From contig CDRNVI010000185.1 in NCBI GenBank assembly GCA_977017575.1, positions 1 to 64,000 on the forward strand: a stretch of 64,000 nucleotides of DNA, written 5' to 3'. Origin of the DNA: Paramoeba atlantica. Its lineage: Eukaryota > Protista > Discosea. Below the pieces are notes generated by a model that made no database searches, was not told the DNA's origin, and saw nothing but the letters and a program-made list of their open reading frames with translations. The position numbers were made by a program, and so were the translations under genes. Below, in pieces: positions 1 to 64,000 of this stretch (positions are counted from its first letter, which is position 1; the number at the start of each line of letters is the position of its first letter).

Positions 1-96
1 GACCCCCCCCTGGACCCCCCCCCTGGACCCCCCCCCCTGGACCCCCCCCCTGGACCCCCCCTGGACCCCCCCTGGACCCCCCCCATGGACCCCCCA
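1..96 (+). repeat. Tandem array of TGGACCCCCC(C)n units, part of dispersed repeat family A
   Basis: About 8 units of ctggac(c)6-9. The following sequence (97-250) is homologous to 10900-11080. Confidence 0.8.
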
Positions 97-250
97 TTTT
101 TTTCAATTTTTTTTTTCAGTTTTGGTCCACCGGAGCCCCCTTTTATATTTTTTTCTTCTATTATATTACTGTGTTCCTCTTTATATTTTCACTGTTTTTG
201 TTCACTTTTCTTTCAATAATCGAGTATAGAGCGGTAGTTTTACAACCACC
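97..250 (+). repeat. Dispersed repeat family A copy
   Basis: ttttggtccaccggagccccc...tattatattactgtgttcctctttatattttc...caaccaccgcaa matches 10940-11077. Related segments at 10650-10715 (+) and 8560-8640 (-). Confidence 0.75.
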
Positions 251-1132
251 GCAATAAGTGTCCCTAGGTATAATAAGTGTCCCTAGGTATAATAACTTTG
301 CTTTGCAAAAAGGATAAAAAAAATTTCGCGCCGCTTCGCGGCGCGTTCTTCTTCACATTGCCCACAACAAGTTATGATCCATTTGTAAGTTTCCCTCTCG
401 CGCCTGGGGAAACGTGTGCGAGTGGGGGGGTAAGATTGTTTTCTGGGGGGTCAGGGGTAAAAGAATGTGAAATGCCACGAATACATGTATTTTCGTGGTT
501 ACTATACCCCAACTGATCAAAATTCTTGACAATGGATGTAATGCAAACAGATAGTGGCAGGCGGTGACAGATGGTGGCAGACAAAACCATACACTTCTGC
601 AGTACATCCAATGTCAATCTGATTTCTTGGTAAGTTTCCCTCATCAAACGCAACATTGAAATTTACGCGCAGTGAGTGGAAAAGACTGCTGCGACAACAA
701 AGAGCATGCACCAGCATGCTTTTACGTGTCCAGGAGATGAATTAACCCTTTCGGAGTTTATGTTTGGGCGATCGTCCGTAATCCCGTCTTTGTGGCATAA
801 ATCAGGGGGGGGATCAGAAAAATTGTAAAAAATGCAAGATTTTGTCTACCAAAAAACAATGTGATCTATGTGCATTCGAAAATCCAAACGCAGATTACGT
901 GCCTGCACGTTCATGAGCCCTGTTCGAGTGCTCTCGAATGCGCTATAACTTTCCAAAATGGGCCAAGTTTTACAAATTTTAGTCCCCTCCCACATCAAAG
1001 TTTACTGTCCTGTAAGTTCTGCACCCGCCTCTGAAGGTAGGGGGGAGGAGGTATAATAAGGACCCTAGGGACACTTATTATACCTAGGAGGTACAATAGG
1101 TGTCCCTAGGTATAATAACCCGGACGGTGGTT
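244..1132. mobile_element. Putative non-autonomous DNA transposon with subterminal repeats
   Basis: Short inverted termini AACCACCG/CGGTGGTT. The 18-bp motif TAAGTGTCCCTAGGTATA is repeated at both ends, in both orientations on the right. The right end resembles the terminus of the 11121-11363 MITE. Confidence 0.5.
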
Positions 1133-1949
1133 TAAAATGAAATTCCCATTTTTAAAAATGTTGCACAATAATAAATTCACAAATTTTTGTTTTCCTGTTT
1201 TTTGTTACACAAATAATCGTGTTGAGTGTAGAAGCAACATACGCGTTGCGCCTTGGCTCCATCCCACAGGAAACAATTTTTTCTTTCTGTGATCGTGACA
1301 ATTCTTCGAGGTTTTTCGACGAGGAGAAGCGAGGACATTTTTTGGCCAGAATCGGCACGTTTGCATAATCGCAGTTGGCACATTGCTCTACTTCCACACT
1401 TCATTCAGTGCTACTCTGCTTCAGTGTTTCGCAAGCACCGTCGTGGAGAACATAGTGTGAACGGTATAACTTTTTCACAGTGAACGCAGAACAGAGCAGG
1501 AATAACGTCACCTCCAGCCCGAACGCTTTCAGCCATGTCAATATTTTGGAGAAATGAAACCTACTACACTTATTTTTAAAATTACAATTTAAAACGCGCT
1601 TATAAACGCAGAAGCCATTCATACTCAGTAGAATCAATTTACAAACACCAATTCAATAGCTTCATCCCATATTCTATATTTTGTTTTCTAAGGATCTGCT
1701 TAGGAGGATGAAGATTCCTAACAATAGACTCGCCATGCCATCCTGTGACATCCACAGAGAGGGTAAACTTGCACAGTGTCCATTTGTGAAAGACACTTTT
1801 CTGTGAAAACGTTCGGGTTGTTTGAAAAAGAGTATTTGAATAGCTTTTTATGTGAAGATAGGGTGGGTGCCTTTTTGATGCGGAGCGGTTTACAAAGCAC
1901 CACAAAATTAGAAATCGAAACACATTCTTTTTTCCTGCATAAGAGTATT

Positions 1950-2768
1950 ATGATGTTTGCGGTGTATTTAGCAGAAACTGATTCAGGCTCCCAATGTACA
2001 ACTCGAATTGGTAGGGTCCGTGGAGCTGAATTGCCGCAGGAATATGAACTTATGCGATTTGTTGCTCACGTCAAACAACTGGATGCAACATGGAATAGTT
2101 CGACACCTGCATGTGAATGGAAGGATGTGACCTGCGAAGACGGCGTTCACGTGACCCATATCAGATGGTCGTATTCGAATCTATCCGGGTCTTTCAATTG
2201 GGATTCATTACCTCGGACGTTAATTTCCTTTAGCGTGTGGACGAATAAACTTGAAGGCTCGGTACATCTGGATGGATTACCACCCTCACTAACACATTTA
2301 CATTTACCTAACAATGCGTTTACGGGAAGTCTAGATCTGCAAAGTTTGCCTTCCATGCTCATCGAGCTATTTTTGGGGGAAAACGAGTTTGTTGGATCGG
2401 TCGATTTAGATCGTCTACCTATGACTTTGGTGAAATTATCACTTTGGCAAAACATGCTTTCAGGAAGGATAGAATTTTTGCATTTACCGCAAGCGCTCCA
2501 ATTTTTAAATTTGTCGGAAAATAATTTTTCAGGTCCCCTTGATTTGGATCACTTACCTCCAAATATGTTAAAGTTGCGTCTGCAAAATAACAACTTTTCC
2601 GGATTAGTGCGATTCGACAGGCTCCCCCCACGATTGCAGCAGTTGTGGCTCAACAACAATTCCGAGCTTCATGGGGATGTTAACGATTCAAAACTTCCCA
2701 CAACCATAAAGCAATTTCGAATCAGCGGCACTGACATATGTGGAAACGATAGGGTTCTTTGGTTTTAA
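1950..2768 (+). CDS. Leucine-rich repeat protein (plant-type LRRNT cap plus about 8 LRRs)
   Basis: W-x6-C-x-W-x2-V-x-C cap, then LxxLxLxxNxLxGxLxLxxLP repeats. The ORF is open from 1776; the ATG at 1950 matches the paralogue N-termini. Confidence 0.85.
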   Translation: MMFAVYLAETDSGSQCTTRIGRVRGAELPQEYELMRFVAHVKQLDATWNSSTPACEWKDVTCEDGVHVTHIRWSYSNLSGSFNWDSLPRTLISFSVWTNKLEGSVHLDGLPPSLTHLHLPNNAFTGSLDLQSLPSMLIELFLGENEFVGSVDLDRLPMTLVKLSLWQNMLSGRIEFLHLPQALQFLNLSENNFSGPLDLDHLPPNMLKLRLQNNNFSGLVRFDRLPPRLQQLWLNNNSELHGDVNDSKLPTTIKQFRISGTDICGNDRVLWF

Positions 2769-3492
2769 AACACTTTTTTGACTAGGCTTGTCGTTATTTG
2801 TTTTCTTGACAGTGTACAATGAAATACAACTATGCATGTACTAAACGATTCTTAATGAGTTTAGCAATTCACTTTTTCGAGGACGAAACAAACACTTGCA
2901 GAAAGGTTTCCTACATGTCATGTAGGCATGTCATGGTGAAATACTCTTTCGTAGAAAGTTATTTTCACTCTTACGATAGGATTATTTGGACAACTAGTAC
3001 CTAAATTGCGCAAAAAATATTTTTTTCCTAAAATTATAGTTGAATTCTTCATGTTTCTGGTTACAGGACTTTATCTAGTACCCGTGGTCGTTAAAGATGT
3101 CAGTGCCGCCTTGAACATTCACCCGATGATCAATAATTCCGGGTGACAACCTGGGTGGCGGATCAAGACGGTCGTGGGAGAGATTTTCCGCCGTGAAATA
3201 AGTGAAAAATGACCCCCGATGGACACACCCTAGTCTGGGCCTCCGCCTTCTGAATTTTGAAGATCAATTTTAAAAATTGATGGTCAATTTTTTTTGACCA
3301 CTACGGCGACCTGAAAAAGCCTCCTGTAAAAGCCACCAGAAAAAGCGTAATGTGGCTACGCGTGACGTTTCACGACACTTCGTAATGACGCGTGACGTTT
3401 CGTGACAGTCAAGAGTTGCATAGACTCCATTAAAAGGATACGCATACAAATTTTCTTTGCGCCATTTAGGTACTAATCCTCTGATTATTTGT

Positions 3493-4406
3493 ATGCTTAC
3501 GTACGCATCTTCTTCGGATGCCCAGTCACCCACGAAATTCATTTCACCCACAAGAGTATGCACGGCCTTACTACCGTAGGAATATGAACTTGCACAGTTA
3601 ATCCGAGATATCCCACTGGAAATCAGGCCCTTATTCATATGTGACGAACCAACATGGAATATAGAGACGCCTGCTTGCGAGTGGGATGGAATGCAGTGTG
3701 ATCAAAGTGACAAAGTCGTTTGTATTAACTGGAAAGGCTATGGTCTATACGGAAAGCTACCCCTAAGGCATCTTCCGGTTTCCATATGTGAGGTAGTCGT
3801 TTCCGAGAATTATTTTACCGGTGTAGTCGATCTTGATCTGTTGCCGCCTGGTCTAAGGATGCTCATCGCAACGGTTTCGAAGACTTTCTTGAGCTTTGAT
3901 CATTACCTGCTACACTCGAAAATATGAATTTGAGTTCTAACCAATTCACGGGAAATCTCAATCTTTGTAGTTTGCCCATTGCCATTCGTGAGTTAAATTT
4001 ATCTGACAACTCATTTACTGGTACGCCAGACCTTACAGCACTGTCCCTAAACTTGGAACTCGTGCTCTTGGAGAATAATGAGTTTTCTGGCGAGGTGAGC
4101 CTTAGCAAATTGTCGTCTAATATTGTGTTTATTGCGCTTGACGGGAACCGGTTGACGGACATCTCTAATTTGCAGCATTTGCCTTCAAACCTTAGGTATT
4201 TGAATCTACGCAGAAATCCACTTGAAGGTCGGGTGCACTTGGATCAGTTGCCTTCGAAATTAGGATACTTAGGGCTAGAATCTATAGACCTGAAGCACTT
4301 TGTTTTACTCTTTGGTGAAGTACGTCAAAATCAGCTCCCTGAAAACTTGTCACTTCAAATCCGGGGTACTCTAATAAAAGTTATGGAACCACGAAACAAT
4401 TTCTAA
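3493..4406 (+). pseudogene. LRR family pseudogene
   Basis: LP*EYEL (TAG at 3577, where paralogues have LPQEYEL), CEWDGMQC cap, frameshift and stop near 3860-3900, then LRRs continue in ORF 3924-4406. Confidence 0.8.
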
Positions 4407-4649
4407 AATATTTTAGTGGAACATTTCTTTTTTGTGCACGAATTAGTATTAAACCGGGGGTCAGTCTAATATTAAGAGGGAAGGCCACCGCCAATGCGGC
4501 ACTATTCTGCCATATTCTGCCGATCGCAGGGGTTTATTTTTGGAACCGGCCCCGCGCCGCGAAGCGGCGCACTTTTTTGTGTGAAAAGCCTTTTTTGATT
4601 TCGCGGTTTTATACCCCTCCAGTAATGGAATCGATTTTGGATCAAAATG

Positions 4650-4900
4650 GGTCAAATCCTTGTTACTGGGGGGGTATACTTTTTGGGAGAGAAAGGAGCG
4701 TTTTTGTTCATGAATGCGTTGATTTTCAGTCCATCCAACCCCGCAACCACGCCATTCGCTCCCTTGCAACCGCCTTCACACCGCCCAGCCACCCCCACCC
4801 GCCCAAACAACCCCCCCCCCCCTCCAACGACCCTCCCGAGCTAAATCCTTGTTACTGGGGGTCTGTCAAAAAAGGGTCAAATCCTTGTTACTGGGGGGGT
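4650..4900 (+). repeat. Three copies of AAATCCTTGTTACTGGGGG
   Basis: Direct repeats near 4654, 4843 and 4879. Confidence 0.7.
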
Positions 4901-4940
4901 GTACGGTAGCAGCGGTTACTAGCAGCTACTCTGTAATTCT

Positions 4941-5047
4941 TTTTTAGTCACTTCGTTAAACGCGGTGGTTGTTTTCAACTTAGAAGTCACTCATGCTGCG
5001 TGCTTCGAGTTGAAAACTACCTCCGCGTTTAATGAAGCGGCTAAAAA
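4941..5047. repeat. Palindromic hairpin repeat family B
   Basis: Long imperfect inverted arms (TTTTTAGG...CGTTAAACGCGGT...GTTTTCAAC) around a ~30-nt loop. Confidence 0.75.
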
Positions 5048-5437
5048 ATAAAAATTGCCAAAAAGATCACGAATACCGTTACCCCCCCTTACTTTACTAA
5101 CTGGGCGCACTGTAACCCTTTCTTTGGTAAAATCACGCGCATATTCCTTTTAGTAGATTTGTTACTAACCGTACAGATTTGTTAATAACCGTAAATTTCA
5201 TTGAGATTTCCTCCCCAACAATGTCCGGATTCATGTATAGCCTCGCCTTCGCCTTCTACGCCCCTGCCCCCACCCCCCACCCATTCCACATTTTATGTTC
5301 TTGCACTGAGATAAGTGCGTACGCCGCACCGAGACCGCACCGAGACCGCGCCGAGACCGCACCGAATCCCCACCCGCAGCCCCTCACGTATCATGGTGGG
5401 TGGCTTGGTGCACATAAAAAAGAAATCATGTGACAAA

Positions 5438-6061
5438 GTACCGGTCGAGCAGAAAATTTGGTCCACTTTTATTTGGCCCCAACAAATTTGGTCCACATAA
5501 ATTTTGGTCCGACTTTATTTTTCCTTCCGCAGCGGTCCAAAATACTTTTTGACTTTATTGTCAGGCGTTTTCAAAGTTTCCTAAATTTAGAACTCGTCAT
5601 TAGAAATTTTTGCTTCTTTCAATCGACACTTCTTTTTTTAGTCTTGGTGTAATGTCTCAGTCTGTTGAATGGGTGCAGAAAATCTTTGATCAAAATATTT
5701 ACTCTACGCACGTAGGGTCATCACTATAGGCTATAGTGATTCTATAATAGCACATATAGTGAGGCTGAAGTTAGAGCAATTTGTGAATTGTGTGTGACAC
5801 GAAAGGTTGCAAGTGTTGTAAGCTACTGGAATAGCACAGAAAGAAAAAACAATCTAAAAGTACGGTCCTTCATTTTCTGGAAAACGAGAAATCTAATGAC
5901 GATATCAATCCTCGAGGGAGGCCAGGAAAATATACCTTTTTTTTCAATGCACGAAAAATTTGGCCCCAATAATTTTGGTCCACATAAATATTGTTCCGAC
6001 TTTTTTTTCGAGCTCGTAGGACCAAATTAAAAAAATGTCAATTTTTTTGCTCGACCGGTAC
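5438..6061. mobile_element. TA-flanked MITE / deleted Tc1-mariner-like element
   Basis: GTACCGGTCGAGCA at 5438 and TGCTCGACCGGTAC ending at 6061 (TA|CCGG...CCGG|TA), with TTTGG(T/C)CC subterminal repeats. Confidence 0.7.
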
Positions 6062-7237
6062 ATGCTGGATGTCACGCACAAGTAACTGAGGATTGCGCCG
6101 CGAAGCGGTGCCGATTTTTTTCCACATGGGACTTTTTTTCTCCCCCGCAGTCCTCGTTAACAGCAGATTATTGCCCATTTCTGCCATATTCTGCCGATCA
6201 CCACAGACGCGTGGCCCCCCCTCTAAGATTGAAAATGCTAATATTAAGATTGCAAAGGTGCTAATATTAAGATTAGGCAGTGAATCTTAATATTAAAGTG
6301 ACATCTTAATATTAAAGTGTCCAAAAAATGAATCTTAATATTAATGTGTCGCCATTATAATATTAAGATTGTAGAATCGTTGTGAACTGTTGAAGACCCA
6401 GTAGAATAAATTTATTACAGTATTTTATAAGAAATACGTTCTATCCATTGGATAGAACCATTATCTTCTTCGGACTCGGCACTGTCACTTGGACGACTTT
6501 CAGAGTCACAGTTTTCAGATTCATGAAGCAGAGAATCGCTTAAGTCGGAGGGTTGCATACACCTTCGTCATCCTTAAGAGAGCAAACCTCAACATAATCT
6601 TCGACGACTCTGTAACATTCGTTGATTACTTCTCCGTGGCTACGCAGCGATAGTGCCGTTAATTGTGAAGCAATATGGTCCACCAAAAAAATCAGAAAAG
6701 TTAAAGAACCAAAGAAAATCCTTAAAAAAATCGAATCTTAATATTGAAGTGAATCTTCATATTAAAGTGTCATTTTAATATTAAAGTGCCAATCTTAATA
6801 TTAAAGTAGATCTTCATATTAAACTAACCTTAGTATTGAACTGACCCCCGGTTTACACAAAATTTTACTGCCCATATTTATGTGGGAAGGCGGGGCTTTC
6901 TGTGAAGAGGACTTTACAGAAACAATTGTTTTTATCATTTTTACGAAACGTTTTCCGGTATCAAATGCAAGAAGAATGAGCTCAAACTGACCCGTCACCT
7001 CCATCCACTCATTAGCGTTACGTTTTACTAGACCCGGGCAACGCTAGGATGGAGGGAAAGTAAGAATTCGAAACCTCTTTAATAGTAAAGATCAAAAATA
7101 TTATATGATAAAATAATATGTTACGGCGGTACAGGACTGGTACCGCCTCCGGGCACGATAACTCGGCGAAAGGGTTAAGGGGTGCTTCATTTCTATCTTT
7201 CTATTTAAAAAATATTACTGCAGCTGTTGTTTATTTC

Positions 7238-7616
7238 ATGAGAATGTGGTTCCTAATTCTCAGAAGAGTTGCACTTGCAGATTCAACCCATACTCGAACC
7301 CGTCTGGGTAAAGTGCGCGGAGCCATCCTCTCGCAAGACATGCAAATGGAAACTTATTGAGAATTTGGTGAAGAAGTCAGTAATTACCAGCAATAAAACA
7401 GAGGCATGCTTATGGACCGGTGTCACATGTACTTCCGACCATGAAGTTTCTGGCATCGATTGGTCGGCCAAAGCGCTGAAGGGTAGCCTTAGCTGGGGTA
7501 GCCTACCCCACACTGTGTGCAATGTTCGCGTAGGAGATAATGAACTTAGTGGTACTGTTCCGGTTTCTGCACTTCCCCCTAAACTCACATATTTACAGGG
7601 TTCGCGGAAACTTTAA
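7238..7616 (+). pseudogene. LRR family pseudogene, frameshifted and 3'-truncated
   Basis: RLGKVRGAILSQ motif in one frame, ACLWTGVTC cap plus LRRs in another. Homology ends near 7597, where a CAGGG-starting AT-rich sequence begins. Confidence 0.75.
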
Positions 7617-8559
7617 AACTTTCAAGAAAGTACTTTAAAGTTACTTTATTTTTTTTCCAAAAACTTTCAAAAACTTTTTTTCCTTCGTATACTTTAGAAT
7701 TGCAGAAATTTCTTTCATCATGATTTTGATTCGTCTGTATTCATTACAGTTTATTATTAGGCCTCTATACAATACGCGATACTCTTTTTTCCGATGGTAT
7801 CGGTTTCCTGAGAATAGCAAAAAACGTTTTTTGACTGCGAGAGGTCTGCAGACGGATTGCATATCGGCGGAAAGGCATCTTCGAAAGCACGATAAAAGCT
7901 ATGATGCGTGGTGCACGGAACAAAGGGAGAAATATCGCCGTGAAAATCAAATGAAGCTTTGTCGGTCGCGGAAACACTTCTCGCATCAAACAGCGATGGG
8001 GTGAGCAAATTGAAAACTATGGGAATGCAAGTGGCCGAGAGATAAGCAGCTCTAATGAAGCAAGATGCCGCGAGCTCTTCGGCAATGGATTTAATCTGCA
8101 GTCTTTACGAAATCAGGGCAGTCTTCAATATTATTATAATATTGAAAAATGACTTGCTCCGCGGTCAAGGGAGAGAAGTGGGTCTGTATGAAAGTGGCGT
8201 CACAGCTCTTCGCTAGGGGAACGAGAATGAGCAAAAACAGATAACAAACATTGAATTTGTCAGAGTAGAATATTTGCTTTTGATTGGTTCTTTTTTGAAA
8301 CGATGAAAAATTAGCTTTTTAAAGTTGTCCCCGCTACTTTTCGCATGAGAGGGCACATAACTTTCTCGTTCAAAATTCTGAGATCTGCACATTCCCGCCA
8401 TTTTTAGATCATTTCAAAAAAAGAAAAATAGAAAATATTATTTTATTTTACTTTTTTGCATCGTCATTTCACACCAAATTTGAGAAAACAAACACTGCGG
8501 CTAGGGGGCACAAGTAGGTCAGTATGAAAAAATAGCGACAAAGCTCATTGCTAGGGGAA

Positions 8560-8830
8560 TGAGAAAGGGGCCCCGGTGGTAAAAAATTGAAACAAAAATT
8601 CAAAAAAATGGGGGGTCCATGGGGGTGGTCCAGAGGAGGGGCATAGGTCGCGTTTTTTTTCGAATTTTTTGGTTCTCAAAATCGAGCGCGGGGAAGTGGT
8701 AGAGTATGCCGCGGCGATGATTTTCCACCCCCCATCTGGGGGTGACCCCCCTGGTATGGGCAGGAGGGGTCCGGCAAGTTCGAAAATTCCGAATTTTTTG
8801 GGGTGACCCCAAAACAATTTCACCGAAAAA
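8560..8830 (-). repeat. Repeat family A, inverted copy
   Basis: The reverse complement matches 10440-10700 (GGGGGTCACCCCC, CCGAACTTG, GGACCCCCCATTTTTTT, ACCACCGG-GCCCC). Confidence 0.65.
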
Positions 8831-9070
8831 AGAGTAAAAGGAACATATTGCCAAAATCGACTCCTAAATCGTATTTTGAGAGTTTGAGACCTCAGCTACC
8901 ATTCTATAACGTTTTTTTCGTCAGATGCGCCTCCTACTCCTACAGGTAAGTCCTCATAAACGGCCCAAATTTGGCGTAAAATATCGCGTTTTGCGCCTAA
9001 AAATTGGGATTTTTCACCCAAGAAAGTAGATTATTCATGATTTCCAAAATACAATTGGCACTTTTTCTTC

Positions 9071-9165
9071 TTTAGTCTCTTCGTTACACGGAGGTAGTTT
9101 TCAACGCGAAGCGCGCAACCTGAGTGACTTCAAAGTTGAAAATAACCACCTCGTTCAAGAGACTT
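9071..9165 (-). repeat. Hairpin repeat family B, reverse orientation
   Basis: GTTTTCAAC GCGAAGCGCGC...TGAGTGACTTC AAGTTGAAAA: the family B loop in reverse orientation. Confidence 0.65.
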
Positions 9166-9354
9166 TACTTACTATTATAGTATTAGTTAAATAGGGGACA
9201 AACGCAAGTAAATATGTGGTCCTTGTAAGTACGCACGGTAGTTTAAGGGGCTTTTAAGCTGCGATAGAGCACTTAAAAAGTTATAAAACATGATTTTAGC
9301 TTACAATTCTATCTATTGCCAAAGAATAGGCCCGCGAGGTGTTCATAGTGGCAG

Positions 9355-9447
9355 AATTATTAATAATTTTTGGCTTTAATAATAATTATTATTAAAAAAT
9401 TATTAGCGATTATTAATAATTATTAATAATTATTAATAATTATTAAG
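9355..9447. repeat. AT-only self-complementary tandem repeat (AATTATTAAT)n
   Basis: Direct reading; a similar tract lies at 9876-9940. Confidence 0.7.
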
Positions 9448-9764
9448 TTGTTCTTAACGATGCCCTGAGCGTGAAAAATTAAGGTTCAATTGGACACTAT
9501 GGTACCAGGGAGCGCTAGATATGCACTTTCAGTGCAACCATCAACCATTTATCCTACGTTTCCAGTACCATAAAAGTATTACAATAAAGTTTTTAACGTG
9601 TTAGGGGCCCTTGTTTGATGCACACAACCGGACAATTCCCTGTCTTTCGCAGCACCCTTCCTTAGGCTACTTGCCGAACATTGTGTCAGTCCGAAAAAAG
9701 GTGAAATTTTCTCCCCTTAGATACATTTTTTCCCAAAGGAGGCCGCAAATTTGAGCTTTTTAAG

Positions 9765-9866
9765 TACTGTCCCCCCTATTTACTATTGAGTGCTCTACCC
9801 CCCCCTACTGTATTTAGTGTTGAATTTTGCCGAATTTCACTCAACACTAAATAGGGGGGGACAGTA
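9765..9866. mobile_element. ~100-bp TA-flanked MITE
   Basis: TACTGTCCCCCCTATTTA ... TAAATAGGGGGGGACAGTA inverted termini. Confidence 0.65.
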
Positions 9867-9942
9867 CCATTGAAGAATTATTATATTAATAATTGTTTTT
9901 TTTTATAATAGAAATTATTAATAATTTCTATTATAATTTTCC

Positions 9943-10440
9943 TTTTTAGGCTCTTCGTTAAACGCGGTCGTTGTTTTCAACTTAGAAGTCACTCATGCTG
10001 CGCTCCTCGCGTTGAAAACTACCACCGCGTTTAACGAAGAGCCTAAAAAAGAAAGTTTGGCCAGGGACGTTGGAGAAAACGGAAGGATTATAGTCAAAAA
10101 TAGCCGATTTTCGGGTAAAAATGGGGTCATTTTTGGGTATTTTTGCTCTCAGAGAACTAAATCCGACATTTGCGTGTGGGAAATCACTCGTAGGCATGAA
10201 TGGAAGCCTACCGAACGTATTGGGTAGAGAATGCGACTCCAACCATACCATTCTTTCGACCCAAAAATGCCCCTTTAGGTCCGAAAAATACTTTTTCACC
10301 TTTTTTAGTCAAAAATGGGTCATTTTGAGGGGCGCACCACGGCTCGAAGAAGGGATACTTTTCGAAAACAACTGCGGAGAGAGCTAGTATAGGTCCCAAA
10401 CTATCAAAATACAATAGGGCAAACGATTTTGGAAAAATAT
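9943..10440 (+). repeat. Hairpin family B plus ~400-bp conserved extension
   Basis: Near-perfect hairpin 9943-10050; the downstream sequence is a diverged homologue of 11480-11900. Confidence 0.75.
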
Positions 10441-10724
10441 TTTTCTTGCCATTTTTTTCGCCAAGTTTAAATTTTTATCAAAAAGTTTTTCTGAAAAAAT
10501 CCGAACTTGGCGGACCCGTCCTGCGGATACGCAGGGGGGTCACCCCCGGGTGGGGGGGTGAAAAATGCGCGCCAAGACCCCGGCTACCCCTTCTGCACTT
10601 GTTTTTCGAAAAATATTTCATGCGGTATGCCCCCCCCTAAACCCCCCTCTAGACCCCCCATTTTTTTCAATTTTTCAGTTTTGGACCACCGGAGCCCCCT
10701 TTTATAAATATAAAATTCCAGAAA

Positions 10725-10895
10725 TATGCATCATAAATGTGCCGCATGCAATATCAATGTGCTGTATGCATTATCAACGTGCCGGATTTGTGCATTATCA
10801 ATGTGCCCCAATTATGCATCATAAATGTGCCGCATGCAATATCAATGTGCCGTATGCAATATCAACGTGCACTTCTTATGCATTATCAATGTGCC
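10725..10895 (+). repeat. Minisatellite, ~20-25-bp unit (ATGCATTATCAATGTGCC)
   Basis: About 8 degenerate units, lying between two family A segments. Confidence 0.8.
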
Positions 10896-11120
10896 AGCGG
10901 CCCCCCCTGGACCCCCCATTTTTTTTAATTTTTTCATTTCATTTTTGGACCACCGGAGCCCCCTTTAATATTTTTTTCATCTATTATATTACTGTGTTCC
11001 TCTTTATATTTTCATTTTTTTTGTTCACTGTTTTTTCAATAATCGAGGGTAGTGCAGTAGTTATACAACCACCGCAAAAATTATTTACTGCCACTATGGA
11101 GGTGTTCGATGAAATGATAT

Positions 11121-11363
11121 AAACCACAGTCCGGTTTAACATTCCGGGGGGGAATGTTAATTAGCTGCAGTAATGTTAAGTAGCTACAGGAATGTGAAAT
11201 TTTCAAGATATTTTTTTGAAAGGAAAAATAACTTCATTTATTCAGTATCTTCCTCTTCGCCCATTCAAATAAGCCCATTCAAACGCATGGGACATCATAA
11301 CATTGCCCCCCCCCCCCCCGGAATGTTATCTAGCTACAGGAATGTTAAACCGGACTGTGGTTT
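11121..11363. mobile_element. 243-bp MITE with perfect 25-bp TIRs
   Basis: AAACCACAGTCCGGTTTAACATTCC (11121-11145) and its exact reverse complement (11339-11363); internal TAGCTACAGGAATGT repeats. Confidence 0.85.
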
Positions 11364-11372
11364 AGTAATTTC

Positions 11373-11900
11373 TTTTTTAGGCTCTTCGTTAAACGCGGTG
11401 GTCGTTTTCAGCTTAGAAGTCACTCATGCTGCGCGCTTCGCGTTGAAAACTACCTCCGCGTTTAATGGGGAGCCTAAAAATGAAAATTTAGCTTCGAAAG
11501 TAGAAGAAATTGGAAGGATTGGAGCCACAAGTAGCCAATTTTTGGGTAAGAATAGGTCTATTTTAGCGCATTTCTGCTCTCAGAGCACTAAATTCGATGT
11601 TTGCGTGTCGGAAATCACTCGAAGGCGTGCATTCAACGATACAGAACGTAATGGGTAGAGAATGCGACTCCAATGACACCATTCTTCCGACACAAAAAGC
11701 CCCTTTGGGTCCGAAAATTACTTTTCCACATATTTCGGTAAAAATGGGTTATTTTGGGAGGCGTACTGCGGCTCCAAGAAGGTGTATCTTATGAAACTAA
11801 CGGCGTAGAGAGCTAGTGCACGTCCCAATCTATAAAAATACAATAGGCGAAACAATTTTGAAAAAAATATTGGATTAATGCCATCGAAAATGTACCCCAA
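11373..11900 (+). repeat. Hairpin family B plus extension (second long copy)
   Basis: Hairpin 11373-11480; extension homologous to 10050-10440. Confidence 0.75.
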
Positions 11901-12281
11901 AGTCGATTTTTTTGATTTTTTTATAGTTTTTATTTCTTCACTCCAGATTCATATTCTGGTACCTTTGCAACGTTTTTTCACCCATTTTTACACGCTTTCG
12001 CCTACCTAGTTTATCCTCAATACCTAAGTTCCGACGTCAAAAAAGTTTCCTTTTTCGGAATTTCATCGGTTTCGTTCACTCTTACTTCGTTCATACAAGT
12101 AAGAATGAAGTACTGGTGTTTGCAGTGATTGCTTCAGTCTTCCCTCTGGGCAAGTGTATGTACTCGATCTTTTTTTCGCAAAATTAAAATGTTTTTCATA
12201 TTTTTCCTTCCGAAAAAGGAAGGTTATACTATATAGTAACCTATACGTTACTAGAACTTTTGAAACGCCTTTTAGCTAAAA

Positions 12282-14516
12282 ATGACTGCACTGCGTCCAC
12301 TCAATACCGATCCAACTTGTCCTTCCAGTTCCGACAGCATTAATGCGACCATGTGTGACATGATTTGTGATTCCTTTGAGGAAGAGATCGATCCAGAAAC
12401 AACTATGGAATCTGCCTTGTCAACAGATCATGGGCTCATTGCAAGAGATGAGACTACGAGACCAGTTTCGAATATACCAGACTCGTTCAAAACATCACCT
12501 CTTTTGGTTACATCCGGCCGCAAAACTCTCTATTCCGAGAACGTGTCGAGAAATTTTGAAGAACGAAGTACAGCGCCCGGTAACGCTCCTACTCTTTTTT
12601 CTTCTCGCAAGGAAGAGAAAAGCTGCGTGGGTAACAATGGCACCCCCTCAGAGATAAAAGCTGGCTATGGCTTTTCGCAAACTACATCGGAACAAACGGT
12701 CCTTTTCAGCCATACCCCCGCAACGACACCTCGCAAAGCAGCCACACCTGGTTCTTCTTACAGCATGGATTCGCCTAGTCGTAGTTTTTCTTCGCGCTTA
12801 TTTACGCCCCGCACCCCAATGAGCATGCGCGATAGAAAAGACGACCACGAAACAGACCGCAGAGATGCGGAATCAAAACGTTCCTTTTCTTCAGTTTCAG
12901 ATGCGCTCGCATCCACCACCGAGAGTACGCCCCGAGAGCTTACCTCCGGGACTCCGCAACCCAGTGTTTCTTCCTCACAAGCAGACAAAATGCACAAGAA
13001 GCACGGGAGCTGCAGAAGTGCTCAACCACCCGAGGAAAACAAAAACAGTCGTATTCCAACCCCGATAAAAGGAAAACCCCAACGCAGCCGGGTTTCTTCC
13101 TCCCCTCCTCCGTCCCCAAATCGCAAGAGTTCGAGTCGTCCGTCTTCCTCCCACCTTTCCTTCGACACAACCACCCCGGCACGCCCGACGCTTCCTCACA
13201 CCCCCGTCCCCACCTATTATCTCCCCCACAGCGCCCAATTCCTGCTCCCCGATTTATCCCCCACCCTCATCCAACTCCATCACAACCCTTCCTCCTCCCT
13301 TTCCACAACATGTCCCCAATGCTCTTTTCCCCACCAACCCCCAACCCCCACCCCCACCCCCACCACCACCAACATCCACCCCGATGAACCCAAAATCAAT
13401 CCCGACAATCCCGACCCATCCAAAACTCACCCTTCCAACACCCCTCCCACCCTTTCAGAGGCCACCCCCCCTTCCCCCTCCCCCTCCCCCTCCCCCTCCC
13501 CCTCTTCTTCTTCATTTTTATTCCCCCCCTTCTCCCCCCCCCGTCTCACCGTCGTCCTCGACCTCGACGAGACCCTCGTCTCCAACCGCCACCCCCACCT
13601 CCCCCGCGCCCTCCTCCGTCCCCACGCCCGGGAACTCCTCCACGCCCTCCACAACCCTACGGCAATCGAGCTCGTGCTCTGGACCGCCTCCACCCCCGAG
13701 ACCGCCCGTCCCGTGTTAGCCCAGCTGGACCCGAGCCACAGCTCCCTATTCGAGCACGTGATTTGCCGGAGCCCCCACTGGTACACGGAGCCCTTGCACA
13801 CCAAGGACCTGCGGCTGCTGGGGCGACCCCTGAGCCACGTGGTGCTGGTGGACAACGCCCCGGGCTGTGCCAAGCTGCAGCCGGGGAACGCGCTCCTCGT
13901 GGAGGACTACCTCGGGGTGGACGTGGACCCGGGGACGGGGGAGGTGGACGACACGTTGGTGCGGGTGGGGAGGGTGCTGGGGAGGTTGGTGGGGGAGATG
14001 GCGGGGGGGGGAGAGGGCCCTCCCCACGGAGGGGGGGGGAACCACCCCCCCGGCGGGGGGAAGACGGTGGCGGGGTTGTTGCAGGCGTTGGCGGAGGAGG
14101 AGAGCGATGTACAACGGGTGACGGTGTGTCCTCCGATGGCGCAGGGGAGGGGCGGTGGGGATCGAAGAGGGGGAGGCCAAGCGGTGCTAACGACCACCCC
14201 GCAGGAGGGGAGTAAAGTGGCGAAAGGGGGGTGTTACAGGGTGGAGGGGGGGAGTGGGGTGGTGAGGAAAGGGGGGGTGTACCCGGGGATGCGGGAAAAT
14301 GCCCCGAACACCCCTCGAGGGTTAACCGAATTGGATCCGAATCGTTTGTATGCGCGAGAGGGGATGGCGAAAGAGGTTAAAAGGGCTTCTTTTGCTGCAG
14401 AAAGTATGAATGGTTCGACCTTTGTTCCGATCAACGGGTACAATTTCAGTACCATGATGAGTGCACCCCCACAAGGGGCGTACTTCCGGGTGAAAAGAGG
14501 GAGCAGAGGAGCGTAG
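12282..14516 (+). CDS. FCP1/SCP-type (NLI-interacting factor, HAD) phosphatase with long disordered N-terminus
   Basis: LTVVLDLDETLV (DxDxT), LVLWTAS, HTKDLRLLGRPLSHVVLVDNAP motifs. Confidence 0.88.
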   Translation: MTALRPLNTDPTCPSSSDSINATMCDMICDSFEEEIDPETTMESALSTDHGLIARDETTRPVSNIPDSFKTSPLLVTSGRKTLYSENVSRNFEERSTAPGNAPTLFSSRKEEKSCVGNNGTPSEIKAGYGFSQTTSEQTVLFSHTPATTPRKAATPGSSYSMDSPSRSFSSRLFTPRTPMSMRDRKDDHETDRRDAESKRSFSSVSDALASTTESTPRELTSGTPQPSVSSSQADKMHKKHGSCRSAQPPEENKNSRIPTPIKGKPQRSRVSSSPPPSPNRKSSSRPSSSHLSFDTTTPARPTLPHTPVPTYYLPHSAQFLLPDLSPTLIQLHHNPSSSLSTTCPQCSFPHQPPTPTPTPTTTNIHPDEPKINPDNPDPSKTHPSNTPPTLSEATPPSPSPSPSPSPSSSSFLFPPFSPPRLTVVLDLDETLVSNRHPHLPRALLRPHARELLHALHNPTAIELVLWTASTPETARPVLAQLDPSHSSLFEHVICRSPHWYTEPLHTKDLRLLGRPLSHVVLVDNAPGCAKLQPGNALLVEDYLGVDVDPGTGEVDDTLVRVGRVLGRLVGEMAGGGEGPPHGGGGNHPPGGGKTVAGLLQALAEEESDVQRVTVCPPMAQGRGGGDRRGGGQAVLTTTPQEGSKVAKGGCYRVEGGSGVVRKGGVYPGMRENAPNTPRGLTELDPNRLYAREGMAKEVKRASFAAESMNGSTFVPINGYNFSTMMSAPPQGAYFRVKRGSRGA

Positions 14517-15510
14517 AAAGAAGGAGTCATTTTCTCCTTTTTTGGCCGTTCTTTTAAAATGCGTACGAAAGGATGCCTTAGATTTTGGTTTACAGAGGAA
14601 AATGAAGAGTTTCAAGGTATGGGGTTTTCTCTGAGAACCGAAGTGATGATATAAAAGAGTTTTTAGTAGAACTGAGTTGTGTAGAAACGTAGATGGTAGA
14701 ATTCTGCGGATGGCAAATTCGGGCAGTGTAGTCATGCGAAAGTTCCAGTTTGCGTCTGTTTTAAAGACACGAGGCTTTCGTTTTAAAGTGGCACAGTCCT
14801 GGAGTGTTTTTCCCGCTCTTTTGAATATCGTTCCCTATGATGCTTCACTGGTGATGTGCCTCAAAACGTAGAACCTAGAATGATAACTGTGTTCTATACA
14901 TATCTTCTGTATTCCATAATTACTCGCTTAGGCAACGCTATAGTAGCGTAAAGTCTTGCCCCCAAAGGGTATGGATGAGTTTAAAATGTATAACCTTAGA
15001 AAATGTTTTCTAGTAGAGTTGATGTAGGTGTTCCACTTGTGTGTTATGGTTTGAGATTCAGAATTTTCAAATCGAGATTCTTTTTTTTTGTTTCACAAAG
15101 TCAGGCTCTTCATTTCGCTATTTTCTTGATGCCATACTCAACTTTGTCGACGTAACTATCCCTTTGAAGTTTTCACCAACCGAAACAACCTACTCCATAA
15201 CAGAGTCCCGACACCCCTTTTGCTGACCCAAAACTAGACCCAAGCCTGCACTATGTATCCTAAAATCTCTTCTTCTTTTCTCCGCTTTCCTCTACCACCG
15301 CTTACCACATCCCTCACAAGATAGCCCCTTCGAAAAACCCTAAAATCTAAGCTCTAAAAATCACCCAAAAGGCTACAAAAGGCTCTGAAAACCCATAAAG
15401 AGAGCTGAAAACCACGTAAAAACCTTTAAAAAAGGTTCAAAAAAGTTTTTAAAAACATCAAAACCTTTCAAAAACACCTCGATAAAGCCGTAAAAAAGCT
15501 TTAAACCCCC

Positions 15511-18500
15511 ATGGACCCAACCCCCATGGACCCCTCCCCTCCCCCCTCCCCCTCCCCCCTGCTCGACGCCCACTACCAGCGGGGCCGTCTCCTCGGGGTC
15601 GGGGGCTTCGGCAAGGTCTACGCGGTCACCCACACCCGCACCGGCCTCCCCTACGCCATGAAGGTCATCACCCAGGCCTTCATCGCGCAGCACGACATTG
15701 GGAGTTATGTCAAGAAAGAGGTCGAGATGCTCAAACGGGTGCGACACAAACACGTGATTGGGTTCATCAAGTGCGTGGAGACCGCGGAGGCGGTGCACAT
15801 CATCATGGAGCTCGCCCCCGGGGGGGAGCTGTTTGATAAGATCCTCGTCTCCAAGCGGTTCTCCGAGCGCACCGCGCGGAAGTACTACCAGCAGCTCATG
15901 AGTGCCATGGCCGCGTGCCACCATTTAGGCATCAGCCATCGGGATTTAAAAGCGGAGAATTTGCTGCTCGATGCGGAGGGGAATTTAAAGGTGTGTGATT
16001 TTGGGTTGGGGGTGGTGAGCGACCGGAGTGTGCGGCAGCATAGTATCACGGGGTGTGTGGAGTATCAAATGCCGGAGATGCTGGAGAGTGCGCCGTGGTA
16101 TGGAGGGAGTGGTGGTGGATTTGAGGAGGAAGAGGGGTATGATGCACAAGCGTGTGATGTGTGGGCTTCCGGGGTGATTTTGTGTTTTATGTTGTGTGGG
16201 TTTTTGCCATTTGCGGGGAAATCGGATAGTGAGACGGCTCGTGCGGTGAAAAGAGGGATTCCGCGATTGGCGCCGCATCTTTCGCAGGAGGTGTGTCATT
16301 TGATTAAGTTTATCTTGGCAAAAGAGCCCCATCGCAGAGCGACGATTGCGGATATTATTGCTGATCCGTGGTTTAATGAGGGAGGAAATTTGCGAGTGGA
16401 GGCGCTGTTTCCGGAGGAGTATTTACCTGAGGAAAGTGTGGAAGAGGAGACAAAAAATGATGTTTCACGAGACGGGAGTTTAACCAATATCCCCCACACA
16501 CCTGTAACGGGTCCGCGAATGGCACATAGTTTTACGAGTCCCAATGTGCATCTTTCCGGGTCCTTGCCGAGTAGTCACTTGTTGGATGTTCCTTCAATGG
16601 AGTTCTCCCCTCCTAGTTCGCCCGCAACGGCAGATAAATATGGAACTTTTGGGACCCACCCGCATGCCAACTTAAACCGTTTAAAAGCCTCTCCGAGTGA
16701 TCCTTTAATGCGTGAAAGCGTGGAGCGTCACAAACTGGACACGGGTTCCGCAACTCACCATATGGTGGATCGCGCAAAATTACGCCAGGCGTTCGACACA
16801 CTGGACTGTGTCTCCAGCAAATCACTCGGCTATATGGATATTCGCTGGATCGTGATGGAAAATATGAATCGGGATGTGTTACAAACCTCCTCGCAAGATC
16901 TGTATCGAATTATGCGGTTTTTGGGAGCCAACCCCGGAGAGGAAGAGCGTTTTTCCATTTCCTCATCTCGTTTTTGTGAAGCCTATTTACCCTTACTGTT
17001 GTCCACGACTTCTCGAGCCCGTGAGTCTGGCCGAGTGCTACGGAAACAGCTTGATTGGTTATCCGCAAGTACGCTCAAAGAGATTTTGTCTCCCCAAATT
17101 TTGTCAACCGAGATGATTGCCTCCTTGTCCAAATTTGGACCTTTGGAGAGACTCTTACAACTGGTCACACCTCTTCGCGCAATTCCTACCCGATTGGTTG
17201 TCTCGTTGCAGCAAATCTTTTATCAAATACAAGATGAGCGAGGGGTGCTCGGCCGAGAAGAACTCCGAAAGACACTATGTGAAATGAAATCGGAACACGA
17301 CTTGAAAGTGAGCCAAAAACTGAACGAGTTCGCGGTAGATTCGCCTCCTGTGGGATGCGTTACGGACATGAGCTGTGAATTCGTCTGTGGTACTCCAAAA
17401 ATGTACACAGAAAAGGGCGACACTGGCGAGGAAACTGAAAAATTGATTTCGGAGTTCATTCAGCATTTTAGCGCAAACCCCGAAATACGAAACTACATTA
17501 CCTTTGCCGAGTTTGTTATGGGTGTCACAGCTCCGATCCATGTCCCAAATTCCATTTCTTCTAATGGGGCTTCAACAGATCCATTGGCATCTATCAACAC
17601 TCAAACAACCAATCAACACAAGATAACAACTGATGCAAATTTGCCCTCTCGCCGGCAATCATCTGTTTCCGGACATGGTGCTTCAGGAGTTCCGAGCGTT
17701 TTTTCACTGACGAGTCTTACCCGACGACTTCCCGCATTGGCGCATTTAGAGACAACACTCCAAATACAGGAATACGGTCATCGAGGGCTTACTCTGGCGG
17801 GCACCCCGGAATTTCTGCGAACTAAATTGCTCAAGCTTCATCGTATGCGGTATTGTACAGGTTTTAGAGAGAGAGGACGACATACGGTCTGTAGTGCCTC
17901 TTTTTCAAAAGAAAGCTTGATGCCTGATTCTCCTCCCGTGGAAACGAGTTTTAATCAAACCGAAAAAATACGAAGCCGAACCGAGACTGGTGTGGAACCT
18001 CTCGAAACGGAAAGTACGACAGAGCTCCCCCCTCTACCGGAGAAATGGGAATCGCTTCTCCTACCGACCCATACCGACTTTCTATATCTCCAACCTCTGC
18101 AGGGGCATCACGAGCCTTACTTAAAAGGATTGTACTACTCCAACGGGACCGACGTGCGCGCCTTTTTACGCCAACAACTTCATCTGTTTGCCCTTTCTGA
18201 TCAGAAAACAGGACTGAATGCTAAAACAGTCCAACGAAGCTCTGTGAGCCATTCTTCAGGTAAATTATCAGGAACCCTGGCGAATGTGGTAAAATCGCAC
18301 ACCCATGCGCATCGTTTGTCGCTGTCTACTTTATGCCACTTAGGCCAATCACACCAAACTAACAAAGGAACGCATTACGCCCATAAGCCCTCTAGTCTAC
18401 AACTGGGATTGTTATCGCAACCTCGTGGGGTGTCTTCTCGAAAGGGCTCACCGGTTTCAACGCAAGCAGAGGGACACTTTGATGCAGAGACAAATGTTCA

Positions 18501-19536
18501 TTTACGTGAGATCCAATCTCCAACGATTTCACTGAATAGCGAATCCATTCCCTCAAGTCCAACACCTTGCAAAGCCTCGGAAGGCTTCGTGGACGGGGCA
18601 ATGCAAAAAAAGAATGGAGAACTTCAATCGTCTCGTAGTCCGTCCGTTGAAAGCGCGACCCTAACCAAAACATTGCTTAACGATCACGAATCTAATCATT
18701 TGATGGATCATCAAGAAAAAGCAGCTCATCCTCCGAATGACAATAAGATTCCGAGCTCCGAAAAACGACCCTCCCATTTGGTAAATGCAACAAATCCCAC
18801 TTTCCCGCACTCCCCGAAACCCAAACCTTTCTACTCTCCACCTTCTCTCTCACCATCTTCTTCCCTCCCCCCTCCTGAAATTCAACAACCCGACACCCCA
18901 ACCCCCTCAAAACTTGAAACCTCTCAACGAGAATACAAAACCGGGAATCTAATCGCCTCAGCCCCTCTCCCCTGTGAGGGAGCAGAGTCCCCTCTCTCTT
19001 ACCCTACGATTTATAAACCTCACACAGAAATCCCATTCTCTAAACCCAATCCCACAGAATGCTTGATTTCTAAATTCACAGAAATCCCGATTTCCCAATC
19101 CAAAAGCACAGAAATCTCGATTTCTAAACCCAATCCCACAGAAATCCCAGTTTCTCAATCCGATCCCACAGAAATCCTAATTTCTAAATCCAATATCATA
19201 GAAATCCCGATTTCTAAATCGAACACAGAAATCCCGATTTCTAAACCCAATACCACAGAAATCCCGATTTCTAAATCCAATAACACAGAGTTCCCCGCCC
19301 CCAAACCCCACCCCCACCCCCACAGCGATCTCGGGTCCCTCTTCGCCCCCACCTGCGTCGTCACCCTCGCCCTGCTCCCCTCCACCGCGGGGTACACGAA
19401 GGTAATCCCGAGCCGTATCCGCGGCCCCACGCTCGGGTACCACCGGGCGGTACAGATCCTCACCGCCCTCACCCAGCAGGAGAGGGACCAGGCCGTGAGG
19501 GACACCCAGGTGGTGGACGACCCCGAGTGGGTGTAG
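15511..19536 (+). CDS. Ser/Thr protein kinase, CAMKL (SNF1/CIPK-like), with EF-hand-like and KA1-like segments
   Basis: GVGGFGKV, YAMK, HRDLKAEN, DFG, DVWASG motifs; degenerate EF-hand-like helices; C-terminal SRIRGPTLGYH. Confidence 0.9.
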   Translation: MDPTPMDPSPPPSPSPLLDAHYQRGRLLGVGGFGKVYAVTHTRTGLPYAMKVITQAFIAQHDIGSYVKKEVEMLKRVRHKHVIGFIKCVETAEAVHIIMELAPGGELFDKILVSKRFSERTARKYYQQLMSAMAACHHLGISHRDLKAENLLLDAEGNLKVCDFGLGVVSDRSVRQHSITGCVEYQMPEMLESAPWYGGSGGGFEEEEGYDAQACDVWASGVILCFMLCGFLPFAGKSDSETARAVKRGIPRLAPHLSQEVCHLIKFILAKEPHRRATIADIIADPWFNEGGNLRVEALFPEEYLPEESVEEETKNDVSRDGSLTNIPHTPVTGPRMAHSFTSPNVHLSGSLPSSHLLDVPSMEFSPPSSPATADKYGTFGTHPHANLNRLKASPSDPLMRESVERHKLDTGSATHHMVDRAKLRQAFDTLDCVSSKSLGYMDIRWIVMENMNRDVLQTSSQDLYRIMRFLGANPGEEERFSISSSRFCEAYLPLLLSTTSRARESGRVLRKQLDWLSASTLKEILSPQILSTEMIASLSKFGPLERLLQLVTPLRAIPTRLVVSLQQIFYQIQDERGVLGREELRKTLCEMKSEHDLKVSQKLNEFAVDSPPVGCVTDMSCEFVCGTPKMYTEKGDTGEETEKLISEFIQHFSANPEIRNYITFAEFVMGVTAPIHVPNSISSNGASTDPLASINTQTTNQHKITTDANLPSRRQSSVSGHGASGVPSVFSLTSLTRRLPALAHLETTLQIQEYGHRGLTLAGTPEFLRTKLLKLHRMRYCTGFRERGRHTVCSASFSKESLMPDSPPVETSFNQTEKIRSRTETGVEPLETESTTELPPLPEKWESLLLPTHTDFLYLQPLQGHHEPYLKGLYYSNGTDVRAFLRQQLHLFALSDQKTGLNAKTVQRSSVSHSSGKLSGTLANVVKSHTHAHRLSLSTLCHLGQSHQTNKGTHYAHKPSSLQLGLLSQPRGVSSRKGSPVSTQAEGHFDAETNVHLREIQSPTISLNSESIPSSPTPCKASEGFVDGAMQKKNGELQSSRSPSVESATLTKTLLNDHESNHLMDHQEKAAHPPNDNKIPSSEKRPSHLVNATNPTFPHSPKPKPFYSPPSLSPSSSLPPPEIQQPDTPTPSKLETSQREYKTGNLIASAPLPCEGAESPLSYPTIYKPHTEIPFSKPNPTECLISKFTEIPISQSKSTEISISKPNPTEIPVSQSDPTEILISKSNIIEIPISKSNTEIPISKPNTTEIPISKSNNTEFPAPKPHPHPHSDLGSLFAPTCVVTLALLPSTAGYTKVIPSRIRGPTLGYHRAVQILTALTQQERDQAVRDTQVVDDPEWV
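19024..19290 (+). repeat. Coding tandem repeat (TEIPISKxNx, about 9 units of 8-10 aa)
   Basis: ACAGAAATCCCGATTTCTAAA.. units in the kinase C-terminus. Confidence 0.85.
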
Positions 19537-20181
19537 AGCCCCGTGGGGTAGGCCTAACCGAAACAATAGCCAAAAGAAATAATAAATAAAACAATAACCA
19601 AAACAATAACCAAAAGAATACAATCGATAAAGTTGAAAAAAAGATTGTAAGGAAAAAAAATCTTAAAAAGAGTGGGGGTAAGCCCCAAGAGACGTAACCA
19701 AAAGAATACGATCGATAAAGATTGAAAAAAAGGTTGTAAGGGATTTTAAAAAGAGTGAGAGAGAGTGAGAGAGAGTGTGTGCACCCCTCTTTCGCTACTT
19801 TGTAGGGAGAGTGGGGATGGGTGAAGGAAAAGAAAGGAGGAAGAGATGGGATAGTAAAAACGGTTGTATTTATATTTACGTATGCATGTATACGTGTAAA
19901 TGGTAAATACAAGGGTAAATTAATTTTATAATTTTAATAAGGATCTGGGTTGTCTAACATAATGGGCGATGAGCTTCTATTAACATCCTCAGCGATTGTT
20001 TTGGATCATAGTGTAGAGGGAACATTATTCTGTAGAGTGAAATATGATTCCGCGTCAAAAATTTCTTTTAAGCTTGTCTTTTTCATCGCTTCTACTTTAT
20101 TTTAATATATTTTTTATGCTATAAATTTATGTGATCCGAAACTAATAGTTTCGGATAATTATCATGTAAACCATAGTTACT

Positions 20182-21255
20182 ATGGTTCGAATGTTTGCTT
20201 TGCTCATACTTTACAACAGTGCGGATAATTCTGCGATTTTAGCTTCGCGTGCTGGAAAAGTGAGGGATATATTTCTTCCTCAGGAATATGACCTTGCAAA
20301 ATTTATTTGTGATATTAAGAATCCACATGAGTCATGGAGTACTGCCACACCTGCATGTCAGTGGGATGGAGTGGACTGCAATGATGAAGGTGAAGCCATT
20401 AGCATTAGGCGGAACAATCGAGGGGTACGGGGAACTTTGCATTGGGAACATTTACCACGATCTCTCACATGGTTAAATATTTCTGCTAACGAGTTGTGTG
20501 GTGCAGTAGATTTTTCAGTATTGCCTCAGGATATATGGAAGATATATGGAAGATAAAGATATAGTTTCTGTACCTTGTTGGTACATTTTCCCTAGTTCGT
20601 CCTTTCTTTTCCCGGAAACGGGCATACTCTTAACCTTTTATGTATGTCCGTTTCCGGCTGGCGCTAGGGCCGGAAACTCATCTTTCCGTTGAAGAGGGGC
20701 CGCCGCTTCGCACTCACGTGAAGCGCCGTCAGACGCGCCGAATGCCCCCGCTGGATGGACGCCGGGGAGAGCCTCTCAACGACGCTGCGTAGCCGAAAGG
20801 CTTCTTGCAGCCTCTCAACGACGCCCCCCGCCGTGGAAGTCCAGTGCCCCCTTCACCCCCCCAGGCGCTGCAGAACCTCCCTTGAGGACCACGCGGCGTG
20901 GCCATAGGCCGAATCCCTGCGTACGAACGGCGTTGAATGCGCTGTAATGACCGTTGATAACGGTCGTCGTACGACAGGAAGATGCTCTGCCGGCTCGCCC
21001 GGTATGAACCTGAAATGAAATGGACAGAAATTTGTTTAGCGGAGAATTCGATATGAAAAAGCTCCCCCCATAGTGACTTATCTGGATGTATCAGACAATA
21101 AGTTTAGTGGCTTAGTTGACCCCTCAAGTCTTTTGCATATGCGTCTAGCAGCTGGTGATTCATACCTTGATATAGTGGACAAATATGAATTGAGAGGCGC
21201 AGTGTCTAAAAAGTGGATTCTTGATAAGATGTGGTTTGTTCCGGAAGAAGAATAA
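20182..21255 (+). pseudogene. LRR gene interrupted by an SL-headed insertion
   Basis: The N-terminal half (ACQWDGVDC cap) ends at ~20549. MDRNLFSGEF...VTYLDVSDNKFSG resumes at 21020, with a 1-nt frameshift in the C-run at ~21064. Confidence 0.75.
20550..21019 (+). mobile_element. SL-headed putative non-autonomous retroposon (family S, copy 1)
   Basis: SL-like AAGATAAAGATATAGTTTCTGTACCTTGTTG at 20550-20580, then the hairpin CCGGAAACGGGCATA...TATGTCCGTTTCCGG. Possible ATGGA TSD. Homologous to 22070-22533 (-). Confidence 0.6.
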
Positions 21256-22069
21256 GAAGAAGACACGGAGGGCTCTGCAGAGCCAACCGTTAGAGTAGAG
21301 TCTCAGGTCACCGACCTTCATTGTTTTGCTACCCCCTTCCCAGACGGCACTCGACGCCTTGCGGTCCGAACACGGCTACCCAACCGTAGCTACCAGGACA
21401 GGTGTCCACCCCGCTGCATCGTGTCTCAAGCCTCATTTGCGTAAGCAACTCGCAATTTAGCGGCTGCGCTGGAGCTGGGTTCAGCTCGGCGGTTCCGGGT
21501 CGCTCCTCCAGGGGAGCGGGGTTGGGTGTGGGCCTTGAAGGTACTCCTGATCGCTTTCCCTTTGTAGTGAGGCCGCCAGGTTGCGAGTTTTGTCGATAGC
21601 GGGAATCGAATCACCAACCTGCAGGTTGTAAGGCCCACCGTCTGCCAACTGCACTCGCACCGCTGGTTTGTTCCGGGATCCCTCGTTTGCTCCATGAATC
21701 CCTGTTTTTGTTCCGGAATCCTGGTTGGAATAACTGTTCTAAACCACATTCCCGGTTAACATACCCCCCTGGTATGTTGTCGAGGTATAGATACAGTCGT
21801 TTCAAGATATATCACCCCCGGAGGAATTTTGAATTTTTTTATCTGTTTTTTCTCATTTTCTCGTTTTATCTGTTTTTTCTCGTTTCACTGGTGAAGCGTT
21901 TTGCTGCCCTTTTTTCGTATGGACCCCTTGATACCCCTTGGGTCCAAAAATTTGATGTTCATGCGCTCATTGGCGCAGAGATACAGCCCTGGATGCGACG
22001 GCCGATATCATCGGCACATGATCCGTCCACAACGGATGTCGCACCAAGGGGCATTCGGCACGGACTCTG

Positions 22070-22533
22070 TCGGTAGAGGGGGTCCAGGCAACTCGCCCTC
22101 TCTTTACGCAGCCGGAGGGGCGTACTGGAACCGACTCGGTCCCAGTTGGTAGAGGTGGTCCAGGCAACTCACCACCTCTTTAAGCAGCCGGAGGGGCGCA
22201 CTGCAACCGACCGCTGCCTCGCGATAAGACGAGGCAGAGCCACGCCCAGTGGTCTTCAAGGGAGGCCACAAGGGCGCATGTCTCCTCGGGAAGGAAAGGG
22301 CGCGAAAGGAAGAAATCCGGGGAGGGAAGTAAACTCGCTCAAAGAGTGAGCCGGGGAGGGGTGATGGGGTGGAAGCCCGTCCCCTACTTCGCCGAGAAAG
22401 AGGGACAGTTTCGACCTTAGTGCCGGCCGGCAACGGGCATATGAACAGTAAGACTATGCCCGTTGCCGGGGAAAGAAAAGATAAACTAAAGGAAAAAGTC
22501 CCAACAAGGTACAGAAACTGTATCTTTATCTTT
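22070..22533 (-). mobile_element. SL-headed putative non-autonomous retroposon (family S, copy 2)
   Basis: The reverse complement of 22502-22533 is AAAGATAAAGATACAGTTTCTGTACCTTGTTG, then the hairpin CCGGCAACGGGCATA...TATGCCCGTTGCCGG. Shares CCTCCCTTGA(A/G)GACCAC with copy 1; has an internal ~76-bp tandem duplication. Confidence 0.6.
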
Positions 22534-22845
22534 AATGGTTTTGGACTTCCTTCGATATTTATCAAAAATCAAATTTATCAAAAAAAATATTTATCATAAA
22601 AATCTTGTTTTGGCTATTTTTCGGGTCACCATACATATAAATGCATATAAATACATATCATAATTTATGTATGAGCACCAGGGCGTGAAAAAAAGCGCTT
22701 CTCTAGGGGAATGAGATCTCTCGTTTGCAACAAAAATGAGCAGACGGTAGACTGCTGAAGAAATAGAACATTTCTTCAACTTTCAACTACAACTGTAAGC
22801 GTATGGTGGGGTATACCCGAGTCATTGTTTACTTCACGCCAATAA

Positions 22846-22926
22846 GTGAGGGGCTGCGGGTGAGGCCCAAAACGAGATCACGCGAGATCATACGAGATCA
22901 CGCGAGATCATACTCGCAGCCCCTCA
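22846..22926. mobile_element. ~80-bp mini-MITE with TGAGGGGCTGCG termini
   Basis: Inverted 12-bp ends with internal (GAGATCACGCGAGATCATAC)x2. The same terminus occurs at ~5370 (-), 30385, 35835, 41285 and 63676. Confidence 0.55.
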
Positions 22927-23043
22927 AGTGTCGGTAATACTACTTACCATTGCACACGGCACGTCTATAGTAGTATACACTACAGTGTACTACTAGCCAC
23001 TTTTTTATCGGCACACTGAATTTTTCTCCCATAAAATTTCACT

Positions 23044-23640
23044 ATGTTCCTTAAAGCTGAAGAGACGGATGTTCCCGTCCCTTCAAGTTCACGCATTGGA
23101 AAGGTAAGGGGAACATTTCTTCCTGTGGAATATGAACTCGCAAAGTTGATTAGTGATGTTGAAAATCCACATGAGTCATGGAGTACTACCACGCCTGCTT
23201 GCGAGTGGGATGGAGTGGACTGCAATGATAAAGGAGAGGTTATAGAAATTTCGTGGGGTTTTCGGGGGCTACTTGGAACATTACATTGGGAACATTTACC
23301 GCGGTCTCTCACATCTTTAAGCGTCTATAATAACCAGCTTCGCGGCCCTGTCGATTTTTCCTCATTACCCCGAGGCTTGGCTCACTTGTGGATAAGTTCA
23401 AATGCCTTTAGTGGGGAACTCCATTTCGAACATCTTCCACCAGGGTTAAGGATTCTAAATATATCAAACTGTCACTTCAGTGGCTTTGTGGACTTTTCGT
23501 GTCTTCAGCTTTCGTCGCTTGCAAAAGGCGGTTCAGGCTTTGACATGAGGAATAATCCCGAACTCAAGGGATCGATTTCTAAACGAGCTGTTCCTAAAGG
23601 CGTATGGTGGGGTATACCTGAATCATTTTTTACGGACTAA
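23044..23640 (+). CDS. Leucine-rich repeat protein (intact, 198 aa)
   Basis: SRIGKVRGTFLPVEYEL, ACEWDGVDC cap, about 4 LRRs. Confidence 0.85.
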   Translation: MFLKAEETDVPVPSSSRIGKVRGTFLPVEYELAKLISDVENPHESWSTTTPACEWDGVDCNDKGEVIEISWGFRGLLGTLHWEHLPRSLTSLSVYNNQLRGPVDFSSLPRGLAHLWISSNAFSGELHFEHLPPGLRILNISNCHFSGFVDFSCLQLSSLAKGGSGFDMRNNPELKGSISKRAVPKGVWWGIPESFFTD

Positions 23641-23798
23641 GTGCCTGAATAGTTCTCTGTTGCTCTTACGTTTTCTGTGCACTATTTCTGGAAAGGAAAA
23701 GTAAACCCGTCAAGAGACAGGAACAAGACGAAATGTCAGTAACACATGAAATTTGTTTCTTTTTAAATGGGGTTCTTTAGGAGCTTTCTTGAGCCCAA

Positions 23799-23880
23799 AC
23801 CATATTTTTGCATGAGAATTGCTAATCCCTGACCGGTCTACTGATCAGGGTCTCCACATCAACCACTGCCTGTCTCGAAA
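23799..23880 (+). repeat. ~80-bp direct repeat with internal hairpin (copy 1)
   Basis: CCATATTTTTGCATGAGAATTGCTAATCCCTGACCGGTCTACTGATCAGGG is identical at 26005-26089. Confidence 0.8.
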
Positions 23881-24427
23881 CGTTTCTATGTATTTTTTAC
23901 ATAAATTATCACAAATTATATTGTCGTTTTTCAATCTCACAGGCTGAATGAACTCGTTCAAGTTTCTGAAATTGGGCGGATGTGTATATTTTTTGTTATC
24001 AATCCACCGAATTCCTAAATTTAGACGACAGTGGTGATCAGCGTCTTTTACCCCCCCCTACAGGTCTTGTATTTTGTCCGATTTTGGAAATATTTGGTAT
24101 ACATATTTGGTACCTGCACACACCTGCACACACCTGTACCACCGTTTTTCGACCCAATCGTTCCGAATCCGAGGTCCTTTTCACTCGAGCGACCCCCTAC
24201 CCCCCTAGCCAAGTAGGGGTCGAAAAAGCTACTTATAACTTTTTCGGGTGTACTTTTTCGAATGTTTGGGATGAACAGTAGTAAAGTAAGTCAAAGGGCT
24301 GAAACCTGGAAGACCCTGTCACTTATCAGGTGGGATCGGGTGGGATCGGTCGGGATCGGCGCTTGAGTAGCTTCTTAAGATACTGTATTTTTTACTACTT
24401 TGACCTTTTTTCTACCACTTTTTATTC

Positions 24428-24534
24428 TTTTTTAGGCTTTTCGTTAAACGTAGTGGTTGTTTTCAACTTAGATGACAGCACTGCGCGCTTCGCCTTGAAA
24501 ACCACTGCCGCGTTTAACGAAGAGCCTAAAAAAA
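24428..24534. repeat. Hairpin repeat family B
   Basis: Same arms and GCGCGCTTCGC loop as the other copies. Confidence 0.75.
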
Positions 24535-24718
24535 TTGGAGAACGATACTAAAATGACAATGATCGTATCTACAACTTTGCTCGTATCAACTTTGCTTGTT
24601 AAGTTTAGTACTTTGCTTGTTAAACAGAACAGTATGGGCTTTTAGAGGGGGGAAAGTCCTTCAACAAAGTACTTTCAACAATTCAATCCCTGAATGTATT
24701 GCATCACGCAATTCCCCC

Positions 24719-25217
24719 CTATTTTGGGACATTAGTGTTTTTGTGTGATTCAATTTGTCCCCAAATATTTTCGATGGGGTTGAGATCAGGAGACTTAGGG
24801 GGCCAAGCTAACATTGTGACACTATTTTCTTCAAAATGGTGAGGGGTCGAAATCATGAGGGGCCCACTCCGACAGCTCGCGGCACAGCCCGATTCGTTTC
24901 TTCTTGTGGGCAGTCGCGAGAGCTGGATGACGGGGGACAGTGCGCAAAATGAAGCTTTCACGCTTTAAAGTGCGCGTGATAGAGCGCCGGGAACAATAAA
25001 ACCCTTCGGACTGAACGGTTGACACGAGGTTCGACCATGACGGAATTCCATAAGGCAAATCTCGCGTACCTTCATCAATGATGGTTGTAGCTCGGGTTAT
25101 TATTATTATCCACGTCTCCTGTCTCCTCGTATCGCTGAATCCAACACTTCGCAGTGTTCTCGTGACAACCTGCTTCGCGTGCGTCAGAGGTTTTACCAAT
25201 TGGATGAACTTCTTCAA
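24719..25217 (-). mobile_element. Internally deleted Tc1/IS630-family transposase remnant
   Basis: HTH_Tnp_Tc3-like segment (CSRRSITRTLKRESF...HPALATAHKKKRIGLC) joined almost directly to the DDE_3 hallmark WPPKSPDLNPIENIW; the middle of the catalytic domain is missing. Confidence 0.8.
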
Positions 25218-26004
25218 CCCCTCAAAAGGCGTTAGTCGGATAGGAAAATGATCTGAGCAGGGGTCAAAGTCACAGAGGACGTACTTTAAATCAAAGAACG
25301 CTCAGCTAAAGCAAAAAAATCAGACGACAAAGGATACACGCAGCAGAGGTTTGCACTCAAGTCCAAAAGAGCGAAAGAGGAGAAACAAAAATATAGAGGA
25401 AATAATACAAAAATACCCCCTATAATTATAGGGGCTTTCTATTTAATACTAAATGTGTGTTTAGTTTCTCCTACCTATGAACATTGTTTCTCCTATGAAC
25501 ATTGCTTTTAATTTCTAACGATTGAAAAAAGAAATTGAATGAGCTTCCGTAAAAAAGTGGTCGCTATTTCTTTCGCCGAATTTCTAGAACTCGCGTTTTC
25601 ACCAAGTCTTTTCTTCCACGTAAATTCAACCAGGACCGGTGGGATCGGCCGGGATCGTAAATCTCTAGTTTCAGCCCTCTCAGAAGACGCGGAAAAGGAG
25701 TGCAAAGTAATCTCTAGGATTTAGTCATATGCCCTTTGGCCTCCTTGACCAAGAGTAAGCGCTTACGATTGTCCCGGAAGATATTCTTAAACGTTTCCGG
25801 TTGAATTAAAAAAAAGCGAAAAGTTTCAATGATGGACCCGGGGTTAAGTTTATGAAGTTTTGCGACTGCCTTATAGGACTTAAGTCGCTCGTATTCGATC
25901 ATGAGTGCCGTGCGCATCTCGGGGCGCACGAGAGAGGAAGGTAAACACAAGAGGCGGTGCTTCTTCGTCATGAATCACCAAAAATGTATCGCTTTTTTGA
26001 AAAG

Positions 26005-26089
26005 ACCATATTTTTGCATGAGAATTGCTAATCCCTGACCGGTCTACTGATCAGGGTTTCAACATCAACCACTTTGCCTGCCGCGAAAG
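26005..26089 (+). repeat. ~80-bp direct repeat (copy 2)
   Basis: Matches 23799-23880. Confidence 0.8.
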
Positions 26090-26140
26090 TTCAAAAATCT
26101 TCAGAAAATACACTCCAAATTAGCCCGTAAGAACAATTTC

Positions 26141-26450
26141 TTAGCAAAAAAGTTTTAAATCCGAAAACACTCTCACTAAAGGAATACTTTTATGCTTTCG
26201 TATGCTTCCGTTGCACTTCTCTGTTACAGCACGGAGGCGTTCCTTTCGATTTTCTTCAATTCTTCCCAAACTCCCCCCTTCGCATACAAGCCTTTTCTTA
26301 ACCATGAAGTTCGTACCCTCAACAGTGTTCGTATGAACACCATCTTCCGTCACCCACTCGTCTTTATGAACTCCAAAGGGATCATTTTTGGTGGAAGGGA
26401 AAATGGACCCCCTTGGCTTCAAAAATAACTTCTTCATATTTTTGGTCGAG
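26141..26450 (-). mobile_element. Merlin/IS1595 (ISXO2-like) transposase remnant
   Basis: HKDEWVTEDGVHTNTVEGTNFMVKKRL matches the IS1595 C-terminal motif H..FV...GVHTN.IE..W...K. Confidence 0.7.
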
Positions 26451-26623
26451 AATGGGTCATAGGGAGGATTAACTCTTTTTTCAATGAACGAGGGCAGAGC
26501 GGAAGTTATAGCCACTGTAATCGGAAAATATTGCATTACCATGTATACTCTTTTAAATCCTTTTCTAGGGGTTTTCTTTTTGAGAAAATATTAACTCCTT
26601 CGACCGCTTTTAATTGACGCCCT

Positions 26624-29158
26624 ATGTCGCGTGCTGTCTCGTCTTCTTCCACCTCTACCATTCACCGGGTTGTTCGTTCCATCGTTCCACCCTCCGGATC
26701 CCGTTGGTATGACGCACTTCGTTGGATCCAAATGACTCAAAATCTAGGAGGGGTACCGAAGCCCTCGTGGGTACGTGACGCCCTAGTCGCGTGTGCCGGC
26801 AGCAACAAAACGACAGAGCTGACAGCACTGGTAAATGTACTCGATACGCTTTGCCCAGGAGTAGAAAAAAGCGAAAAAAATACGCAAAGTATGGACCAGG
26901 AGAATGTAGGACAACCCAAAGGGGAGAATGGTGAATGCTCAACAAGGTTTACCTCCCCCGAAACGACGCTCACGTCCGCTGTGGTTGCGGCGGCGATTCG
27001 AAATGTTTCCCATTCAACACATCTTTCCCGCCTGCTTCGTGTTCTCCCCCCGTCGCTTCGCTCGAAACCTCAAATCTTTCTCGCGCTCTCGGAGCGAAGT
27101 ACGAACCCGGATGCTATACTCCGTGCGCTGCGGGAGTTAAGAGAAGCAAGCGAGAGCCCCCCGCCAGACTCGATTCCACGAATTTTGAATAAACTCCCGC
27201 CTAACTTATGGAGAGAGGCCGTGGAGGTAGTAAGGACAGCTTTGAGAAGAAGCGATGCAAATGCACCGTCCTCTTCTTCGGTTCCTTCCACTCTTCCATC
27301 CAATTGTTTTTTTCCCAACACTCCGCTTTCATTGGAATGTTTTGTAGTGTTACTGCGGCTAGCCGCTCGTGCAGGAGCGCTTTCTTTTGTAGAGAATCTC
27401 GGGAAGGATCTTTCTTTTGTCAACGGCACGGCTTCTTTATCCAGAAGTGAGCCAGAGGCTATACAGTTTCCCGAAGCATTCTTCTCTGATGCCACTCGAA
27501 GCTCCATTCGCACTTCCTTATGTGTGGCGAAGTTTACCCAAAAAGGATTAGCTCCGGAACGGAGTCCTACCCGACTGAACGTACGACGAATGGAGAAACA
27601 CCGAGAGATGCGAGAAAAAGTCAATGCGGTGCTATCGCGAAACAAAACAACAGAAAGTAGCGCATCTCAAAATACGGAAAATATGAATTCAAGAACAGAC
27701 ACCACTTTTTCTTCTCTTCCGAAAAAAGAGGAGAATACGAATGAATTTACAGCGTCTGATGTAGAATCAGAATTTGAAACTGAACTCGCTCGAGCTCAAG
27801 AAAACGCCTCGCAAACCGTGGAGCAGCGTTACGATGCGGAGCGTCGTGAAGCCCAACGTATCCACCCTGCAGTTTCGGAACTCCAACAAATGGATCGGGA
27901 ACACATCCCGCTGGACCCCTCTGGTCCGCATCAAATCATCCAGGCCCTGAGGGAGCAAGGGGACTGGCCGACGGGGCTCTATCTCGTCGAGACCCGAGCG
28001 GAATTTCGTAACTCGCGCCAAGCGATTCAAGGCGTAATCCAGTCCATGGCCCGGGAGCATCAGGCCACCGCATTGATCGATTTCACGGAAATTTTACAGC
28101 GTGAAGAGGCAGGCGGAGAAAAAGAGGCAATAAATGAGGAAGAAAACGCAGGAAGAGGAGGAAAACTTGAAAAGCAGGATAAAAGCAAAGGAAACGCTCC
28201 CCCTCCTCTCCGTCGTAGTCTTGCTCTTGTGTGCTCCATGTTGCATGCACATTTAATGTGTAGTAATCTTCACGCCGCCTACGATATCTATTTTGAGTAT
28301 ATCCGACCCTTACTGTGTGCTTCCAATCAAGTTCAACCCGAAATCCGGGGGTGCTCAGCAACAGAGGAGGAAGCCGTAATGAATAGCAACTCGCCTCAAC
28401 AAATCTTTCCCTCCAATTGGATGTGTTTCGGTCTCAGTCTCGCGGCCACCATTTTAATGAAGCAACACACCCAGGCGTTGGATATTGCCCATCACATTGC
28501 CAGTGTCGCTCTCCCTGCGGTCATCGAGGAGGCAAAAAAAGCAAACGAACAAATTAACACAGAAAAAGGAAAAAGGGAAGGGCCGGATACGGAGAGCAGT
28601 CCCAACAAAAACGAAAATCCTCCGATTTCTTCTTCCAAACAAAACGTTACGCCTTCAACAACCTTACCCGAAGAAGAGAATTTAGATTCCATCGACGGGA
28701 CAACAATCGGAAACCAATACCTCCCAGGAGAAGCAGCGGAAGAAGAAGATTCTTCCTCCCTATCTTCACCTTCCCTATCTCCTGGATCCTATCCTAAAAA
28801 AGACGTGACCACGAGTGCCTTACTCGAGCGCTGTGGTCTCCCCGATGTTTTGCTCTTCCCGGGCTCTGAGGAGAACGCTTTAAGGGACTCTTCTTCCCCT
28901 TCGAGGGCCTCTGCTCTCTCCCCCGAGCGGTTTCTGCATAACCTCTGCGCCACCTTCGCGCGTCACGTCCACCGGGACTGGATGAAGGCGCTGCGGGAGC
29001 TCGAGAGCGTGTTCCGGGAGGCGGGGCTGCGGATCCCGGACAGCGCCCGCGCCACGTTCCTGCAGATCAGCGCCAGCTTCTCCAACGAGTCCTACCATCA
29101 GAAGAATATCTTGGATCGGTTTCTGCAAGAGGAAACCGAGGGGAGAGAGAAAAGATGA
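26624..29158 (+). CDS. Large hypothetical protein (844 aa), possibly a helical-repeat/PPR-like organellar protein
   Basis: Long ORF with a Ser/Arg-rich, acid-free N-terminus and recurring W-x2-AL-type helices (WYDALRW, WREAVEV, WPTGLYL, WMKALREL). The family assignment is inference. Confidence 0.7.
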   Translation: MSRAVSSSSTSTIHRVVRSIVPPSGSRWYDALRWIQMTQNLGGVPKPSWVRDALVACAGSNKTTELTALVNVLDTLCPGVEKSEKNTQSMDQENVGQPKGENGECSTRFTSPETTLTSAVVAAAIRNVSHSTHLSRLLRVLPPSLRSKPQIFLALSERSTNPDAILRALRELREASESPPPDSIPRILNKLPPNLWREAVEVVRTALRRSDANAPSSSSVPSTLPSNCFFPNTPLSLECFVVLLRLAARAGALSFVENLGKDLSFVNGTASLSRSEPEAIQFPEAFFSDATRSSIRTSLCVAKFTQKGLAPERSPTRLNVRRMEKHREMREKVNAVLSRNKTTESSASQNTENMNSRTDTTFSSLPKKEENTNEFTASDVESEFETELARAQENASQTVEQRYDAERREAQRIHPAVSELQQMDREHIPLDPSGPHQIIQALREQGDWPTGLYLVETRAEFRNSRQAIQGVIQSMAREHQATALIDFTEILQREEAGGEKEAINEEENAGRGGKLEKQDKSKGNAPPPLRRSLALVCSMLHAHLMCSNLHAAYDIYFEYIRPLLCASNQVQPEIRGCSATEEEAVMNSNSPQQIFPSNWMCFGLSLAATILMKQHTQALDIAHHIASVALPAVIEEAKKANEQINTEKGKREGPDTESSPNKNENPPISSSKQNVTPSTTLPEEENLDSIDGTTIGNQYLPGEAAEEEDSSSLSSPSLSPGSYPKKDVTTSALLERCGLPDVLLFPGSEENALRDSSSPSRASALSPERFLHNLCATFARHVHRDWMKALRELESVFREAGLRIPDSARATFLQISASFSNESYHQKNILDRFLQEETEGREKR

Positions 29159-29233
29159 AGAAAAAGGGGAGGGCGTCTAAAAAATAAGAAGTCATAATTT
29201 TTTTTAGTATAAAGGTTGTAAAAAAAATCGGTA

Positions 29234-30190
29234 GTGTTTCCTCATGAAAAAGAAAACGCGGACTTTGGTAAACGAAAAGCTCTTGCGCGAAATGAAATGT
29301 ACGCGACAATCGGGAGGTATACTTGTGTAGCTACTGTATCATGTGGTACGTACAAAGGTGAAGCCTATTCTTTTAGTATTGATAGTTGGCTTTTTTTGCA
29401 AGACTTAGATAGCCACATACAGAGACACCTTTTGTTTATTCCGATTTCTTTTTGCCACCTGACAAAAATGTTTGAGTTCTGTGCATTAGCCTGTGCATTA
29501 CGTGCAGCTGAGGAACAATCTATAAGTCGTCCTTGTGCAGCGAAGGTGAGCTCTATTACCGTGCCGCAAGAGTACGATTTAATAAGACTTATTCAAAATA
29601 TGCAGGAAAGACCCCCTAGCTGGAACACCGACACACCTGCATGCGAGTGGGAAGGCGTTGAATGCGACGAGAAGAATCAAGTTAAAGAATTCAGTTGGTG
29701 TTTTGAAAACCTAGGATTCTTAGTTTGGAAATATTTGCCACAGAGTTAAGTTTCTTTTCGCATGCAACATGGCCATCTTCGCGGTGAACTTCCCTTGGAA
29801 GTGTTTCCTCCGAACCTAACGCAAATATATTTGTATGCGAATCAGTTAACCGGTCATCTTGACTTGCTCCAGCTCCCACCCATACTGGAGGTCTTGGATG
29901 TCGAAAAAAATCATTTCCATGGCACCGTCGATTTCTCATCACTTCCGACAACTTTGGAGGAACTAAAGCTGTCGAGCAACAGCGAACTCGAAGGTGCGTT
30001 TGATGTGGATATGCACAGCCCTGATTTGTATTACGACTTTCTGCAAACAAACATTACAGTCTCGGACGGATGTCGAATTCGAGAGCTCTACTTTGATGTG
30101 GATGAAGATGACGTTGATGAGTATGAAGATGAGGACGTTGATGAGGATGAAGATGAAGAGGACATGCATGTACATGATGATTTGGATTAG
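29234..30190 (+). pseudogene. LRR gene with in-frame TAA and acidic tail (copy 1)
   Basis: ACEWEGVEC cap; LPQS*VSFRMQHGHLRGELP is in frame across the TAA at 29747-29749; D/E-rich C-terminus. The true start may be the ATG at 29468. Confidence 0.75.
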
Positions 30191-30763
30191 TCCTGTACGT
30201 ACTTGATGTGTGCAATTAGATTGATTGTTCAATTGTATTCGATTGATTGGCTGTGTAAATTGGAGGGGCGGGGGCCTTGTTTACTGTTAGATAAATGATT
30301 ACTGTTAGATAAATGATACTGTTAGAGAAATGATTAGAAAAATACTAATACTTCTCCGAATTTTCCTGTTAAAAGTTGATATTTGAGGGGCTGCGGGTGG
30401 CGTCCCGAGAAACCGCGGTATACGATCGGCCCCCCGAGGCCTGGTCCGATAGTAATGTATACCTAAAAAATCTTTGATTTTAGTATTCACGTATTCATGT
30501 AGTATAGTATTTAGTAGTATTTACGTATTCGCGTATAGTATTCACGGGGTTTTCAACATTTTTCCCGCCTCTATCACCAAAAACTTGGAACAAGTAATTT
30601 ATGCGCTCTAAAGAATGCCAACCATCATCAAGGAATCACATGAAGCGTTTTTTGCGCTTTCATTCTTTTTGGCAACCTATGGAGACACGCGAATACAGCT
30701 GAATGTAGCAGCTGAATGAACCATTTAAAAAAGCCTCTTGATGGTAGGTTTTTGAATTTCGTG

Positions 30764-31022
30764 TACTATGCCCCCCTGCTTATAAGTTCCCCCTACTCAG
30801 GTACGCTTATGAGTTCCTTTTTCTGGTGAATGCTTTTGTACCCACATTTTGCGAAGCCTTTTTTTACATGTGACAAAATGTCATAAATTTCTACTCTACG
30901 TCAGCCTGCTCTACAGGTTCGTTCACTGAGCGGATATTTGTTTTGGATCCAGTTATCATCTGGTATGCTTAAGAGTCCTTTTTCTCAAAACCGGGGAACT
31001 CATAAGCAGGGGGGGTATAGTA
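30764..31022. mobile_element. TA-flanked ~260-bp MITE (in every tandem unit)
   Basis: TACTATGCCCCCCTGCTTATAAGTTCCCC and GGGGAACTCATAAGCAGGGGGGGTATAGTA inverted termini. Confidence 0.75.
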
Positions 31023-31223
31023 TTTTGTTTTATTATTTTTACCCTTGCTTTCGTAAGCAGACCGATTTTTTTTTCATCACGCTTTTTTTCAGAATACTTT
31101 TTTTTATTTTTCTTAAAAGAAATTGCGCAAAAAAAAGCGGCAGATAACTAGGTACAGTAGTTCCCTTGACCGAGCAATTTATTCAACACCTCTTCCAATT
31201 TCTTTACAGCGTTTCAAAGTTCA

Positions 31224-31847
31224 ATGACTTACTCCTTTTTAATGATATGTCCGCTACGTGCATCGGATGTACACTCTTCAACGCATCCCCGGGCAGCGAA
31301 AATAAGGTCTGTTTCCGTACCGCAAGAATACAATTTGGCAAGACTTGTTGAAAGCGCAGATAAAAAGCATCGTACCTGGGACACCAACACACCTGTCTGT
31401 GAGTGGTATGGCATTGAATGTTGTGAGAAGAAACGAGTTAAAGCAATAAGCTGGCGTTTTGCAGATTTAGGATCGTTAAATTGGAAATATTTGCCGCCAA
31501 ATTTAGAGTCTCTAGAGGTGATGAAAGCCCATCTTCGTGGTGAACTTCCACTAGAGATGTTTCCCCCATCTCTCGTATACATTTATCTGTATTACAATAA
31601 GTTAACAGGTAATCTCGTCCTTTTGCGACTTCCACCTTCATTGGAGGTTTTTGACGTTCAAAGCAATCAGTTTTTTGGCATCGTAGATTTTTCGTTACTT
31701 CCAACAGGTTTGTCCGAGCTGACGCTGTCTTGGAACAGTGACCTCAAAGGTGCGTTCGATGTGGGAATGTGCAGTCCGAGTTTGAGCTACGACGTTCGGC
31801 GTACAAACATCACGGTATCGAATGGATGTTTATTTCGAGAGGTCTAG
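31224..31847 (+). CDS. Leucine-rich repeat protein (copy 1)
   Basis: VPQEYNL, VCEWYGIEC cap, 4 LRRs, intact ORF. Confidence 0.8.
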   Translation: MTYSFLMICPLRASDVHSSTHPRAAKIRSVSVPQEYNLARLVESADKKHRTWDTNTPVCEWYGIECCEKKRVKAISWRFADLGSLNWKYLPPNLESLEVMKAHLRGELPLEMFPPSLVYIYLYYNKLTGNLVLLRLPPSLEVFDVQSNQFFGIVDFSLLPTGLSELTLSWNSDLKGAFDVGMCSPSLSYDVRRTNITVSNGCLFREV

Positions 31848-32340
31848 CGTGATGAGGATGATGAGTGCAATGATGAGGATTCTTTCGAAAATGATTTTTT
31901 TCAGAATTCCGCCTCGCTTGTCGTTTGGCTTGTCGTTTGGCCGTATTAATTCGACGAGTGTAAAATGGGCATAAAATGTGAAAGAAATTCTGGGTCAAGA
32001 TGGGTGAGAATGCACCAAAATAGGGTAAAATAATTTTTTTTTGGTTTCTCTGTTTCGTTTGAAAGAAACGTTGGGCATATGTTACAGGCTTTAAAAAAGT
32101 ATTTTTGACTCATTTTATTCATCTGGCATGCGTTTTACTTTAATTGAGAGGGGGGGGTATATAATGCTTCTGTTCTGAAATTCGCCCCCCCCGCCCTGAT
32201 CAGTTCCACAGCGCTCTTTCGGGCCGACATGGGGGCTGCGTTGGCCTGGCAGCAACAAAACGACAGAGCTGACAGCACTGGTAAATGTACTCGATACGCT
32301 TTGCCCCGGAGTAGAAAAAAGCGAAAAAAATACGCAAAGT

Positions 32341-34608
32341 ATGGACCAGGAGAATGTAGGACAACCCAAAGGGGAGAATGGTGAATGCTCAACAAGGTTT
32401 ACCTCCCCCGAAACGACGCTCACGTCCGCTGTGGTTGCGGCGGCGATTCGAAATGTTTACCATTCAACACATCTTTCCCGCCTGCTTCGTGTTCTCCCCC
32501 CGTCGCTTCGCTCGAAACCTCAAATCTTTCTCGCGCTCTCGGAGCGAAGTACGAACCCGGATGCTATACTCCGTGCGCTGCGGGAGTTAAGAGAAGCAGG
32601 CGAGAGCCCCCCGCCAGACTCGATTCCACGAATTTTGAATAAACTCCCGCCTAACTTATGGAGAGAGGCCGTGGAGGTAGTAAGGACAGTTTTGAGAAGA
32701 AGCGAGGCAAATGCACCGTCCTCTTCTTCGATTCCTTCCACTCTTCCATCCAATTGTTTTTTTCCCAACACTCCGCTTTCATTGGAATGTTTTGTAGTGT
32801 TACTGCGGCTAGCCGCTCGTGCAGGAGCGCTTTCTTTTGTAGAGAATCTCGGGAAGGATCTTTCTTTTGTCAACGGCACGGCTTCTTTATCCAGAAGTGA
32901 GCCAGAGGCTATACAGTTTCCCGAAGCATTCTTCTCTGATGCCACTCGAAGCTCCATTCGCACTTCCTTATGTGTGGCGAAGTTTACCCAAAAAGGATTA
33001 GCTCCGGAACGGAGTCCTACCCGACTGAACGTACGACGAATGGAGAAACACCGAGAGATGCGAGAAAAAGTCAATGCGGTGCTATCGCGAAACAAAACAA
33101 CAGAAAGTAGCGCATCTCAAAGTACGGAAAATATGAATTCAAGAACAGACACCACTTTTTCTTCTCTTCCGAAAAAAGAGGAGAATACGAATGAATTTAC
33201 AGCGTCTGATGTAGAATCAGAATTTGAAACTGAACTCGCTCGAGCTCAAGAAAACGCCTCGCAAACCGTGGAGCAGCGTTACGATGCGGAGCGTCGTGAA
33301 GCCCAACGTATCCACCCTGCAGTTTCGGAACTCCAACAAATGGATCGGGAACACATCCCGCTGGACCCCTCTGGTCCGCATCAAATCATCCAGGCCCTGA
33401 GGGAGCAAGGGGACTGGCCGACGGGGCTCTATCTCGTCGAGACCCGAGCGGAATTTCGTAACTCGCGCCAAGCGATTCAAGGCGTAATCCAGTCCATGGC
33501 CCGGGAGCATCAGGCCACCGCATTGATCGATTTCACGGAAATTTTACAGCGTGAAGAGGCAGGCGGAGAAAAAGAGGCAATAAATGAGGAAGAAAACGCA
33601 GGAAGAGGAGGAAAACTTGAAAAGCAGGATAAAAGCAAAGGAAACGCCCCCCCTCCTCTCCGTCGTAGTCTTGCCCTTGTGTGCTCCATGTTGCATGCAC
33701 ATTTAATGTGTAGTAATCTTCACGCCGCCTACGATATCTATTTTGAGTATATCCGACCCTTACTGTGTGCTTCCAATCAAGTTCAACCCGAAATCCGGGG
33801 GTGCTCAGCAACAGAGGAGGAAGCCGTAATGAATAGCAACTCGCCTCAACAAATCTTTCCCTCCAATTGGATGTGTTTCGGTCTCAGTCTCGCGGCCACC
33901 ATTTTAATGAAGCAACACACCCAGGCGTTGGATATTGCCCATCACATTGCCCGTGTCGCTCTCCCTGCGGTCATCGAGGAGGCAAAAAAAGCAAACGAAC
34001 AAATTAACACAGAAAAAGGAAAAAGGGAAGGGCCGGATACGGAGAGCAGTCCCAACAAAAACGAAAATCCTCCGATTTCTTCTTCCAAACAAAACGTTAC
34101 GCCTTCAACAACCTTACCCGAAGAAGAGAATTTAGATTCCATCGACGGGACAACAATCGGAAACCAATACCTCCCAGGAGAAGCAGCGGAAGAAGAAGAT
34201 TCTTCCTCCCTATCTTCACCTTCCCTATCTCCTGGATCCTATCCTAAAAAAGACGTGACCACGAGTGCCTTACTCGAGCGCTGTGGTCTCCCCGATGTTT
34301 TGCTCTTCCCGGGCTCTGAGGAGAACGCTTTAAGGGACTCTTCTTCCCCTTCGAGGGCCTCTGCTCTCTCCCCCGAGCGGTTTCTGCATAACCTCTGCGC
34401 CACCTTCGCGCGTCACGTCCACCGGGACTGGATGAAGGCGCTGCGGGAGCTCGAGAGCGTGTTCCGGGAGGCGGGGCTGCGGATCCCGGACAGCGCCCGC
34501 GCCACGTTCCTGCAGATCAGCGCCAGCTTCTCCAACGAGTCCTACCATCAGAAGAATATCTTGGATCGGTTTCTGCAAGAGGAAACCGAGGGGAGAGAGA
34601 AAAGATGA
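32341..34608 (+). CDS. N-terminally truncated copy of the 844-aa protein (755 aa)
   Basis: Starts at internal MDQENVG; otherwise nearly identical. Confidence 0.65.
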   Translation: MDQENVGQPKGENGECSTRFTSPETTLTSAVVAAAIRNVYHSTHLSRLLRVLPPSLRSKPQIFLALSERSTNPDAILRALRELREAGESPPPDSIPRILNKLPPNLWREAVEVVRTVLRRSEANAPSSSSIPSTLPSNCFFPNTPLSLECFVVLLRLAARAGALSFVENLGKDLSFVNGTASLSRSEPEAIQFPEAFFSDATRSSIRTSLCVAKFTQKGLAPERSPTRLNVRRMEKHREMREKVNAVLSRNKTTESSASQSTENMNSRTDTTFSSLPKKEENTNEFTASDVESEFETELARAQENASQTVEQRYDAERREAQRIHPAVSELQQMDREHIPLDPSGPHQIIQALREQGDWPTGLYLVETRAEFRNSRQAIQGVIQSMAREHQATALIDFTEILQREEAGGEKEAINEEENAGRGGKLEKQDKSKGNAPPPLRRSLALVCSMLHAHLMCSNLHAAYDIYFEYIRPLLCASNQVQPEIRGCSATEEEAVMNSNSPQQIFPSNWMCFGLSLAATILMKQHTQALDIAHHIARVALPAVIEEAKKANEQINTEKGKREGPDTESSPNKNENPPISSSKQNVTPSTTLPEEENLDSIDGTTIGNQYLPGEAAEEEDSSSLSSPSLSPGSYPKKDVTTSALLERCGLPDVLLFPGSEENALRDSSSPSRASALSPERFLHNLCATFARHVHRDWMKALRELESVFREAGLRIPDSARATFLQISASFSNESYHQKNILDRFLQEETEGREKR

Positions 34609-34683
34609 AGAAAAAGGGGAGGGCGTCTAAAAAATAAGAAGTCATAATTTTTTTTAGTATAAAGGTTGTAAAAAAAATCGGTA

Positions 34684-35640
34684 GTGTTTCCTCATGAAAA
34701 AGAAAACGCGGACTTTGGTAAACGAAAAGCTCTTGCGCGAAATGAAATGTACGCGACAATCGGGAGGTATACTTGTGTAGCTACTGTATCATGTGGTACG
34801 TACAAAGGTGAAGCCTATTCTTTTAGTATTGATAGTTGGCTTTTTTTGCAAGACTTAGATAGCCACATACAGAGACACCTTTTGTTTATTCCGATTTCTT
34901 TTTGCCACCTGACAAAAATGTTTGAGTTCTGTGCATTAGCCTGTGCATTACGTGCAGCTGAGGAACAATCTATAAGTCGTCCTTGTGCAGCGAAGGTGAG
35001 CTCTATTACCGTGCCGCAAGAGTACGATTTAATAAGACTTATTCAAAATATGCAGGAAAGACCCCCTAGCTGGAACACCGACACACCTGCATGCGAGTGG
35101 GAAGGCGTTGAATGCGACGAGAAGAATCAAGTTAAAGAATTCAGTTGGTGTTTTGAAAACCTAGGATTCTTAGTTTGGAAATATTTGCCACAGAGTTAAG
35201 TTTCTTTTCGCATGCAACATGGCCATCTTCGCGGTGAACTTCCCTTGGAAGTGTTTCCTCCGAACCTAACGCAAATATATTTGTATGCGAATCAGTTAAC
35301 CGGTCATCTTGACTTGCTCCAGCTCCCACCCATACTGGAGGTCTTGGATGTCGAAAAAAATCATTTCCATGGCACCGTCGATTTCTCATCACTTCCGACA
35401 ACTTTGGAGGAACTAAAGCTGTCGAGCAACAGCGAACTCGAAGGTGCGTTTGATGTGGATATGCACAGCCCTGATTTGTATTACGACTTTCTGCAAACAA
35501 ACATTACAGTCTCGGACGGATGTCGAATTCGAGAGCTCTACTTTGATGTGGATGAAGATGACGTTGATGAGTATGAAGATGAGGACGTTGATGAGGATGA
35601 AGATGAAGAGGACATGCATGTACATGATGATTTGGATTAG
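34684..35640 (+). pseudogene. LRR gene with in-frame TAA (copy 2)
   Basis: Same translated ORFs as 29234-30190. Confidence 0.75.
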
Positions 35641-36673
35641 TCCTGTACGTACTTGATGTGTGCAATTAGATTGATTGTTCAATTGTATTCGATTGATTGG
35701 CTGTGTAAATTGGAGGGGCGGGGGCCTTGTTTACTGTTAGATAAATGATTACTGTTAGATAAATGATACTGTTAGAGAAATGATTAGAAAAATACTAATA
35801 CTTCTCCGAATTTTCCTGTTAAAAGTTGATATTTGAGGGGCTGCGGGTGGCGTCCCGAGAAACCGCGGTATACGATCGGCCCCCCGAGGCCTGGTCCGAT
35901 AGTAATGTATACCTAAAAAATCTTTGATTTTAGTATTCACGTATTCATGTAGTATAGTATTTAGTAGTATTTACGTATTCGCGTATAGTATTCACGGGGT
36001 TTTCAACATTTTTCCCGCCTCTATCACCAAAAACTTGGAACAAGTAATTTATGCGCTCTAAAGAATGCCAACCATCATCAAGGAATCACATGAAGCGTTT
36101 TTTGCGCTTTCATTCTTTTTGGCAACCTATGGAGACACGCGAATACAGCTGAATGTAGCAGCTGAATGAACCATTTAAAAAAGCCTCTTGATGGTAGGTT
36201 TTTGAATTTCGTGTACTATGCCCCCCTGCTTATAAGTTCCCCCTACTCAGGTACGCTTATGAGTTCCTTTTTCTGGTGAATGCTTTTGTACCCACATTTT
36301 GCGAAGCCTTTTTTTACATGTGACAAAATGTCATAAATTTCTACTCTACGTCAGCCTGCTCTACAGGTTCGTTCACTGAGCGGATATTTGTTTTGGATCC
36401 AGTTATCATCTGGTATGCTTAAGAGTCCTTTTTCTCAAAACCGGGGAACTCATAAGCAGGGGGGGTATAGTATTTTGTTTTATTATTTTTACCCTTGCTT
36501 TCGTAAGCAGACCGATTTTTTTTTCATCACGCTTTTTTTCAGAATACTTTTTTTTATTTTTCTTAAAAGAAATTGCGCAAAAAAAAGCGGCAGATAACTA
36601 GGTACAGTAGTTCCCTTGACCGAGCAATTTATTCAACACCTCTTCCAATTTCTTTACAGCGTTTCAAAGTTCA

Positions 36674-37297
36674 ATGACTTACTCCTTTTTAATGATATGT
36701 CCGCTACGTGCATCGGATGTACACTCTTCAACGCATCCCCGGGCAGCGAAAATAAGGTCTGTTTCCGTACCGCAAGAATACAATTTGGCAAGACTTGTTG
36801 AAAGCGCAGATAAAAAGCATCGTACCTGGGACACCAACACACCTGTCTGTGAGTGGTATGGCATTGAATGTTGTGAGAAGAAACGAGTTAAAGCAATAAG
36901 CTGGCGTTTTGCAGATTTAGGATCGTTAAATTGGAAATATTTGCCGCCAAATTTAGAGTCTCTAGAGGTGATGAAAGCCCATCTTCGTGGTGAACTTCCA
37001 CTAGAGATGTTTCCCCCATCTCTCGTATACATTTATCTGTATTACAATAAGTTAACAGGTAATCTCGTCCTTTTGCGACTTCCACCTTCATTGGAGGTTT
37101 TTGACGTTCAAAGCAATCAGTTTTTTGGCATCGTAGATTTTTCGTTACTTCCAACAGGTTTGTCCGAGCTGACGCTGTCTTGGAACAGTGACCTCAAAGG
37201 TGCGTTCGATGTGGGAATGTGCAGTCCGAGTTTGAGCTACGACGTTCGGCGTACAAACATCACGGTATCGAATGGATGTTTATTTCGAGAGGTCTAG
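36674..37297 (+). CDS. Leucine-rich repeat protein (copy 2)
   Basis: Identical translation to 31224-31847. Confidence 0.8.
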   Translation: MTYSFLMICPLRASDVHSSTHPRAAKIRSVSVPQEYNLARLVESADKKHRTWDTNTPVCEWYGIECCEKKRVKAISWRFADLGSLNWKYLPPNLESLEVMKAHLRGELPLEMFPPSLVYIYLYYNKLTGNLVLLRLPPSLEVFDVQSNQFFGIVDFSLLPTGLSELTLSWNSDLKGAFDVGMCSPSLSYDVRRTNITVSNGCLFREV

Positions 37298-37790
37298 CGT
37301 GATGAGGATGATGAGTGCAATGATGAGGATTCTTTCGAAAATGATTTTTTTCAGAATTCCGCCTCGCTTGTCGTTTGGCTTGTCGTTTGGCCGTATTAAT
37401 TCGACGAGTGTAAAATGGGCATAAAATGTGAAAGAAATTCTGGGTCAAGATGGGTGAGAATGCACCAAAATAGGGTAAAATAATTTTTTTTTGGTTTCTC
37501 TGTTTCGTTTGAAAGAAACGTTGGGCATATGTTACAGGCTTTAAAAAAGTATTTTTGACTCATTTTATTCATCTGGCATGCGTTTTACTTTAATTGAGAG
37601 GGGGGGGTATATAATGCTTCTGTTCTGAAATTCGCCCCCCCCGCCCTGATCAGTTCCACAGCGCTCTTTCGGGCCGACATGGGGGCTGCGTTGGCCTGGC
37701 AGCAACAAAACGACAGAGCTGACAGCACTGGTAAATGTACTCGATACGCTTTGCCCCGGAGTAGAAAAAAGCGAAAAAAATACGCAAAGT

Positions 37791-40058
37791 ATGGACCAGG
37801 AGAATGTAGGACAACCCAAAGGGGAGAATGGTGAATGCTCAACAAGGTTTACCTCCCCCGAAACGACGCTCACGTCCGCTGTGGTTGCGGCGGCGATTCG
37901 AAATGTTTACCATTCAACACATCTTTCCCGCCTGCTTCGTGTTCTCCCCCCGTCGCTTCGCTCGAAACCTCAAATCTTTCTCGCGCTCTCGGAGCGAAGT
38001 ACGAACCCGGATGCTATACTCCGTGCGCTGCGGGAGTTAAGAGAAGCAGGCGAGAGCCCCCCGCCAGACTCGATTCCACGAATTTTGAATAAACTCCCGC
38101 CTAACTTATGGAGAGAGGCCGTGGAGGTAGTAAGGACAGTTTTGAGAAGAAGCGAGGCAAATGCACCGTCCTCTTCTTCGATTCCTTCCACTCTTCCATC
38201 CAATTGTTTTTTTCCCAACACTCCGCTTTCATTGGAATGTTTTGTAGTGTTACTGCGGCTAGCCGCTCGTGCAGGAGCGCTTTCTTTTGTAGAGAATCTC
38301 GGGAAGGATCTTTCTTTTGTCAACGGCACGGCTTCTTTATCCAGAAGTGAGCCAGAGGCTATACAGTTTCCCGAAGCATTCTTCTCTGATGCCACTCGAA
38401 GCTCCATTCGCACTTCCTTATGTGTGGCGAAGTTTACCCAAAAAGGATTAGCTCCGGAACGGAGTCCTACCCGACTGAACGTACGACGAATGGAGAAACA
38501 CCGAGAGATGCGAGAAAAAGTCAATGCGGTGCTATCGCGAAACAAAACAACAGAAAGTAGCGCATCTCAAAGTACGGAAAATATGAATTCAAGAACAGAC
38601 ACCACTTTTTCTTCTCTTCCGAAAAAAGAGGAGAATACGAATGAATTTACAGCGTCTGATGTAGAATCAGAATTTGAAACTGAACTCGCTCGAGCTCAAG
38701 AAAACGCCTCGCAAACCGTGGAGCAGCGTTACGATGCGGAGCGTCGTGAAGCCCAACGTATCCACCCTGCAGTTTCGGAACTCCAACAAATGGATCGGGA
38801 ACACATCCCGCTGGACCCCTCTGGTCCGCATCAAATCATCCAGGCCCTGAGGGAGCAAGGGGACTGGCCGACGGGGCTCTATCTCGTCGAGACCCGAGCG
38901 GAATTTCGTAACTCGCGCCAAGCGATTCAAGGCGTAATCCAGTCCATGGCCCGGGAGCATCAGGCCACCGCATTGATCGATTTCACGGAAATTTTACAGC
39001 GTGAAGAGGCAGGCGGAGAAAAAGAGGCAATAAATGAGGAAGAAAACGCAGGAAGAGGAGGAAAACTTGAAAAGCAGGATAAAAGCAAAGGAAACGCCCC
39101 CCCTCCTCTCCGTCGTAGTCTTGCCCTTGTGTGCTCCATGTTGCATGCACATTTAATGTGTAGTAATCTTCACGCCGCCTACGATATCTATTTTGAGTAT
39201 ATCCGACCCTTACTGTGTGCTTCCAATCAAGTTCAACCCGAAATCCGGGGGTGCTCAGCAACAGAGGAGGAAGCCGTAATGAATAGCAACTCGCCTCAAC
39301 AAATCTTTCCCTCCAATTGGATGTGTTTCGGTCTCAGTCTCGCGGCCACCATTTTAATGAAGCAACACACCCAGGCGTTGGATATTGCCCATCACATTGC
39401 CCGTGTCGCTCTCCCTGCGGTCATCGAGGAGGCAAAAAAAGCAAACGAACAAATTAACACAGAAAAAGGAAAAAGGGAAGGGCCGGATACGGAGAGCAGT
39501 CCCAACAAAAACGAAAATCCTCCGATTTCTTCTTCCAAACAAAACGTTACGCCTTCAACAACCTTACCCGAAGAAGAGAATTTAGATTCCATCGACGGGA
39601 CAACAATCGGAAACCAATACCTCCCAGGAGAAGCAGCGGAAGAAGAAGATTCTTCCTCCCTATCTTCACCTTCCCTATCTCCTGGATCCTATCCTAAAAA
39701 AGACGTGACCACGAGTGCCTTACTCGAGCGCTGTGGTCTCCCCGATGTTTTGCTCTTCCCGGGCTCTGAGGAGAACGCTTTAAGGGACTCTTCTTCCCCT
39801 TCGAGGGCCTCTGCTCTCTCCCCCGAGCGGTTTCTGCATAACCTCTGCGCCACCTTCGCGCGTCACGTCCACCGGGACTGGATGAAGGCGCTGCGGGAGC
39901 TCGAGAGCGTGTTCCGGGAGGCGGGGCTGCGGATCCCGGACAGCGCCCGCGCCACGTTCCTGCAGATCAGCGCCAGCTTCTCCAACGAGTCCTACCATCA
40001 GAAGAATATCTTGGATCGGTTTCTGCAAGAGGAAACCGAGGGGAGGGAGAAAAGATGA
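37791..40058 (+). CDS. N-terminally truncated 755-aa copy (unit 3)
   Basis: Identical translation to 32341-34608. Confidence 0.65.
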   Translation: MDQENVGQPKGENGECSTRFTSPETTLTSAVVAAAIRNVYHSTHLSRLLRVLPPSLRSKPQIFLALSERSTNPDAILRALRELREAGESPPPDSIPRILNKLPPNLWREAVEVVRTVLRRSEANAPSSSSIPSTLPSNCFFPNTPLSLECFVVLLRLAARAGALSFVENLGKDLSFVNGTASLSRSEPEAIQFPEAFFSDATRSSIRTSLCVAKFTQKGLAPERSPTRLNVRRMEKHREMREKVNAVLSRNKTTESSASQSTENMNSRTDTTFSSLPKKEENTNEFTASDVESEFETELARAQENASQTVEQRYDAERREAQRIHPAVSELQQMDREHIPLDPSGPHQIIQALREQGDWPTGLYLVETRAEFRNSRQAIQGVIQSMAREHQATALIDFTEILQREEAGGEKEAINEEENAGRGGKLEKQDKSKGNAPPPLRRSLALVCSMLHAHLMCSNLHAAYDIYFEYIRPLLCASNQVQPEIRGCSATEEEAVMNSNSPQQIFPSNWMCFGLSLAATILMKQHTQALDIAHHIARVALPAVIEEAKKANEQINTEKGKREGPDTESSPNKNENPPISSSKQNVTPSTTLPEEENLDSIDGTTIGNQYLPGEAAEEEDSSSLSSPSLSPGSYPKKDVTTSALLERCGLPDVLLFPGSEENALRDSSSPSRASALSPERFLHNLCATFARHVHRDWMKALRELESVFREAGLRIPDSARATFLQISASFSNESYHQKNILDRFLQEETEGREKR

Positions 40059-40133
40059 AGAAAAAGGGGAGGGGGTCTAAAAAATAAGAAGTAATAATTT
40101 TTTTTAGTATAAAGGTTGTAAAAAAAATCGGTA

Positions 40134-41090
40134 GTGTTTCCTCATGAAAAAGAAAACGCGGACTTTGGTAAACGAAAAGCTCTTGCGCGAAATGAAATGT
40201 ACGCGACAATCGGGAGGTATACTTGTGTAGCTACTGTATCATGTGGTACGTACAAAGGTGAAGCCTATTCTTTTAGTATTGATAGTTGGCTTTTTTTGCA
40301 AGACTTAGATAGCCACATACAGAGACACCTTTTGTTTATTCCGATTTCTTTTTGCCACCTGACAAAAATGTTTGAGTTCTGTGCATTAGCCTGTGCATTA
40401 CGTGCAGCTGAGGAACAATCTATAAGTCGTCCTTGTGCAGCGAAGGTGAGCTCTATTACCGTGCCGCAAGAGTACGATTTAATAAGACTTATTCAAAATA
40501 TGCAGGAAAGACCCCCTAGCTGGAACACCGACACACCTGCATGCGAGTGGGAAGGCGTTGAATGCGACGAGAAGAATCAAGTTAAAGAATTCAGTTGGTG
40601 TTTTGAAAACCTAGGATTCTTAGTTTGGAAATATTTGCCACAGAGTTAAGTTTCTTTTCGCATGCAACATGGCCATCTTCGCGGTGAACTTCCCTTGGAA
40701 GTGTTTCCTCCGAACCTAACGCAAATATATTTGTATGCGAATCAGTTAACCGGTCATCTTGACTTGCTCCAGCTCCCACCCATACTGGAGGTCTTGGATG
40801 TCGAAAAAAATCATTTCCATGGCACCGTCGATTTCTCATCACTTCCGACAACTTTGGAGGAACTAAAGCTGTCGAGCAACAGCGAACTCGAAGGTGCGTT
40901 TGATGTGGATATGCACAGCCCTGATTTGTATTACGACTTTCTGCAAACAAACATTACAGTCTCGGACGGATGTCGAATTCGAGAGCTCTACTTTGATGTG
41001 GATGAAGATGACGTTGATGAGTATGAAGATGAGGACGTTGATGAGGATGAAGATGAAGAGGACATGCATGTACATGATGATTTGGATTAG
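40134..41090 (+). pseudogene. LRR gene with in-frame TAA (copy 3)
   Basis: Same translated ORFs as copy 1. Confidence 0.75.
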
Positions 41091-41381
41091 TCCTGTACGT
41101 ACTTGATGTGTGCAATTAGATTGATTGTTCAATTGTATTCGATTGATTGGCTGTGTAAATTGGAGGGGCGGGGGCCTTGTTTACTGTTAGATAAATGATT
41201 ACTGTTAGATAAATGATACTGTTAGAGAAATGATTAGAAAAATACTAATACTTCTCCGAATTTTCCTGTTAAAAGTTGATATTTGAGGGGCTGCGGGTGG
41301 CGTCCCGAGAAACCGCGGTATACGATCGGCCCCCCGAGGCCTGGTCCGATAGTAATGTATACCTAAAAAATCTTTGATTTT

Positions 41382-42834
41382 GCCATAGGGATCCAGGGGG
41401 CAATCGCCAGAGTGGCGGCCAACTTCACAGGCACGCTGAAGGTCTGGGCGTACCTGGATGACGTCACCTTTGCTGGTGAACCCAAGGTTTGCGCGGAAGC
41501 CCTAGAGGCCCTCCGCGAGGAGCTGAAGCATCTTGGGCTACGGTTAAATACTGCTAAATGCAAAGTAGCTACCAGACGCGAGGACCTCTTCTCCGAGTTC
41601 TCCGGATCTCGCATGGTCCACTCCCCCGGGGGGGTCAAATTACTGGGGGCCTTCATCGGGGTGTCGGAGGCTAGGGAGGAAGAATGGGTGCTTTCCAAGG
41701 CCCCCAAGGTAATCTCCTTCCTGGGGAAACTCAAGGACATTAGCAGGCAATGCGCCTTGCCCCTTTTAAGACTCTGTGGGAGTCCTCGATGGAACTACAT
41801 CGTAAGGACCCACGACCCCCCGGTCACTAAAGTGGCCAATACCCAGGTCGACAAAGCCGTCCTGGCATGTGCTGAGGCCTTGCTCGGGGGGATGGGCTCC
41901 TTGGGAAAAACGCCGTTCTCCAATAACCTTTTCACGGCAGATTTCCTGGGGACCATCCCCTTCGCGCACAAGGCGGAAGACATGCAGGCCAAGGCGAAGA
42001 ACGCCCTACAGGGCCGACCCCAAGGCATGTCAGCCAAGGAACAGCGGCGCAACCTCTGTGAGGCCGCGTTGGGGAAAGCCCCGACGGCCACCCAACTGGT
42101 CTGCATGCGACAGACCCAGAACATTCACTCCACTAAGTGGATGAACGCATGGCCCAACAGGCCGGAGTATTACATGCGGGACCCGCAGTGGGAGACTGCG
42201 GCCCGTCTCCGGTACTTGGTCGCCCCCACCTCGGAACCTGAGCTCCAGTGCGTGTGCGGTGCAACCCTCCGCAATGAGGAGTTTTGCGTACACGCACTGG
42301 ATTGCAAAAAGGTTAAGGGGAAGACCCAGGCCTCCCGCCACAAGGAGGTCAAGGAAACCTTTCGAAACCTTCTTGTGCAGTATGGTTTCAAACCGGACCT
42401 ACACGAACCGAGGTTCGACAATGGACGGGGGCCCGACATATGCTTCCAGCTGGGACGGAAGACTGCCCTAGTTGATGTCACCGTGGTGAACCCATTGGCC
42501 CCGTCCTACGTGGAGAAGGAGGCCGCAGAGCCCTCTCATACCCTGAGGATGGCAGAGGCCAACAAGCGGCGCTCACACGATGAGATGGCGACCGCCCGAG
42601 GGATGGAATTTTACCCCTTGGCATTCACCACGTATGGGATCCCGGGCCCAGAGACTTTGAACTTCCTAACCAAGGTGGCCCGGGCTCACTCATCCGACAA
42701 GAACGGATGCATGTCCCACCTTCTGATGGCCATAGGGGTGGCCATCCAGAAAGGTAATGCCCAGATTGTACAGGCGGCAGTACAGGACTGGTACCGCCGC
42801 GGGGTACGAGGCTAGCTGGGCGATGGGATTAGGG

Positions 42835-42868
<34 letters not shown>
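41382..42868 (+). mobile_element. 5'-truncated RLE non-LTR retrotransposon, lineage A
   Basis: Open frame from 41382: WAYLDDV, CVCG...HALDC knuckle, RHKEV, GPDI...VDV (PD-D), EANK; 20-nt 3' UTR; poly(A) 42835-42868. Confidence 0.9.
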
Positions 42869-42871
<3 letters not shown>

Positions 42872-42990
42872 GTATACCCCCCCCCAATGGACCTACTTGG
42901 TTCGTCTACTGGGTCAAAATATAGAGGCAATGCCGCGTTTCATACTTCTCCCCCCTTATTAATCGCAAAAAAAAAAAAAAAAAAAAAAAA
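42869..42990 (+). repeat. ~100-nt 3'-terminal module T plus poly(A)
   Basis: CTCGTATACCCCCCCCAATGGACCTACTTGGTTCGTCTACTGGGTC...TTATTAATCGC(A)n; related copies at ~52828, ~53203 and ~58198. Confidence 0.85.
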
Positions 42991-43573
42991 CTCCTTTCAC
43001 GAGACCAAGCGCGAAACGATCTCCTAACAGATCTGAACGTGACGCTAATGCGTTCTCAAGCCAGGATGATGGTTTCGCGCATCCGCGTAGAGGACCCAGC
43101 GGATCCTTTGGTAGAGGCTTAAGCCTCTACTGACAGTCCAGTTTCAGCACGAAGACGCCATAATATCCAGGACGGGTGCTGGCCGGGTCGACAGAGTCTA
43201 TGCTCACGCCTAGCCCGCGAGGGCTAGGTACCCCAAGTGAGGTAGTACACGGGTAGTGAATCTCCTCCCCGTCGGCCAGCATCCTGTTTCGCGACCGTGT
43301 CGCTGTCGACACAGGCCCGCGCCTGCGCCCTCCCGTATAACAAGGGAAGGGTCCACAAGTCAGGCCGTGGAGAGGTCGAAAGACCCGGTCCGGAACGCGC
43401 GAATGGTTGAGGAGCCGCCTGCAGGCCGGGTGAGGCGAAGCTGAGGGAGACCTTACCCCCCTGAAAAGTTGAAAAGTTGGGTAGGGGAAAGCAGGAAAGT
43501 AGGGAGAAAGGTGGGAAAAGTATGTCAAGAGGTGAGAAAGAGGAGAAAGAGAGAGAAAAATTTTCTTTATTTG

Positions 43574-43604
<31 letters not shown>
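42991..43604 (+). mobile_element. 5'-truncated retroelement, lineage B (ORF end, structured 3' UTR, poly(A))
   Basis: LLTDLNVTLMRSQARMMVSRIRVEDPADPLVEA* is homologous to the C-termini of the long ORFs; poly(A) 43577-43604. Confidence 0.85.
43174..43406 (+). ncRNA. Conserved structured 3'-UTR RNA element (copy in lineage B)
   Basis: Multiple helices with compensatory changes relative to the copy at 47619-47856. Confidence 0.7.
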
Positions 43605-43623
43605 CGATAAAGATTTAAAATTT

Positions 43624-43655
43624 AACGATAAAGATACAGTTTCTGTACCTTGTTG
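43624..43655 (+). other. Spliced-leader (mini-exon)-like sequence at the 5' end of element C
   Basis: AACGATAAAGATACAGTTTCTGTACCTTGTTG has the euglenozoan SL core GATACAGTTTCTGTAC and ends in TTG; no GT donor follows. Confidence 0.8.
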
Positions 43656-43696
43656 AAATTTTTTTACGCAGTATTCTCTCGGGGCCCAGCTCTTTT

Positions 43697-46600
43697 ATGA
43701 CGCAAACCAATACTCCTCAGAGCCCCGCACGCTCGAACGAGGACCACCCCTCATCCCATATGAGTGCAAAGGAAGGAACTCTCAGCGTAGGCGCTCTCGC
43801 CGACGAAGAACGTGCCCACTCCCTCGGCAGTTGGGACCAATTCCAAGGAAACAAGCATTTGATTCGCGCTGTCAGCACATACGACGAACAACTCTACACT
43901 ACACCAATCCCGGAGAATATTCCTAAGGAATGGTTGGAACGCGCACGTCACATCTCCCAGGAAAAGGAAACCCCAGACACGGGCCACGTAGAGGCCGAAG
44001 ACGAGGAGATGCAGCACTGTGGAGTGAGAAGGCAGAAAATTACTCACGAGGCTACACCCACATCAAAGATCCCCGATGAAACTCGGACGCTCAAATCCGC
44101 AGTGAAGGATGCTCTTTCCCACCAAGGTCGAAACACTTCCCCATCGAAAGGAGTGACCAAAGCGGACTCGCGCTCGTCAAGGCGAACACCGGAGCCCCGG
44201 ACATATTTCTCTTCACCGCGACACGCCGCAAACCAAAATAACTTCGCTGAAAAGACACAAACAAGAGAAGAGACTCGGGAATGTCCGGCCATGGGATGCA
44301 CTTGGAGAAGTCTGCCGCACGGAGGGTCTTGGCAAGCGTTTTATAACCACGTCGCGTGTCGCCACGGAAACGGAGTTCCCGCTACCTGGTGGGATGCAGA
44401 AGGCCGATTTCTTTGCAACTTATGCGGGCGCCATTATGACATCAACAAAAGGGAAGCTCATCCACAAGCCTGCAAAGGGAACGTTGCGAACCCCCAAATC
44501 CCATCGCGCGCAGCACACTCGAGCGTCCCAAGCCACCTTCCGGGGACTCAAACTCATCACTCTGAACTTCCCTCGCTATCCTCTATCTGCACGCTGCGCC
44601 TGAACACTTGCAAGGACGTACCTCCACGTTGCCGTCAACTGTGGGGAGAAATTATCACCAAAGCAGCCCAAAACGCAGTCACCGAAAACTCTACAGCCGC
44701 GTGGACCCTATTCGCCATGCTCCCCAAGTGCTTACTACCCGCCCCACACCGAGGAGGACGTAAGAACCACACAACTTACGCATCATACGTCCAGAAGTGC
44801 ATGAACCGATGGCTCGCGCAAGATTATGTCTCCCTATGGAATGAAGCAGTAGACAACGCACTCAAGAAACAATCTGTAGCCCCTACAACCGTTCACGACG
44901 AAGAGGAAAAGGCAGCTATCCGAGCAGAGCTTCTAGCTCGACAAGGCGAGTACTCTAGGGGTATGGCTGCACTCACGGCGGATGCTATGGCCCCTGACGA
45001 CGAAGATACACTCCTCAAACTTCAGAGCAAGCACCCGCCCCGACATCCAGACAGTGACATCATCGACTATACGCCTCCGCCCACAGCGCCCCTAATAATG
45101 GATGAACGCGTGGTAGCGAAAACTATCAAGAGCTTTCACCGGGGATCCTCGTCCGGAACCATGGGTTTACGACCCGAGCACTTGCAAGCTGTACTCCTGG
45201 CGCACGTAGATAACACCGTGAAACCCCTTACTGCCCTTAAAAACCTCGTGAATCATCTACTAGCCGGGAAAGCACCCCTAGAGGTACAACCATATTTTGC
45301 GGGAGCCAGACTTTGCGCGCTTAAAAAGGGCGAAAATGACGTCCGCCCCATAGCAGCGGGAGAAACGATACGTCGATTGGTAAGCAAAGCGGCTTGCAAT
45401 GCAGTGAGGAGCAAAGCCAGGGAATTTTTTAAGGGACTACAGTTCGGCGTCGCGACACCGGCCGGTTCGGAACGAATAATTCACACTTGCCGGCACGCAA
45501 TGACAATTCATACGGACAACCCCGACATGGTATTATGTAAAGTCGACCTAAGCAACGCATTCAACAACGTTAGCAGAGCAACTTTCTTGAAACTTGTAGG
45601 CGATCATTTTCCGGAATTGTTCCCCTGGGCTAGCTGGTGCTATACGACAACTAGTGCTTTGACCTATCGTTACCACACACTCCTTTCGGATGAAGGCGTC
45701 CAACAGGGCGATCCCCTGGGACCACTTTTCTTTTCACTGGTCTCCTTGGAACTTGCAAAAGAAATCTATCACCAGGCCGACCTGGACTTGCAGCTATGGT
45801 ACCTAGACGACGGGATTCTCATTGGCAGGGCAGAAGACGTCAGGAATTCGTTGGATACAATCGCCAGAGTAGGTCCGCGATGGGGCCTATATCTGAACAT
45901 GTCCAAGTGCGAAATAATCACCCCCCCTGCCTCGGCTAACGTTGTAACCATATTTCCGGACATACCCGACGCCAAAATAAACGTGTGCGGTAACTTTAGT
46001 GTCCTAGGAAGCCCAATTGGGTCCCCTGAGTACTGTACTGAATATCTGCTGACACACGCGGTTGAGCCCGCCGAAATGGCCCTTGATGCCATAACCAGAA
46101 TCCGGGACCCCCAGGTAGCCATGGCGCTAATTCGACAATGTGCTGGATTCTGCAAATTGGTACATGCTCTACGAACGACGCCCCCGCAATCAGTTATGAA
46201 CCTCTGCAAGCGGCTCGACGACTTCCTAATGCACGCGGTCGAATCCACTCTATGTCCTTTGCCTCCCTCCGCACGCGCCCAAATTCAGCGCTTGAAAAGA
46301 CACGGAGGTTTCGGTTTAAAATCGTCGACCGTGCACGCATCCTCCGCTTACGCCTCCTCTGTAGTTTTCGCGGCGGCCACGGACTCATGGGATGCTTCAG
46401 AAGTGGAGGGCTTTCTACAATCGATTGAAGACGTGAACTCGAAAGTTGGTATCAGTCTACTCGACTCAAACGGACTCGTGCGTTCCATCCCGCGCCATAA
46501 ATGTGAAGAACTCTCCCCCAAAGCTCGCTTCACCAAGAGATCTCGCGAGGGAGAAACCAGACATCCCTTTGAACCCGCAAATCCGCCTTCCCTTCCTCGT

Positions 46601-47563
46601 GACCGCGCATTGCCTCATTCCGAAGACTTTCCACACGATACAAACCCCCTTTACGCATCCGAAGATTGCGTTGACGCGGATCCACCCGACTGGGCAAGTA
46701 ATAGCGTCCCCCGCCAAAAAGACATAAGTTACGCGATCTCTGCCACAGAGTTCTCGCACGCATATGAAAACGCCGACGCCCGGACTCGCGCACGCTGGGC
46801 TTCTCAGTGTGGTAAAGGAGCAAGCAGCTGGGCGTTCGTAACTCCTTCCAGAGACACGGGCCACGCCTTTAACCCCACAGAATTCCGCATCCTATCCAGC
46901 TGGTGGTTAGGTGTGCCCGTGTACGGGGAAGAAGGTACATGTCCCAAGGGGAACTGCACACTCCCATTGGACATACACGGCGATCACGCTCTCACATGCA
47001 AGCACGGGGACGGTATCATCGGCCGTCACAACGCCTTGGCCGATCACTTTGCCGATACTTGCAGTAACGCACGCCTAGCTCCCCAACGGGAAAAAAGCCT
47101 CGGGAACCGGGGCCCCGGAGGCGCTCTGACTAGACCCGGGGACGTCTTCCTTCCGAGTCTCTTCCTCGGGAAACCTATCGTGCTTGACTTCGCGGTCACT
47201 CACGCCCAGCAATCTAAATACACGGACACAGTCCGAAATGCTAGCTGGGTGGCCGCGGGGTCCTTCGCAGAGCATTATGCCTCAGAGCAGAAAGTCCGAC
47301 AACGCCGTGAATCTGAAGATGCCGGAAGCGATTTCACAGCTATGGTGGTCGAGAGCTATGGCTCTTGGAGTGCCAGTGCTTTAGCCGTTCTCCGGAAGGT
47401 TGGAGAACGAAGGGCAAAAGCGTCCAACGGTATCTTGACAGACGAGGCCTCTACGCTCCGTCTCGTGACCGACATGAACGTAACATTGATGCGTTGCCAG
47501 GCACGCATGATGATTACGCGCCTGCCGGCTGTGGACCCCTTGCCCCCTTTAATCGAGCAATAG
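43697..47563 (+). CDS. Full-length CRE/SLACS-type retrotransposon ORF: LsmAD-like, zinc fingers, RT, zinc knuckle, RLE (lineage C)
   Basis: WDQF..N...STYDEQLYTT; CPAMGC..H....H and CNLC..H...C; KVDLSNAFN, GVQQGDPLGP, WYLDDG; C-x4-C..DHALTC, RHNALAD, RPGDV..LDFAVT, VVESYGSW. Confidence 0.93.
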   Translation: MTQTNTPQSPARSNEDHPSSHMSAKEGTLSVGALADEERAHSLGSWDQFQGNKHLIRAVSTYDEQLYTTPIPENIPKEWLERARHISQEKETPDTGHVEAEDEEMQHCGVRRQKITHEATPTSKIPDETRTLKSAVKDALSHQGRNTSPSKGVTKADSRSSRRTPEPRTYFSSPRHAANQNNFAEKTQTREETRECPAMGCTWRSLPHGGSWQAFYNHVACRHGNGVPATWWDAEGRFLCNLCGRHYDINKREAHPQACKGNVANPQIPSRAAHSSVPSHLPGTQTHHSELPSLSSICTLRLNTCKDVPPRCRQLWGEIITKAAQNAVTENSTAAWTLFAMLPKCLLPAPHRGGRKNHTTYASYVQKCMNRWLAQDYVSLWNEAVDNALKKQSVAPTTVHDEEEKAAIRAELLARQGEYSRGMAALTADAMAPDDEDTLLKLQSKHPPRHPDSDIIDYTPPPTAPLIMDERVVAKTIKSFHRGSSSGTMGLRPEHLQAVLLAHVDNTVKPLTALKNLVNHLLAGKAPLEVQPYFAGARLCALKKGENDVRPIAAGETIRRLVSKAACNAVRSKAREFFKGLQFGVATPAGSERIIHTCRHAMTIHTDNPDMVLCKVDLSNAFNNVSRATFLKLVGDHFPELFPWASWCYTTTSALTYRYHTLLSDEGVQQGDPLGPLFFSLVSLELAKEIYHQADLDLQLWYLDDGILIGRAEDVRNSLDTIARVGPRWGLYLNMSKCEIITPPASANVVTIFPDIPDAKINVCGNFSVLGSPIGSPEYCTEYLLTHAVEPAEMALDAITRIRDPQVAMALIRQCAGFCKLVHALRTTPPQSVMNLCKRLDDFLMHAVESTLCPLPPSARAQIQRLKRHGGFGLKSSTVHASSAYASSVVFAAATDSWDASEVEGFLQSIEDVNSKVGISLLDSNGLVRSIPRHKCEELSPKARFTKRSREGETRHPFEPANPPSLPRDRALPHSEDFPHDTNPLYASEDCVDADPPDWASNSVPRQKDISYAISATEFSHAYENADARTRARWASQCGKGASSWAFVTPSRDTGHAFNPTEFRILSSWWLGVPVYGEEGTCPKGNCTLPLDIHGDHALTCKHGDGIIGRHNALADHFADTCSNARLAPQREKSLGNRGPGGALTRPGDVFLPSLFLGKPIVLDFAVTHAQQSKYTDTVRNASWVAAGSFAEHYASEQKVRQRRESEDAGSDFTAMVVESYGSWSASALAVLRKVGERRAKASNGILTDEASTLRLVTDMNVTLMRCQARMMITRLPAVDPLPPLIEQ

Positions 47564-47618
47564 CACGATGACGGATGTGCAAGATGGGCCGCTCAGCCGG
47601 AACTCGAACAGCTGGTCC

Positions 47619-47856
47619 GGATGCTGGTCGATGCCGGCAGGGTCTATGCTCACGCCTAGTCCGCCAGGGCTAGGTACTCCAAGTGAGGTAGGACATGGGT
47701 AGGGAACTTTGTTCCTCCCCGTCGGCCAGCATCATGCTCCGCGACCGTGCCGCTGTCGGCACAGGCCCATTGCTTGCGCCCTCTCGTACAACAAGAGAAG
47801 GGTTAACAAGGTAAGCTGGGAGAGGTCGAAAGACCCGGTCCGGAACGCGCGAATGG
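47619..47856 (+). ncRNA. Conserved structured 3'-UTR RNA element (lineage C variant)
   Basis: Same helix architecture, with covarying pairs. Confidence 0.7.
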
Positions 47857-48243
47857 TTCGGGAAAAGTCTGCCCCTCCTAACCGAGGGAGACCTTACCCT
47901 CCCTGGAAAGCTGGTAAGATTGGTAAGGGGAAGTGGGTAAGATGGGAAAGCATGTATTTGCTAGTTATATATTTTGCTGGTTTTCAAAATGGGGGGAAGT
48001 GAGGGAAAGAAGTTGAGCAAGTAGGAAAGTAAGTGAGAAAGTCATACCGTACATACATATATAAAATTAGAACTCGTACTCTTCCCCCCCTATTATCTGC
48101 AAAAAAAAAAAAAAAAAAATAGATGGTTTCTTTGAGGGGTGGAGATAAGGGAGAGAAGCGGGCGAAGTTGATAAGGGCGAAGTAAAGTAAGTAGGAAAGT
48201 AAGTAAGAAAGTGATACCAAAAAAAAAAAAAAAAAAAATCTTT

Positions 48244-48924
48244 AACGATAAAGATACAGTTTCTGTACCTTGTTGAATTATTTCCCCTTTTCTTCCATAC
48301 ACCATCTTCCAGACCATGGGAGGGCACCCCCCTCAAATACACTCCTTTTTGTCGGCATCCCCCTTCCCCGTCTCGTCCCATCACCCCCCTGCGCCGCATC
48401 CCCCCACATCACCCTCCCTCCGCAGTGCGCTTGCCCCCCTGTTGTGTTTCTCTCTCGCGTCCCCCACCCCCGTGTCAGCAGCCAAAAGTATACAATACTT
48501 GCTCACGGGGTGGGGGCAGAGTTCCTGGCAGATGGGCCCGTGCTTCGCCTCCTCTCGCCCCTGCGTCAGTCCCCCCGTGTCTCTCTCCGCGCTCTTCTCC
48601 CTCGGCGTGACGACGTCTTTGTGTTTCGTGGCCTCCACGTCTCCCACCCTCGTACGGCAACCAAAAGTATTTATTACTGCTAACGGGGTGGGAGCGGAGG
48701 TGCAGGACCATACGGGCCTGGGTGCATGCGGATCGGTGAGTGGGGTAGGGAGTGAGGGAAGGGAAGTACGAGAGGGCTAAGAGGAGTAGGTGTGGAAAGT
48801 ATGGGGAGTAAGGGAAAGCGAAGGGCCGTAAGTGTGGAAATTGTGGAAAAGTTGGACTCCATACATAAAAAGTTAGACTCAATACTATTCCCCCCAATTA
48901 TTTGCAAAAAAAAAAAAAAAAAAA
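48244..48924 (+). mobile_element. SL-headed, poly(A)-tailed, apparently non-coding SINE-like retroposon
   Basis: SL at 48244-48275; pyrimidine-rich then purine-rich body with an internal ~60-nt duplication; ends TACTATTCCCCCCAATTATTTGC(A)n, like the autonomous elements. Confidence 0.7.
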
Positions 48925-49067
48925 GGGCAAAGTTTGGAAGGCGCGGATGGATGCTCGGGGGGGGGGAAGTGAGGGAAAGAAGCGGGTGAAGTCGGAAAGT
49001 CGCGGATGGTTTCTTTGAGGGGTGGAGATAAGGGAGAGAAGCGGGCGAAGTTGATAAGGGCGAAGTA

Positions 49068-49099
<32 letters not shown>

Positions 49100-49103
49100 A
49101 AAA

Positions 49104-49715
49104 CCTTTGCGGAGCGCTACCGAGAACAAGAGAAGACAACGGGAAGAGGCTAACACGGCTGGGTACAAGTTCGCGGCAATGGTAGTAGAGTCCTATGGCG
49201 CCTGGAGTCCCAGCGCCATGGCGGTTCTTAGGGAAATTTCAACTAGAAAGATGGCGAACTCAGGGGATACCCTCCCTAAAAGCGATGCCTTGCATCACCT
49301 CCTTTCATCTCTCAACATTACCCTCATGAGGTCGCAAGCTCGCATGCTTGTATTACGATCCCCAGCGGCGGTCCCTGACACAGTGCTCTTAGGTTACGGA
49401 AAAGAGGAGTAGGAGCTCAGTAGGAAAGTGAAGGAGTCGGTGTCAAGGGAGGAGGCCTCGTTTCTATTTGCTGGTTTTCTCGGGTGGTTTCTTTTTGGGG
49501 CTTTGGGTATTCGTTTTTTGGGGAAGGTTTTTTTTGGGGGTGGGAACGGGTTCTTATTTGCTGTTTTTTGGGCCGTTTGCTCGGTTGAACATTCTTTTAC
49601 TTTTCGTACAGTTGCTTGTTTCTATTCTGAGCCTAACTTTAAAAAAAAAATGTGAAATTGCTAATTTGATTGCTTGTTTACAAATCATATAAAAAAAAAA
49701 AAAAAAAAAAAAAAA
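49104..49715 (+). mobile_element. 5'-truncated lineage D copy
   Basis: Near-identical to 52245-52830 (…VVESYGAW…YGKEE*); poly(A) 49691-49715. Confidence 0.88.
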
Positions 49716-49974
49716 CCCGTGTCGCTGTCGACACAGGCCCGCGCCTGCGCCCTCCCATATAACAAGGGAAGGGTCCACAAGTCAGGCCGTGGTGAGGTCG
49801 AAAGACCCGGTCCGGAACGCGCGGATGGATTGGGCGTGGATTGCTTCCTTTTTTATTATTATTGTTATCAGAATCATAAATAACTTAAGGCAGGTTGAAT
49901 TACTAGTTTTGGGCTACAACATGTGAAATTGCTAATTTGATTGCTTGTTTACAAATCAAAAAAAAAAAAAAAAA

Positions 49975-52947
49975 GACTTTGAATCGTAAGAAACGTGCTG
50001 CGCAAGCAACAAGCCTAGAAGACGAGGGGAAGAAAGCGTGTCTTCGCGCGGAGCGACTGGCCCGCGACGGAGAACTTTCTCGCGCCATGACCGCACTGAC
50101 TTCTTCGCCGCTAGCACCAGACGACGACAACACGTACGCCAAACTTCAGGCCAAACACCCCCCACGAATCTCCGCATCCACAACATCCCCCAGCTTAACT
50201 CCGGAAACAGAACCACTCAAAGTCACCGAGGAAGAAGTCGCAGCTGCGCTCTCAACCTTCCACAGAGGATCATCAGGTGGCGCACTTTGCCTCCGCCCAG
50301 AACACGTGCAAGCGGCAATGCAATATCACAATGACGGGCACACAAATCCACTGGGCACGCTCACAAATTTCACCAACCATATGCTCGCTGGGAAGTTACC
50401 ACTCGACGTTCAAGACCACTTTGCCGGAGGAAGGCTATGTGCTTTGGAAAAGGGAGAACACGACGTGCGCCCAATAGCCGCTGGAGAAACGCTCCGCCGT
50501 CTGGTGAGTAAAGTGGCCTGCCTATCAGTAAAAGCGCGAGCCCGCAAAATTTTCAAAGGCCATCAGTACGGGGTAGCCACGCCCGCCGGGGCCGAGCGAG
50601 TTATACATCTGTGTCGCCAGGCCTTTGCTGCTCGCACGGAAGATGACGACTTTGTTCTCTGTAAAATCGACCTACGTAATGCCTTCAACCAAGTTTCAAG
50701 GGACTGGTTCATAGCACTAACACGCGAGCATTTCCCCACGCTTACTCCTTACGTCGAATGGTGCTACACTTCGGAAAGTAAGCTTACCTTTGGAACACGC
50801 GTTATTAAATCTCGTGAGGGTGTCCAGCAAGGGGACCCCTTGGGCCCTCTTCTTTTCTCGTTAGTCATGAGGGAAGTCGCCTCAGAAATTCACGCAGCAG
50901 CCCCCAAATTAGACCTAAACCTCTGGTACCTGGATGATGGCGTTTTGGCTGGCACTTCCTGTGATGTGCGACACGCGTTCGACGTTATCGAAATGAAGGG
51001 TCCACAATGGGGCCTACACCTCAACGCTGCAAAATGCGAGATTATTACCCACCCAGCATCTTCTCATCGTTCTTCTGTTTTTCCCGATCTCCCTGGCCCT
51101 AACAAAAACCTCGAAGGCAATTTTTACATTCTGGGAAGCCCCGTTGGATCGCCAGAGTTTTGTCGTGAATATCTCGTCAACAATGCAGTCGAAATGGCAG
51201 AAGATTCTCTGGACGCTATAACGCACCTCGAAGACCCCCAGGTTGCCTTATCCCTCATTCGTCACTGCACTGGCTTCTGCCAGATGGTTTACTCCCTACG
51301 AACAACCCCAACATCTGAACTTCGGGATCTCTGTCGGCGCTTGGACGACGCCGTGCAACGCGCGGTAGAGAATTTTTTCCGTCCTCTGACCCCCGAGGCC
51401 CGCCGTCAAACACAACGAGACAAGCGATTTGGCGGGTTAGGACTCCGTTCCGCGGAAGAGCACTCTACTTCAGCCTATATCGCCTCTGTCGCATTTGCAT
51501 CGGAGCTAGATCGCTGGGACCCCACGGAGGCAGAAGGTTTCGAAGAAGCCGTAAGCGATGTCAATAAAAGGGTGGGGAAAGACATCGTAGACATTCAATC
51601 AGGGAGAATACCGAAAGGTTTCGCCTTGTCATCCACTCCGCCTTTCAGTAAACGTGGCATTACAGAATCCAGTACCGAATCAGTAATCCCTCGGCAACGA
51701 GATCTAAGCGATGCAATATCATCTCACGAGTTTCATCAAGCACTCTCCCTCGCTGACCCACGTACGAGGGCTCGATGGATTTCGGAAACGGGGCACGGAG
51801 CAGCAGAATGGGCTTTTGTATTGCCGTCGAAAAAGAACGGCCACGCTTATACCCCAACCGAGTTTCGGACTCTGGTACGTTGGTGGCTAGGGGAGCAAAT
51901 ATATCCGGGTCCCCGATCTTGTCCCATGGAGAAGTGCACCCAACCGTTGGGTCCTGAGGGCGATCACGCATTGGCTTGCAAAAGTGGACATGGTATCACC
52001 TCGCGGCATAATGCCCTGGCCGCAGAATTTTCTTCTGAATGTTCTAAGGCTGGGTTCACTACCCAGAGGGAAATGAGCTTGGGAAACAAGGGGCCGGGGG
52101 GCGCCCTCACCAGGCCTGGTGATGTCTTCATCAAAAATTTCGGGCTTGGCGAGGGTCTTGTGCTTGACTTTGCCGTCACCCATGTACAGCAACAAAAATA
52201 TACGGACTCAGTCCGTGACGCTAACGGGGTGACGGCCGGGTCATTTGCGGAGCGCTATGCTACCGAGAACAAGAGAAGACAACGGGAAGAGGCTAACACG
52301 GCTGGGTACAAGTTCGCGGCAATGGTAGTAGAGTCCTATGGCGCCTGGAGTCCCAGCGCCATGGTGGTTCTTAGGGAAATTTCAACTAGAAAGATGGCGA
52401 ACTCAGGGGATACCCTCTCTAAAAGCGATGCCTTGCATCACCTCCTTTCATCTCTCAACATTACCCTCATGAGGTCGCAAGCTCGCATGCTTGTATTACG
52501 ATCCCCAGCGGCGGTCCCTGACACAGTGCTCTTAGGTTACGGAAAAGAGGAGTAGGAGCTCAGTAGGAAAGTGAAGGAGTCGGTGTCAAGGGAGGAGGCC
52601 TCGTTTCTATTTGCTGGTTTTCTCGGGTGGTTTCTTTTTGGGGCTTTGGGTATTCGTTTTTTGGGGAAGGTTTTTTTTGGGGGTGGGAACGGGTTCTTAT
52701 TTGCTGTTTTTTGGGCCGTTTGCTCGGTTGAACATTCTTTTACTTTTCGTACAGTTGCTTGTTTCTATTCTGAACCTAACTTTAAAAAAAAATGTGAAAT
52801 TGCTAATTTGATTGCTTGTTTACAAATCATATACCCCCCCCAATGGACCTACTTGGTTCGTCTACTGAGTAAAAATATAGAGGCAATGCCGCGTTTTATA
52901 CTTCTCCCCCCCTATTTATTGCAAAAAAAAAAAAAAAAAAAAAAAAA
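49975..52947 (+). mobile_element. 5'-truncated RLE non-LTR retrotransposon, lineage D (RT plus RLE intact)
   Basis: The frame is open from the poly(A) junction to 52555: KIDLRNAFN, GVQQGDPLGP, WYLDDG, DHALAC, RPGDV..LDFAVT. Ends with module T plus poly(A). The listed ORF start at 49937 lies in the previous module. Confidence 0.9.
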
Positions 52948-53328
52948 CACAGGCCCGCGCCTGCGCCCTCCCACATAACAAGGGAAGGGTTCACAAGTCA
53001 GGCCGTGGAGAGGTCGAAAGACCCGGTCCGGAACGCGCGAATGGATTGGGTCTGGATTGCTTGTTTTTATTTTTACTGTGTCTTGTTTGTCGTATATACT
53101 TAGGGGAGATTGAATTGCTAGTTTTGGGCTGAGAAAAAAGAAAAAGAAAATATACTTCTGTGGAAATAAAAAGAATTGCTAATTTGATTGCTTGTTTTAA
53201 ATTCATATACCCCCCTAATGGACCTACTATGTACTTGGTTCGTCTACTGGGTCAAAATATAGAGGCAATGCCGCGTTTCATACTTCTCCCCCCTTATTAA
53301 TCGCAAAAAAAAAAAAAAAAAAAAAAAA

Positions 53329-53930
53329 CTCCTTTCACGAGACCAAGCGCGAAACGATCTCCTAACAGATCTGAACGTGACGCTAATGCGTTCTCAAGCC
53401 AGGATGATGGTTTCGCGCATCCGCGTAGAGGACCCAGCGGATCCTTTGGTAGAGGCTTAAGCCTCTACTGACAGTCCAGTTTCAGCACGAAGACGCCATA
53501 ATATCCAGGACGGGTGCTGGCCGGGTCGACAGAGTCTATGCTCACGCCTAGCCCGCGAGGGCTAGGTACCCCAAGTGAGGTAGTACACGGGTAGTGAATC
53601 TCCTCCCCGTCGACCAGCATCCTGTTTCGCGACCGTGTCGCTGTCGACACAGGCCCGCGCCTGCGCCCTCCCATATAACAAGGGAAGGGTTCACAAGTCA
53701 GGCCGTGGTGAGGTCGAAAGACCCGGTCCGGGACGCGCGAATGGATTGGGTCTGTATTGCTTGTTTTAGTTTTTACTGTTTCTTGTTTGTAGTATATACT
53801 TAGGGGAGATTAAATTGCTAGTTTTGGGCTGAGAGAAAAAAACAAAAGGTACATCTGTGGAAACAAAAAGATTTGCTAATTTGATTGCTTATTTTCAACT
53901 CGTAAAAAAAAAAAAAAAAAAAAAAAAAAA
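53329..53930 (+). mobile_element. 5'-truncated lineage B copy with an alternative distal 3' UTR
   Basis: Same truncation point and ORF end as 42991; structured element 53512-53744; diverges after CGAATGG. Confidence 0.85.
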
Positions 53931-53942
53931 GTTGGACTCCAT

Positions 53943-53973
<31 letters not shown>

Positions 53974-56900
53974 CGTGACGAGAAAAAAAATACGTGACGA
54001 GCACGAAGACAGCGTGACACCTGAGCCCACTCAAAACGGTAAACAAAAGCGCCGCCGAGAAATAGCGAAAAGCTTCTCGAATTATTTTCCTACGACAGGT
54101 CACCGGACAGACAAAACACCAAGCGGCAAATACCAACTTCCTCCGTCTGTAGCCGCATTCCGCAACACGCCTCAGGACTCTTTGAAAACTTGCCCAGTTA
54201 AAGGGTGCGTGTGGAAAACACTCGCTCATGGCGGCAGGTGGCAAGCTTACTACAACCACGTAGCTACAAGACACGCGAATGAAGTGCCCGAATCCTGGTG
54301 GACGAACGAAGGGCGCTTTCTCTGCCAGAAATGCGGGCGACATTACGAAGAAGGCAAACGAGCAACACACGACAACGCTTGCAAAGGAACCTCGACTGAC
54401 TCTGTAGCCAATCCCGCGAATAACTTGACGCAGAGTTCATTGGACCACGGTTCGCGCAGCACCGATGTCTCACAGAGTGTCCAACCTCTTCCTTTACCAT
54501 CGCTTTCTGATATTTGCATGACTCCTATCAACACTTCTAGGGATGTTCCATTCCGATGCCGCTACCAATGGGCGAAAACGCTCACCGATGTATTATCCTC
54601 CGTAGCCAGCGAGAACTCCGTAGCGGCATGGACCCGTCTCGGCATGCTGCCTAAATGCGTTCTACCGGCCCCGAACCGCGGGGGGCGCAAAGGTCGTCTT
54701 TCTTATGCCTCACATGTGACAAAAAGCCTAGAAAGGTGGGGAAAAGGGGAATTTACCGCTCTGTGGATTGAAGCGACCAAAAACAACACGAAGTCGTCGC
54801 ACCCATCAACCAAAGACCAAGATCAAGACCAGGAGCTTGCGCAAGAAGTAAGAAGGGCAAAAGAACGATGCGAAAAACTTGTACGCCAGGGTGAAGTCTC
54901 TCGTGGAATGAGTGCACTAACGGCGGCACCCTTTGCACCTGACAACGACGAAACGTACTGCAAGTTGATGGCAAAGCATCCCACTCGTGCGCAGGACTGC
55001 ATGCTTCAAGATCTCCCGTACCCTAACGCACCTCCCTTGAAAGTAAACGAAGAAGAAGTTAAGCACGCTTTGGGCAGCTTTCGCAAGGGATCATCTGGCG
55101 GAACGATGTCGCTGAGAGCTGAGCACCTTCAGATAGCACTACGTGCCCACGTGGACGAGAAAGTACACCCTCTCACCGCTCTTACAGACGTAGTCAATGT
55201 GCTTCTTTCTGGAAAAGCTCCATTCGAGATTCAGGAACGTTTCGCTGGGGCCAGATTGTGTGCACTTCAGAAAGGAGAATGTGACGTCCGACCTATAGCC
55301 GCAGGCGAGACAATCCGTCGTTTGGTTGGTAAAGTGGCATGTCTAACAGCCAAGAAAAAAGCTAGTCGCTTGTTTAAAGGAATACAGTATGGGGTTGCCA
55401 CGCCAGCCGGATCGGAGAGGGTGATCCACCTCTGCCGACAGACTATGTCCCGCCATGCCGATGACACGAACTTTGTGCTATGTAAGGTGGACCTAGCGAA
55501 CGCGTTCAATAGAGTATCCAGATCTGCGTTCATCGCCTTACTTCGCAAACATTTTCCAGAATTGTCAGCATGGGTGGAGTGGACCTACTCCACGGATAGT
55601 CTCCTAACTTACGGTTCCAGAACTCTTCCATCATCCGAGGGGGTTCAACAAGGGGACCCCCTAGGGCCTCTCCTTTTTTCCCTCGTAATGCTCGAAGCCG
55701 CGAAAATGATCAAAGAAGCACTCCCAGGCAGTCTCCAGCTTCACCTCTGGTACCTCGACGACGGGGTAATAGCCGGTAAGGCCGAAGACGTCAGTTTCGC
55801 TTTAGAGACTCTTTCTCGAGTTGGTCCTAAGTGGGGTCTTCACATCAATACCTCTAAATGCGAAATAATAACGAACCCTGCTTTGGCACACCAAACTGCT
55901 CTTTTTTCCGATATTCCGGAACCCAAGATAAACCGCGAAGGAAATTTTGACATTCTTGGGAGCCCCATAGGCTCTGCTCAACATTGCATAGATTTCCTTA
56001 CGACACACGCCGTGGAACCGGCAGAAGAGACCCTGGAAGCTATAGAAATGCTCGAAGATCCTCAAATTGCCTTGTCATTGATCAGACAGTGTGCGGGTTT
56101 TTGTCAAATGGTCCATTCGCTTCGAACTACCCCACCACATGAGCTTTCTGCACTCTGTCAGCGCCTTGATGAAGCAGTCCTCCATGCGTATGAATGGAAC
56201 ATATGCCCGCTTAGCTCCTCAGCTCGATCACAAGTTCAACGCCCGAAACGGTATGGAGGTTTTGGTCTCCGATCTGCATCTGCGCACCGCTCAGCGGCGT
56301 ACGTGTCTTCAGTTGCTTTTGCTGCAGCGACGGATCGTTGGCTACCGTCAGATGCAGAAGGATTCTCTTCCGCAGTCCTGGACATCAATCGCCGGAGCGG
56401 AGGCCCCGTAGTTGATCCGGACACGGGAAGAGCATTAGAGGAGATCAGCTCCCCTTTTCCGACAGGATCTAGTCAAAGTACAGAAACGGACAATTCTTGC
56501 ACCCCCCGTCAACGTGCCTTGAGTGACGCAATCTCGGCGCACGAATTTTCATGTGCGTACGCAGCGGCGGACAGTAGCACTCGCGCGAGGTACACCTCTC
56601 AGACTGGAGATGGGGCCAGCAGCTGGGCATTTTGCATCCCATCAACAGAGCTTGGCCACGCTTACACACCCACAGAATTCCGCGCCCTCTCCAGGTGGTG
56701 GTTAGGTGCCAAGGTCTACAACGAGTTGAGCACGTGCCCAATTAACACATGCCAACAACCTCTCGACCTCGAAGGAAACCATGCAGTGTCTTGCAAAAGT
56801 GGGAATGGACTGATCTCCCGCCACAATGCGCTCATTACACAATTCACCGACACGTGCTCCAAGGCGAATTTATCACCTTCACGTGAGGTAAGCCTGGGGA

Positions 56901-57790
56901 ACCTAGGGCCTGGCGGCTGTCCCACGAGGCCGGGCGATGTCTTTATTCCGGGCTATGAGAAAGCTCAAGGTCTGGTGCTTGATTTTGCTGTCACCCACGT
57001 TCAGCAACCTAAATACACGGACTTAGTCCGCAACGCTAACGGGGTGGCGGCAGGATCATTTGCGGAGCACTACGCCGCTTCTCACAAGGTGAAAGAGAGA
57101 GAGGAGGCGGAACAAGCAAAACATGTGTTTGTTGCCATGGTGGTAGAATCATATGGTGCTTGGAGTGCAAGTGCCCTATCAATCCTTAGATGGGTTGGGA
57201 AGCATCGCGCCTCATGTTCCCAGGGGACTCTATCTCAAGAAGCAGCTACCCGTCAGCTGCTTCAAGAGCTTAACCTCACCCTGATGCGTTCTCAATCGAG
57301 AATGCTTGTCTCACGCATGCCGGCTGAAGATCCACAACCGGCACTTATTTTGCAGTAGCCTAAACCAAGGCTCGCGGATCCCGGCATGTTCGAAGGCTGA
57401 GGGTGCTGGTCTCGTCGACAGAGTCTATACTCACGCCTAGTCCGTCAGGGCTAGGTACCCCAAGTGAGGTAGTACACGGGTAGTGAATCTCCTCCCCGTC
57501 GGCCAGCATCCTGTTTCGCGACCGTGTCGCTGTCGACACAGGCCCGCGCCTGCGCCCTCCCGTATAACAAGGGAAGGGTCCACAAGTCAGGCCGTGGAGA
57601 GGTCGAAAGACCCGGTCCGGAACGCGCGAATGGTTGAGGAGCCGCCTGCAGGCCGGGTGAGGCGAAGCTGAGGGAGACCTTACCCCGCCCCCTGAAAAGT
57701 TGAAAAGTTGGGTAGGGGAAAGCAGGAAAGTAGGGAGAAAGGTGGGAAAAGTATGTCAAGAGGTGAGAAAAAAAAAAAAAAAAAAAAAAA
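53974..57790 (+). mobile_element. Near full-length RLE non-LTR retrotransposon, lineage E (ORF 53975-57358)
   Basis: Zinc fingers CPVKGC..H and CQKC..H..C, RT (WYLDDG), RLE (RPGDV..LDFAVT). The ORF opens directly after a poly(A) with GTG, so it is probably 5'-truncated. Structured UTR 57401-57633. Confidence 0.9.
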
Positions 57791-58313
57791 TCCTATGGTG
57801 GTGACATAGGCCACGGGTGCTGGTCTCGTCGACAGAGTCTATACTCACGCCTAGCCCGCGAGGGCTAGGTACCCCAAGTGAGGTAGTACACGGGTAGTGA
57901 ATCTCCTCCCCGTCGACCAGCATCCTGTTTCGCGACCGTGTCGCTGTCGACACAGGCCCGCGCCTGCGCCCTCCCATATAGCAAGGGAAGGGTTCACAAG
58001 TCAGGCCGTGGAGTGGTCGAAAGACCCGGTCCGGAACGCGCGAATGGATTGGGTCTGTATTGCTTGTTTTAGTTTTTACTGTTTCTTGTTTGTAGTATAT
58101 ACTTAGGGGAGATTAAATTGCTAGTTTTGGGCTGAGAAAAAACAAAAGGTACATCTGTGGAAACAAAAAGAATTGCTAATTTGATTGCTTGTTTTTAACT
58201 CGTATACCCCCCCCAATGGACCTACTTGGTTCGTCTACTGGGTCAAAATATAGAGGCAATGCCGCGATTCATACTTCTCCCCCCTTATTAATTGCAAAAA
58301 AAAAAAAAAAAAA
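57791..58313 (+). mobile_element. 3'-UTR-only module (structured element, module T, poly(A))
   Basis: Structured element 57815-58047; T module ~58198-58295. Confidence 0.8.
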
Positions 58314-59064
58314 TTTGATTTTAGTATTCACGTATTCATGTAGTATAGTATTTAGTAGTATTTACGTATTCGCGTATAGTATTCACGGGGTTTTCAACAT
58401 TTTTCCCGCCTCTATCACCAAAAACTTGGAACAAGTAATTTATGCGCTCTAAAGAATGCCAACCATCATCAAGGAATCACATGAAGCGTTTTTTGCGCTT
58501 TCATTCTTTTTGGCAACCTATGGAGACACGCGAATACAGCTGAATGTAGCAGCTGAATGAACCATTTAAAAAAGCCTCTTGATGGTAGGTTTTTGAATTT
58601 CGTGTACTATGCCCCCCTGCTTATAAGTTCCCCCTACTCAGGTACGCTTATGAGTTCCTTTTTCTGGTGAATGCTTTTGTACCCACATTTTGCGAAGCCT
58701 TTTTTTACATGTGACAAAATGTCATAAATTTCTACTCTACGTCAGCCTGCTCTACAGGTTCGTTCACTGAGCGGATATTTGTTTTGGATCCAGTTATCAT
58801 CTGGTATGCTTAAGAGTCCTTTTTCTCAAAACCGGGGAACTCATAAGCAGGGGGGGTATAGTATTTTGTTTTATTATTTTTACCCTTGCTTTCGTAAGCA
58901 GACCGATTTTTTTTTCATCACGCTTTTTTTCAGAATACTTTTTTTTATTTTTCTTAAAAGAAATTGCGCAAAAAAAAGCGGCAGATAACTAGGTACAGTA
59001 GTTCCCTTGACCGAGCAATTTATTCAACACCTCTTCCAATTTCTTTACAGCGTTTCAAAGTTCA

Positions 59065-59688
59065 ATGACTTACTCCTTTTTAATGATATGTCCGCTACGT
59101 GCATCGGATGTACACTCTTCAACGCATCCCCGGGCAGCGAAAATAAGGTCTGTTTCCGTACCGCAAGAATACAATTTGGCAAGACTTGTTGAAAGCGCAG
59201 ATAAAAAGCATCGTACCTGGGACACCAACACACCTGTCTGTGAGTGGTATGGCATTGAATGTTGTGAGAAGAAACGAGTTAAAGCAATAAGCTGGCGTTT
59301 TGCAGATTTAGGATCGTTAAATTGGAAATATTTGCCGCCAAATTTAGAGTCTCTAGAGGTGATGAAAGCCCATCTTCGTGGTGAACTTCCACTAGAGATG
59401 TTTCCCCCATCTCTCGTATACATTTATCTGTATTACAATAAGTTAACAGGTAATCTCGTCCTTTTGCGACTTCCACCTTCATTGGAGGTTTTTGACGTTC
59501 AAAGCAATCAGTTTTTTGGCATCGTAGATTTTTCGTTACTTCCAACAGGTTTGTCCGAGCTGACGCTGTCTTGGAACAGTGACCTCAAAGGTGCGTTCGA
59601 TGTGGGAATGTGCAGTCCGAGTTTGAGCTACGACGTTCGGCGTACAAACATCACGGTATCGAATGGATGTTTATTTCGAGAGGTCTAG
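59065..59688 (+). CDS. Leucine-rich repeat protein (copy 3)
   Basis: Identical translation to 31224-31847. Confidence 0.8.
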   Translation: MTYSFLMICPLRASDVHSSTHPRAAKIRSVSVPQEYNLARLVESADKKHRTWDTNTPVCEWYGIECCEKKRVKAISWRFADLGSLNWKYLPPNLESLEVMKAHLRGELPLEMFPPSLVYIYLYYNKLTGNLVLLRLPPSLEVFDVQSNQFFGIVDFSLLPTGLSELTLSWNSDLKGAFDVGMCSPSLSYDVRRTNITVSNGCLFREV

Positions 59689-60181
59689 CGTGATGAGGAT
59701 GATGAGTGCAATGATGAGGATTCTTTCGAAAATGATTTTTTTCAGAATTCCGCCTCGCTTGTCGTTTGGCTTGTCGTTTGGCCGTATTAATTCGACGAGT
59801 GTAAAATGGGCATAAAATGTGAAAGAAATTCTGGGTCAAGATGGGTGAGAATGCACCAAAATAGGGTAAAATAATTTTTTTTTGGTTTCTCTGTTTCGTT
59901 TGAAAGAAACGTTGGGCATATGTTACAGGCTTTAAAAAAGTATTTTTGACTCATTTTATTCATCTGGCATGCGTTTTACTTTAATTGAGAGGGGGGGGTA
60001 TATAATGCTTCTGTTCTGAAATTCGCCCCCCCCGCCCTGATCAGTTCCACAGCGCTCTTTCGGGCCGACATGGGGGCTGCGTTGGCCTGGCAGCAACAAA
60101 ACGACAGAGCTGACAGCACTGGTAAATGTACTCGATACGCTTTGCCCCGGAGTAGAAAAAAGCGAAAAAAATACGCAAAGT

Positions 60182-62449
60182 ATGGACCAGGAGAATGTAG
60201 GACAACCCAAAGGGGAGAATGGTGAATGCTCAACAAGGTTTACCTCCCCCGAAACGACGCTCACGTCCGCTGTGGTTGCGGCGGCGATTCGAAATGTTTA
60301 CCATTCAACACATCTTTCCCGCCTGCTTCGTGTTCTCCCCCCGTCGCTTCGCTCGAAACCTCAAATCTTTCTCGCGCTCTCGGAGCGAAGTACGAACCCG
60401 GATGCTATACTCCGTGCGCTGCGGGAGTTAAGAGAAGCAGGCGAGAGCCCCCCGCCAGACTCGATTCCACGAATTTTGAATAAACTCCCGCCTAACTTAT
60501 GGAGAGAGGCCGTGGAGGTAGTAAGGACAGTTTTGAGAAGAAGCGAGGCAAATGCACCGTCCTCTTCTTCGATTCCTTCCACTCTTCCATCCAATTGTTT
60601 TTTTCCCAACACTCCGCTTTCATTGGAATGTTTTGTAGTGTTACTGCGGCTAGCCGCTCGTGCAGGAGCGCTTTCTTTTGTAGAGAATCTCGGGAAGGAT
60701 CTTTCTTTTGTCAACGGCACGGCTTCTTTATCCAGAAGTGAGCCAGAGGCTATACAGTTTCCCGAAGCATTCTTCTCTGATGCCACTCGAAGCTCCATTC
60801 GCACTTCCTTATGTGTGGCGAAGTTTACCCAAAAAGGATTAGCTCCGGAACGGAGTCCTACCCGACTGAACGTACGACGAATGGAGAAACACCGAGAGAT
60901 GCGAGAAAAAGTCAATGCGGTGCTATCGCGAAACAAAACAACAGAAAGTAGCGCATCTCAAAGTACGGAAAATATGAATTCAAGAACAGACACCACTTTT
61001 TCTTCTCTTCCGAAAAAAGAGGAGAATACGAATGAATTTACAGCGTCTGATGTAGAATCAGAATTTGAAACTGAACTCGCTCGAGCTCAAGAAAACGCCT
61101 CGCAAACCGTGGAGCAGCGTTACGATGCGGAGCGTCGTGAAGCCCAACGTATCCACCCTGCAGTTTCGGAACTCCAACAAATGGATCGGGAACACATCCC
61201 GCTGGACCCCTCTGGTCCGCATCAAATCATCCAGGCCCTGAGGGAGCAAGGGGACTGGCCGACGGGGCTCTATCTCGTCGAGACCCGAGCGGAATTTCGT
61301 AACTCGCGCCAAGCGATTCAAGGCGTAATCCAGTCCATGGCCCGGGAGCATCAGGCCACCGCATTGATCGATTTCACGGAAATTTTACAGCGTGAAGAGG
61401 CAGGCGGAGAAAAAGAGGCAATAAATGAGGAAGAAAACGCAGGAAGAGGAGGAAAACTTGAAAAGCAGGATAAAAGCAAAGGAAACGCCCCCCCTCCTCT
61501 CCGTCGTAGTCTTGCCCTTGTGTGCTCCATGTTGCATGCACATTTAATGTGTAGTAATCTTCACGCCGCCTACGATATCTATTTTGAGTATATCCGACCC
61601 TTACTGTGTGCTTCCAATCAAGTTCAACCCGAAATCCGGGGGTGCTCAGCAACAGAGGAGGAAGCCGTAATGAATAGCAACTCGCCTCAACAAATCTTTC
61701 CCTCCAATTGGATGTGTTTCGGTCTCAGTCTCGCGGCCACCATTTTAATGAAGCAACACACCCAGGCGTTGGATATTGCCCATCACATTGCCCGTGTCGC
61801 TCTCCCTGCGGTCATCGAGGAGGCAAAAAAAGCAAACGAACAAATTAACACAGAAAAAGGAAAAAGGGAAGGGCCGGATACGGAGAGCAGTCCCAACAAA
61901 AACGAAAATCCTCCGATTTCTTCTTCCAAACAAAACGTTACGCCTTCAACAACCTTACCCGAAGAAGAGAATTTAGATTCCATCGACGGGACAACAATCG
62001 GAAACCAATACCTCCCAGGAGAAGCAGCGGAAGAAGAAGATTCTTCCTCCCTATCTTCACCTTCCCTATCTCCTGGATCCTATCCTAAAAAAGACGTGAC
62101 CACGAGTGCCTTACTCGAGCGCTGTGGTCTCCCCGATGTTTTGCTCTTCCCGGGCTCTGAGGAGAACGCTTTAAGGGACTCTTCTTCCCCTTCGAGGGCC
62201 TCTGCTCTCTCCCCCGAGCGGTTTCTGCATAACCTCTGCGCCACCTTCGCGCGTCACGTCCACCGGGACTGGATGAAGGCGCTGCGGGAGCTCGAGAGCG
62301 TGTTCCGGGAGGCGGGGCTGCGGATCCCGGACAGCGCCCGCGCCACGTTCCTGCAGATCAGCGCCAGCTTCTCCAACGAGTCCTACCATCAGAAGAATAT
62401 CTTGGATCGGTTTCTGCAAGAGGAAACCGAGGGGAGGGAGAAAAGATGA
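60182..62449 (+). CDS. N-terminally truncated 755-aa copy (unit 4)
   Basis: Identical translation to 37791-40058; shares the unit-3 3' variants. Confidence 0.65.
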   Translation: MDQENVGQPKGENGECSTRFTSPETTLTSAVVAAAIRNVYHSTHLSRLLRVLPPSLRSKPQIFLALSERSTNPDAILRALRELREAGESPPPDSIPRILNKLPPNLWREAVEVVRTVLRRSEANAPSSSSIPSTLPSNCFFPNTPLSLECFVVLLRLAARAGALSFVENLGKDLSFVNGTASLSRSEPEAIQFPEAFFSDATRSSIRTSLCVAKFTQKGLAPERSPTRLNVRRMEKHREMREKVNAVLSRNKTTESSASQSTENMNSRTDTTFSSLPKKEENTNEFTASDVESEFETELARAQENASQTVEQRYDAERREAQRIHPAVSELQQMDREHIPLDPSGPHQIIQALREQGDWPTGLYLVETRAEFRNSRQAIQGVIQSMAREHQATALIDFTEILQREEAGGEKEAINEEENAGRGGKLEKQDKSKGNAPPPLRRSLALVCSMLHAHLMCSNLHAAYDIYFEYIRPLLCASNQVQPEIRGCSATEEEAVMNSNSPQQIFPSNWMCFGLSLAATILMKQHTQALDIAHHIARVALPAVIEEAKKANEQINTEKGKREGPDTESSPNKNENPPISSSKQNVTPSTTLPEEENLDSIDGTTIGNQYLPGEAAEEEDSSSLSSPSLSPGSYPKKDVTTSALLERCGLPDVLLFPGSEENALRDSSSPSRASALSPERFLHNLCATFARHVHRDWMKALRELESVFREAGLRIPDSARATFLQISASFSNESYHQKNILDRFLQEETEGREKR

Positions 62450-62524
62450 AGAAAAAGGGGAGGGGGTCTAAAAAATAAGAAGTAATAATTTTTTTTAGTA
62501 TAAAGGTTGTAAAAAAAATCGGTA

Positions 62525-63481
62525 GTGTTTCCTCATGAAAAAGAAAACGCGGACTTTGGTAAACGAAAAGCTCTTGCGCGAAATGAAATGTACGCGACAA
62601 TCGGGAGGTATACTTGTGTAGCTACTGTATCATGTGGTACGTACAAAGGTGAAGCCTATTCTTTTAGTATTGATAGTTGGCTTTTTTTGCAAGACTTAGA
62701 TAGCCACATACAGAGACACCTTTTGTTTATTCCGATTTCTTTTTGCCACCTGACAAAAATGTTTGAGTTCTGTGCATTAGCCTGTGCATTACGTGCAGCT
62801 GAGGAACAATCTATAAGTCGTCCTTGTGCAGCGAAGGTGAGCTCTATTACCGTGCCGCAAGAGTACGATTTAATAAGACTTATTCAAAATATGCAGGAAA
62901 GACCCCCTAGCTGGAACACCGACACACCTGCATGCGAGTGGGAAGGCGTTGAATGCGACGAGAAGAATCAAGTTAAAGAATTCAGTTGGTGTTTTGAAAA
63001 CCTAGGATTCTTAGTTTGGAAATATTTGCCACAGAGTTAAGTTTCTTTTCGCATGCAACATGGCCATCTTCGCGGTGAACTTCCCTTGGAAGTGTTTCCT
63101 CCGAACCTAACGCAAATATATTTGTATGCGAATCAGTTAACCGGTCATCTTGACTTGCTCCAGCTCCCACCCATACTGGAGGTCTTGGATGTCGAAAAAA
63201 ATCATTTCCATGGCACCGTCGATTTCTCATCACTTCCGACAACTTTGGAGGAACTAAAGCTGTCGAGCAACAGCGAACTCGAAGGTGCGTTTGATGTGGA
63301 TATGCACAGCCCTGATTTGTATTACGACTTTCTGCAAACAAACATTACAGTCTCGGACGGATGTCGAATTCGAGAGCTCTACTTTGATGTGGATGAAGAT
63401 GACGTTGATGAGTATGAAGATGAGGACGTTGATGAGGATGAAGATGAAGAGGACATGCATGTACATGATGATTTGGATTAG
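62525..63481 (+). pseudogene. LRR gene with in-frame TAA (copy 4)
   Basis: Same translated ORFs as the other copies. Confidence 0.75.
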
Positions 63482-63772
63482 TCCTGTACGTACTTGATGT
63501 GTGCAATTAGATTGATTGTTCAATTGTATTCGATTGATTGGCTGTGTAAATTGGAGGGGCGGGGGCCTTGTTTACTGTTAGATAAATGATTACTGTTAGA
63601 TAAATGATACTGTTAGAGAAATGATTAGAAAAATACTAATACTTCTCCGAATTTTCCTGTTAAAAGTTGATATTTGAGGGGCTGCGGGTGGCGTCCCGAG
63701 AAACCGCGGTATACGATCGGCCCCCCGAGGCCTGGTCCGATAGTAATGTATACCTAAAAAATCTTTGATTTT

Positions 63773-64000
63773 GCCATAGGGATCCAGGGGGCAATCGCCA
63801 GAGTGGCGGCCAACTTCACAGGCACGCTGAAGGTCTGGGCGTACCTGGATGACGTCACCTTTGCTGGTGAACCCAAGGTTTGCGCGGAAGCCCTAGAGGC
63901 CCTCCGCGAGGAGCTGAAGCATCTTGGGCTACGGTTAAATACTGCTAAATGCAAAGTAGCTACCAGACGCGAGGACCTCTTCTCCGAGTTCTCCGGATCT
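63773..64000 (+). mobile_element. Start of a second copy of the retroelement stack (lineage A, same truncation point)
   Basis: Junction TTTGATTTT|GCCATAGGGATCC is identical to 41373-41394; offset 22,391 bp. Confidence 0.9.

Follow-up and report, generated by a model that had tools for sequence, protein, structure and literature searches.

A head-to-tail chain of retroelement copies within one target-site duplication in Paramoeba atlantica

How does a single genomic site come to hold some fifteen retroelement modules, joined head to tail in one orientation and each ending in a poly(A) tail of its own? Such a block occupies positions 41382-58313 (16.9 kb) of the window, by which we mean the whole 64,000-nucleotide stretch of contig analysed here. 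A first-pass annotation of this DNA had named three possible routes: insertion aimed at the poly(A) junctions of earlier elements, serial template jumping, or mobilisation of a concatemer by read-through. Our analysis indicates that this chain of retroelement copies is genuine, that chains of this kind are typical of the genome, and that the block most likely represents polyadenylated retroelement RNAs copied into cDNA, formed largely at the RNA/cDNA stage. To serial template switching during target-primed reverse transcription, combined with re-copying of joined RNAs and followed by DNA-level duplication, we give about an even chance.

Layout of the block and its host repeat

All 15 predicted poly(A) ends were found at the exact base, as the last position of each module described below, and every module lies on the + strand. 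The tails measure 16-34 A and represent about 2% of the length of the block, yet 14 of 14 internal joins fall at a tail. Throughout the window, A-runs of at least 10 are confined to 42835-58313, that is, to the inside of the block; one of them, an A10 at 49641-49650, lies deep within module M8 and does not belong to the set of 15 tails. The sole T-run of at least 10 is at 107-116.

A single target-site duplication (TSD), tttgatttt, encloses all 15 modules, with its left copy at 41373-41381 and its right copy at 58314-58322 (both + strand). Because the source element of M1 shares the final three T of the left copy, the length of the TSD is 6-9 bp rather than the plain 9 bp first reported. The empty site, a single tttgatttt, is visible twice (30473-30481 and 35923-35931), and this primary target of the chain is not an A-tract. 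None of the junctions in the block duplicates the first bases of the next module. The three long modules checked (M4, M14 and M10) are colinear with copies elsewhere, the copy aligned to M10 carrying an extra 413-bp insert, which bears out the earlier reading that no module interrupts the body of another.

The block is located in one unit of a tandem repeat of 5450 bp with weak LRR-type ORFs (26789-41381, + strand; the empty sites end at 30481 and 35931). The following host unit (58323-63772, +) is 100% identical to 35932-41381 and leads into a second copy of the block, which starts at 63773-64000 (+) and continues on the contig, past the window, to 80704. Block and host unit have been duplicated together: the second block copy (63773-80704) is 99.93% identical to the first, with 1 substitution, one 5-bp indel and changes in the length of five tails between them. 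Tandem satellite-like arrays of 2.28 kb and 4.47 kb are found elsewhere in the genome.

Terminal head-to-tail arrays of 5'-truncated, poly(A)-ended non-LTR elements in the same orientation are known from Drosophila (HeT-A/TART), Chlorella (Zepp) and Giardia (GilM/GilT). The present chain resembles them in its tail-joined modules, and its 5' ends point towards the nearer end of the contig, at a distance of 41 kb. Unlike them, it is internal, with one TSD and adjacent empty sites, and was therefore not built by chromosome-end addition. A telomeric-type array was rejected as a candidate on the TSD, the two empty sites and the host sequence on both sides.

Modules, lineages and enzyme

The chain begins with M1 (41382-42868), a 5'-truncated copy of lineage A that retains the end of the reverse transcriptase (RT) domain, a CCHC motif and the endonuclease in an open ORF of 467 aa, and ends in A34. 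M2 (42869-42990), a 98-nt tail piece of type 'T2' with a pyrimidine-rich end and A24, forms a re-copied composite with M3 (42991-43604), a 5'-truncated copy of lineage E with a C-terminal ORF remnant, a 3' UTR core and A28. M4 (43605-48119), of lineage B, is full-length and combines a stuttered spliced-leader head with an intact ORF of 1288 aa (43697-47563; RT and endonuclease) and A19. It is followed by M5 (48120-48238), a GA-rich UTR piece of 99 nt that corresponds to a shortened M7-type unit (A20), by the SINE-like, non-coding and leader-headed M6 (48239-48924; A19), and by M7 (48925-49103), a GA-rich unit with a constant 5' start, more than 40 repeats in the genome and the tail A20-g-A16. 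Lineage D is represented by M8 (49104-49715), which is 5'-truncated, 99.3% identical to the corresponding part of M10 and ends in A25, and by M10 itself (49975-52947), 5'-truncated with an ORF open over 872 aa and a compound tail plus A25; between them lies M9 (49716-49974), a piece beginning within the shared 3' UTR core (A17). M11 (52948-53328) begins within the 3' UTR core, ends in a T2 tail with A24 and is joined to M12 (53329-53930; lineage E, 5'-truncated, A27) just as M2 is to M3, M3 and M12 having an identical truncation point and an identical upstream partner. A tail fragment of 16 nt with A27 (M13, 53931-53973) precedes M14 (53974-57790), a lineage C copy that lacks the 5' leader region, has an ORF open over 1127 aa, repeats its first 9 nt at the 5' end and ends in A23. 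M15 (57791-58313), a 3' UTR core with a compound tail and A18, adjoins the right TSD. All coordinates refer to the + strand.

These modules belong to at least five R2/CRE-like RT lineages with a restriction-like endonuclease (RLE), plus non-coding passengers, in line with the first-pass count of lineages. Four ORF families could be aligned (M1, M4, M14 and M10/M8), with amino-acid identities of about 55% among M4, M14 and M10 and of 24% for M1; the fifth lineage (M3/M12) is a C-terminal remnant recognised by eye, and M6 is non-coding. Two modules (M4 and M6) are headed by the host spliced-leader sequence.

As judged from sequence and a predicted fold, the enzyme is R2-like and of RLE type. Pfam RVT_1 was detected in M4, M10 and M14 (E from 1e-15 to 1e-19), and the Pfam search of the ORFs returned no APE family. 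The ORF profile matches Bombyx R2 at E = 7.5e-13 and L1 ORF2p at only 0.02. C-terminal to the RT, the Cys, His, Asp and Lys columns of the CCHC motif and PD-(D/E)xK endonuclease are invariant in 4/4 ORFs, and for the structure predicted from the C-terminal 287 aa (pLDDT 71) the seven best PDB matches are all R2 proteins, with MspJI next. Further traits of the R2 superfamily are present: a single ORF, a poly(A) end, 5'-truncated copies and a short TSD.

The closest named relative is a Diplonema protein (34% identity) with the source annotation 'SLACS 132 kDa protein'. SLACS, CZAR and CRE1/2 make up the CRE clade of kinetoplastid non-LTR elements (PMC12278014), which resemble ours in their single ORF, with RT followed by CCHC motif and RLE, in their poly(A) tail and in their kinetoplastid-type host. 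Unlike CRE elements, which occupy one position of spliced-leader RNA genes, the elements described here are found in a repeat spacer as well as at many further sites, and bear leader sequence at their own 5' end. Site-specificity of the CRE type, for the exon of the spliced-leader RNA gene, was rejected: the chain is in the LRR-type repeat spacer and other chains have unrelated flanks.

Open frames are kept in all four coding modules (3754 codons in total), and identity to other genomic copies reaches 98.9-100% for M4, M14, M10, M15 and M6 and 98.5% for M3, with lower values for M12 (94.5%) and M7 (92.7%). The open frames and close matches to other copies mean that at least the coding modules look young.

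Chaining and re-copied joins across the genome

Chaining is the rule in this genome. In an unbiased set of leader-headed copies, 18/20 are preceded by an A-run of at least 9, and at least 13 by a recognisable element tail; at least five further large contigs carry comparable chains. Solitary copies at random sites, which the first pass had considered as a possible majority, are thus not the norm. Full-length modules reach the RNA 5' end, that is, the spliced-leader sequence, with the first 9-12 nt stuttered and a tail directly upstream. Module lengths are bimodal, with 19/73 at 3.8-4.9 kb and 22/73 at 100 nt or less, and other chains include modules of 1, 7, 8 and 8 nt plus poly(A). Internal and terminal tails show no difference in length (median 21 vs 24). 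We found no clear piece of host mRNA; every identified module is a piece of a repeated element.

The first pass had also proposed a survey of other stacks for internal TSDs. Over eight regions, 83 of 84 junctions are free of a duplication crossing the tail boundary and one has it. At C41:360253, a truncated element of 2.5 kb starts with tgtgcat, which belongs to its own reading frame and also makes up the opening 7 nt of the flank on the 3' side of the chain, and it lies directly downstream of the A23 of an older module. Such a module, bordered by a 7-bp duplication or microhomology of its own where the chain ends on its 3' side, implies that successive insertion at a chain does occur. At C17:32702-32836, an M4 tail, poly(A) and an M6-type head follow each other without M5.

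Several joins recur. The junction between T2 tail, A24 and lineage E, with the identical truncation base, is present twice in the block (M2+M3 and the end of M11+M12; 96.9% identity), and other lineage E copies extend upstream past this truncation point. A join of M4, A29 and a next element occurs twice on C29 with differing 5' stutters, and two sets of three dispersed copies each have a junction in common. The same junction with its internal tail thus recurs in the block and elsewhere, direct support, at the level of sequence, for re-copying of joined RNAs, and so for the read-through part of the earlier proposal. The 15 modules announced by the first pass stand as 15 tails, and as a count of separate events the figure is too high: at least one adjacent pair was copied as one joined unit, two further junctions may be shared, and about 12 parts are left when re-copied pairs are removed.

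Origin of the chain

In the mechanism that we favour, an R2/CRE-like protein with RT and C-terminal RLE would nick the spacer of the 5450-bp LRR-type repeat and prime reverse transcription on the RNA giving M15. After run-off or template exit it would move onto a further retroelement RNA at that RNA's poly(A) tail, and the growing cDNA would accumulate many templates, all in one orientation, until its final end (M1) joined the upstream target via 3 nt of microhomology, leaving one 9-bp duplication around the chain. Some neighbours would have been pre-joined in the template RNA, transcription of older chains having read through an internal tail before a new round of copying, and later unequal exchange in the tandem repeat would have duplicated the block with its host unit. 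The chain shares with template-switch chimeras different RNAs, one orientation, a single TSD and no internal TSDs, and natural chimeras of two and three parts within one TSD have been attributed to template switching (PMC2104539). In vitro, R2 proteins jump from a finished cDNA to further RNAs, and in cells they give head-to-tail tandem transgene junctions (PMC11371274); serial jumping has also been described (PMC8594491). We infer that template switching, in one or a few events, produced the joins, rather than many separate integrations, and the 1-8-nt modules suggest the same, non-templated addition and hopping fitting them better than separate integrations.

Several points weigh against this reading. 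At 16.9 kb and with at least a dozen templates, the cDNA would far exceed any described chain; many truncated modules begin inside their templates, while jumping in vitro has been described from a template's end; free hopping onto any poly(A) RNA should catch host mRNAs, of which no clear piece was seen; and internal tails are as long as terminal ones. The C41 module has its own 7-bp duplication or microhomology. One long event and many A-tract insertions moreover look alike in sequence, an all-A TSD being invisible, and sequence by itself does not separate jumping from aiming. Successive independent insertions aimed at existing tails, by which the chain would grow over time into a shared landing pad, form the main rival and are possible, though the less likely of the two. 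Each module would then be a separate target-primed event, with as primer the T-tract opposite an earlier poly(A) or a nick at the chain's 3' edge; L1 and Alu do insert into older tails, where a T-tract primer pairs with poly(A), and such pairing would set the orientation. The C41 element, with its tgtgcat start and preceding A23, is one clear case, the C17 locus could be the 'empty' state of the block's M4-M5-M6, and modules that are all retroelement pieces are expected if the enzyme chooses the RNA. The junction survey argues the other way: with 7-9-bp staggers, tails of about 21-25 A and even nicks, we estimate, rather than measure, that about a third of events would leave marks, against 1/84. 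Every module of 1-8 nt would need a full integration, and about a dozen hits would have fallen within 17 kb while two identical empty units stayed unhit; these two units, together with the remaining 150 kb of contig, contain just two further A- or T-runs of at least 14. As the primary target itself is not an A-tract, aimed insertion also needs a second targeting mode. The 'safe-harbour array' of the first pass, shared by several families, follows only from aimed insertion and is unsupported as stated.

A retro-copy of the whole 16.9-kb chain, templated by read-through transcription of an older one at another locus, would account for the single TSD in one event and has a smaller-scale parallel in the re-copied joins, but it is very unlikely: the M4-M5 and M7-M8 junctions are confined to the two copies on this contig (C185), the origin of the first chain is merely shifted, and, a weak point, the same module order was seen at no other locus among the 8 of 1359 candidates scored. 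Least probable is that an assembler wrongly strung together poly(A)-ended fragments. Homopolymers and repeats are hard to assemble and our case rests on the assembly, but two slightly different block copies were assembled, each at the corresponding position of its host unit and with an identical TSD, and comparable chains recur on other large contigs.

The chain differs from known systems in several respects. Chimeric retrogenes such as mammalian U6-L1 and Magnaporthe WEIRD/Mg-SINE/MGL (PMC2104539) also join different RNAs head to tail, in one orientation, with one poly(A) at the 3' end and within one TSD, but have two or three parts. Here there are up to 15 (about 12 without re-copied pairs), each with a full tail of its own and each derived from a retroelement RNA; the enzyme is RLE-type instead of APE-type, and chaining is usual, not rare. 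The R2 experiments involve the same enzyme class, by sequence and fold, and end-to-tail products, with excess template RNA, whereas the present chain is recorded in a natural genome, with mixed families, spliced-leader heads and poly(A) tails (PMC11371274; PMC8594491).

Same-orientation, tail-joined insertions are also produced by L1 and Alu in older poly(A) tails, through an APE nuclease preferring TTTT/A; these are mostly pairs, not chains of a dozen parts. A further, unlikely reading is that chain-building is an evolved way of life under polycistronic transcription: the enzyme would obligately add copies behind another's tail, pyrimidine-rich tail ends and poly(A) would serve as RNA-processing signals for the next module, and the chain would be a self-extending, co-transcribed 'retro-operon' common to several families and seeding tandem satellites, the 2.28-kb and 4.47-kb arrays among them.

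Laboratories exploit the serial template jumping of R2-type enzymes to build libraries and to insert genes from RNA templates. So far the habit has been known chiefly from in vitro work and from chimeras with two or three parts, and for its weight in nature such chimeras, which are rare, have been the only evidence. In this genome, serial jumping, or else strict aiming at poly(A) tails, would be the normal outcome of retrotransposition: chains grow to a dozen parts or more, joined RNAs are re-copied and chains become tandem arrays. It offers a natural system for measuring how such enzymes pick their next template, and a route from mobile elements to satellites. In the annotation of kinetoplastid repeats, what is recorded as "one element" may be several.

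Structure and setting of the chain

The block at 41382-58313 is a chain of retroelement modules (M1-M15) placed head to tail, and the 15 poly(A) ends listed for it in the first-pass annotation were all recovered exactly, with tails of 16-34 A. A-runs of at least 10 occur 17 times in the window, every one within 42835-58313 and on the + strand; the sole T-run of that length is at 107-116. The proposal that one target-site duplication (TSD) surrounds the whole block was also borne out: tttgatttt adjoins the block at 41373-41381 and its last tail at 58314-58322. The empty site is indeed visible twice, the same 9-mer standing single and uninterrupted at 30473-30481 and 35923-35931. Since ttt also precedes the truncation point in the source element of M1, the TSD amounts to 6-9 bp with a microhomology of 3 nt.

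The block is set in a tandem repeat with a period of 5450 bp, whose units carry + strand ORFs with weak LRR-type Pfam matches, the insertion site lying ~290 bp beyond the last ORF. A partial unit runs from 26789, full units start at 30482 and 35932 before the block and at 58323 after it, a second copy of the block occupies 63773-80704, and a partial unit follows to 82484. A single substitution, one 5-bp indel and five changes in tail length separate the two block copies, which indicates two real copies arising from DNA-level duplication of a 22.4-kb piece composed of block and unit. Three further empty units were found on contig C67 of the same assembly (45.7 Mb, 248 contigs). Contig C185, of which the window forms the first 64 kb, is 187.6 kb long, and its remainder contains just two A- or T-runs of at least 14.

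At the start of this contig (1-95), an 11-13-nt C-rich unit, C7-10 TGGA, is repeated about eight times and may constitute a chromosome-end repeat, unlike TTAGGG; contigs C29 and C75 begin differently, with a 10-nt CT-rich repeat. The first 25 kb also contain five copies of a ~115-bp repeat in both orientations (4933-5061, 9055-9158, 9935-10054, 11365-11488 and 24422-24533), which has nothing to do with the chain.

Proteins, leaders and 3' ends

Open frames matching Pfam RVT_1 are present in M4 (lineage B, 1288 aa), M14 (lineage C, 1127 aa), M10 (lineage D, 872 aa) and M1 (lineage A, 467 aa), the last two being truncated copies. Identity is ~55% among M4, M14 and M10, and M1 shares 24%. The annotated minimum of five lineages holds: to four aligned ORF families is added lineage E (M3 and M12), which retains the C-terminal end of the ORF and was read from the sequence and compared by eye with the ORF alignment. 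A profile of the four ORFs matched Bombyx R2 at 7.5e-13 and L1 ORF2p at 0.02. Invariant CCHC, Asp and Lys columns occur in the last 287 aa, and the predicted fold of this region (pLDDT 71) gave R2 as its seven best PDB matches, followed by the nuclease MspJI; as modelled, it resembles the C-terminal region of R2 proteins. Among named relatives, the closest is a protein from Diplonema that carries the annotation SLACS. Metagenome relatives (27-51% identity) lie on short contigs nearly devoid of poly(A), and are thus uninformative on chains elsewhere. A protein atlas search returned no clusters beyond 'hypothetical RVT_1', and an Rfam scan of the window and of one 2.28-kb array unit gave no match. 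Residues 60-104 of the M4 ORF (43874-44008), towards the N-terminus, show a weak Pfam match to LsmAD (ataxin-2/PBP1; E = 2.4e-4, 21.9 bits, under the 25-bit cut-off).

M4 and M6 are headed by a 34-nt leader that occurs 355 times in the genome; its central 16 nt, GATACAGTTTCTGTAC, match published kinetoplastid spliced leaders exactly, and the leader marks the genome as that of a kinetoplastid-type protist. Ahead of leader heads the first 9-12 nt are repeated in a stutter, with ~10 A/T-rich nt between the repeats (43605-43640), and the leaderless M14 has its own first 9 nt stuttered in like manner (53974-54006). Following the leader 3' end, CCTTGTTG, the next bases are AA in 355 copies, GT in 189 dispersed copies and AAGT once. 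Genome leader searches found no spliced-leader RNA gene or gene array; 2283-bp arrays on contigs C21 and C22, considered as such, proved to be one leader-headed element repeated head to tail. CRE-like targeting of the leader head was also discarded, leader heads standing at just 2 of the 14 block junctions. Judged by target, the elements fall outside the CRE clade, whose defining target, the leader RNA gene, is not the one used here.

Most lineage B-E modules have in common a ~235-nt GC-rich 3' UTR core (43172-43406, with seven more copies in the block), after which the tail pieces differ, and the polyadenylation point of this shared 3' UTR varies from copy to copy. Lineages sharing the core are 45% different in protein, and many truncated modules start at or within it. 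Common tail pieces end, right before the poly(A), in a pyrimidine tract (42940-42966, 48075-48100, 58270-58295), for example cttctcccccc ttatt. In kinetoplastids, pyrimidine tracts of this sort direct trans-splicing of downstream sequence. Nowhere in the genome did a search find the leader joined to the sequence that follows the pyrimidine tract and AG of the elements themselves. The dinucleotide before the post-leader sequence in DNA copies is not AG, so that splicing at that point cannot restore the same junction in a daughter copy. The idea that terminal tails are shorter than internal ones was dropped, a length comparison having shown no such difference.

Chaining across the genome

Over ~330 kb and 20 sampled sites (the first non-array leader sites in the genome leader list), chaining is the normal state in this genome. 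An A-run of at least 9 lies directly upstream of 18 of the 20 sites, and one of at least 10 upstream of 16; for at least 13, the sequence ahead of the A-run matches element tails in a small tail library. As own-genome DNA searches scored the best candidates, counts are lower bounds. Like chains with other module orders, some paired head to head, occur on contigs C29, C44, C4, C41 and C75. Lengths of 73 modules are bimodal: 19 measure 3.8-4.9 kb, 22 are of at most 100 nt, and four of 1-8 nt. A search for TSDs round eight other chains yielded just chance 7-8-mers. On C29 (58407-58818), a 413-bp insert without poly(A), from a different repeat class, splits the body of a lineage D element, as also happens on C4 near 327616-327797; element bodies are therefore not generally protected.

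The arrays of the leader-headed element (C22:137449-155736 and C21:280-9439, period 2283 bp) have an identical A9 plus 10 nt at every join, and look like a chain turned satellite through DNA-level amplification; an array of the same kind, with a period of 4470 bp, occupies C55:290794-308791. At C2:552473-553223, the reverse complement of leader bases 7-26 precedes a leader head where a tail would stand, forming a head-to-head, snap-back-like junction.

Assembly of the chain

Terminal arrays such as HeT-A/TART, Zepp and GilM/GilT are alike in look but are built on chromosome ends and have no TSD, whereas the block has one. Recombination between A-tracts was rejected, as it would not put element 5' ends behind tails. 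The closest parallels are template-switch chimeras, with two or three parts within one TSD (PMC2104539), and the template jumping and tandem junctions of R2 enzymes in experiments (PMC11371274).

The first-pass annotation had suggested that elements aim at the poly(A) junctions of earlier insertions, or else that serial template jumping or read-through mobilised a concatemer. Since an all-A TSD is invisible, the test is a duplication crossing a tail boundary, that is, bases following one tail that recur after a later tail. Whole re-copied units aside, 84 junctions contain one. At C41:360253, the chain's 3' flank opens with the 7 nt tgtgcat, which is also in-frame sequence of the preceding 2.5-kb module, with an older A23 directly upstream of that module: a clean successive insertion at a chain edge, which establishes that this route exists. 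The block itself bears no such mark. This absence, a primary target that is not A, the modules of 1-8 nt in other chains, the open frames kept by every coding module, and the jumping known for R2 enzymes both in vitro and in cells (PMC11371274) lead us to regard serial template switching as the better reading for the block, with confidence evenly poised. Against it, every module identified is element-derived, many begin inside their templates, and a chain of this length is without precedent. In a search for host-mRNA modules, the small modules tested were repeats themselves, and one 110-nt module had no other match among the best 40 of 476 candidates. That successive insertions aimed at existing tails built the chain seems to us possible, if rather unlikely.

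Joined units were also copied again, which agrees with the read-through route listed in the first-pass annotation. In M2+M3, and again where M11 ends and M12 begins, a T2 tail (the type with a pyrimidine-rich end) and an A24 lead into lineage E at one and the same truncation base, the two stretches being 96.9% identical over 548 nt; further lineage E copies extend upstream past that base. On C29, two M4 copies differ in 5' stutter and upstream partner, yet each runs through an identical A29 into the same following element. One junction is common to three dispersed sites, in two separate sets; on C4 a 55-nt module and its follower are present twice; and the adjacency of an M6 tail with an M7-type module recurs at 78-86% identity. 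Fifteen modules thus correspond to some twelve joins, or fewer, formed at this site. Among the matches scored, the block-specific M4-M5 and M7-M8 joins are confined to the two C185 copies, which indicates that the chain was assembled here.

Follow-up and report, generated by a model that had tools for sequence, protein, structure and literature searches.

A conserved two-domain structured RNA in the 3′ UTRs of CRE/R2-like retrotransposon lineages

The closest described counterpart of the RNA reported here is the 3′ UTR of R2 elements, an RNA that is indispensable to recognition and to reverse transcription and that is recognized mainly by its structure (PMC12203849). A second is the 3′ tail of the stringent LINEs, as in eel (UnaL2) and zebrafish, whose ORF2 proteins recognize their own 3′ tail RNA and whose tails act as a mobilization ticket shared with partner SINEs that use one machinery (PMC1636434, PMC4176376). 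At the opposite end of the element, the APE-type retroposons of the trypanosomatid ingi/L1Tc clade carry Pr77, a 5′ sequence of ~77 nt with an RNA-level function that combines a promoter with an HDV-like ribozyme (PMC4035085). Elements of the CRE clade have been reported from Bodo saltans (PMC4728078, PMC12278014), and our search of the literature on CRE, SLACS and CZAR found no description of an element such as the one considered here.

The window analyzed in this study, a stretch of DNA of 64,000 nucleotides, contains a 233-nt block at 43174–43406, referred to below as the module, that recurs in the 3′ UTRs of several retrotransposon lineages. Like the R2 3′ UTR (the Rfam family R2_retro_el), it is a multi-helix fold in the range of ~230–250 nt situated in the 3′ UTR of a single-ORF element of the restriction-like endonuclease (RLE) type, and in both the structure is conserved more than the sequence. 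The two differ in several respects. There is no sequence or covariance-model similarity between them, and the R2_retro_el covariance model was unmatched in the window. In the copies examined the module is followed by a variable tail of ~200–260 nt and poly(A), whereas the R2 UTR abuts its target, and with this tail downstream the module does not itself form the RNA 3′ end at which target-primed reverse transcription starts. Moreover, one version of the module, ~97% identical, is common to many lineages via recombination.

With the stringent LINE tails the module has in common that it is a conserved 3′ structure present in different elements (PMC1636434, PMC4176376), but those tails are single short hairpins at the extreme 3′ end with short repeats behind them, whereas the module has two domains and is internal to the UTR. 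The sharing is also of another kind, as the module is common to at least nine lineages of autonomous type and one chimeric lineage, and no SINE partner carrying it was seen; the ~1.1-kb units that contain it are 5′-truncated elements and not SINEs. Pr77 resembles it as a short conserved module present across several kinetoplastid retroposon families (PMC4035085), but the module is found at the 3′ end, in RLE-type elements, and signs of cleavage are absent. A structured RNA near the end of an element, with an exposed self-complementary motif and frequent copy-choice recombination, also recalls the dimer-initiation and packaging signals of retroviruses. This likeness is an analogy only, given that the elements here are non-LTR with no known capsid and that the pairing is a candidate.

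The Rfam 15 cmscan suggested at first pass as a check on novelty returned no match at gathering thresholds across the whole window, and at E ≤ 10 the region 43100–43620 gave only three chance matches to unrelated families. The module is an abundant, strand-specific structured RNA without an Rfam family. It was absent from RT relatives at ~40% and ~31% identity on metagenome and genome contigs (L083, L084 and L085), among which the 40%-identical metagenome relative, L084, has a poly(A)-tailed 3′ UTR of unrelated sequence; contig L134 ends at the gene. A conserved 20-mer gave 45 matches against metagenome contigs, approximately the chance expectation, and none of these exceeded 19 bits with the model. 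One locus that does have a type A copy, L133, is apparently from the same or a very near organism. Its module, at 390–624, is upstream of a VIPER/TATE-like RT/RNase H element (2501–8642) with a faint integrase match, and the two are probably neighbors in a repeat cluster.

Copies of the module and their host elements

BLAST of the module against the window identified five full and two 5′-truncated copies, all on the plus strand, and the seven copies listed in the first-pass annotation were thereby all found at their positions by BLAST and alignment. Short motifs of the module likewise have seven occurrences in the window, compared with 0.4–0.8 expected. Copy A (43174–43406), of type A, scores 283.6 bits against model R1; it belongs to the 3′ UTR of a 5′-truncated element of O1 type, and behind it come a GA-rich tail, type DN2, and poly(A) (43407–43604). 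Copy C (47619–47856), which is of type C, is 84% identical to copy A, scores 258.7 bits with model R1 and starts 56 nt past the stop of the ORF at 43697–47563. The other full copies are of type A: copy D (53512–53744, 98% identical to copy A) shares its upstream flank, though not its tail, with copy A, copy E (57401–57633, 96%) is 43 nt past the stop of the ORF at 53975–57358, and copy F (57815–58047, 96%) is in a 5′-truncated unit behind the poly(A) of the element to which copy E belongs. The two partial copies, at 49717–49828 (model positions 122–233) and 52947–53044 (positions 136–233), were designated 5′-truncated retro-copies based on both starting directly behind a poly(A) run.

Four ORFs of the window that are located ahead of module copies carry an RVT_1 domain, and a restriction-like endonuclease signature was apparent in all four. 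The O1-type RT/RLE ORF (41412–42815, plus strand) is 5′-truncated, has the endonuclease motif KPD...DVTVV and is 24–30% identical to the other three over ~150 residues. Those three, also on the plus strand, are CRE-like, are 51–57% identical among themselves and carry RPGD...LDFAVTH...K behind a C-terminal zinc knuckle. They include the following: ORF 43697–47563, which has an LsmAD match in addition to RVT_1 and is associated with a type C module; the RT ORF 49937–52555, which represents a third lineage with 52–57% amino acid identity to the other two; and the RT ORF 53975–57358, from a further lineage, which is associated with a type A module. The sole solved structure matched by sequence for the 1288-residue ORF was that of the Bombyx R2 protein (R2Bm, 8gh6). 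Based on the RVT_1 domains, the restriction-like endonuclease signatures and the match to 8gh6, we assign the module hosts, on sequence grounds, as RLE-type (CRE/R2-like) non-LTR retrotransposons.

In at least nine CRE-like lineages, whose proteins are 48–65% identical to one another over the last ~460 residues, the module starts 14–80 nt past the stop codon. This position behind RLE-type ORFs bears out the original description, which placed a structured RNA of two domains in the 3′ UTRs of divergent retroelements; the module is confined to such UTRs. The elements open with a spliced-leader-like sequence immediately behind the preceding poly(A), and such starts point to a bodonid kinetoplastid.

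Genome-wide, a 33-nt motif from the 3′ end of the module has 522 occurrences with up to two mismatches in the 45.7-Mb assembly and a motif from the domain-1 hairpin has 377, and reversed-pattern controls for both had none. The greater number of 3′ ends is a 5′-decreasing gradient of the sort typical of LINE copies. The covariance-model search of the genome gave at least 150 matches above 273 bits and was saturated by type A. With more than 500 loci to its account, the module belongs in the repeat and ncRNA annotation of the assembly. Flanks were compared for 85 distinct full copies from 83 sources (82 genome loci and the window). The upstream flanks formed ~20 clusters and the downstream flanks three main tail types, and all 85 distinct flanks were retroelement-derived, with host gene context not seen among them. 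For seven type A lineages, mean identity in the 200 nt upstream was 53.5%, versus 50.8% for shuffled sequence and 97.6% for the module, which is consistent with the earlier claim that conservation is confined to the structure. The edges of conservation are sharp and coincide with the two closing helices.

In the region from 41382 to 58313 of the window, poly(A)-tailed retro-copies are stacked head to tail, and each unit, whether full or 5′-truncated, starts immediately behind the poly(A) of the preceding one. Loci L026 and L086 have such stacks as well, and the same habit was observed in the metagenome relative (L084:4760–4800); it is compatible with template jumping and also with targeting of the end of the unit before. 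The stack lies within, and interrupts, a tandem array of ~5.45-kb host units (31224–34608, 36000–41300 and 58391–63700), each with ORFs of 207, 755 and 171 amino acids (the ORF set is found at 31224, 36674 and 59065). The 171-residue ORF has an LRRNT_2 match above the Pfam cut-off and the 207-residue ORF a weak match below it, and the array segments 36000–36299 and 58391–58690 are identical. The element behind copy A opens, at 43603–43655, with a spliced-leader-like sequence after a stuttered partial copy (AACGATAAAGAT repeated), and a similar leader-like start is present at 48240–48275. A unit of ~660 nt at 48244–48924 runs from leader to poly(A) with neither an RT nor the module, and has a GA-rich tail end and terminal motif in common with the module-bearing elements; judging from this unit, a separate signal common to these elements may reside in the tail end.

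Secondary structure and sequence types

Single copies of the module gave minimum free energy (MFE) z-scores of −4.2 and −4.0 relative to shuffled controls. The consensus fold was determined with RNAalifold from 42 distinct copies of types A and C, and replaced a fold obtained from five copies only, in which domain 2 was mispaired. It consists of two closed domains, the first a three-way junction and the second a multi-helix domain with a GNRA hairpin. In copy A, on the plus strand, domain 1 spans 43175–43283, and P1 (43175–43184 with 43274–43283; GGTGCTGGCC/GGCCAGCATC) closes a junction bearing a long P2/3–P4 hairpin (P2/3, 43198–43207 with 43237–43245; P4, 43208–43216 with 43221–43229) and the P5 hairpin (43249–43259 with 43263–43272). 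Domain 2 spans 43285–43399, and here P6 (43285–43296 with 43387–43399) closes a junction bearing the P7 hairpin with its CUGU loop (43297–43302 with 43307–43312), a long P8–P9 arm (P8, 43316–43326 with 43359–43370; P9, 43327–43334 with 43344–43352) and the GNRA hairpin P10 (43374–43385). Nearly all helices in the first-pass annotation were recovered in this fold and were 99% base-paired across the 42 copies. These included P1, CTCAC/GTGAG, the CCTAG hairpin, ACCG/CGGT, the GTGTCG-CTGT-CGACAC hairpin with its T/C–A/G covariation, CCC/GGG with its change to CTC/GAG, and the GGTC-GAAA-GACC hairpin. The pairing of TAC(C/T)C with GGGTA that had also been proposed was discarded, as it is in competition with P5 and type G lacks it.

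The MAFFT alignment of the 42 copies, which was not fitted to any structure, had 99.2% of its pair cells paired, versus 20–45% when partners were slid, and five pairs in it were changed on both sides. Since MAFFT misaligns part of domain 1 when type G is included, a model-fitted alignment was used for the set with type G. In this alignment, which by its nature leans towards the structure, 98.8% of cells paired and ten pairs were changed on both sides, a number reached in 0 of 500 shuffles and to be compared with 0–3 in the slid controls. A poly(A)-preceded fragment that was a source of spurious U–A pairs was left out of this count. Between the representatives of types A and C, 38 columns differ, 17 of them in stems, and the 12 changed pairs are all still paired (five double changes, seven wobble changes and none broken); the rate of change is 11% in stem columns and 23% in unpaired columns. 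The compensatory changes between A and C and the ten both-side pairs that include type G support a structure kept by compensatory change, with all of the covariation coming from three sequence types in one genome.

Approximately 9% of paired cells are G–U, which would be A–C mismatches on the antisense strand, and model R1 scored the antisense strand at ~18 bits versus 284 for the sense strand. In terms of these models, the G–U pairs and R1 scores point to the sense RNA as the folded strand. Plain MFE gave no strand discrimination, the antisense strand being nearly as stable. The one candidate RNA run (X5) yielded no alignments to the stretch, a result that is neutral as to transcripts and RNA ends.

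Four sequence forms were distinguished: type A, which is the commonest; type C, at 84% identity to A, whose subtypes are 91–96% alike; one A/C intermediate; and the divergent type G. The last of these was found via loose ends in the read layout, scores 160 bits versus ~284 for type A, and is represented by ~24 copies with a GAGA loop. Its identity to types A and C is 57–61% in domain 1 and 77–85% in domain 2. In type G, P1 is kept with G–C replaced by A–U, P4 is kept with C–G replaced by U–A, P5 is rebuilt from other sequence into a perfect 9-bp helix, and the P10 loop is GAGA instead of GAAA, with the GNRA class retained. The CGCGCGAATGG end, whose first bases are part of the closing helix of domain 2, had been considered invariant at first pass, a description that does not extend to type G or to one C subtype.

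Some copies depart from these forms. In a type C subfamily with a partial duplication of domain 2 (G000:C69:434348–434676 and C43:63558–63886), positions 1–228 are followed, ~20 nt on, by a repeat of positions 158–238 with 85% identity. The P10 loop is GATA in four copies and GGTA in one (G000:C16:425554, C26:225914, C29:464460, C59:101604 and C39:209905), and these are either decayed copies or further types. Strong lineage-specific hairpins, unrelated in sequence, were also observed 20–60 nt ahead of the module at 43108–43133 of the window (an 11-bp stem with a TTAA loop), L086:1370–1392 and L066:1462–1485; their position and statistics were inconsistent among the lineages compared.

Exchange of the module between lineages

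One upstream lineage can occur with different tails, there being three alternative tail types genome-wide. Within type A, SNPs at the 5′ edge of the module track the upstream lineage and SNPs at the 3′ edge track the tail, and in the four-gamete test all four combinations were present for 50 of 91 common SNP pairs, which places breakpoints inside the module. In view of this free reassortment of SNPs and of the three alternative tails, we conclude that the module passes between lineages, either by recombination or by template switching. The module type is also discordant with the ORF phylogeny, in that ORFs that are 81% identical carry A and C, and the ORF bearing type G is 85% identical to a lineage carrying A.

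Relics ahead of the module bear on the same question. The O1-type 3′ UTR contains, at 42991–43116 on the plus strand, the remains of a CRE-like ORF end (its last ~40 codons) with 50–55% amino acid identity to the ends of ORFs 43697–47563 and 53975–57358, and this relic in front of the module leads us to conclude that the O1-type lineage acquired a CRE-like 3′ end. In the UP0 lineage, a relic of a G-like domain 1 precedes a complete type A module. Such relics were located at L026:1375–1455 and, in both L003 and L005, at ~1388–1442, within the CRE-like ORF end and ~60–110 nt ahead of the complete type A module. We take the G-like relic to be the footprint of a replacement.

We attribute the identity of the module across lineages largely to repeated horizontal spread of one version, besides selection for the fold. 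It is less usual for a cis-element to sweep horizontally through at least ten retrotransposon lineages in one genome, and the sweep is relevant to the question of how rival LINE families come to share one another's machinery or to steal it, and to the origin of chimeric elements.

Possible roles of the module

The reading that we favor, with a probability of roughly 0.55, is that the module is a cis-acting 3′-UTR element for recognition by the RT or ribonucleoprotein (RNP) of RLE-type (CRE/R2-like) non-LTR retrotransposons. According to this reading, the sense transcript would fold into the two closed domains, starting 14–80 nt past the stop codon, and the fresh RT/endonuclease protein would bind the fold to give an RNP, the RNA of which would serve as template for target-primed reverse transcription beginning at the tail and poly(A). 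With many lineages sharing one handle, copy-choice template switching or recombination could then move type A, as the version with the greatest success, and the tails around, so that differences within the module would be erased and the flanks would go on diverging. We infer the binding of protein and the role in retrotransposition by analogy. The idea of RT recruitment put forward at first pass fits the location of the module directly behind the stop codons of RLE-type ORFs and the precedent of R2 (PMC12203849). It stands in a weaker form than a strict requirement for RNA copying, given that the ~660-nt passenger from spliced leader to poly(A) is found in the same stacks without the module. 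Short 5′-truncated units that consist of tail only also occur in the stacks without it, and are uninformative owing to their 5′ truncation.

If recognition by the RT is correct, the module would be, in the literature searched, the first RNA recognition element to be defined for retrotransposons of CRE type, which are associated with the spliced leader, and its hosts would provide, beside R2, a second and independent RLE-type RT that recognizes a large folded 3′ UTR. As a compact RNA of 233 nt with three natural variants and built-in compensatory mutations, it offers material for work on binding, structure and retrotransposition in kinetoplastids.

Since RTs that are only 24–30% identical use a module that is 97% identical, trans-mobilization or a host factor would fit equally well. 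We consider it unlikely, but worth weighing, that the fold attracts RNA-binding proteins of the host or withstands its nucleases, and in this way stabilizes, exports, localizes or translates the retrotransposon mRNA, from which any lineage would gain whatever its RT. The internal position of the module in the UTR, away from the priming end, the module-less units and the very different RTs give this explanation its standing: a 96–98%-identical module that serves ORFs with 24–30% identity is easier to account for with a host protein as the partner, and the captured LsmAD-like domain in one lineage hints at dealings with host mRNP factors. On the other side, none of the 85 distinct flanks had a host gene context, known stability and export motifs were unmatched in Rfam, and the position behind the stops of RT ORFs, together with the R2 precedent, favors the protein of the element itself.

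A further set of explanations depends on an unpaired 8-mer in domain 1 (43187–43194, plus strand) that is complementary to 43303–43310, the loop and 3′ arm of P7. The 8-bp complementarity is present in all three variant pairs (GTCGACAG/CTGTCGAC, GCCGACAG/CTGTCGGC and GCCGGCAG/CTGTCGGC, the last with one G–U), and the 8-mer is identical in type G despite the 57–61% identity of domain 1. The pairing would cross P1 and compete with P7, and the computed energies are −13.6 to −15.7 kcal/mol for the duplex versus −6.2 to −8.3 kcal/mol for the P7 hairpin. The long-range pairing of GTCGACAG with CTGTCGAC proposed at first pass is thus compatible with all three variants, but its statistics are weak, with ~0.4 such 8-bp matches expected by chance within 233 nt by our own estimate, and we regard the complementarity as a candidate for a pseudoknot, a switch or an intermolecular contact.

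Building on this candidate contact, it is conceivable, though doubtful, that the lineages share the module as a "passport and pairing" RNA, in which the contact between the 8-mer and P7 co-assembles the RNAs of unrelated lineages on one RT. Were this so, it would drive copy-choice recombination, sweeps of the module across lineages and head-to-tail stacks, and would give non-LTR elements an equivalent of the dimer-linkage and packaging signal of retroviruses. A shade more doubtful still is the explanation of the module as a hub for RNA–RNA pairing or dimerization, in which the 8-mer would pair with P7 either in another RNA molecule or, acting as a switch, in the same one, and two templates would be juxtaposed, leading to template switching and so to chimeric elements and head-to-tail stacks. 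The complementarity in all three variant pairs, the unchanged 8-mer of type G, the greater computed strength of the duplex relative to P7, the recombination breakpoints that fall within the module and a 6-nt palindrome core in two of the three variants all agree with such a hub. Conversely, the number of matches expected by chance tells against it, the GCCGAC variant is not palindromic, and the one position that covaries does so with its partner in P7 as well, and represents one A-versus-C split.

It is very improbable that the module has no RNA function and is a stretch homogenized by recombination (gene conversion), with structure incidental to a GC-rich sequence. Exchange among copies is indeed frequent and the antisense strand is almost as stable, but all 12 changed pairs between A and C are intact, five of them by double change, stems change half as often as loops, and the GNRA class and P5 are kept in type G with a different sequence; in addition, homogenization alone leaves the sharp boundaries at the two closing helices unexplained.

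We give least credence to a new self-cleaving ribozyme or 3′-processing element, as was also raised at first pass: although the large compact fold, GNRA loop and conserved unpaired nucleotides would suit one, and the Rfam models for hammerhead, HDV-like, twister, twister-sister, pistol, hatchet, hairpin and VS ribozymes were unmatched even at E ≤ 10 (in line with the earlier remark that known topologies do not fit, and leaving room for a new class), the full copies with flanks keep the module and then the tail, which implies that the copied RNA was uncut, poly(A) is at the tail end wherever the tail was read through, the truncated copies have 15 different starts between 31 and 210 (31, 33, 45, 47, 74, 86, 90, 111, 122, 136, 152, 164, 166, 184 and 210) with no hotspot, and cleavage in the 3′ UTR would strip the tail that primes reverse transcription.

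A minor feature was observed at the 5′ boundary of those modules that start with GGAT, in which the preceding 8–9 nt repeat the 5′ strand of P1 (CTGGTCC/G ahead of GCTGGTCG). Examples are at 47609–47618 of the window and at L056:1740–1750 on the minus strand, and in one lineage the repeat covaries with the module (GCCGGTCC with GCCGGTCG). The repeat could be an alternative P1 strand or the mark of microhomology at a template switch.
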